Part shown: positions 1-32,000 of the stretch, in pieces
Layout: the number at the start of each line of letters is the position of its first letter
How positions within the stretch are numbered: position 1 is the stretch's first letter
From: Fimbriiglobus ruber
GTDB taxonomy: Bacteria > Planctomycetota > Planctomycetia > Gemmatales > Gemmataceae
NCBI RefSeq assembly: GCF_002197845.1
Contig: NZ_NIDE01000017.1
Coordinates: 386,712-418,711 of the forward strand
DNA length: 32,000 nucleotides
Direction: 5' to 3'
Made by a program: the position numbers and the translations under genes
The notes under the pieces: generated by a model
Seen by the model: the letters and a program-made list of their open reading frames with translations, nothing else
Databases searched by the model: none
Told to the model about the DNA's origin: nothing

Positions 1-107
1 CGGCCCGGGTCAAGGCGACGTGCATCAGTTTGGCGTCCGCGGCCGGGTCCGCGTCGGCGAACGTCCAGGGTTCCGCTTCGTCGAATACACGTGCGGCCCC
101 GGGCATG
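1..107 (-). CDS. hypothetical protein, N-terminal fragment running off the left edge
   Basis: Minus-strand ATG at 107 directly preceded by AGGAAG. Reads MPGAARVFDEAEPWTFADADPAADAKLMHVALTRA with G/C-rich third codon positions. Too short for a function call and not in the ORF track. Confidence 0.3.
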
Positions 108-121
108 CTTCCTGCTGTGTT

Positions 122-937
122 ATGCACTCGTCCGGAACCACCCTCGTGAGAGAACGTCATGTCGGACCGCTTCCTCTGGACCGTCTTGCTGCTCCCTGGC
201 TTCCGTCCGCCACAGCTCAGAAGTCGGACGACCTCCACGTCGAAAAGATCGAGGTTCCCAAAGTCGCGGACGCGAGCGGGAAGCGACCGGACCTCGCCGG
301 GGCGGCGAAAGCCGTCGTCGAGGCGACCAACGCGTTCCGGAAAACGAACGCCCGGGGCGCCGTTCCGGCCGACGCGAAACTGACCGCCGCCGCCCAGTCG
401 TTCGCGGACTACATGGCTCGGACGGACGAGTACGGCCACGGGGCCGACGGGAACAACCCGGGCGAGCGAGCGAAGCAGCACGGGTACGACTACTGTCTGA
501 TCGGGGAGAACATCGCGTACGCCTTCGACTCGAAGGGGTTCGAGACCCGCCCGCTCGCCGACACGTTCGCGACCGGGTGGGAGAAGTCGCCGCCGCACCG
601 GCGGAACATGCTCGACCCGGACGTGACCGCGACCGGGGTGGCGGTCGCCCGGAGCGAGACCACCGGGTACTACTACGCGGTCCAGTTGTTCGGCCGGCCG
701 AAGTCGGCGGCCATCGTCTTCAAGGTGGAGAACCGGTCGGATGCGGGCGTGGCCTACAAACTCGGCGACGCGAAGTTCGACCTCCCCCCGCGCGTAATTC
801 GGACCCACACCGTGTGTCGCCCGCCGGAGTTGACGTTCACCTGGTCCGACGGGAAGACGCGGGATGTCAAGCCACTTGGGGGCGACCGGCTTGTCGTCAC
901 CAAGACTCGCGACGAGTTTTCGGTGACCAAAGAGTAG
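122..937 (+). CDS. CAP/SCP/PR-1 (YkwD-like) domain protein with an extra C-terminal domain
   Basis: Frame of ORF 20..937. The central region AAQSFADYMARTDEYGHG...GENIAYAF...WEKSPPHRRNMLDPDVTATGVAV...YYYAVQLFG matches the bacterial CAP/SCP pattern (GEN...W..SP.HR.N.L......G.....YY.VQ.F). The start is uncertain: ATG at 122 is the first in-frame ATG and gives no signal peptide. Confidence 0.75.
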   Translation: MHSSGTTLVRERHVGPLPLDRLAAPWLPSATAQKSDDLHVEKIEVPKVADASGKRPDLAGAAKAVVEATNAFRKTNARGAVPADAKLTAAAQSFADYMARTDEYGHGADGNNPGERAKQHGYDYCLIGENIAYAFDSKGFETRPLADTFATGWEKSPPHRRNMLDPDVTATGVAVARSETTGYYYAVQLFGRPKSAAIVFKVENRSDAGVAYKLGDAKFDLPPRVIRTHTVCRPPELTFTWSDGKTRDVKPLGGDRLVVTKTRDEFSVTKE

Positions 938-1169
938 AGGAGCATTCGGGGCGAACTGCGGCTATTCTCGAACACTGCGACACGGCCGGGCGCGCGGGTT
1001 CGCAAGATATGCTTCGCGCGGAGTTCGAGACCGGTCTGATCGTCGAGTGTCGGATAACTTCGGTGTGGGCGGACGTCGGACTTGCGACCGATAGTGTGAT
1101 TTTGCGTCCACGATTAATCCTTAACCAAGCGTCGCCATTGGCAAATTGACGTTGGAGAAAAACGAAAAG

Positions 1170-1246
1170 CTTGAAATCCTTCGTGTTTTCCGGTGTTTGT
1201 AGGGTTGCAGAGTCCACAACCACCGGAAAACACGAAGGATTTCAAG
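1170..1246 (+). repeat. 26-bp perfect inverted repeat (hairpin) covering the transposase RBS and start codon
   Basis: cttgaaatccttcgtgttttccggtg (1170-1195) and caccggaaaacacgaaggatttcaag (1221-1246) are exact reverse complements with a 25-nt loop. The right arm contains GAAGGA (1234-1239) and the first base of GTG at 1246. Confidence 0.9.
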
Positions 1247-2775
1247 TGAAACCTATCTTCCGCCGCTGGTTCCAAAAAGGCAAGGCCCGCATCGCTCGCC
1301 GACTCGATCAAACGCGCAATCCGCTCAGCCCCGAGCCCGTGCTCAAAGCCCGCAACATCCACTATGAGGTCTCCGACAAAGCCCAGGCCATCCACTGCGG
1401 TGGCATCGGCCTCATCCATGCGCTGGGTCAACGATTCGGGCTCGCCAAGACCATCGACCAAAAACTTCATCTGCTCAAATTCCACGTCCCGTATCACGAA
1501 TCCGATCACGTCCTCACCCTCGCCTACAACCCGCTCTGCGGCGGCACCTGCCTTCAAGACCTCGAACTCCTCCGCAACGACGAGACCTTCCTCAACGCCC
1601 TGGACGCGCGACGCATCCCCGACCCCACCACCGCCGGCGACTTCTGCCGCCGCTTCTTGGCGTCCGACGTCGAAGCGCTGATCGACGCGATCAACGAGGT
1701 CCGTCGTCGCGTCTGGGCCGAGCAACCCGAGTCGTTCTTCGACTGCGCGACGATCGATCTGGATGGCACCCTCGTCGGGACCACCGGTCCGTGCAAGGAG
1801 GGAATGGACATCGCCTACGACGGCACCTGGGGTTATCACCCGCTGGTCGTTTCGCTGGCCGAGACCGGGGAGGTCCTCAGCATCGTGAATCGTCCGGGGA
1901 ATCGCCCGTCGCACGAGGGCGCGGCCCGGGAAGTCAACCGCTCGCTGGTGTTGTGCCTCGAGGCCGGTTTTCGCACGGTCCTCTTGCGGGGCGACACCGA
2001 TTTCTCGCAGACCCAGTATCTGGATGGCTGGAATGCCATCCGCAAGACGCGGTTCCTTTTCGGTTACGATGCCGTGCCCACTCTGGTGCGGAAAGCCGAG
2101 GAACTCCCGGACCACGCGTGGCGGCGGCTGACCCGCCCCGCCCGTTACCACGTGAACACGCAACCGCGGCGGACGCCGGAAAACGTCAAGGCCAGGATCG
2201 TGACGGAGCGGGAGTACGAGACGCTCCGTTTGGACTCGGAAGACATCGCCGAGTTCGAGTATCGGCCCACCGCCTGCCGCCAGAAGTACCGGATGGTGGT
2301 GATCCGCAAGAACATCACCAAGGCGAAAGGCGAGGCGGCACTGTTCGATGAGGTGCGTTACTTCTTTTACATCACGAACGAGCGGCAGTGGTCGGCGGAC
2401 GCGATTGTGTTCTCGGCCAATGACCGGTGCCACCAGGAGAACCTGCACGCCCAGTTGAAGAGCGGCGTGCGGGCGTTGCGGGCGCCGGTGGACACGCTGG
2501 AAAGCAACTGGGCGTACATGGTGATGACGGCACTGGGCTGGAACGTGAAGGCGTGGTGGGCGTTGTCGTTGCCGGAACCGCCGGGCCGCTGGCGAGACAA
2601 GTATCGTCAGGAGAAGCGGTGGGTGTTGGGTTTGGAGTTCCGGAGTTTCGTCCACGCATTCGTCGGGCTGCCGTGCCAGGTTCTCCGGACGGGCCGCAAG
2701 CTAGTTTATCGTCTGTTGAGTTGGAACCCTCATTTACGGGTCTTCTTCCGACTGGTCGAGACGTTGAACTGTTGA
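1246..2775 (+). CDS. IS1380-family DDE transposase
   Basis: Frame of ORF 1171..2775. Family-typical blocks: IPDPTTAGDFCRRF, IDLDGTLV...GMDIAYDGTWGYHPLVVSLAETGEVLSIVNRPGNRPSHEGA, LLRGDTDFS, HQENLHAQLKSG...SNWAYMVMTALGWNVKAW. The preferred start is GTG 1246, 6 nt after GAAGGA. TTG 1171 is the track start. Confidence 0.85.
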   Translation: MKPIFRRWFQKGKARIARRLDQTRNPLSPEPVLKARNIHYEVSDKAQAIHCGGIGLIHALGQRFGLAKTIDQKLHLLKFHVPYHESDHVLTLAYNPLCGGTCLQDLELLRNDETFLNALDARRIPDPTTAGDFCRRFLASDVEALIDAINEVRRRVWAEQPESFFDCATIDLDGTLVGTTGPCKEGMDIAYDGTWGYHPLVVSLAETGEVLSIVNRPGNRPSHEGAAREVNRSLVLCLEAGFRTVLLRGDTDFSQTQYLDGWNAIRKTRFLFGYDAVPTLVRKAEELPDHAWRRLTRPARYHVNTQPRRTPENVKARIVTEREYETLRLDSEDIAEFEYRPTACRQKYRMVVIRKNITKAKGEAALFDEVRYFFYITNERQWSADAIVFSANDRCHQENLHAQLKSGVRALRAPVDTLESNWAYMVMTALGWNVKAWWALSLPEPPGRWRDKYRQEKRWVLGLEFRSFVHAFVGLPCQVLRTGRKLVYRLLSWNPHLRVFFRLVETLNC

Positions 2776-3126
2776 GGCCTGGCAACCCGAAGTCGGGATC
2801 TGGATGTCCCGATCCGCAACGGCGCCGAAAGCGATCGCGCGAAACGGAGGCTGAATACTCGGGTTGTTGAAGGAGATATAACAATGAAGAAGCCCACTCT
2901 CATGAGTGGGGCCAGAGATGATATGCAATTTACCAGAGCGACATTGCCTACATCGTGATCGCAATCGCCCTCGCTTGTTTAAGGACTAGGCAGGCCGATA
3001 TCTTCAACTTTCGGATTCGTCTGACCATTCCAACTGTTGTGCCGGCGCGATGTGCTTGCGGATTCGTGCGGCGACGTTCGATGAGTTACAGGTGGGGATC
3101 ACGTCGGCACGACCCGCCCGCCAACC

Positions 3127-3624
3127 TCACGCCGGCCGCCATTCATACGTCGCGGATTGGCCGACGTTCTCCTCGACTTCGACGCGGAGGGCGTCCGGCG
3201 TAAACGCGTGGTGTTTGCGGAGGGAGTCGAGCAACCGGCCGGCGATGTACCGGGCGAGCAGTTCGGCCGTCGTGTTCTCGATCGGCAGCAGCACGCAGTC
3301 GCCGCGGGGGAACACCCACTCGCGATCCTTGTACGCGACCCGCACGTTGGCCGGGTGTTCGTCCACCCGGATGACCGGGTTGCGGGTGGCCAGGAGCATG
3401 TGGTGGTCGAGTTCGTCGGTGATCGTTTTGGTCCGGGCCTTGAGGGCGACGAAGTCGAACACGTAGAAGTCGGTGGCGTTCAGCGGCCCCTCGACCTCGA
3501 CGGCTGCCCGGTAGTTGTGGCCGTGCAACCGCTCGCAGCGGTGCCCTTCGTAACTGATGAAGTGTCCGCAGCAGAAGACGAGGTGGTCTTTGGTGACGCG
3601 GACTTTGAACCGTTCGGTGCCCAT
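3127..3624 (-). CDS. 6-pyruvoyl-tetrahydropterin synthase / QueD-family protein
   Basis: MGTERFKVRVTKDHLVFCCGHFISYEGHRCERLHGHNY carries the C-x3-HGH zinc motif of the PTPS/QueD family. ATG at 3624 lies 2 nt after the TAA of the upstream gene. The track ORF start at 3705 is an upstream extension into that gene. Confidence 0.85.
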   Translation of the reverse strand: MGTERFKVRVTKDHLVFCCGHFISYEGHRCERLHGHNYRAAVEVEGPLNATDFYVFDFVALKARTKTITDELDHHMLLATRNPVIRVDEHPANVRVAYKDREWVFPRGDCVLLPIENTTAELLARYIAGRLLDSLRKHHAFTPDALRVEVEENVGQSATYEWRPA

Positions 3625-3626
3625 GA

Positions 3627-4508
3627 TTACAGCCAGTCCTGGACCTGCCAACGGAACGGGGCGGAGGGTGCTACCATATTCTCCCGCAGGGCCACAAACA
3701 AGCAAGCCGTCACGAGATCGGCCGTCGTCCCCGGGTTGAGCTTGTTCCCGTCCGACCGCAGGTGCCGGTCGAGCGCGACCCCGGCCGCCCGGCCCGCGGG
3801 CGTTTCGAGGCCGCCCAGTTCGAGGACGTGGGCGACCCGCGCTTGTACGTCAGTCGCGGTTTCGGCCCCTTTTTTCCGGGCGATCAGGCTGTCGGGGAAC
3901 CGCGCGAGCCAGCGTAACTGGCAGTCGATAATCGCCGCCTCGACGCAGCCGAACCGCGCGAACGCGGCCACGAACGCGGGCGCGCCGAAGTCAAAGACAT
4001 CCGCGAAGCCGTTCGCGTACTGTCGGGCGATCATGTCGCGGTCGGCGGCAAGTTTCATCGCTTCGAGTAGCGTGACGGTCGGCGCGTCGCGGACGTCCTG
4101 CTCCGGGGCGTCACCGAGACCGCCGGGGTTAGCGAGGCGGATGGCCCGGTAGACCTCGCTCGTGTCGTCCGTTGTCAGGTTCGACAGTACCGATGCGAGC
4201 CCCGGCCGAAGTATTTCTTCCCCGGAAGTCGCGGCGAACGGGGCAAGCAGCAAGACGATGCCAAGATTCGTATTCTGCCCGACCAGACCTTGCGTCGCTT
4301 CGACTGCGAGGGCAACCGTTGTGCCGACGGGCCGATGCGGTTCGAGATCGAACGGGCAAGCGATGGCCGCCGCGCTTAATAGGAAGTCCAGATAAGTCGT
4401 GCCGTCGAAGTCTTTGTACCTGTGGACGTTACCCATCTTCCGGGCTGTGGCTTCCCACACGCAGGCGATCTGGGCCATGTTGCCGGTCGTCAATTTCGCC
4501 CGCGTCAC
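3627..4508 (-). CDS. triphosphoribosyl-dephospho-CoA synthase (CitG/MdcB)-family protein
   Basis: 293-aa ORF with CitG-like blocks (GQNTNLGIVLLLAP, ANPGGLGD, NPGTTADL). The GTG start overlaps the upstream stop as GTGA (4505-4508), suggesting translational coupling. Confidence 0.75.
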   Translation of the reverse strand: MTRAKLTTGNMAQIACVWEATARKMGNVHRYKDFDGTTYLDFLLSAAAIACPFDLEPHRPVGTTVALAVEATQGLVGQNTNLGIVLLLAPFAATSGEEILRPGLASVLSNLTTDDTSEVYRAIRLANPGGLGDAPEQDVRDAPTVTLLEAMKLAADRDMIARQYANGFADVFDFGAPAFVAAFARFGCVEAAIIDCQLRWLARFPDSLIARKKGAETATDVQARVAHVLELGGLETPAGRAAGVALDRHLRSDGNKLNPGTTADLVTACLFVALRENMVAPSAPFRWQVQDWL

Positions 4509-5374
4509 GCCTGGTACTCCTCGGCCAGAAACCGCACGACTGCCGTTGCCACGTCCAGATCACACGCGGCCGACAGTGCCCGCCACCCCGGAACGGCGTT
4601 CACCTCGATCACGTACCACTCGCCCCGCGGCCCCGGCAGCAGGTCGACGCCGGCGACCGCCGCGCCGACGGCCCGGGCCGCCCGCACCGCGAGGTCGCGT
4701 TCTGGGACGGCGAGTTCCATTCGCTCGGCCGCGCCGCCCTGGGCGACGTTCGTCCGCCAGTCGTCGCGGGACGTGCGCCGCATGGCCGCGACGACCCGCC
4801 CGCCGATCACGAACGCCCGCGCGTCCCACCCCGGATGGCGGATGAATTGCTGCAAATAGAGGACGCCACCGGTCTGCTCGATCGCCCGGAAGGTCCGCCA
4901 CGCGAGTTCCGGGTCGGAGACACGGACCATCCCCCGCCCTTCCGCCCCAAACAGCGGCTTCACCACCACGTCCCCACCCAGGGCGTCGAATGCGGCGAGA
5001 GCGTCGTCGGCCCGCTGGCAGGCGACGGTCACCGGCACGGGTAGCCCCGCGCGGACGAACCGGACGTTGGCCAGATACTTGTCGACGCAGGCTTCGACCG
5101 CGCGGGGTGGGTTCAGCACGCGGACGCCGTTGGCCGCCGCCGCGTGGAGCAAATCCATGCGGAACACGATCTGTTCGAGCGACCCGGCCGGCATGGTGCG
5201 GACGATCGCCCCGTCGTACCCGGCAAGCGCGTCAGTTGTCCCGGTGACGCCCGGGGCCGCGGCGGACAGCCGGCGGAAATCGAGGACGTCCGCGTGGTGC
5301 CCAAGGTCGGCAGCCGCCCGCGCGAGATCCTGGACGTGCCACCCGGTCCCGCCGGACAAGATCGCGACGCGCAT
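4505..5374 (-). CDS. RimK-family ATP-grasp ligase (alpha-L-glutamate ligase-like, MptN/CofF-like)
   Basis: 289-aa ORF with ATG at 5374. ATP-grasp blocks: DKYLANVRFVRAGLPVP, VVVKPLFGAEGRGM, AGVDLL...WYVIEVNAVPGW. Confidence 0.85.
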   Translation of the reverse strand: MRVAILSGGTGWHVQDLARAAADLGHHADVLDFRRLSAAAPGVTGTTDALAGYDGAIVRTMPAGSLEQIVFRMDLLHAAAANGVRVLNPPRAVEACVDKYLANVRFVRAGLPVPVTVACQRADDALAAFDALGGDVVVKPLFGAEGRGMVRVSDPELAWRTFRAIEQTGGVLYLQQFIRHPGWDARAFVIGGRVVAAMRRTSRDDWRTNVAQGGAAERMELAVPERDLAVRAARAVGAAVAGVDLLPGPRGEWYVIEVNAVPGWRALSAACDLDVATAVVRFLAEEYQA

Positions 5375-5504
5375 GCGGAGCCCTGGAGGGTGGGGGGTGC
5401 GGTGGATTATTGTAGAAGGCTGTCGTCTTGGCCAAGATGTCTGGCATCAGACCAGAGAATTGGCTGGCACGAATCCGTGGGTTACACAAAATCCGAAGGC
5501 TGGC

Positions 5505-5972
5505 ATGGCGTTATTACGGTTTACCAACCCGACCGACATCCCGGCCTACAGCGGCTGGGAATTCAAGGTTTATGCCGCGGAGATCGCCCTCCGCGCCGAA
5601 GACATGAGAGACGCGTATGCCGCTTACATGGAAAACCACCGCCGCCGCTTTAGCAATATTCCCAAAGACTGGGGGCGGTACGCAGAGGCCCAACGGGTTG
5701 CCGAATTACTTGCCATGATGAACGAAGCGTGCGAAGTCGACAAGGACGTGATGCTCGACGGGCGCGATTACGTTTGGTCGTTTTCGTCGGGTCTGATGTT
5801 CGAGAAACGATTCGTCTCTGTCACCTGCCCGGAGTGTCACCGGGAGTTAAGCCCCGAGGAATGCCGGGTGCTGGTATGGTCCTACGGCGGCGGATTAGCG
5901 GCGGAGGGCGGTCGCCGTGTGGTGTGTCTCGCCGGCCATACCCTTTATTCGTGCGGTGAGTGGAACTCGTAA
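5505..5972 (+). CDS. hypothetical protein with a possible C-terminal zinc-ribbon (CPECH...CLAGH)
   Basis: ATG 5505 is preceded by GAAGG and starts MALLRFTNPTDIPAYSGWEF. The upstream part of track ORF 5067..5972 is antisense to the ATP-grasp gene. GC is lower than in flanking genes. No family recognised. Confidence 0.6.
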   Translation: MALLRFTNPTDIPAYSGWEFKVYAAEIALRAEDMRDAYAAYMENHRRRFSNIPKDWGRYAEAQRVAELLAMMNEACEVDKDVMLDGRDYVWSFSSGLMFEKRFVSVTCPECHRELSPEECRVLVWSYGGGLAAEGGRRVVCLAGHTLYSCGEWNS

Positions 5973-6014
5973 CGCTAAACTTGAGCCGGATCGTGAACGG
6001 CCGGGAACGAAAAT

Positions 6015-6347
6015 ATGTCGCTCGATTACCCCTATTACGAAGAGTTGTGCCGTCGGAAGCACCGGGCCGCTTGGTGGTGGCGGATCGGCGACACGCTGTA
6101 CTATCTGGGTCTGTTGCCTGCCATGTTTGCCATACCCGGCGCGGGGTTCGCATTCGTCGCCGGGCTGTCGGGCTTTGGCTGGCACTGGCTGTTGCTTTCA
6201 GCAATCGCGTTTGGGGGCGGGGCAGTGGTATTTGTCGTTGGATCATCGCTCAAGGGGCACGCTTACAGGTTGGCCGAGCGAGATGGCATCCTGTCCTCCG
6301 AGGTATACGCGCGCGGTGCCGGCGATGGCGGAACAGAAGTGAAATAA
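6015..6347 (+). CDS. hypothetical small membrane protein (two predicted TM helices)
   Basis: 110-aa ORF with hydrophobic stretches LYYLGLLPAMFAIPGAGFAFVAGL and WLLLSAIAFGGGAVVFVVG. Same strand as, and closely spaced with, its neighbours. Confidence 0.55.
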   Translation: MSLDYPYYEELCRRKHRAAWWWRIGDTLYYLGLLPAMFAIPGAGFAFVAGLSGFGWHWLLLSAIAFGGGAVVFVVGSSLKGHAYRLAERDGILSSEVYARGAGDGGTEVK

Positions 6348-6394
6348 CGCACGACGACTGAGGGACTCGGCTCAAGAACATCGGAGGTAAGGCC

Positions 6395-6730
6395 ATGACG
6401 CAGGCAATCAGTGAGCCGGACTGGAAGCTCTTTCGCCACTTACACGCGGTCGCCCTCGATCGTTTCTGTTATCGAGTACTCGCCGAGGTGAATCGTATCA
6501 CCGCCGACTCGTCCCTGACCCATCATGCCCGCTATTTAGAGGTCGTCAAACTCGTCGACCGGCGGGATCGCGAGTGCGCGGAGTTGTTTGACGATCTGCG
6601 GCGGTCGACGGCCCTACTCCAACTCGCGCGCATCCGTTCCCTGGACTTGGTGACCGACGAAGAGTTCGCCCAATTCAGCCCCGAAACACGCGGGGTAGTG
6701 GAATCTATCCTTGAGATTCGGTCAGACTAA
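6395..6730 (+). CDS. hypothetical protein (helical by composition, no recognised domain)
   Basis: 111-aa ORF. ATG 6395 is preceded by GGAGGTAAGGCC (strong SD). Confidence 0.6.
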   Translation: MTQAISEPDWKLFRHLHAVALDRFCYRVLAEVNRITADSSLTHHARYLEVVKLVDRRDRECAELFDDLRRSTALLQLARIRSLDLVTDEEFAQFSPETRGVVESILEIRSD

Positions 6731-6882
6731 AGCTTATGTCGACACCGGGCCGATGAGGGCCGACACGAGACGTGTCAAGCACATCGACCGGCGTTCGTAA
6801 AATCGCGGAGCCCTCGGCCGACCCGTGGCGGCCGACAGCCCGAGGCTTTCGAATTCTCAGTTTGCTTCTCCGTTCCCACGTC

Positions 6883-8400
6883 TCACCGCCGCGGCGGCAG
6901 CACTTCCGTGTTCGTCGTCGGCTTGTACACCGGGATCGCCCCTTCGAGCGGGACCGGGGGAATGGGGGCGACGGCCGGCGGCGCGGCTGGTTGCTGCGGG
7001 AGTGTGTTCCGGGTGGGTGCGATCGGGAGCGGAGCCGACGGCGGAAGCGGGGCGTCGGGCGACTCCTTGAGGCCGGTACTCGGGCGAACGATCCCGCCCG
7101 CGCCCAGCGTTTCCGGCCGGCGGGCGATCTTGTCCGCGAACACTTCCAGGTCGCGGGTGATCTTCTCCACCCGCGCCAGCGTCCGCGCCGCGCTCACCGT
7201 CGCGTCGTTCAGGTTGGCGAACAGCGACGGGTCGGTCAGCAACTTCTGAACAGTGCCCTCGCCGCTGCTCGCGGATTTGACCAGCGTTTGCACGTTAGCC
7301 AACATGCCGGACAACTGCTCGGACGCGGCCCGCAAGTTCTTCACCGTCTGGTCGACGTTCTGCACGATCCCGGGCGCGGCGTCGACCAGCGGCCGCGTGA
7401 CTTTTTCCACATTGTCGATCACCCGCTCGGTCTGCGCGATCCGGGCCTGAAGTTCCTTCAGTGTCGACTCGGCCTGGCCCGCGACCACGGCGACGAGCCG
7501 GATCATCTTCGTCAGGTCGTCGCTCGCCGCCTGGAGGTTTTTGAGCGTCGCCGAGAAAGCCTTGCGGTTTTCCGGGTTGAGCGCGTCGTTCGCGCTGTCC
7601 GCCGCATCACGGACAGACTTGAGCGTCTTATTCACGTCCGGGCCGTTCTCCTTCAGCATCGCCCGCAGGTCTTCGGCCGCGGGGCGGACGGTCTTCAACA
7701 AGTCGATGATCTCTTTCATCATCGCCCGCACCGTGACCGGCTCGTCTGGCGCGCCGGGGACGTTCGCACCGATCAGATCCTGGATGCGGGCGTTCGTCTG
7801 GCGGAGTTCCGGGACGATCTCCCGCCCGGTCCGAGCTAACCCGGCGACCTCGTCCAGCGCCCGCTCCGCTTTCGGGGCCACTCGTTCGAACCGCTCCATC
7901 GACTGGAGTAAGCGGGCGATCGATTCCTGGGCGGTGGGGATCACGCCCGAGGCTTCTTTGAGGAGGATCCGCGTGTTGACGGGCGGTACGCCTGGGATCT
8001 CGCTGTCCGGCGGGTAAGGCTCGCGGGAAACCACGGTCGCGATCTCGGCCGCCGACTTGGGCACGAAATCGATGGTCGTGTCGCCGCTGAGGATGCCGCG
8101 GGAGATCGCCGGTTCGTCGGTCGGCCGGGGCATGAATTTCTTTTCTACCTCCACCGCCACGCGAACCTGCCCGGTCTCCTCGTCCAGGTCGACCCCGCCC
8201 ACCTCGCCGATCCGCACGCCGGACTTCCGCACCGGCGTACCGGGGCCGACACCGGGGGCTTCCGGGAAGAGAAGCGTGTATTTCACGCGGTTCGACAAAA
8301 TGCCCGGCCGCCCGCCGAACAGCACGACGAGCGCGGACAGGACGAGCAACGACCCGCCCACGAAAATCCCGAGTCGTATCTTCGCGCGCCGCTCGGCCAT
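6883..8400 (-). CDS. mlaD: MCE/MlaD-family substrate-binding protein with a long helical and Pro-rich C-terminal extension
   Basis: N-terminal TM helix (LGIFVGGSLLVLSALVVLFGG) followed by an MCE domain (YTLLFPEAPGVGPGTPVRKSGVRIGEVGGVDL...VRVAVEV). ATG 8400 (GAGGG upstream) is preferred over TTG 8430. Confidence 0.85.
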   Translation of the reverse strand: MAERRAKIRLGIFVGGSLLVLSALVVLFGGRPGILSNRVKYTLLFPEAPGVGPGTPVRKSGVRIGEVGGVDLDEETGQVRVAVEVEKKFMPRPTDEPAISRGILSGDTTIDFVPKSAAEIATVVSREPYPPDSEIPGVPPVNTRILLKEASGVIPTAQESIARLLQSMERFERVAPKAERALDEVAGLARTGREIVPELRQTNARIQDLIGANVPGAPDEPVTVRAMMKEIIDLLKTVRPAAEDLRAMLKENGPDVNKTLKSVRDAADSANDALNPENRKAFSATLKNLQAASDDLTKMIRLVAVVAGQAESTLKELQARIAQTERVIDNVEKVTRPLVDAAPGIVQNVDQTVKNLRAASEQLSGMLANVQTLVKSASSGEGTVQKLLTDPSLFANLNDATVSAARTLARVEKITRDLEVFADKIARRPETLGAGGIVRPSTGLKESPDAPLPPSAPLPIAPTRNTLPQQPAAPPAVAPIPPVPLEGAIPVYKPTTNTEVLPPRR

Positions 8401-8445
8401 GACAGAAACCCTCAGTCGCTTGGAAGCCAAACCCGCTTCGGGTTT

Positions 8446-9270
8446 TCATTCGTTGTCTGCCCGCAGCTCGGACAATCGATCGCGGGCTTCGCCTTCCACG
8501 AACTGGCGGACCCGCTGGTCGGCGCACTCGCGCAACCCTTCGGGCGGGCCGTCGTAGAGTACCTGCGACTCGCCCGGTTTGAGGCGGGCCAGCGGGTAGA
8601 GCATGATTACGCGGTCGGCGACTTTCTGCACCGTCCGCATCTCGTGCGTCACCACCAGGCTCGTCACCGGCCGCTTCTGGCGGGTTTGCAGAATCAGTTC
8701 GTTGATCACGTCGGTCATGATCGGGTCGAGCCCGGTCGTCGGCTCGTCGTACAGCATAACGTCCGGCGCGAGGGCGAGAGCCCGGGCCAGCCCGACCCGC
8801 TTCCGCATCCCCCCGGACAACTCGGCCGGCATCTGGTTCTCGACCTTCTTGTACGACAGGCCGACGTCCTCCAGTCGCTCGCGAACCCGCGTGCGGACGG
8901 CTTCGTCCGCGATTCCGCCTTTCGCCCGCAACCCGAAAGCTACGTTGTCGTACACGCTCAGGCTGTCGAACAGGGCCGCCTGTTGGAACAGGAACCCGAC
9001 CCGCAGGCGCATCGCGGTGAGTTCGCGCTCGCGCATCCGGCGGACCGGCTTGCCCTCGAAATAGACCTCGCCGGTCGTGGGCGTCAGCAGGCCGACCACG
9101 AGCTTGAGCGTGACCGACTTGCCGCAGCCGCTCTCGCCGATCAGCACCACGGTCTGGTGCGGGTAAATGTCCAGTGAGACGTTCGACAACACCTGCTGCC
9201 GGCCGAAGCCGATCGACGCGTTCGCCAGCCGGATTACCGGCTCGGGCGGAGTGGCAGCGGGCTCATTCAT
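8446..9270 (-). CDS. mlaF: ABC transporter ATP-binding protein, MlaF-like
   Basis: Walker A GESGCGKS, ABC signature LSGGMRKR, Walker B VMLYDEPTTGLD, H-loop VVTHE. Confidence 0.9.
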   Translation of the reverse strand: MNEPAATPPEPVIRLANASIGFGRQQVLSNVSLDIYPHQTVVLIGESGCGKSVTLKLVVGLLTPTTGEVYFEGKPVRRMRERELTAMRLRVGFLFQQAALFDSLSVYDNVAFGLRAKGGIADEAVRTRVRERLEDVGLSYKKVENQMPAELSGGMRKRVGLARALALAPDVMLYDEPTTGLDPIMTDVINELILQTRQKRPVTSLVVTHEMRTVQKVADRVIMLYPLARLKPGESQVLYDGPPEGLRECADQRVRQFVEGEARDRLSELRADNE

Positions 9271-9299
9271 ACGCGGCTGTTCCCCGACAGACTTTGCGC

Positions 9300-9377
9300 A
9301 AATTTGGAGTGCGGCGCTTGACCGCCGCTTTGGTTTTTAAAAGCAAAAGCGGCGGTCAAGCGCCGCACTCCAAATTT
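9300..9377. repeat. 78-bp palindrome: 32-bp perfect inverted repeat with a 14-nt spacer between mlaE and mlaF
   Basis: aaatttggagtgcggcgcttgaccgccgcttt (9300-9331) has its exact reverse complement at 9346-9377. The spacer is ggtttttaaaagca. Each arm contains an internal GCGGCG-cttgac-CGCCGC hairpin followed by a T-rich run on either strand. Confidence 0.95.
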
Positions 9378-9389
9378 AGACAACAATCG

Positions 9390-10247
9390 TCACGCTACTT
9401 TCGCCCCGGACGCTGGCCAGAACAGGGTGGCGATCGCGGTGGACAGCATGGCCAGGATGAAGTCGATGACCAGGATGGCAACGAAAGAAAGCACGAACCC
9501 TTCCGTGGCTGCCCGGCCCACGCCCTCGGCTCCGGGTCGGCTGTGGAACCCGCGGTGACAACAAATCAGTGCCAACACGCCTCCGAAGATGACCGACTTG
9601 CCCAACCCGACGAGCAAGTCCCACTGTTTGACGTAATTCGCCGTGTGCCGCCAGTAGTGGAACGAGTCGATGTGGTACACCTTCAGGCTAATGAGCGTAC
9701 TCCCGACCACGCCCATCGCGTCGGCCAGAACCGTGAGCAACGGGATGACGAGGAGGCAGCCGAGGAACCGCGGGGCGACGAGGTATTTGACCGGGTCGAC
9801 GCCGAGGCAGGCGAGGGCGTCGATTTGCTCGGTGACGCGCATGGTCGCGAGCTGGGCCGCCATCGCGGTCCCCACCCGGCCGGCCAGCATGACCGCGGCC
9901 AAAACCGGGCCGAGTTCCCGCACGACCGACATGTGGATCACCGCGCCCAGCGACGTGTCCAGGCCGATCATGTGGAACTGGTTGTACGCCTGGACGGCCA
10001 GCACCATGCCGATGAACGTGCCCGTGATCGCGATCACGCCGACCGAACTGACGCCGACTTCGACGCAGACGCGGATGAGTTCGTTGATTTTGAGGTGTCG
10101 GGAGACGACGCCCGAGATGGCCCGGGCGGAGAAGATCGTCCAGTCGCCGAGGCCCGCGAAATTGTCGGCCAGGGCTTCACCGACGTTCCTCAAGAACCCC
10201 GGCTCGGCGGGGGCAATCGGTGCCGGGGCTGCGGATACGCTGGCCAT
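9390..10247 (-). CDS. mlaE: ABC transporter permease, MlaE-like
   Basis: Multi-pass membrane protein with MlaE-type blocks (VVRELGPVLAAVMLAGRVGTAMAAQLATMRVTEQIDAL, DPVKYLVAPR). ATG 10247 (MASVSAAP) is preferred over the track start at 10307. Confidence 0.9.
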   Translation of the reverse strand: MASVSAAPAPIAPAEPGFLRNVGEALADNFAGLGDWTIFSARAISGVVSRHLKINELIRVCVEVGVSSVGVIAITGTFIGMVLAVQAYNQFHMIGLDTSLGAVIHMSVVRELGPVLAAVMLAGRVGTAMAAQLATMRVTEQIDALACLGVDPVKYLVAPRFLGCLLVIPLLTVLADAMGVVGSTLISLKVYHIDSFHYWRHTANYVKQWDLLVGLGKSVIFGGVLALICCHRGFHSRPGAEGVGRAATEGFVLSFVAILVIDFILAMLSTAIATLFWPASGAKVA

Positions 10248-10457
10248 GCGGACAATCCTTGTCGTGTCGACGCGGGAAATGGGAAGCCGGCGTTCGTGCC
10301 GTTGCAATCATTTTGGCGAACGATTCGCCCGCCAATCCGTTCCCGGAACGATTTCCCCACGTTTCAACATCGAACGCCGGCCGGGTCCGGGACGAACCCG
10401 AGACCGCGGCCGGCGGTGGTGAGCAGGCGGGCGAACCATCATATCCGGCACGATCGG

Positions 10458-11309
10458 CTAATCCGCGGCGACCCGCCGGACCGGGCGCCCGTCACGCCAC
10501 TGGGTCCACGTCCTGTCTGCCGGGTTCCACTCCCACCCGTCGACCGGATCGACGTGGTGCTGGTAAAACACCGGCTGGGCCACGCGAGTGAATCGCCTCG
10601 CTTGCTGGCGGTCCCACCGGCGCTGTTCGTCGAGTCCACGCACCATCGCCAGCTCGGTGCGGCCCATCATGAACACGACCGCGGCGATCAGGACGAGCAT
10701 GTACTCTTTTTCCCGGATTCCAACAAACGCCATCAAGACCGCCATGATTGTGCCGACCACCATCGCGACTTCCGTCGCCGTGATCCGGTCGGTAAACAAG
10801 CTAACCACGGCCCGGAACACCCGCCCACCGTCCATCGGGAAGGCCGGGATCAGGTTAAACACGACCAGCACGATGTTGGCTACCAACACCCGAGAGAAGA
10901 ACGCCTCTTCCAGGCTGCCCGCCGACCTCAGGTTTTGGTCGAACCCAAGTCCGCCGACGACAAACAGGGCGTACAGTGATACGGCGATCGCCACGTTGAC
11001 GGCCGGCCCGGCCAGCGCGATCACGATTTCCGGCCACGCCTTCTCGGGGATGTTTTCCAACCGCGCCACGCCCCCGAGTGGGTAAAGCGTGATGTCCCGC
11101 GTGTTGATGCCGTAGCCGCGGGCCGCCATCGCGTGCCCTAGCTCGTGCAACGCGACGCAGCCGAAGACGGCGAACAGCACGGCGACATCGAGCGCCGCCT
11201 GTTCCGCACCCCGGCCGCTCAATATCACGAACAGGGGGAGCAGCCAAAAGGTCGGGTGGATAAAGAGATCGATGCCGAACACTCGGCCTAATTTTAGAGA
11301 TTGGAACAT
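10458..11309 (-). CDS. site-2 protease family (peptidase M50) membrane metalloprotease
   Basis: HELGH zinc motif and a second motif NLIPAFPMDGG, with several TM segments. ATG 11309 (AAGGTG upstream) is preferred over GTG 11318. Confidence 0.85.
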   Translation of the reverse strand: MFQSLKLGRVFGIDLFIHPTFWLLPLFVILSGRGAEQAALDVAVLFAVFGCVALHELGHAMAARGYGINTRDITLYPLGGVARLENIPEKAWPEIVIALAGPAVNVAIAVSLYALFVVGGLGFDQNLRSAGSLEEAFFSRVLVANIVLVVFNLIPAFPMDGGRVFRAVVSLFTDRITATEVAMVVGTIMAVLMAFVGIREKEYMLVLIAAVVFMMGRTELAMVRGLDEQRRWDRQQARRFTRVAQPVFYQHHVDPVDGWEWNPADRTWTQWRDGRPVRRVAAD

Positions 11310-11725
11310 TGGTGTCACCTTTCGATAACGCGGTGCGATTTTGTGGGGCTGGGCAGCACCGGTATCGGATTATTCGCCGGGCGGTGGCAAAACTTGCAGA
11401 AAACCGCGTGCCGAACTTAAACGGCGAGAACATCTCTGCCCCGCGTCTGTTGAATTAGATGGCGAAATGCGGCTTCGGATTCGCCCGAAGTCGAGAAACG
11501 ACAAAGGGGCGTCGGACCCGCCTTTACCGCGTCATAATTGCGGAATTGTGGCGCCTTGCTTCAACAAATCGGAACACAACCGAATTGTTGCCCAATCGAC
11601 GAAGTGTGTCTTTTTACCGAAAAAATGTGTCCACTCCGCCCACACCACGGCTCGAGTTCGACAATAATGAAATCGTAAATCTATACCGCGTCTCCAGATA
11701 TTCCCTCGCTTCCCGCGAGCCGACC

Positions 11726-12418
11726 ATGCCGCCCCGCTCATCCGTCCCCACGTTCGCCGCAACGACGCACGGGTTCCCGTTCCCGAACTGTTACCCACCT
11801 GGTTCGCCGGTGATTTCAGTTCCGACGCCGTTCGGTCAGGTCAAGGTCGGAGACGCCAGCGGCGGGCTGTGCGGCGGGATGGTGTTCGCGGCTCTCGACC
11901 TGTTCCTGTTCGGCCTCCCGCGACCCACAACCCCGCATCCGCCGGTCTATCAATACTTTTGCCGCCGGTTGCTCGACAGTTGGAACCTGCCGTTCGGCGT
12001 GATGAAGTATTACGACTGGCAGTGCCGCCCGGGCGCAAGTCGCACGCTCGCCGGGGTTCGTATTCGGGACGGCGTCTCCCGGCTCACGATCGAAGAAGAA
12101 TGGCCCAAGGTCCGGGCAGCGATCGACGCCGGCACCCCAGCCCCGCTTGGTCTGGTGAAGCCCAACTCGTTCAGCCCGCGCACCCTCGGCCAGAACCATC
12201 AGGTTCTCGCTTACGGCTACGAACTCGACGGGGCCGGCCAAGAGTTGACGCTGCTCGTATACGACCCGAACTACCCGAACGACGATCACTTGACGCTTCG
12301 GGTGTCGCTGGCCGACCCGGACCGCGAGAGGCAGGTGGTCCACAGTGTCGAAGGGCCGAGCGTCCGCGGGTTCTTCCTCACCGAGTACCGCTGCCCGCCC
12401 GACGCCCCGGTGTTTTGA
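11726..12418 (+). CDS. hypothetical protein, possible papain-fold (C39-like) cysteine peptidase
   Basis: ATG 11726 gives MPPRSSVPTF..., 230 aa. The candidate triad order is Cys in GGLCGGMVFAAL, His in NHQVLAYGYE, and Asp/Asn in LLVYDPNYPND. The upstream part of track ORF 11459.. lies in AT-richer non-coding-looking DNA. Confidence 0.6.
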   Translation: MPPRSSVPTFAATTHGFPFPNCYPPGSPVISVPTPFGQVKVGDASGGLCGGMVFAALDLFLFGLPRPTTPHPPVYQYFCRRLLDSWNLPFGVMKYYDWQCRPGASRTLAGVRIRDGVSRLTIEEEWPKVRAAIDAGTPAPLGLVKPNSFSPRTLGQNHQVLAYGYELDGAGQELTLLVYDPNYPNDDHLTLRVSLADPDRERQVVHSVEGPSVRGFFLTEYRCPPDAPVF

Positions 12419-12483
12419 AAGAAGTTAGCCACAGAGGTCACGGAGAAAGCACTCGGAGAGCAGGGCGTCTTGTGCGGTCTCCG

Positions 12484-13893
12484 CTACGGAGTGGGCGGAA
12501 GCTGGGCCACACCGCCGCGCTTGCGCACGATCAGCATCGCGATTTCCAGGGATTGCTCGTAGTTGAGGCGCGGATCGACGGTCGACTTGTACGCGCGGGC
12601 CAGATCGGCCTCGGTTAGATCGCGCGCGCCGCCGAGGCATTCGGTGACGTTCTCGCCGGTCAGTTCCAGGTGTACGCCGCCCAGTCGCGTGCCGCAGGCG
12701 GCGTGGATATCGAAAGCGAAATCGAGTTCGGCGCGGATGTTCTCAAAGCGCCGCGTCTTCACCCCGTTCGCCAGCGTCTCGCCGTTGCCGTGCATCGGGT
12801 CCGAACACCAGAGTACGCGCTTGCCTTCGGCCTTCACCGCGTTCAGGTGTTGCGGCAGTTCGGCTTCGATCTTCGCGGCGCCCATGCGCGTGATCAGCGT
12901 GAGGCGGCCGGGTTCGTTTTCCGGATCGAGCGCGTCGATCGTGCGCAGCAACTGGTCCGGTTTCACGCCCGGCCCGACCTTCAAACCCATCGGATTGCGG
13001 ATGCCGCGACAGTATTCGACGTGCGCGCCGTCGAGTTGCGCCGTCCGCATGCCGATCCACGGGAAATGCGTCGACAGGTTGAACCACCCCCAGTTCCGCG
13101 GTACCTGGCGCGTGACCGCCTGTTCGTAGTTGAGCAGCAGTGCCTCGTGCGAGGTGTAGAAATCCACTTTCCCAAAAGTGGACAACGGCACGCCGGCCAG
13201 CGTCTCCATGAAACGCACCGAATCGCCGATCGACTCGACCATGCGCCGGTATTCGCCCTGCAGCGGCGAATGCTCGACCCAGGCCAGGTCCCAGTATTCC
13301 GGATGATGCAGGTCGGCGAAACCGCCGTCGATCAGCGCGCGCACGAAATTCATCGTCAGCGCCGATTTGGAATGCGCTTCGATGAGGCGCTGCGGGTCGG
13401 GTTCGCGGGCGCCCGCGCTGAATTCCGGCGCGTTGACGATGTCGCCGCGGTAGCACGGCAGAGTGACGCCGTCGCGCGTTTCCGTGTCCGCCGACCGCGG
13501 CTTCGCGTACTGGCCGGCGAAGCGGCCGACGCGCACGACCGGCAACTTGAGCCCGTGTACGAGTACCAGGCTCATCTGCAGCAGCACTTTCAAACGGTTG
13601 GAGATCAACGGCGAGTTGCAGTCGGAGAAACTCTCGGCGCAATCGCCGCCCTGCAACAGGAAGCAACGCCCTTCCGCCGCATCGGCCAGCTTGTGCTTCA
13701 ACGCGAGCACTTCCCACGAGGTCACCAGCGGCGGCAGCTCGCGCAATTCGGCGACGGCGCGATCGAGCGCGGCGGCATCCGCGTACACCGGCTGCTGCAC
13801 GGCTGTCTTGTTCTTCCACGACGTCGGCGCCCAATCCTTGGCTACGTTGACCGGGGTCGAAGTTGTTTCGTTCGCGCGCATGGCATTGCTCAT
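12484..13893 (-). CDS. class II (plant/actinobacterial-type) 3-deoxy-7-phosphoheptulonate (DAHP) synthase
   Basis: ~470 aa with class II hallmarks: LLQGGDCAESF, RFAGQYAKPRS, YRGD.VN, FPWIGMRT, DPMHGN, GGVHLELTG. ATG at 13893; the track start at 13896 is TTG. Confidence 0.92.
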   Translation of the reverse strand: MSNAMRANETTSTPVNVAKDWAPTSWKNKTAVQQPVYADAAALDRAVAELRELPPLVTSWEVLALKHKLADAAEGRCFLLQGGDCAESFSDCNSPLISNRLKVLLQMSLVLVHGLKLPVVRVGRFAGQYAKPRSADTETRDGVTLPCYRGDIVNAPEFSAGAREPDPQRLIEAHSKSALTMNFVRALIDGGFADLHHPEYWDLAWVEHSPLQGEYRRMVESIGDSVRFMETLAGVPLSTFGKVDFYTSHEALLLNYEQAVTRQVPRNWGWFNLSTHFPWIGMRTAQLDGAHVEYCRGIRNPMGLKVGPGVKPDQLLRTIDALDPENEPGRLTLITRMGAAKIEAELPQHLNAVKAEGKRVLWCSDPMHGNGETLANGVKTRRFENIRAELDFAFDIHAACGTRLGGVHLELTGENVTECLGGARDLTEADLARAYKSTVDPRLNYEQSLEIAMLIVRKRGGVAQLPPTP

Positions 13894-14111
13894 CAAGTCG
13901 CGTCCGGCGTCACGCCAGATTGATGCGGCGGCGCAACTTGTTCTTAGGCGTTCGGCATGTGATAGCGTACCCGCCGACCGATTTCACAACGCCGGGGGCA
14001 AGCCGAAGTAGCTTCATCGGTGGGTAAGCTAATTCCTGCCGAACGCCTTACTACTAATGATCTTTTTCTGCCTGAAAAGACGTGGGCTTTCTTTCTCTCT
14101 GTTCCCTGTGG

Positions 14112-14840
14112 CTAAACCTCTTCGGCGGTCGCGGCCGGCGGCGTCAGCCAGATGTCGCCGAACGGCTCGGGCTGGTCGAGCCGGATGGCCCGGATCTTGA
14201 TCAGTTCGAGGACGGCGAGGAAGAGCCCGATCAACCGCACCTTGGTGTGCGGCGGGGTGAACAGGTCGCGGAAGAGAACCCGCCCGGCTGCCAGGACTTG
14301 GTCGCGGATGAGCGATTCGTACACGTGCTGCGGCGTGTCATCTTCGACCACCGAGGTCGCGTCCGCGGCGTGCGTCTCGCGCATGAGCCGGGCGAACGCA
14401 CTCACAAGATCCCACAACTCGACCGGCCGCACAACCGGGGCACCGGGGCGAACCGGCTCTTCCGGGGTGACGCGCGCGAGGCGTGTTCCCTGTTGCTCGG
14501 CCCGCTGTTCGAGGGCGGCGGCCGCGTCCTTGAAGGCCCGGTATTCGAGTAGTTGCCGGACCAGCTCGCGCCGGGGGTCGGGCGCCTCGTGGTCCGCGGC
14601 CGGGGCGTCCACCGGCAGCAGCGACCGCGCCTTGATCTCCATGAGCGTGGCCGCCATCACCAGGAAGTCCCCGGCGAGTTCCACGTCCAGGGCTTGGGCG
14701 GCCGCCATGAATTCCGTGTACTGGTCCACGAGTTCCGAGATCGCGATGTCGAGGACGTCCACCTCGTTGCGCTTGACCAGGTACAGCAACAGGTCGAGCG
14801 GGCCGTGGAAGGAGTCGAGCGCGACCTGGTAGAGTGTCAT
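14112..14840 (-). CDS. scpA: segregation and condensation protein A (kleisin ScpA)
   Basis: MTLYQVALDSFHGPLDLLLYLVKRNEVDVLDIAISELVDQY...FLVMAATLMEIKARSLLP is the canonical ScpA N-terminus. The C-terminal winged-helix-like part is LFLAVLELIK. Confidence 0.9.
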   Translation of the reverse strand: MTLYQVALDSFHGPLDLLLYLVKRNEVDVLDIAISELVDQYTEFMAAAQALDVELAGDFLVMAATLMEIKARSLLPVDAPAADHEAPDPRRELVRQLLEYRAFKDAAAALEQRAEQQGTRLARVTPEEPVRPGAPVVRPVELWDLVSAFARLMRETHAADATSVVEDDTPQHVYESLIRDQVLAAGRVLFRDLFTPPHTKVRLIGLFLAVLELIKIRAIRLDQPEPFGDIWLTPPAATAEEV

Positions 14841-14865
14841 GGGCCGGCCGGATTGGGCAAAGCGA

Positions 14866-14900
14866 ACGAAAAAAGCCCGCGGGTTTTTCCCCCGCGGGCT
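14866..14900 (-). terminator. rho-independent terminator after kinase/tubulin-like gene 1, 26 nt upstream of the scpA ATG
   Basis: On the minus strand: AGCCCGCGGG-ggaaaaa-CCCGCGGGCT followed by TTTTTTC. The 10-bp perfect GC stem is at 14874-14883 and 14891-14900, and the T-run is the complement of 14868-14873. Confidence 0.8.
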
Positions 14901-14917
14901 GTCGTGTACGGTCCCCG

Positions 14918-17900
14918 TCAGTCGGTGTCAACGTCAACCCACGCCGTCACGTCCAGGCGGGCGTGCGGGTTGATCTGCTGGGCGTCCGGGACGACCCGGT
15001 AGGCGGCCGCCCAGGCCGGCCCGAGTTGGGGGACGGCGGCGAGCGGGACGGCCGAGTACTCGCGGTAAATCACCACCTCGTCCGGCACGGTGGCGGTGGC
15101 CGCCGCGTCGGGCAGCATGCGGGCCGCGAGGTCGCGGACCGGGTCGCCGCCCGCCCCGGTCGGGCTGCCGAACACCGTGACGGCGGACTGCGCCCACGGT
15201 CCCGGGCCGACCAGCGGCGGGGCCGCCCGGTCGAACGCCCGGCGGAGTTCGGCCACGGCCGCGTCCGCCGTCCCGTAGTGCTGGGCGAACATGCCGGCCA
15301 CGTCGGCCTCCCCGAGCCGCGCGTCGAGGTAGGCGCGGGCGGCCGTCCGGACCTCGCGGAGCAGTCCGAGGGGGCCGTCGATCGAGTTCACGCACGCCTG
15401 GTATAGCCCGCCGAACGTCCGCTCCAGCCGCTCTTGCACCTTGGTATCGAGGGCGATCAGGTCGTCGTCGGTCAGCGACCCGATGAACACCTGGGCCGCG
15501 TCTTCCGTCGTCGGGCACCGGGCCGGGAGCAGTTCGCCCGGGCCGCACCCGGGGGCCGGGAACTCGGATTCGAGGGCCAGGTCCCGGCGGCACGCCTCGG
15601 CCCGCTGGCGGTACGCGGACACGTCGCCCAGGATCTCGGTCAACAACTCCTTGAGTTCGCGGTACACCCGCAACACCCCGCGGATCAGCATGAGTTGGTG
15701 CTGCCCGCTCGGGTACTGACCGACCGCGGCCGCGAAGTCGGTCGCGGACACCTTCTTCATGCCCTTCTGGAAGTTCGTGTACGCGAGGATCTGTTCCAGC
15801 GCCGTCGCCGTCCCGGTTTCGAGCGCCGCCGCCTGCTTGTCGAGCTGGACGCGGGCCTTGTTCAGGACGGCGAGCATCTGGCGGGCCGCCTCTTCGGTCC
15901 CGGCGAGCCGGAACGCCGGGGTCTCGACCAGGCCGTGGAACAGGGCGGTGATTTCCGACCGGGCGAGCGCGGTGAGGTCGTCCGCGGTCGCCGCGACGGC
16001 CTCCTCGACGGCGGTGGGCGGGCGGGCGACGACGCCCTGTTGTTTGCCGAAAATGCGCTGCCACTGGTCGACCGCCGCGGTCACCCGGTCGGGGTCCGGG
16101 AGGCGGGCCAGCCACCCCTTCGGGAGGAGGATTTCGGTCGTCCGCGCGACGAGTTCCTGGATCGGCCCGCCGGCCGCCTGGTTGGCGGCGTCGGAGAGGC
16201 GGGTCGTGATCTTGTCCGGCGCCGTCCCCAGCCGGGTCCACTGGTTCGCCACCCACCCCGGGATGACCTGCCGCACGTGGGCCGGGTCGGTCGACACCCA
16301 GTGGTTGAGCAGGACCGGGGCGAGGATTCGCGCGGCCCGCCCGACCACCTCGGCCCGCGGCCACGAGTATCTGGTGAGCCCGCACACCCGCACCGATCCG
16401 GCCGACGTCTCCGGCGTGGGCGGCCGCGTTTGGTCGTCGGCGAGGCGGCCGACCTGTGACGTCGTACTGAGCCGCAGGAATTCCGCCGAGAGGGCCGTCG
16501 GGTCGCGGGTCACGTCCGCGTCGCCCGCTTTCCCGCCGGGGCCGGGCGGGCGGTTCCAGGCGTCGGTCCGCAGGCCCGGGGTCGACCGCCCGGACGGGGT
16601 GGTCCGCGAGATCATCGGCTGTGTGCCGCTCGGGCCGCGGGCGGTATTCGAGAGCGGGCCCGAGTTGCGGACGGTCGCCGCCGTCGCGGTTACGGTCGAC
16701 CCCGGGATGACCGGGGGAGAGTACGCCGACCCGGGGAATAGAAACACGTTGCTGAACGGGCGGTCCGCGTCGCGGACGTTCCCGACGCGCTCGTCGTAAG
16801 ACGCGGCGAACACGGTCTGCGGGCGGGAGTAGTGGTGCAGCTCAGTCAGCGCCGCGTACGTGTTGGCCTGAGACAGCGGGGTCGTGTTGGCGGCCGCCCC
16901 GTCCGGCGGCAGGTGGAACACGCCGACTACGTCGGGGTCGGTGTACCCCATCCGCTTGAGCCGGGAGCGGACGATGTACGCCAGGTCGAGGAACATGCCG
17001 CTCCCGGTCCCCCCGCCGAGACCCGCGACCACGTACACGCGGGGCCGGTTCGTCCGCACGGCCTGGCCGGTTCCGTCCCGGGTCGCGGTGAGCGCGACCG
17101 GGTTCAGGCAGGCGTCGAGTTCGGTCTGGATTTTTTGCACGAGCGCCCGCGAGTGGTCGCACAGCGCGAGCCGGCCGAACCCGCGGATCCCCATCGTGGT
17201 CGGCGTCCGCGTGAGCTTGTACAGCAGTTGCTGGTCGAACCACCCGTCCACCACGTTCCGCCCGTTGGGCCGCGGCTTCAGGTAGTGGGCGGCCCGGTTC
17301 AGTCGGGCGGCGAACACCTCTTCCGGGTCGAGCCCGGCCAACCCGGCCGCGGGGTCGGGCGCGGTCGCGGTCTGAACGTCCGGGTCCGTGTCGATGTACA
17401 GGGTGCGGAACGAGGGCACGGCGTCCGCCGGCCCGAACCTGTCGGCCAGGTGTTTCCGGAACCGCTGGAGGACGCGGAGCCCGGTGTACCCGAGGCCGAG
17501 GATCAGGGTCGGCTGGAGCGTCCCCGGGCCGGTTATCTCGCGCGGGGCGTCCTGCCGCGGGTAGGGCGGGTCGGTGTCGCCCCGCGGGGTCGGCGTCTGG
17601 ACGAGGGCGAACGGGAAATTGTCGGGTCCGACCGACGGCAGCGGGAACTGCGTCGGGGTCATGTTCGCGGGCGGCGCGTCGGCGGCCGGGGGGACGTGCG
17701 CCGGGAAAACTTCGATCGGTCCGGACTTGCTCCCGTCGCCGAGGCCGTGCCGCGAGCCGGGCGGGACGCCCCCGCTGCCCGCGGGGACCACCGTCCGGTC
17801 CGAGCCCGCGTTGCCGGCCCGGATCGCGGCGACCATCGCGGACACGCTCGGGAACCGCTCGTCCGGCTTCTTGGCCAGCGCGCGGGCCAGGGCCGGCCGG

Positions 17901-18631
17901 TCGCCCGGCGGGGACGGCGTCAGGTTCGGGGGCATTTGCAGGTGCTGCATGAGCAACTGCTGCATGCTGTTCCCGTCGAACGGCCGCTGGCCGCACAGCA
18001 GCTCCTGGTACACGCACGCCAGGCTGTACTGGTCGCAGAACCGGGACACGAACCCGTCGAACGTCTCGGGGGCGGCGTACACCGGGGTGATCCCGCCCGT
18101 CACCGACGCGACCATCCCTTCGAGGTCTTTGACCTGCCCGAAGTCCGCCACCTTGACGTGGTTGTAAAGGAGGAACAGGTTCTGGGGCTTGATGTCCAGG
18201 TGCTGGAGCTGGAACTGGTCGTTCATCAGGTCGAGGACTTCGGCCGTCTCGCTCATGTATTGCAGGAGTTCGTCCCGCGGGATGCCCGGGAGCTTCTGCG
18301 CGCGGCAGGCGCGGAACCGGTCCCACAGGTTGCAGTCGGCCAACTCCATGACGATCATGAGCCGGCCGTCGACGATGTCGAACCGGTCGAGGGCGAGCAG
18401 GTACGGGTGGCGGACCTGCTTGACCCGCTTGAGGGCTTTGAGTTCCTGCTCGGCGAACCGGTAGGAGTCCGTTTCCCGATTCCGGATGTCCCCGTGGACG
18501 ATCTTGATCGCCTTGAAAATGCCGCCCGGGGCCTCGGCCTTCCACACCTCGCCGAACCCGCCGCTGCCGAGGCGCTCCATCAGGCGGTACCCGGTGATCG
18601 GCTCGGTCTGGCTCTCGATTCGTGCGGTCAT
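14918..18631 (-). CDS. Ser/Thr protein kinase fused to a tubulin/FtsZ-like GTPase domain and a large helical C-terminal extension (paralog 1)
   Basis: 1237 aa, ATG 18631. Kinase (aa ~15-270): GSGGFGEVW, AIK, HLDIKPQN, DFG, APE. Pro-rich linker (aa ~275-370). Tubulin-like core (aa ~373-635, nt 16727-17515): LGLGYTG, LYIDTDP, GIRGFGR, GGGTGSG (nt 16997-17017), QANTYAAL. Confidence 0.9.
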   Translation of the reverse strand: MTARIESQTEPITGYRLMERLGSGGFGEVWKAEAPGGIFKAIKIVHGDIRNRETDSYRFAEQELKALKRVKQVRHPYLLALDRFDIVDGRLMIVMELADCNLWDRFRACRAQKLPGIPRDELLQYMSETAEVLDLMNDQFQLQHLDIKPQNLFLLYNHVKVADFGQVKDLEGMVASVTGGITPVYAAPETFDGFVSRFCDQYSLACVYQELLCGQRPFDGNSMQQLLMQHLQMPPNLTPSPPGDRPALARALAKKPDERFPSVSAMVAAIRAGNAGSDRTVVPAGSGGVPPGSRHGLGDGSKSGPIEVFPAHVPPAADAPPANMTPTQFPLPSVGPDNFPFALVQTPTPRGDTDPPYPRQDAPREITGPGTLQPTLILGLGYTGLRVLQRFRKHLADRFGPADAVPSFRTLYIDTDPDVQTATAPDPAAGLAGLDPEEVFAARLNRAAHYLKPRPNGRNVVDGWFDQQLLYKLTRTPTTMGIRGFGRLALCDHSRALVQKIQTELDACLNPVALTATRDGTGQAVRTNRPRVYVVAGLGGGTGSGMFLDLAYIVRSRLKRMGYTDPDVVGVFHLPPDGAAANTTPLSQANTYAALTELHHYSRPQTVFAASYDERVGNVRDADRPFSNVFLFPGSAYSPPVIPGSTVTATAATVRNSGPLSNTARGPSGTQPMISRTTPSGRSTPGLRTDAWNRPPGPGGKAGDADVTRDPTALSAEFLRLSTTSQVGRLADDQTRPPTPETSAGSVRVCGLTRYSWPRAEVVGRAARILAPVLLNHWVSTDPAHVRQVIPGWVANQWTRLGTAPDKITTRLSDAANQAAGGPIQELVARTTEILLPKGWLARLPDPDRVTAAVDQWQRIFGKQQGVVARPPTAVEEAVAATADDLTALARSEITALFHGLVETPAFRLAGTEEAARQMLAVLNKARVQLDKQAAALETGTATALEQILAYTNFQKGMKKVSATDFAAAVGQYPSGQHQLMLIRGVLRVYRELKELLTEILGDVSAYRQRAEACRRDLALESEFPAPGCGPGELLPARCPTTEDAAQVFIGSLTDDDLIALDTKVQERLERTFGGLYQACVNSIDGPLGLLREVRTAARAYLDARLGEADVAGMFAQHYGTADAAVAELRRAFDRAAPPLVGPGPWAQSAVTVFGSPTGAGGDPVRDLAARMLPDAAATATVPDEVVIYREYSAVPLAAVPQLGPAWAAAYRVVPDAQQINPHARLDVTAWVDVDTD

Positions 18632-18712
18632 ATCCGTTCCCCGGTGTCCCGGCAGCCTATGTAGTAAAGGAATCCGGCGCCCGGCCCGTCTCGGGCGGCG
18701 CCGGGGCGGACG

Positions 18713-21700
18713 TCATCCGGCGCCCGGAACGGGCCAGGGGAGGTCGGCCCGGGTGTGCGGGTTGTAGTCGGTGGCGAGCTGCTGCTCGTAGGCGTCGCGG
18801 GCGGCGCCGGACACCTGCGCGAGCGACGTCAGCGGAACCCGCGGGCACTCGCGGTAAATCAGAATGTCGTCCGCGAGCGGGGCCGGGATGAATTCGACCC
18901 CGGGGCAGGCGGCGACCGCGATCGCCCGGAACCGGTCCCCGTCCGCCCCGGCGGGGGCGGCCAGGATCGCGGCCTCGGTCGCCCGCCCGCCGACGCCGGT
19001 CAGGTCCGGGGCCGCCTTCGCGAACCCGGCCGCCAGGAGGTCGCGGGCGGGTTGCCCGTTCCCCTGGTAGCGGAGGAACACGGTGGCCGGGTTGGCCTTC
19101 TCGAGCCGGGCGTCCAGGAACGACCGCGCCCCGGTCTCGAGCAGTTTGAGGAAGTCCGGAGCCTTCTCGGCCTTCAGGCAGACGTTCACCAGCCCGCGGC
19201 ACTTGCGGCTGACGTCTTTCTGGAGGGCGAGGTCGAAGGCCAGGATATCTTCGGGCGAGAGTTCGGCCAGCACCCGGTCGGCCGCGTCGTCCAGGGACGT
19301 ACACCCGGACGGGAGGATGAGGGTTCCGGGGCCGACGTCGCCGACGCCGGTCCCGGCGCCCCCGAGCGACTGCCCCATTTCCGCGATCCGGCCGCGGCAG
19401 AAGTTCACGTCCCGCAGGTATTCGGGGATGCTCCCGAGGAGCCCGCGGTACACGGCCAAGGCGGCGGTGTCGTAAATCAGTCGGAGACGTTTTTGGGAGT
19501 AGACCTTGAGCGCGTCGAGAACTTCGCCGGCCGCCCCCGATTTCCGCCCCGTGAAGCCGGCGTTGAGCCCGCCGATCGCCTGCAGAACCCGGCCGAAGGC
19601 CTCGCGGACGTCCCGGTCGCCTTCCTTGCAGAGCGGCTCCAACCCCTCGGCCGTGCGCCGGACGCGTTCGGTGATCTGGTTCAGGGCTTCCTCGGCCCCG
19701 GCCAACCGGTGCTGTGGCTGTTCGATGAACGACACCGCCAGCGCGGCCAAGTTGACCTCGATTTCGCCCGCGAATTTCTTGAACGACTCCTGGACCACGG
19801 TCTCCAGGCTGCCCGGACTCTCGTTCTCGCACGCGGGCTTGCCGACCCATTTGAGGAGTTGGTCCAGCACCTCGCACGCGGTCGCCGCGTCCAGGCGCCC
19901 GCCGCCCGCCGCCCGCGCCCGAAGCGAGTCCACGGCCGCATCGAACACCGCGTCCGGGTCTTCCCGGAGGGCATCACGGGCGACTTGCTCGAACCGCCCG
20001 ATGACGGACGGCAGGTCGAGCTTTTGCTTGGCCCACTGCTCGTCGAGCCACCGCTGGATCGGCTCCCGCAGGTGGGCCGTTTCCTTCCCACCCCACCGCT
20101 GGAGGAGCCGCTGGTTGAACCGGCGGGTGGCGGTCGTCAGCAGTTCCACCCGCGGCCACGAAAACTGGTGCAGGCCGAACAGTTGGACGACCGGGGCGGC
20201 CGCGTCGCCGGTCACCGGCGTGACGGACCGGACGTAATCCGTCACCTTCCCGGCGGTGGTCAACAGTTCGGTGAACACCCCGCGGGCGGCCAACGAGTAG
20301 GCCAGTTTCTGGTCTTTATCCTTGGGTTTGGGAAGCGATACGATCGCGGTTCGGGCGAACGGGCCGTCCCCGTCCACCACCGCGGGCTCGTTCGCGTCGA
20401 ACGTCGTCTTGTACGTGTTCCCGGTCGCGAAGTGGTAGACCTCGGCCAGGGCGGCGAACGTGTTCACGAGCCCGATCGTCTTGGACGGGGCCTTGTCCGC
20501 GGGCGGCGCGAGCAGGACGCCGACGGTTTCCGGCTTCCGGTACCCGACCGCGCGGAGTTCGTGCTTGAGGATGTACGCTAGGTCGAGGAACATGCCGGAC
20601 CCGGTCCCGCCGGCCAGCCCGGCCAGGACGTACGCCCGCGGGCGGTTCGAGCGGACCCCGAGCCCGGTCCCGGCGGCCGCCTTGTCGAGCGGATCGTCCG
20701 TCAGGAACGTTTCGATTTCCTGGCGAATCCGCTGCGCGATCACGCGGTAATTGTCGCACAGGGCAAGTCGGCCGAACGCCCGGACGCCGGCGGCCGGCCC
20801 GGGCGACTTCGGGAGTTGATACAAGAGTCCGGGCGGGAGCCAACTTTCGACCGCCGGGGCCGCACTCTGTTGGAGGTAGTGGGCGGGCCGGTTCAGCCGG
20901 GCCGGAACGACCTCGCGGGCCGCGAACGGGTCCTGGCCCGACGTCGCCGCGGTGATCGCTTCCGGGTCCGTGTCGATGTACAAATACCGGAATGTGGGGA
21001 CGGCGTCCGTGCTGCCGAACCGGTCGCGGACGAACTGCCGGAGCGCCCGCAGGACGATCAGGCCGGTCTGTCCGACCGCGACGACGAGCGACGGGAATAG
21101 GACACCGGGGCCCTCTTTTTCGGGCGGCGCGATGCCGAGACTGCTCATCCGCCCGGTCTGGAAGACTTGCGGGCGCGGCAAGGTCGCCGCCGGCCCGCTG
21201 CCCGGGGTGCCCTGCGGCGTGAGCATCCGGGGCGTGACGAGGCCGGGCGTTCCGTAAGTCCCCCCGGGGCGGCGCGGGTTCGGGGTCGCGACTCCGAACC
21301 CGCCCGGGCTCATGAGCGACCGCTCCAGTGCCGCGGCCGCCACGCCACTCCCGGGACGGGTCGTGGCACGGTCCGGCCCGGGGGGCGTATTCGGCTCGGG
21401 CGAAAGGCCGGGCGGGCGTGGCGTGTCGGCTTTCGGGTCGCGGGTCGTTCCCAGCAGCGGCGTGGCGCCGGACCCCGTTCCCCCGGAGCCGGGTTGCTGG
21501 GTGGTGCCCGCGAATTTGAGGGCGCGAACCATGTCCGCGCACGTTTTCCACCGGTCGTCCGGCTTTTTACTCAGCGACCGCCCGATTACCGGTCGGTCAT
21601 TCTCGTTGAGGGGGCTCAGGTCCGGCGCCCCGTTGAGGTGTTGGAGCAGCAATTGTTTCGTGTTCGCCCCGTTGAAGGGCCGCGTTCCGGTGAGCAACTC

Positions 21701-22324
21701 CTGAAACACGATCGCCAGGCTGTACTGGTCGCTGTACCGGCTGACCCAGCCCTCGAACGTTTCCGGGGCGGCGTACACCGGCGTCACCCCGCCGGTCACC
21801 GTCGCCCGCATCCCCTCGAACGCCTTGGCCAGGCCGAAGTCGGCCACTTTCACGTGGTTGAACGTCAGGAAGATGTTCTGCGGCTTCACGTCCAGGTGTT
21901 GAATCTGGTAGTGGTCGTTCATCAGGTCCAGGGCTTCCGCGACTTCTTCCATGTACGCGATCAGCTCGACCCGCGGGATGCCGATCATGCCCTGCGTGCG
22001 GCACTCGCGGAACCTGTCCCACAGGTTGCGGTCGGCCAACTCCATAACAATGATGAGTTGGCCGTCGACGACGTCGAACCGTTCCAGGGTCAGGATGTAC
22101 GGGTGGCGGATCGACTTGACGCGGTGCAGGGCCTTGAGTTCCTGCTCGGCGGGCCGGCCGTCTTCGTCGGCCGAATCCAGGTCGCCGAACACGAACTTCA
22201 TGGCCTTCAACAGGCCGCCCGGGGCCTCGACCTTCCACACTTCGCCGAACCCGCCACGGCCGAGCCGTTCGAGTAATTTGTACCCTGGGAGGGGTTCTTC
22301 ATGACTGGTCAGGCGTACCGGCAT
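18713..22324 (-). CDS. Ser/Thr protein kinase fused to a tubulin/FtsZ-like GTPase domain and a large helical C-terminal extension (paralog 2)
   Basis: The track ORF starts at 22381. ATG 22324 (MPVRLTSHEEPLPGYKLLERLG) aligns with the paralog start MTARIESQTEPITGYRLMERLG, giving 1203 aa. Kinase: GRGGFGEVW, AMK, HLDVKPQN, DFG, APE. Tubulin-like core (nt ~20330-21103): AVGQTG, LYIDTDP, GVRAFGR, AGGTGSG (nt 20594-20614), VNTFAAL. Confidence 0.9.
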   Translation of the reverse strand: MPVRLTSHEEPLPGYKLLERLGRGGFGEVWKVEAPGGLLKAMKFVFGDLDSADEDGRPAEQELKALHRVKSIRHPYILTLERFDVVDGQLIIVMELADRNLWDRFRECRTQGMIGIPRVELIAYMEEVAEALDLMNDHYQIQHLDVKPQNIFLTFNHVKVADFGLAKAFEGMRATVTGGVTPVYAAPETFEGWVSRYSDQYSLAIVFQELLTGTRPFNGANTKQLLLQHLNGAPDLSPLNENDRPVIGRSLSKKPDDRWKTCADMVRALKFAGTTQQPGSGGTGSGATPLLGTTRDPKADTPRPPGLSPEPNTPPGPDRATTRPGSGVAAAALERSLMSPGGFGVATPNPRRPGGTYGTPGLVTPRMLTPQGTPGSGPAATLPRPQVFQTGRMSSLGIAPPEKEGPGVLFPSLVVAVGQTGLIVLRALRQFVRDRFGSTDAVPTFRYLYIDTDPEAITAATSGQDPFAAREVVPARLNRPAHYLQQSAAPAVESWLPPGLLYQLPKSPGPAAGVRAFGRLALCDNYRVIAQRIRQEIETFLTDDPLDKAAAGTGLGVRSNRPRAYVLAGLAGGTGSGMFLDLAYILKHELRAVGYRKPETVGVLLAPPADKAPSKTIGLVNTFAALAEVYHFATGNTYKTTFDANEPAVVDGDGPFARTAIVSLPKPKDKDQKLAYSLAARGVFTELLTTAGKVTDYVRSVTPVTGDAAAPVVQLFGLHQFSWPRVELLTTATRRFNQRLLQRWGGKETAHLREPIQRWLDEQWAKQKLDLPSVIGRFEQVARDALREDPDAVFDAAVDSLRARAAGGGRLDAATACEVLDQLLKWVGKPACENESPGSLETVVQESFKKFAGEIEVNLAALAVSFIEQPQHRLAGAEEALNQITERVRRTAEGLEPLCKEGDRDVREAFGRVLQAIGGLNAGFTGRKSGAAGEVLDALKVYSQKRLRLIYDTAALAVYRGLLGSIPEYLRDVNFCRGRIAEMGQSLGGAGTGVGDVGPGTLILPSGCTSLDDAADRVLAELSPEDILAFDLALQKDVSRKCRGLVNVCLKAEKAPDFLKLLETGARSFLDARLEKANPATVFLRYQGNGQPARDLLAAGFAKAAPDLTGVGGRATEAAILAAPAGADGDRFRAIAVAACPGVEFIPAPLADDILIYRECPRVPLTSLAQVSGAARDAYEQQLATDYNPHTRADLPWPVPGAG

Positions 22325-22563
22325 CGATACGTTCCGATGGTGATCGCCCACGCGAACGGCGCGGCGATCCGTGGTGAGCATAACTGGGACTACCTACTCT
22401 GTAGCTCATAACGGACGTTTGGCAAAACCGCGGACTTCGCCCCGTTCCTCAAAACCGGTACTTTCTGGAAACAGCTCGCGATTTCGGTTCCGGGCAGAAA
22501 GCGGTGCTGAGGACCACCTCCGGTCGACCGCAACTCGCGCAACAGAATCCGCTTCCGCCGTCT

Positions 22564-22584
22564 ACCTTGCACCCACCTTGCACC
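22564..22584. repeat. tandem direct repeat ACCTTGCACC x2 with 11-bp periodicity in the divergent intergenic region
   Basis: accttgcacc at 22564-22573 and again at 22575-22584, separated by one c. Confidence 0.7.
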
Positions 22585-22949
22585 AGTGCGGGGCACGAAC
22601 GGGATTAGAAAGGCTCACACTTCCCGCTCTCGTGCCCGGATCGAAAATGGCAGGAAGTTACTGCGGTTGGGGACCTCGTGACTCGGAACCTGAATTTTCC
22701 TGCACGAGTGCAGACGACTCCGTGAGACGTTTCCCAGGGTTCGGGCCGTCGCAAATTGGTCGGAGTGCCCCTCTTCACCCACTTACCCAGACGGCGATGT
22801 CTTTTTCGAACGAACGGTTTAAACTGTGTACTTCCGGCGAGCGTGGTAAACGGGCATGACCCGGGCGCGGAGCGCGATTGCGACCGCCGGCGTAAATTTG
22901 TACTCTTTGAGCGTCATGTAACTCGTACGACTGCGTCATGGAAGGCATT

Positions 22950-23654
22950 ATGAGCGAACGGCATCGCACCGGATTATTGGTCAGCGTCCGGTCGGCCGAC
23001 GAGGCGACGACTGCGATCGAGAGCGGGGCCGACCTGATCGACGTGAAAGACCCGACCAAGGGGCCGCTCGGGATCGCCCACCACGAGGCGGTTGCCGGCG
23101 TCGTCGCCGCGGTCGGCGGGAAGGTTCCGGTCAGCGCGGCGCTCGGCGAGTGGTCGCCGTCGGTCCTGACCGAAGCGCACTGGCACCTCGAACTCCCATT
23201 GAATTACGTGAAGTGGGGCCTGGCGGGGTACAAGGGCGGCCCGGGGTGGGGGGAAGACCTCCTCGAAACCAAGCGGCAGGTGCCGGCCGGGATCGAAGTC
23301 GTGGCCGTCGCCTACGCCGACTGGGAGAAGGCGAACTCCGTGCCCCCGATGGAAGTCGCGAAGTTCGCCAAACGGTTCCGCTTCCGCGCGTTCCTGCTAG
23401 ACACGTTCGTCAAGGAAGGAAAATCACTCCTCGACCATATGTCGCCGGCCGAAATCCGTGAGATGGTCGAGAGCCTGCGGCGCGGCATGGTCGCGGTCGC
23501 GGTGGGCGGGTCGCTGAAGGTCGAACAACTGAAACAGCTAAAAGACGTGAAGCCGGACTGGTACGCGGTCCGCGGGTCGGTCTGCGCCGGCGGCAAGCGC
23601 GACGGTGTCCTCGACCCGGTGCGGGTCAAGAAGTGGAAAGAGGCTCTGGCGTAA
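22950..23654 (+). CDS. mfnB: (5-formylfuran-3-yl)methyl phosphate synthase, MfnB family (methanofuran biosynthesis)
   Basis: TGLLVSVRSADEATTAIESGADLIDVKDPTKGPLG matches the MfnB N-terminal pattern (LLVS.....EA..A...GADIIDVK.P..G.LG). ATG 22950 is preceded by GGAAGG. An alternative ATG is at 22938. Confidence 0.8.
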   Translation: MSERHRTGLLVSVRSADEATTAIESGADLIDVKDPTKGPLGIAHHEAVAGVVAAVGGKVPVSAALGEWSPSVLTEAHWHLELPLNYVKWGLAGYKGGPGWGEDLLETKRQVPAGIEVVAVAYADWEKANSVPPMEVAKFAKRFRFRAFLLDTFVKEGKSLLDHMSPAEIREMVESLRRGMVAVAVGGSLKVEQLKQLKDVKPDWYAVRGSVCAGGKRDGVLDPVRVKKWKEALA

Positions 23655-23707
23655 TCGACAACACGCGAGCCGGTCGTTACCGATCCTTCCCGAGGTGTGG
23701 CGTACTC

Positions 23708-26485
23708 GTGAGACTCGTTGCTGTTCTCCTCGTCGCGGGACTCGTGTCGCCGCCTCTCTTCTCCGTGCCGCCCGACGCGACTCCTCCCGCAGATTGGCTC
23801 GTTCACCCGGACGGGTTCAAGGCGAGTGTGCGCGAGGACAAAAGCCGCAAGGAACTCACCCTCGGCAACGGGCTCGCGACCCGCGTGATTCGGCTGGCAC
23901 CGAACGCGGCCACCGTCAGCCTGGATAACCCGATCACCGGCGAAAGCCTGCTCCGGGCAGTGGGACCGGAATCGCGGGTGACGATCGATGGCGTCGAGTA
24001 CGCCGTCGGCGGGTTGTCCGGCCAGCCGGTCAAGAATTACCTTAAGGCCGAATGGCTCGACGCCCTCCGCGACTCACCCGACGCTTACCACTTCAACGGT
24101 TGGAAGGAAGGACCGATCGAGGCCCGCTTCCCGTGGAAGAAACGGACCGAGTGGCTGTCGCGCGACCTGCCGTGGCCCCCGCCGGGGCGGCACGTCGTAC
24201 TCGAATTCGTCCCGCCAACCAAGCGACCGGGTCCACCGGCCGGGCCGGTGTTGTTCGAAGACCACTTCCGCGGACCGCTCAACGAAGCCTGGAAAGTTCA
24301 CGCCAGTCCGGCGCACGCCCGCTCGTCGTTCAGCAACGAGGGGAAGCCCGGCGAGATTCTGGCGGTCCCGGACACGGCGGTTTACGCCGAACGTGGTTGG
24401 CCCAAGGGCGGGGTCGCGGTCGACGTAACGGTCGACACGGGCGACGATACCAGTTCCAACTCGTGGGGTCCCGGGCTGGCTCTGGTTTGCCCGGACCGGG
24501 TCGTTTGTTTCGCCGCCCGGCCCGCGTCGGGGCAGTTCGAGATCTGCGACCCGGACCGCGGGGAACACATCGCTGGGAAGTTCGACCGCGCCAAGCCGGT
24601 CACGCTGCGGGCACGAATCGACGGTGGCCGGGTGACGTTTGAAGCGTCGCAGGACGACGGCAAGACCGTCACGGTCGTCGGCGACGCCCGGCTCGCCCGC
24701 GAGCCGACCGCCATCCGCGTCGGGAAGGTCGGCAAGAGTGGGCGCGGGGTCGATTACCCCAACGCGACGGGCGAGCCGGTGCGCAGCCACGTCCGGTCGG
24801 TCGTGATCCGCGGCCCCGAGCCCGTACAAAAAGCCGCCCCGCGCACCGACCTGCCCGCTGTCGAAATCCACTACGAAATTTACGACGGCCTCCCGCTCTT
24901 CTCGAAGTGGCTGGTCGTGCGCAACGGGACGCAGAAGCCCGTGCGCGTGAACGCCTTTGTGTCCGAAGAACTGCGGCTGACCGAAGTCGAGTCGAACGTC
25001 GAAGCGGCGCCCGACCGCGAGCGGCCCAACCTCTGGGTCGAGACCGATTACGCCTTCGGAGCCATGGACGCGCCGCACGCCGTCAACAAGTCCGTGTTCC
25101 TCACCACCGACCCCGACTACCCCACCCAGGTCCACTACGACCGCCAAACGCCCTGCCTGCTTCGGTGCCGACCACTGGCGGGACCGGACCAGGACGTTGC
25201 GCCGGGCGGCAGCCTGGAATCGTTCCGGACGTTCGAGCTTTTATTGGACTCCACCGAGCGGGAGCGGCGGGGTCTGGCCCAGCGGCGGATGTACCGCACC
25301 CTCGCGCCGTGGACGGCCGAGAACCCGCTGATGTTCCACGTCCGCCGGGCGGACGAACAGACGATCCGGGCGGCGATCGAGCAGGCGTCCGAAGTCGGGT
25401 TCGAGATGCTGATCCTCAGCTTCGGCAGCGGCTTCCACTTTGAATCGACTGATCCGCTGTACCGTAGGAAGTTTCAGGCGCTCGCGGCGGCGGCCCGGGA
25501 GAAAAAGCTCGCCTTGGGCGGGTACTCCCTGCTTGCCTCCCGCGGGGCCGCCGACCCGAAGGACAACACCCAGGGGCCGCCCGCGATGTACGGCGCGATG
25601 CCCTGCCTCGGGTCGAAGTGGGGCCACGCCTACCTCCAACAATTGAAGGGCTTCATCTCCGAAGCGGACCTCGGGGTGCTCGAACACGACGGATCGTACC
25701 CCGGCGACCGGTGCAACAGCCACGCCCACCCCTTCCACCGCGGGCTCGAAGACTCGCAGTGGGTCCAGTGGCGGGCGATCACCGACCTGTACAAGTGGTG
25801 CCGGGCCGAAGGTGTTTACCTGAACATCCCGGACTGGTATTTCCTGGCCGGCGGCAACAAGTGCGGCATGGGCTACTGCGAAACCAACTGGTCGCTACCC
25901 CGGGCCGAGCAGGAACTGATCGAGCGCCAGAACATCTTCGACGGTACCTGGACCAAGACGGGCTCGATGGGTTGGATGTTCGTCCCGCTCACCGAGTACC
26001 AGGGCGGCGGGCCGGCCGCGACGATCGAGCCGCTGGCCAAACACCTCGACCACTACGAGGCCCGGCTCGCCAACCTCCTCGGGGCCGGCGTCCAGGCTTG
26101 CTATCGGGGGCCGCGGCTATATGACACCGACGAGACGAAAGCTCTGGTGAAGAAGTGGGTGGCGTTCTACAAGACGCACCGCGAAGTTCTCGACGGCGAC
26201 CTCATCCACCTGCGGCGGGCGAACGGCCGCGACTGGGACGGCTGGCTCCACGTCAACCCGCAGGGCAAAGAGAAAGGACTGGCGTTCTTCTACAACCCAT
26301 TGTCCGAGCCCATCGAGCGCGAGATCCGCGTCCCGCTCCAATACACCGGGTTGGTCGACAAGGCCCGCGTCTCCATCGACGGCGCGACGCCCACATCCGT
26401 TGCCCTCGACCGGACGGCGACCGCTACCCTGAAGGTGAGAATCCCGGCCCGCGGACGCACCTGGGTGGTCTTTACCACAGAATAA
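23708..26485 (+). CDS. large secreted protein, glycoside-hydrolase-like TIM-barrel C-terminal half (family not determinable by eye)
   Basis: Frame of ORF 23633..26485. GTG 23708 gives a signal-peptide-like start (RLVAVLLVAGLVSPPLFS), whereas ATG 23633 would overlap mfnB by 22 nt. The C-terminal half (EVGFEMLILSFGSG, LEHDGSYPGD, WMFVPLTEYQGGG) resembles sugar-active TIM-barrel enzymes. Confidence 0.75.
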   Translation: MRLVAVLLVAGLVSPPLFSVPPDATPPADWLVHPDGFKASVREDKSRKELTLGNGLATRVIRLAPNAATVSLDNPITGESLLRAVGPESRVTIDGVEYAVGGLSGQPVKNYLKAEWLDALRDSPDAYHFNGWKEGPIEARFPWKKRTEWLSRDLPWPPPGRHVVLEFVPPTKRPGPPAGPVLFEDHFRGPLNEAWKVHASPAHARSSFSNEGKPGEILAVPDTAVYAERGWPKGGVAVDVTVDTGDDTSSNSWGPGLALVCPDRVVCFAARPASGQFEICDPDRGEHIAGKFDRAKPVTLRARIDGGRVTFEASQDDGKTVTVVGDARLAREPTAIRVGKVGKSGRGVDYPNATGEPVRSHVRSVVIRGPEPVQKAAPRTDLPAVEIHYEIYDGLPLFSKWLVVRNGTQKPVRVNAFVSEELRLTEVESNVEAAPDRERPNLWVETDYAFGAMDAPHAVNKSVFLTTDPDYPTQVHYDRQTPCLLRCRPLAGPDQDVAPGGSLESFRTFELLLDSTERERRGLAQRRMYRTLAPWTAENPLMFHVRRADEQTIRAAIEQASEVGFEMLILSFGSGFHFESTDPLYRRKFQALAAAAREKKLALGGYSLLASRGAADPKDNTQGPPAMYGAMPCLGSKWGHAYLQQLKGFISEADLGVLEHDGSYPGDRCNSHAHPFHRGLEDSQWVQWRAITDLYKWCRAEGVYLNIPDWYFLAGGNKCGMGYCETNWSLPRAEQELIERQNIFDGTWTKTGSMGWMFVPLTEYQGGGPAATIEPLAKHLDHYEARLANLLGAGVQACYRGPRLYDTDETKALVKKWVAFYKTHREVLDGDLIHLRRANGRDWDGWLHVNPQGKEKGLAFFYNPLSEPIEREIRVPLQYTGLVDKARVSIDGATPTSVALDRTATATLKVRIPARGRTWVVFTTE

Positions 26486-26506
26486 AGCACCTCTTTTGAA
26501 CTCGAT

Positions 26507-26550
26507 AAAAAAACGACGGTTCGGGCGATTCGTGACCGCCCGAACCGTCG
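26507..26550 (-). terminator. rho-independent terminator for the DUF4198-Kelch gene (hairpin shared with the convergent + strand gene)
   Basis: 14-bp perfect stem cgacggttcgggcg (26514-26527) / cgcccgaaccgtcg (26537-26550) with a 9-nt loop. On the minus strand the stem is followed by T7 (complement of the A-run 26507-26513). Confidence 0.85.
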
Positions 26551-26578
26551 CTCATGACCGACCCGGTTGCCCGGACAA

Positions 26579-28183
26579 CTACCGGGTGACCGTGACCGGC
26601 TCGCCTTTGGCTGCCAAGCGAACCTCTTCGACGGCGGCCACGTTGCCGCCGCCCCCGGCGCCGCCGAGGACGACGACCGCGTCGGTGCCGTACGGGACCA
26701 ACCGGCCGACCCGCCGCTTCGTCACCACCTCGCCAACCTTTTCCCACCCATCTCCGCCGGCCGTCAGCCGGAAGACGGGGCCGGCCGAGGTGTTCACCAC
26801 GAGGCGGCCGTCCACGACCGTCGCCGCGGGCGAGAACGCGTTCCCGGTCTTGCCGGGCAGCGCCGGGCCGGCCGACCACTGGCCGGTCGCCACGTCCAGG
26901 ATGTCGACGTGCGAATCGGCCCCCTTCTCACCCATCCCGGCGAGGACGTACACCTTCGACCCCACGGCCGCGGCGGTCAGTGCCCGCCGCTTGAAAGGCT
27001 GGGGGATCGCTTTCCACTGGCCGCCGTTCGCGGACAGGTCGAGGACTTGCACCGTGTCGTGCCAGACCGGTTGTTCGCCGGCCCCCTTCATTTGCCAGCC
27101 GCCGACGACCACCAACTTGTCACCCGCCACGACCACGTCGTGCGACGACCGGCCGGCCGGCAGCGGGGCGATCGGTTCCCACTTCTTGGTCGCCGGGTCG
27201 AACCGGGCACAGTCGGCCACCGACAGGTTGTCGGCCGGTTCGTCAGGCTTGTTCCGCGGCTGCATGCCGCCGACGCGGTAGACCTTGCCGCCGTGCGTGG
27301 CGAGGTTCATCCCTTGCAGGATCGGCCCGCCGGGCAGTTCTTCCCACGCGGTCCCGCCCTCCAGTTTCAACCGGTGGAACGTGCCGATGACGGAGGCGGT
27401 GTCGTACTTGTGCGTGGTGCCCGAGTGGCCGCCGTAAATGTAGACGTAGCCGTCGCAGGCGATCGCCCCGAGACTCGACACGGCTTTGGGCAGCGGCGGG
27501 AGACCCGGGCCGGCGACGTCGACGACCAGCGTGGGGTAGTGGCGGACGGTGTCGTACTTCTTGCCGTCGAGTTCGCCGGACTTCGTTTCGACGACCCGCG
27601 ACCACGCGCCGTACCGACCGGCCGCCTTGTATTCCGGCGTCAGTCCGTCCTTGTCGGTCTTGACCTTCGCGCCTTCGCCGCCGCTCGGCGGGATCACCGT
27701 GACCTCGGCGTCTGCGACCGGCTTGCCCGCGGCCAGCAGTTTGAACCGGACCGCTCCGGTTTGTCCGACGGGGACCAGTTCGGCTGGGACAGCCGAGCCC
27801 AGCGTGACCAGGGCGTCGTCGGCGCGGCCGAGGACCGCCTTGGGGTAGTAGACGAGGCGGAACGCGGGGTTGTCGCCGCGCTGCCGCACGCCTAGGTCGG
27901 TCGTGCCGAAGATCACCCGCGGGCCGTCGCCCGGGACTTCGACGCTGAGGGCGTGTTCCTTCGCGGTCGTCGTCAGGGCCGTGTCTTTGCCGCCGACGGC
28001 ACGGGCGGTGAGCTTCGTGCCGGCGAACAGCTTCGCGTTCACCCCCGCGTCGGGCTCCAGGCCCTCGCTGAGGACGACGGTGGCTTTGTTCGCCCCGTCG
28101 GGGATGACGAAGATGAAGTGGGCGCGGGCGGCGGGAACCAGGATCAACGCGGCGACCGCCGCGACGAGTAAGCGTTTTAGCAT
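26579..28183 (-). CDS. secreted DUF4198-like domain fused to a Kelch-repeat beta-propeller
   Basis: Signal peptide MLKRLLVAAVAALILVPAARA followed by HFIFV (the mature N-terminal His typical of DUF4198/NikM-like domains). The C-terminal half has repeated Kelch-like units (GYVYIYGG, GKVYRVGG, DKLVVVGG, SKVYVLAG, GRLVV). Confidence 0.8.
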   Translation of the reverse strand: MLKRLLVAAVAALILVPAARAHFIFVIPDGANKATVVLSEGLEPDAGVNAKLFAGTKLTARAVGGKDTALTTTAKEHALSVEVPGDGPRVIFGTTDLGVRQRGDNPAFRLVYYPKAVLGRADDALVTLGSAVPAELVPVGQTGAVRFKLLAAGKPVADAEVTVIPPSGGEGAKVKTDKDGLTPEYKAAGRYGAWSRVVETKSGELDGKKYDTVRHYPTLVVDVAGPGLPPLPKAVSSLGAIACDGYVYIYGGHSGTTHKYDTASVIGTFHRLKLEGGTAWEELPGGPILQGMNLATHGGKVYRVGGMQPRNKPDEPADNLSVADCARFDPATKKWEPIAPLPAGRSSHDVVVAGDKLVVVGGWQMKGAGEQPVWHDTVQVLDLSANGGQWKAIPQPFKRRALTAAAVGSKVYVLAGMGEKGADSHVDILDVATGQWSAGPALPGKTGNAFSPAATVVDGRLVVNTSAGPVFRLTAGGDGWEKVGEVVTKRRVGRLVPYGTDAVVVLGGAGGGGNVAAVEEVRLAAKGEPVTVTR

Positions 28184-28361
28184 GTCGGGTACCTTGGGTG
28201 GTGGGTAAGAGTTTGTGAAAGTCGTTTTTTGGGGTTAGCGGTCGTTTAATGGTCGCTGCAGGGACGTTCTTGGTTTTGAGCCCCTCCGGGGCGACCGAAC
28301 GTAGATCCGGGCGGGAGCCCGGGGACACCGGGGCTGACGGCGTGCCGCACCCGAATCAGAT

Positions 28362-29312
28362 CTACGGCAAAGTCACGACCTCGCCGCCGGCCCGGGTGCC
28401 GAGGCCGGTGAACGTCGTGGCGTCGATCGAGTCCCGGATGAACTGCACGGAGCCGTCGGCCATCGCGAAGTTGGCCCCGCCGGTGTGCTCGCTGCGGTAC
28501 GCCCCGAAGTTCGCGTCGTTGCTCCCGTCGCGTTTGTTGATCCCGTAGTACGTGCCGGTCCAATTATACAGGTATCCGTAGGCCCACACCGGGCCTTCGG
28601 TCGACGGGACGCCGGCCGGCATGAAGTCGTTCTCGCCCACGAGGAGCGTGTTCGACGTGCCGTCGGTGATGTCGGTTATCCGCACCTGGGTGTTGCCCGC
28701 CAGGTCCGGCTGGTTGGGGTTCGACGCCGAGTAAGCGGAGTTGCGGATCGGCAGAATGACCCCGTCGCAGGCGAGCGAAGCGAACGTCCCGTACCGGGCC
28801 TGGAAGGCGGTCGGGGTGCCGGCCGAAAACACGTAGCTGGAGGGGGCGCGGGTCTCCGGGGCCGTCCCGAGCGACCCGCCGTTCGTGGCGCTCGGCGGGA
28901 CCATCGACGGGCAGGTATAGGTCGGGATCTGCATCGCCTCGAGCTGGAGGTTGGAAAACCCGGCGGCGTTGGTGACCGTGCTATTCCGCGGCAGGTTGAT
29001 GTTGTACTGCTTGGCGATGTTGTCCTGCTCCAGGTACGGCAGGATAATGATCCACCCGCTGTTGTAAGAACCGGGCGTGGTCGTCTGGCCCTGCGGGTAG
29101 TCGAGTACGGCGTACGGGAACTTCTGGTACGCGTCGTGGTAGCCGTGGCAGGCGAGGGCGATCTGTTTGATGTTGTTGGAACACTTGATCCGGGCGGCGG
29201 CGGCCCGCACTTTCTGGACGGCGGGTAACAGTAACCCGATCAGGATCGCGATGATCGCGATCACCACCAACAACTCGATCAACGTGAAGGCGCGGCGGGG
29301 CTCGCGGCGCAT
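28362..29312 (-). CDS. DUF1559 domain protein with a prepilin-type N-terminal cleavage/methylation motif and a C-terminal H-X9-DG motif
   Basis: ATG 29312 (GGAGG upstream) gives MRREPRRAFTLIELLVVIAIIAILIGLLLPAVQKVR. The C-terminus has HTGGANFAMADG (H-X9-DG). The track ORF start at 29483 is an upstream extension. Confidence 0.9.
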   Translation of the reverse strand: MRREPRRAFTLIELLVVIAIIAILIGLLLPAVQKVRAAAARIKCSNNIKQIALACHGYHDAYQKFPYAVLDYPQGQTTTPGSYNSGWIIILPYLEQDNIAKQYNINLPRNSTVTNAAGFSNLQLEAMQIPTYTCPSMVPPSATNGGSLGTAPETRAPSSYVFSAGTPTAFQARYGTFASLACDGVILPIRNSAYSASNPNQPDLAGNTQVRITDITDGTSNTLLVGENDFMPAGVPSTEGPVWAYGYLYNWTGTYYGINKRDGSNDANFGAYRSEHTGGANFAMADGSVQFIRDSIDATTFTGLGTRAGGEVVTLP

Positions 29313-29420
29313 GGGTGGACCTCCGGTAAGCGGAAGAAACCACGAGCCGCATAGCGTACGGTGGGCCGGGGGCGGATGAGCGCCAGACTCGGCGACGGAA
29401 GCGTAGCGTTCTCGAACACA

Positions 29421-29449
29421 ATCTTGTTGAGATTGAATGTCAACAAGAT
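29421..29449. promoter_or_regulatory. 10-bp perfect inverted repeat (candidate operator) in the divergent promoter region
   Basis: atcttgttga (29421-29430) and tcaacaagat (29440-29449) with a 9-nt spacer. The right arm lies in the spacer of a possible promoter, TTGAAT (29433-29438) - 16 nt - TAGATT (29455-29460), on the + strand. Confidence 0.35.
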
Positions 29450-29621
29450 GCTGATAGATTAAGCGGAACGCGGCTGCCGTCAACCGGAATCAGGACTTTC
29501 CTACTGCTTTTTCCCAGGACTCTATTACCAACGGCTTTTCAGCGTTCTGACTGAGATTACGGAACCGTAAGATAGAGTCTGCGACTAAGTCTCATTCGCT
29601 ACCGACGAAATTGAGGTCATT

Positions 29622-29798
29622 ATGCCCGAACAGGAGGCGAATCCGCCTGCCCCCGAGGACAACGAAAAGGCGACCCCGCCACAGGTCTATCAACTGGAAG
29701 AATGGCTCGGCGGTCAGAAGGAAGTGATGATCGAATACGCGGGGAAGCGATACCGCCTCCGGGTCACAGACCGCGGCCGATTGATCTTAACGAAGTGA
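29622..29798 (+). CDS. hemP: HemP-like small protein (hemin uptake protein HemP family)
   Basis: 58-codon ORF not in the track. GAGG lies 6 nt upstream of ATG 29622. The C-terminus GGQKEVMIEYAGKRYRLRVTDRGRLILTK matches the HemP pattern (..V.I.H.G..Y.LR.T..GKLILTK). Confidence 0.6.
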   Translation: MPEQEANPPAPEDNEKATPPQVYQLEEWLGGQKEVMIEYAGKRYRLRVTDRGRLILTK

Positions 29799-29806
29799 CC
29801 TGCCGC

Positions 29807-31147
29807 TCACGTCAGTTCGGCGCGCTCGCGGACGGCAGCGAACGTCGTGCGGGTCGTTACTTCGCCGTTCCGGAAGACCGTGGAGAGCAAATCGTCGCCG
29901 GGCGCCGTGTGGGGAATAGTTTTCAGACCCTGTTCGCCGCGGACGAGCTTGAACCGGCCGGCTTTCGATTTCTTCCCGCCGTCCGTGACCGGGCGCTTGA
30001 ACACGTCCCGCTCCTCGCCGTTGACGTTGGCCGACGCGCACTTGAAGGCGAAGCGTTCGGTGTCGCGGTTTAGCTTCTGGAGCAACCCGCCGCCAGAGCC
30101 GAACGCGATGTTGTCGGCCGACCACTTTTGGGCGGTCATCGTGTCGAGAATCTTGGGCAGCATGGCGAAGTCGATGCCGTCGCCCTGGATGACGCGGACC
30201 TTGGGGTGGAGGACGCGGTAGCCCTTGGCGTTCGTCGTGGTGCCAAATTTCTCGCCCAGGAGTTCGAGAACCTTCGGCACGATTTCGGGCGGCGGCCCGC
30301 TGTCCGGCCGCACGACCAGGGTGCCGTCGCGGGCCAGCACTTCGCTCTTGAGCACGCCGCCCCAGTAGTCGGAACAGGCGCGGAAGATGTCGAAGCTGTC
30401 GGACACGCACGCAACCAACCCGGTCGGGTACTGGTGGAGCATGTTTCGCATGGCGTCGACTTCGTGGGCCTCGCCCCAGCTGGTGATCGTCGAGTGTTCG
30501 GAAGCGGGGATCGAGAAGCCGGCCATCGGTTCGTCGTAAAAGCGGCTGGCCATGACCAACCCGGCTACGTTGTCCGTCCCGAGGAAGTTCACCAGGTGGG
30601 CCGCCCCGCCCAGCGCCGCTTGCTCGGGGCAGGTACATCCGCGGAAGCCGAAGTCGTGGAGCTTGAACGCGATCTGAGTCGGGTCGCCGGTCTTTTCCAG
30701 GTACGACAAGATCAGCTTCTTCATGGCCCGGCTCTGCGTGCAGACGGTGGAGGGGTACCACGTCTGGACGAGGAGCGTTTCGAGGTAATTCGTCAGCCAG
30801 TAGCACTCGTCGTCCGTGTTCTCCACGGTCATCAGCACGTTCGATTCGGGAACGACCGTCCCCTCCGGGGCCGCGCGGATTTCGACGGGCAGGCGGCCGC
30901 CGTGCTTTTCGAGGATGTGCTGCCACCCGGCCCGGTTGAACACCCGGCCGCCGAAGTGGAGGGCGAACAGGTCGTCGGCCGCGTCGATCTTTTCGCGGGT
31001 GACGACCTGCCCCTGAAGGTAGTTCTGCAGGAAATATTGGAGGCCGAAAAAGACGACTTCCGGGTAAACGCTGCCGGACCGCGACTCGAAATACGAGTAG
31101 ACCCGCCGTGTGCCCGGCGGGTACTGCTTGAAGTGGCTGGCCTTGTA
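29807..31147 (-). CDS. nadV: nicotinamide phosphoribosyltransferase (NadV/NAMPT), 5' end apparently interrupted by the IS630-family element
   Basis: Strong family blocks from YKASHFKQYPPGTRRVYSYFESR onward (VFFGLQYFL, LPVEIRAAPEG, HDFGFRG, SIPASEHST, IQGDGI, FGSGGGLLQ). Homology stops at the Tyr codon (complement of gta at 31145-31147). The conserved TDS of TDSYK is replaced by VRE. The rest of track ORF ..31702 is antisense to the IS. Confidence 0.85.
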   Translation of the reverse strand, partial: YKASHFKQYPPGTRRVYSYFESRSGSVYPEVVFFGLQYFLQNYLQGQVVTREKIDAADDLFALHFGGRVFNRAGWQHILEKHGGRLPVEIRAAPEGTVVPESNVLMTVENTDDECYWLTNYLETLLVQTWYPSTVCTQSRAMKKLILSYLEKTGDPTQIAFKLHDFGFRGCTCPEQAALGGAAHLVNFLGTDNVAGLVMASRFYDEPMAGFSIPASEHSTITSWGEAHEVDAMRNMLHQYPTGLVACVSDSFDIFRACSDYWGGVLKSEVLARDGTLVVRPDSGPPPEIVPKVLELLGEKFGTTTNAKGYRVLHPKVRVIQGDGIDFAMLPKILDTMTAQKWSADNIAFGSGGGLLQKLNRDTERFAFKCASANVNGEERDVFKRPVTDGGKKSKAGRFKLVRGEQGLKTIPHTAPGDDLLSTVFRNGEVTTRTTFAAVRERAELT

Positions 31148-31246
31148 TTCTCGGACTCGCCTGAAGTGACACAAGTCGGCCTTGAGCAACCAGGCCTGGA
31201 TAGCGGAGGATAGATCCTTCACCGATCCGTCTGCGGGAGGGCAAGG

Positions 31247-31771
31247 ATGCGTCCCCAATATTCGTTTCCCGAACCCGTGGTCCAAGCGATCGCGGACGCG
31301 CGCTATCGGCACCCGGACCCGCGTGTCCAAGAGCGGATGGAGATTCTCTGGCTCAAGACCCGGAACGTGACGCACAGTCGGATCGCGGAGTTGGCCAACG
31401 TGTCGCGCTCCACGGTGCAGCGGACCCTGCGGATCTATGCGGCGAAGGGTCTGGATGGGGTCCGATCGTTCGGCTGGAAGGGCCAACCCAGTGCGCTGAC
31501 ACCGCATCACGGGACGATCGAAGACGCGTTTCGCCGGCACCCGCCGCACACGGCCCACGAGGCGGCGCGGCGGATCGAGGACCTGACGGGCGTCCGACGC
31601 AAGGCGTCGCGGGTGCGCCAGTTCTTGAAAGAGGATCTGGGGATGAAATGCCTGAAGGTGGCACCCATCCCGGTGCCGCCCAAGAAAACGGTCGACGAAC
31701 ACGCCCGCACGCAGGCGGATTTTTTAAAAGACGGAACTGGAACCGAAGTTGGCGGAAGCCCGCGACGGTAA
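31247..31771 (+). CDS. IS630-family transposase, N-terminal HTH/winged-helix part (orfA)
   Basis: HSRIAELANVSRSTVQRTLRIYAAKGLDGV and AHEAARRIEDLTGVRRKASRVRQFLKEDLGMKCLK are typical paired HTH modules of IS630/Tc1-like transposases. GAGGG lies upstream of the ATG. Confidence 0.8.
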   Translation: MRPQYSFPEPVVQAIADARYRHPDPRVQERMEILWLKTRNVTHSRIAELANVSRSTVQRTLRIYAAKGLDGVRSFGWKGQPSALTPHHGTIEDAFRRHPPHTAHEAARRIEDLTGVRRKASRVRQFLKEDLGMKCLKVAPIPVPPKKTVDEHARTQADFLKDGTGTEVGGSPRR

Positions 31772-32000
31772 GCGGACGGTGTACTTCGTGGACGCGTCGC
31801 ACTTCGTCTTGGCGTCGTTCCTGGGGTGGGTGTGGTGCTTCGTCCGGTTACATGTCCGGGCCGCGTCGGGACGGCAGAGGTACAACGTGCTGGGTGCGCT
31901 GAACGCGGTCACGCACGAGCTGGTGACAGAAATCAACACGACGTACATCACGGCCACCTCGGTGTGTGCGTTGCTCCGCAAGATCGCGGCCCTCGGTGGG
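31728..32000 (+). CDS. IS630-family transposase, DDE catalytic part (orfB, +1 frame, partial at the window end)
   Basis: The +1 frame reads KTELEPKLAEARDGKRTVYFVDASHFVLASFLG...RYNVLGALNAVTHELVTEINTTYITATSV with no stop to position 32000. VYFVDASHF is the first-Asp block of the DDE motif. Confidence 0.75.

Follow-up and report, generated by a model that had tools for sequence, protein, structure and literature searches.

Two adjacent minus-strand genes of Fimbriiglobus ruber, a planctomycete of the family Gemmataceae, each encode a Hanks-type kinase fused to a very divergent tubulin/FtsZ-like GTPase domain. The genes lie in a 32,000-nucleotide stretch of contig NZ_NIDE01000017.1, hereafter the window, and their products, paralogues A and B, belong to FtsZl1 (Pfam Tubulin_2), a family that is the FtsZ/tubulin superfamily's most divergent branch, in its kinase-fused planctomycete form. 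The first-pass annotation of this DNA had proposed a planctomycete host and a fusion of a kinase to a tubulin-superfamily GTPase; both proposals were right, the second on the agreement of Pfam scores, an AF2 model, and Foldseek matches. Its further remark, that it knew of no characterized member of the fusion, is borne out. No experimentally characterized member of the kinase-FtsZl1 fusion was found in the literature, but the architecture is not new, since the family was described in 2010 by Makarova and Koonin, who noted the N-terminal kinase in four planctomycete members (PMC2875224), and the fusion was restated in 2023 (PMC9871819) and 2024 (PMC11032199). Paralogue A is a 100% match to an F. 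ruber protein that NCBI names "tubulin-like domain-containing protein," and paralogue B is identical to a second F. ruber protein of that name. The features of the locus are as follows.

22938..23654, plus strand: 4-HFC-P synthase (MfnB-like) gene, divergent, context only (Pfam 4HFCP_synth, E 5e-58)
18713..22324, minus strand: paralogue A, 1203 aa, with kinase, disordered linker, FtsZl1/Tubulin_2 domain, and helical C-terminal region (ORF, Pfam, clade A)
21500..22282, minus strand: kinase domain of A, aa 15-275 (Pfam, motif positions)
21098..21499, minus strand: Pro/Gly/Thr-rich linker of A, aa 276-409 (composition, pattern match, linker alignment)
20090..21097, minus strand: FtsZl1 (tubulin/FtsZ-fold) domain of A, aa 410-745 (AF2, Foldseek, motif conservation)
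18716..20089, minus strand: C-terminal region of A, aa 746-1203 (AF2 models)
18632..18712, minus strand: intergenic gap between A and B, 81 nt
14918..18631, minus strand: paralogue B, 1237 aa, architecture as in A (ORF, Pfam, clade B)
17807..18589, minus strand: kinase domain of B, aa 15-275 (Pfam, motif positions)
17519..17806, minus strand: Pro/Gly-rich linker of B, aa 276-371 (TPxPR motif conserved in clade B)
16301..17518, minus strand: FtsZl1 domain of B, aa 372-777 (Pfam Tubulin_2)
14921..16300, minus strand: C-terminal helical region of B with terminal alpha/beta domain (collinear with A; family alignments)
14874..14900, minus strand: intrinsic-terminator-like hairpin between B and scpA (10-bp stem with 9 G-C pairs, then TTTTTCG)
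14112..14840, minus strand: scpA, downstream and co-directional, context only (Pfam SMC_ScpA, E 6e-31)

Domains of the two proteins

The two minus-strand ORFs had been called correctly at 1237 and 1203 amino acids, and their GC3 values of 0.94 and 0.88 mark them as coding frames. The frame of A stays open further 5', to an ATG at 22381; the start at 22324 agrees with the NCBI protein and with the N terminus of B. BLASTP aligned A and B collinearly, with 63% identity in the kinase and 32% over ~880 further residues, which bears out their description as diverged tandem paralogues. When compared with Pfam, both proteins scored far over threshold for Pkinase (E 2e-27 and 7e-33, the latter for A) and for Tubulin_2 (PF13809; E 9e-36 for B and 7e-35 for A, 124 and 121 bits, cut-off 27).

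The motifs listed earlier for the kinase and the GTPase were each located where they had been placed. In the kinase these are the G-loop at aa 22 (GSGGFGEVW in B, GRGGFGEVW in A), the lysine motif at aa 41 (AIK and AMK), the catalytic loop (HLDIKPQN at aa 144 in B, HLDVKPQN at aa 143 in A), DFG at aa 163 and 162, and APE at aa 187 and 186. All of them are intact in paralogue A, with conservation of 90% or more in 40 homologues, and HLD replaces HRD, making the A kinase non-RD. Judged by its active-site residues, the domain is a Hanks Ser/Thr kinase of the non-RD type that should be catalytically intact.

The linkers, estimated beforehand at ~100-130 aa, measured 96 aa in B and 134 aa in A, and P+G+T+S+A make up 0.58 and 0.64 of their residues. 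Clade A conserves a short motif, RLVTPx...TLQRPxxFQTGRMSSLGIAPPE, within an otherwise variable linker; in the linker alignment the TP dipeptide is kept in at least 80% of sequences and is followed by APPE. The low-complexity linker of A also contains a second match to the tubulin signature, SGGTGSG (aa 280-286, nt 21467-21487), which is a chance match. Because the PROSITE-style pattern matches by chance there, the tubulin 7-mer is by itself no proof of a tubulin-like domain.

The T1 loop of the FtsZl1 domain reads LGYTG at aa 380 in B and VGQTG at aa 417 in A, and T2 reads LYIDTDP at aa 411 and 448. T3 is GIRGFGR at aa 481 in B and GVRAFGR at aa 513 in A; T4 is GGGTGSG in B (aa 539-545, nt 16997-17017) and AGGTGSG in A (aa 571-577, nt 20594-20614). 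An H5-like helix carries ANTYAAL at aa 589 in B and VNTFAAL at aa 620 in A (VNTFAALAE). As read from these motifs, the nucleotide-binding loops T1 to T4 are intact. Paralogue A covers positions 1-355 of the 356 in the Tubulin_2 profile and B only 1-269, because the B domain has a low-complexity insert of ~85 aa (aa ~632-715, nt ~16487-16738) that is absent from A. Canonical Pfam Tubulin (PF00091) stayed sub-threshold in both proteins (15 and 22 bits versus a cut-off of 33), Pfam found no FtsZ_C domain in either, and against E. coli FtsZ a profile-sequence comparison aligned the T4 loop alone, at 40% probability. No T7-type catalytic loop conserved family-wide was found; candidate T7-like acidic residues are kept only in clades A and B.

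The AF2 model of the post-linker part of A (pLDDT 88.6, pTM 0.75) predicts a tubulin/FtsZ fold. Foldseek comparison of this model with the PDB gave best matches at E ~1e-5 and prob 1.00 over 325-370 aligned columns; 165 matches had an E of 1e-3 or lower, and 50 of the 50 listed were tubulin, gamma-tubulin, FtsZ, CetZ, or OdinTubulin chains. Sequence identity in these structural alignments was 12-16%, and TM-scores normalized to FtsZ were only 0.45-0.52. The alignment of the predicted fold spans practically whole FtsZ chains and continues past helix H5, the last element that was alignable by sequence in 2010 (PMC2875224). The confident structure model and the alignment past H5 are new.

The C-terminal region of A was modeled as long helical hairpins, with helices of 30-63 residues, and is terminated by a small conserved alpha/beta domain (YRE...PH.R.D..W). 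Searches of the PDB with the ~460-aa C-terminal part returned no sequence match and no fold match at an E of 1e-3 or lower, the best being a generic helical bundle at E 0.23. Residues outside the nucleotide pocket and the ~460-aa helical domain are strongly conserved among homologues.

Relatives and gene order

The kinase, FtsZl1 domain, and C-terminal region occur together in all of the full-length representatives (95/95) from the top 150 50%-identity clusters, and full-length homologues with conserved catalytic residues number in the hundreds. Conservation of the kinase residues and of the T1 through T4 and H5-like motifs extends through clades A and B to a third paralogue (C), found at other sites in related genomes, and to one Pirellulaceae member. 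Clades A and B (bootstrap, 66% and 88%) each include Zavarzinella and have congruent topologies, which indicates that the genes duplicated long ago and then descended vertically; A and B are ancient paralogues, vertically inherited across the Gemmataceae. Vertical inheritance of FtsZl1 within Planctomycetes had been noted previously (PMC2875224). New here are the ancient tandem A/B paralogy with its descent across the Gemmataceae, the third paralogue elsewhere, and the conservation of kinase and GTP-loop residues.

The gene order 4-HFC-P synthase, A, B is kept in three genera, Fimbriiglobus, Limnoglobus, and Zavarzinella, and the synthase gene is the most conserved neighbor of A across the Gemmataceae. 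Where the pair is split, both paralogues are still present, and in Gemmata-type genomes they are unlinked. No terminator-like site was found in the 81-nt gap between A and B, and the two are therefore probably co-transcribed. The terminator-like hairpin begins 18 nt past the stop codon of B, before scpA. The adjacent scpA had been offered as a functional hint, which we do not retain because the hairpin intervenes and, in the evaluable related tandem loci, scpA adjoins B only about half the time, both of which are new observations. In F. ruber and about 11 related loci, scpA comes directly downstream of B (with a gap of 33 nt in Zavarzinella formosa), suggesting that scpA next to the pair is the ancestral arrangement; Limnoglobus roseus has lost the adjacency, and it is absent from Gemmata, Urbifossiella, and Frigoriglobus, where B is relocated.

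The neighbors of the pair in the window are housekeeping genes, and they give no partner pointing to one specific process. No structural partner gene was seen near the pair, no dcw-cluster context and no OmpA-like, DO-GTPase, or defense neighbor was found in the window, and neither a vWA nor a P-loop GTPase gene occurs in the ~14 kb upstream and 9 kb downstream of the pair that the window covers; this lack of vWA, GTPase, and defense neighbors is a further new observation. The pair is cytoplasmic and stands alone in its gene context.

Comparison with known systems

As members of FtsZl1, A and B differ from it in nothing essential. They share its Pfam family, the GGGTG(S/T)G T4 loop, the layout of an FtsZ-like domain followed by a long helical/coiled-coil region and a helical C-terminal domain, and the N-terminal kinase of the four reported planctomycete proteins. 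The usual operon partners of FtsZl1, a vWA protein, a divergent P-loop GTPase, and an OmpA-like protein, are absent here; outside the planctomycetes the kinase is a separate gene in those operons, and kinase phosphorylation of FtsZ is mentioned in the same work (PMC2875224).

With FtsZ, tubulin, CetZ, and OdinTubulin (PF00091), A and B share the predicted fold, T1, T2, and T4 in canonical order (GxxG, DTDP as in the FtsZ NTD, and GGTGSG), and the H5-like helix. They differ in their low identity, in lacking FtsZ_C or Tubulin_C and a family-wide T7 loop, in large T2-T3 inserts, in the added N-terminal kinase and ~460-aa helical C-terminal region, and in lying outside a dcw cluster. BtubA and BtubB of Prosthecobacter, like alpha- and beta-tubulin, are paired paralogous tubulins that form heterodimers. 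A and B are likewise adjacent, co-directional, anciently diverged, and retained together with their nucleotide loops; unlike those pairs, to which they are related at the superfamily level only, they are unlinked in some genomes, and their heterodimer is putative. PknA/PknB-type kinases, which phosphorylate FtsZ, have the same complete eukaryotic-like catalytic core, and the best NCBIfam similarities of the A and B kinase domains were to PknB/Stk1 and StpK7, at scores far under the equivalog cut-offs. The kinases described here differ in being tethered to a tubulin-like domain, in being non-RD, and in having neither a transmembrane segment nor PASTA domains.

Possible function of the pair

The best explanation, to which we give a probability of about 0.5, is that A and B form a GTP-dependent, self-assembling kinase scaffold that serves a housekeeping process. 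The FtsZl1 domain would bind GTP and, together with the long helical region, drive nucleotide-dependent self-association. The assembly would probably be an A/B hetero-oligomer, a suggestion drawn solely from the constant retention of both paralogues. It would bring the tethered kinase domains together, and these may phosphorylate the flexible linker in trans, at the conserved TP site, and/or partner proteins, such that assembly state and phospho-signaling would be coupled. In this scheme, the kinase that FtsZl1 operons of other phyla encode as a separate gene would be supplied by the fusion. Speaking for it are the Pfam domains, the predicted fold, the conserved catalytic and loop residues, the fixed architecture, the old duplication and the synteny, the probable co-transcription of A and B, the TP motif of the linker, and the paired tubulin and coiled-coil genes of Firmicutes (PMC7159879). 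Against it stand the sub-threshold PF00091 scores, the limitation of the E. coli FtsZ alignment to T4, the restriction of T7-like acidic residues to clades A and B, the low FtsZ-normalized TM-scores, the published doubt about T6-H7 and filaments (PMC2875224), and a gene context that offers no telling partner.

A more tentative reading, about half as probable, holds that the FtsZl1 domain does not polymerize and is a nucleotide-sensing regulatory module, either monomeric or kept as a fixed dimer by the helical region, in a cytoplasmic sensor kinase switched by its GTP/GDP state. Planctomycete STK repertoires are hugely expanded and carry many sensor domains; among the cytoplasmic-only STKs of Planctomycetota, the commonest partner is the tubulin-like domain (PMC11032199). 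The lack of a family-wide T7 loop, the limitation of the profile alignment with FtsZ to T4, and the stand-alone genes fit this reading, as does the earlier view that sequence does not reveal T6-H7 or the C-terminal domain and that filament formation may be absent (PMC2875224). However, the predicted fold aligns with essentially full-length FtsZ chains, the conservation past the nucleotide pocket and in the helical domain exceeds the needs of a simple switch, and two co-retained paralogues suggest assembly.

An immunity-like function is unlikely. The pair would then be an NTP-dependent conflict system in which the tubulin-like domain multimerizes on detecting an invader and the kinase acts as effector or relay. 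Single-copy orthologues, congruent trees, and conserved housekeeping synteny, neither patchy nor hypervariable, argue against this, as does the absence of variable effector domains and of vWA or P-loop GTPase genes nearby. The wider tubulin-like family has also been interpreted as a conflict system: in the DO-GTPase/GAP1-N2/vWA systems predicted by Kaur, Burroughs, Iyer, and Aravind (2020), a tubulin-like domain is fused to a C-terminal coiled-coil/alpha-helical domain, in Firmicutes as two paralogous genes, and GAP1-N2 systems occur in planctomycetes (PMC7159879). The locus studied here resembles these in its domains and pairing and differs in its fused kinase, in its synteny, and in having neither of the defining neighbors that could be assessed, a DO-GTPase and a vWA protein. 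PADLOC likened the kinase domains to mad6 (E 1e-37 and 1e-43) and to PD-T4-6, but these matches are confined to the generic kinase domain and do not cover the tubulin and C-terminal parts. The B orthologue of Urbifossiella precedes genes for a DUF697 membrane protein and for an MMR_HSR1/dynamin-like GTPase, an association seen only in that lineage.

Slightly less probable still is a version of the candidate division or segregation system of the first-pass annotation, in which the pair would substitute directly for FtsZ as a division or chromosome-segregation cytoskeleton working with ScpA/SMC condensin; we grade that role as speculation, given the lack of a family-wide T7 loop and the existence of the conflict reading (PMC7159879). 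Its premise of a host lineage without FtsZ was sound, as Planctomycetota are reported to lack it (PMC11032199), and the predicted fold and the downstream scpA are in keeping with it. Against it, FtsZl1 occurs in many phyla that have FtsZ (PMC2875224), the proteins lack FtsZ_C and dcw context, scpA is set off by a strong hairpin and is not a constant neighbor, and no division role for kinase-FtsZl1 proteins was reported in the planctomycete division literature searched. A coincidental motif string or decaying pseudogenes can be dismissed, for although the 7-mer arises by chance in Gly/Ser/Thr-rich sequence, as in the A linker, the HMM E of ~1e-35, the high-confidence tubulin-fold model, intact ORFs, GC3 of 0.88-0.94, and hundreds of conserved full-length homologues rule them out.

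For a self-assembling kinase scaffold, the conserved housekeeping context favors a constitutive cell-biological role over mobile defense. That role may be, for example, in the organization of the membrane, the envelope, or the cell cycle in a bacterium that lacks FtsZ.

Domain content and predicted fold of the paired proteins

The two co-directional minus-strand genes reported in the first-pass annotation are real. Paralogue A, the upstream member (22324 to 18713, 1203 aa), and paralogue B, the downstream member (18631 to 14918, 1237 aa), have third-position GC contents of 0.88 and 0.94, respectively, which distinguishes them as coding frames from the numerous spurious ORFs of this GC-rich DNA. 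The A frame remains open for 19 codons further 5' (22325-22381, minus strand), up to an ATG at 22381; the start at 22324 matches the NCBI model and the N-terminus of paralogue B and of the orthologues. As had been proposed, A and B are collinear from end to end in BLASTP, with 63% identity in the first ~270 residues and 32% over ~880 more. The G+C content within 14001-22000 is 0.69 to 0.73 over the two genes versus 0.62 to 0.66 in the flanks. This probably reflects Pro/Gly/Ala-rich proteins and extreme GC3 and not a foreign origin, which is disfavored by the vertical phylogeny of both genes.

The expectation that both proteins would match a kinase model and a tubulin-superfamily model was borne out by Pfam hmmscan. 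Tubulin_2 (PF13809) scored 124.3 bits (E = 9e-36) in B and 121.4 bits (E = 7e-35) in A against a cut-off of 27, and Pkinase scored 96.7 bits (E = 2e-27) in B and 114.6 bits (E = 7e-33) in A against a cut-off of 31.7. Pfam Tubulin (PF00091) fell under its threshold, at 15.1 and 21.6 bits versus a cut-off of 33, with the similarity confined to the region of the T4 nucleotide-binding loop, and neither protein had a Pfam match to FtsZ_C or Tubulin_C. In paralogue B, the Tubulin_2 match is limited to profile positions 1-269 because of a low-complexity Ser/Thr/Pro/Gly-rich insert of ~85 aa within the domain (~16487-16738, minus strand; aa ~632-715). Paralogue A lacks this insert, and B-clade orthologues carry inserts of variable length at the same position. 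NCBIfam and PADLOC models matched the kinase domain alone in both proteins; a defense reading of the PADLOC matches was dropped, as these are generic kinase-domain matches only.

All of the motifs listed earlier sit at their reported residues, and the T4-type heptapeptides map exactly to nucleotides 16997-17017 (GGGTGSG, aa 539-545 of B) and 20594-20614 (AGGTGSG, aa 571-577 of A). Here the GGGTG(S/T)G T4 signature of the FtsZ-like 1 (FtsZl1) family lies within an FtsZ-like nucleotide-binding core and is conserved among homologs. A further match to [SAG]GGTG[SA]G, SGGTGSG at 21467-21487 (minus strand; aa 280-286 of A), is a chance match in the disordered Gly/Ser/Thr-rich linker, so the 7-mer by itself is not diagnostic at such a composition. 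The kinases carry the full, conserved Hanks-type catalytic set (G-loop, VAIK Lys, catalytic Asp and Asn, DFG, and APE), but HLD replaces HRD in all paralogues examined. They are thus non-RD kinases, outside the RD subclass, in which an Arg precedes the catalytic Asp and regulation occurs through activation-loop phosphorylation.

The linkers between kinase and FtsZl1 domain are Pro/Gly/Thr-rich, as described, and measure 96 aa in B and 134 aa in A. Just upstream of the FtsZl1 domain (alignment columns 535-625; ~21140-21260 in A and ~17540-17620 in B), a motif is kept within the otherwise variable linker, reading RLVTPx...TLQRPxxFQTGRMSSLGIAPPE in clade A and (D/E)TPxPR...APPE in clade B. The TP dipeptide is common to at least 80% of homologs in the alignment while the rest of the linker varies, and its presence in both clades makes it a candidate phosphorylation or docking site.

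Sequence comparison alone did not connect the post-kinase region to known structures. Single-sequence phmmer and profile searches of PDB sequences gave nothing meaningful, and hhalign of the family profile with Escherichia coli FtsZ aligned the T4 loop alone, at 40% probability. Structure prediction extended the comparison. Residues 400-1203 of paralogue A, modeled in AlphaFold2 from an alignment of 41 sequences, gave a mean pLDDT of 88.6 and a pTM of 0.75, and Foldseek returned 165 PDB matches at E ≤ 1e-3. All 50 of the matches listed were gamma-tubulin, alpha/beta-tubulin, FtsZ, CetZ2, or Odinarchaeota tubulin, with E values of ~1e-5, probability 1.00, 325 to 370 aligned columns, 12 to 16% identity, and TM-scores normalized to the target of 0.33 to 0.52. 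The central region of paralogue A is therefore predicted to have the tubulin/FtsZ fold, as the first-pass annotation had supposed, and the concern that its motif string was coincidental gives way to both HMM and structural similarity. The match is at the level of predicted fold, yet the proteins remain below the PF00091 threshold. Makarova and Koonin (2010; PMC2875224) could not extend the sequence alignment of the family past helix H5. The Foldseek alignments cover nearly whole FtsZ chains, which suggests that counterparts of the elements beyond H5 exist in the modeled FtsZl1 domain.

The GTPase domain is followed in the AlphaFold2 secondary structure by helices of 30 to 63 residues. Modeled separately (pLDDT 85.7), the last 459 residues of paralogue A formed helical hairpins, in which the longest helices reach 63 residues, and ended in a small, conserved alpha/beta domain. 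Foldseek found no significant PDB match for this 459-aa region, the best being generic helical bundles at E = 0.23; dynein stalk, pore-forming toxins, JetC, and chemoreceptors appeared as insignificant long-helix-bundle matches and were set aside.

A documented family and its conserved residues

The kinase-FtsZl1 fusion is a known and annotated family. Pfam Tubulin_2 corresponds to FtsZl1 of Makarova and Koonin (2010; PMC2875224), the planctomycete fusion with a kinase was restated by Santana-Molina et al. (2023; PMC9871819), and Odelgard et al. (2024; PMC11032199) found the tubulin-like domain to be the commonest partner of exclusively cytoplasmic Ser/Thr kinases in Planctomycetota. A Gemmata genome paper places FtsZl1 among its division and cytoskeleton candidates (PMC4672568), and the NCBI proteins identical (100%) to A and B are named "tubulin-like domain-containing protein." Thus, the domain-level architecture put forward in the first-pass annotation stands on HMM and fold evidence and its novelty does not; with the fusion idea available since 2010, the pair adds no new kind of object. 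The literature searched yielded no experiments on planctomycete FtsZl1 or tubulin-like kinases and no FtsZl1 structure, biochemistry, or phenotype, and no mention of tubulin was found in the Planctopirus limnophila essential-gene paper.

The family is large. A phmmer search of the full protein library with the post-linker part of paralogue A, counted as 50%-identity cluster representatives, gave 2963 relatives at E ≤ 1e-3, of which 468 reached E ≤ 1e-30. Of the 150 best representatives, 95 are 1000 aa or longer, and by local phmmer every one of these contained the kinase, FtsZl1, and C-terminal regions; the shorter ones look like fragments. Conservation was read from a 22-sequence alignment. 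Common to clades A and B, the third and deeper paralogue C, and a Pirellulaceae member are the kinase G-loop, AxK lysine, HLDxKPxN, DFG, and APE; the nucleotide-binding elements T1 GxxG, T2 DTDP, T3 RxxGRLA, and, with a few variants, T4 GGTG[SG]G; and an H5-like helix, NxxAxLxEL. After this helix lies a candidate T7-like set of acidic residues (FD..E..DxDxPF), whose conservation is restricted to clades A and B and does not extend to paralogue C, to the Pirellulaceae member, or to kinase-less members. In the FtsZ/tubulin superfamily, the T7 (synergy) loop contributes an acidic catalytic residue through which GTP hydrolysis is activated within the polymer.

Descent of the pair and its gene neighborhood

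A neighbor-joining tree (787 columns, 100 bootstraps) resolved two clades, A holding the upstream gene (66% bootstrap) and B the downstream gene (88%). Each contains a Zavarzinella orthologue, and the two clades have congruent internal topologies. Kinase-less FtsZl1 proteins of other phyla fall outside both, as do paralogue C and the Pirellulaceae member. From this pattern, the A/B duplication is read as older than the Gemmataceae radiation, with both copies vertically inherited. The survey of gene order that had been proposed was carried out by tblastn over 74 related loci. The order of a divergent 4-HFC-P synthase gene, A, and B is kept in Fimbriiglobus, Limnoglobus, and Zavarzinella, and the pair is split in Gemmata, Urbifossiella, and Frigoriglobus, with A beside the synthase and B elsewhere. 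In the Urbifossiella lineage, B lies between a WD40 gene before it and, after it, genes for a DUF697 membrane protein and an MMR_HSR1/dynamin-N-like GTPase. This GTPase recalls those that accompany FtsZl1 in operons of other phyla; DUF697 plus GTPase was dropped as a general partner of B, being confined to that lineage. The related loci concerned are as follows.

Copies of interest in related loci
L002, 13697-16546: Urbifossiella-lineage B region with DUF697 and GTPase
L063, 12715-15486: Urbifossiella-lineage B region with DUF697 and GTPase
L065 (Limnoglobus roseus), 9017-12502: paralogue C (Pkinase plus Tubulin_2)
L066 to L068 (Fimbriiglobus MAGs): paralogue C

Paralogue C is a third, deeper-branching copy carried by Gemmataceae, with ~25% identity to A in the tail, the kinase motif HLDVKPKN, and an altered T4 loop (TGG-GSG or SGGT-SG). 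Conserved partners were sought around paralogue C and unlinked B orthologues, and the neighbors were unrelated: BatA/VWA_2 (~5 kb off, opposite strand), arginine decarboxylase, a PQQ propeller, and a glycosyltransferase. Three loci from MAGs labeled Alcaligenaceae and Bacteroidales (L021, L023, and L059) show the Gemmataceae-type arrangement of A, B, and (ScpA) at 47 to 50% identity, for which mis-binning is most likely, rather than horizontal transfer.

Genes and sites around the pair
1171-2775, plus strand: DDE transposase (DDE_Tnp_1_4), ~12 kb from the pair
3627-4508, minus strand: CitG-like gene
4505-5374, minus strand: RimK-type ATP-grasp gene
6883-10307, minus strand: Mla-type lipid-transport set (MlaD-domain protein of 515 aa, ABC ATPase, MlaE permease), followed by an M50 peptidase
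14112-14840, minus strand: scpA
14874-14900, minus strand: intrinsic terminator hairpin, 10-bp stem with 9 G-C pairs and a T-run
22938-23654, plus strand: 4-HFC-P synthase (MfnB-like)
23633-26485, plus strand: 950-aa ORF with no Pfam match, GC3 0.85 (strong coding signal)
Elsewhere within the window: CAP-domain protein, class II DAHP synthase, Kelch protein, NAMPT, and a DUF1559 protein with the N-terminal methylation motif (a planctomycete hallmark)

These other genes are housekeeping or planctomycete-typical. The divergently oriented 4-HFC-P synthase is the most conserved neighbor of paralogue A across Gemmataceae, and we take it, with the CitG-like and RimK-type genes, to resemble methanofuran/H4MPT cofactor-biosynthesis genes of planctomycete C1 metabolism. 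The 950-aa ORF overlaps the 3' end of the synthase gene by 22 nt, and tblastn found no counterparts in related loci. Besides the transposase, no mobile-element or defense genes were seen near the pair, and scanning the window for Rfam families and tRNAs gave no matches.

Adjacency to scpA, raised in the first-pass annotation, is real, and its weight is reduced by two observations. First, the terminator (AGCCCGCGGG-GGAAAAA-CCCGCGGGCT, then TTTTTCG) lies 18 nt past the paralogue B stop codon and 34 nt ahead of the scpA start, so scpA and the pair probably have separate transcripts; no terminator-like site was found in the 81-nt gap between A and B. Second, scpA lies directly downstream of B in only about 11 of about 22 evaluable loci, with a gap of 33 nt in Zavarzinella formosa, and by tblastn is absent from beside B in Limnoglobus roseus and others. 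Linkage to scpA is therefore dispensable, and it probably reflects ancestral synteny and not an operon.

Operons of FtsZl1 typically, though not obligatorily, combine genes for vWA, divergent P-loop GTPase, kinase, and OmpA-like proteins (PMC2875224). A and B share with that family the HMM match, the T4 signature, and the long helices after the GTPase domain, but their locus differs: none of the vWA, GTPase, or OmpA-like partners is among the genes of the window, and the kinase is present as a fusion. Canonical division FtsZ has FtsZ_C, a conserved peptide at the C-terminus for membrane anchors, and a dcw-cluster context. FtsZ_C gave no match in A or B, and the neighbors of the pair are DAHP synthase, ScpA, and 4-HFC-P synthase and not dcw genes.

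Possible function of the pair

The most economical model is one of GTP-dependent self-assembly with tethered kinases. The FtsZl1 domain and helical region would self-associate in a GTP-dependent manner, and both paralogues would probably take part, since A and B are always co-retained. Assembly would bring the tethered kinases side by side, and they could then phosphorylate partner proteins or, in trans, the linker, in which the TP is conserved. The fused kinase would stand in for the kinase that FtsZl1 operons elsewhere encode as a gene of its own.

A different function is offered by the work of Kaur et al. (2020; PMC7159879), who reinterpret neighborhoods in which tubulin-plus-coiled-coil genes occur with those for vWA, DO-GTPase, and GAP1-N2 and assign them to NTP-dependent conflict systems; those of Firmicutes include two paralogous tubulin genes. 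Several features make it improbable that A and B belong to such a system. The two genes are conserved single-copy orthologues with congruent clade trees, and their PADLOC matches are limited to the kinase domain. In conflict systems, genes for DO-GTPase, GAP1, FNIII-repeat, and vWA proteins are linked and accompanied by variable effectors, whereas no such components detectable by Pfam (vWA, P-loop GTPase) and no variable effectors were found in the window.

The self-assembly model can be taken further, to a proposal that we consider improbable, at roughly one chance in ten. A and B would form an obligate heteropolymer like that of alpha/beta-tubulin, its GTP-dependent assembly controlled by its own kinases via phosphorylation of the linker TP. 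In Gemmataceae, this polymer would supply the cytoskeletal element so far missing for budding or division without FtsZ, or for nucleoid segregation, with an ancestral link to scpA.

What the analysis adds to the known family is, overall, a sharper experimental target: two ancient, co-retained paralogues whose catalytic residues are fully conserved, a structure model of high confidence, and evidence of a weak link to scpA. Within the tubulin/FtsZ superfamily, no branch is less understood than FtsZl1, and a tubulin-fold GTPase with a kinase hard-wired to it would offer a compact model for the coupling of phosphorylation to nucleotide-driven assembly. The A/B pair bears on how FtsZ-less Planctomycetes organize division, budding, and their elaborate membranes.
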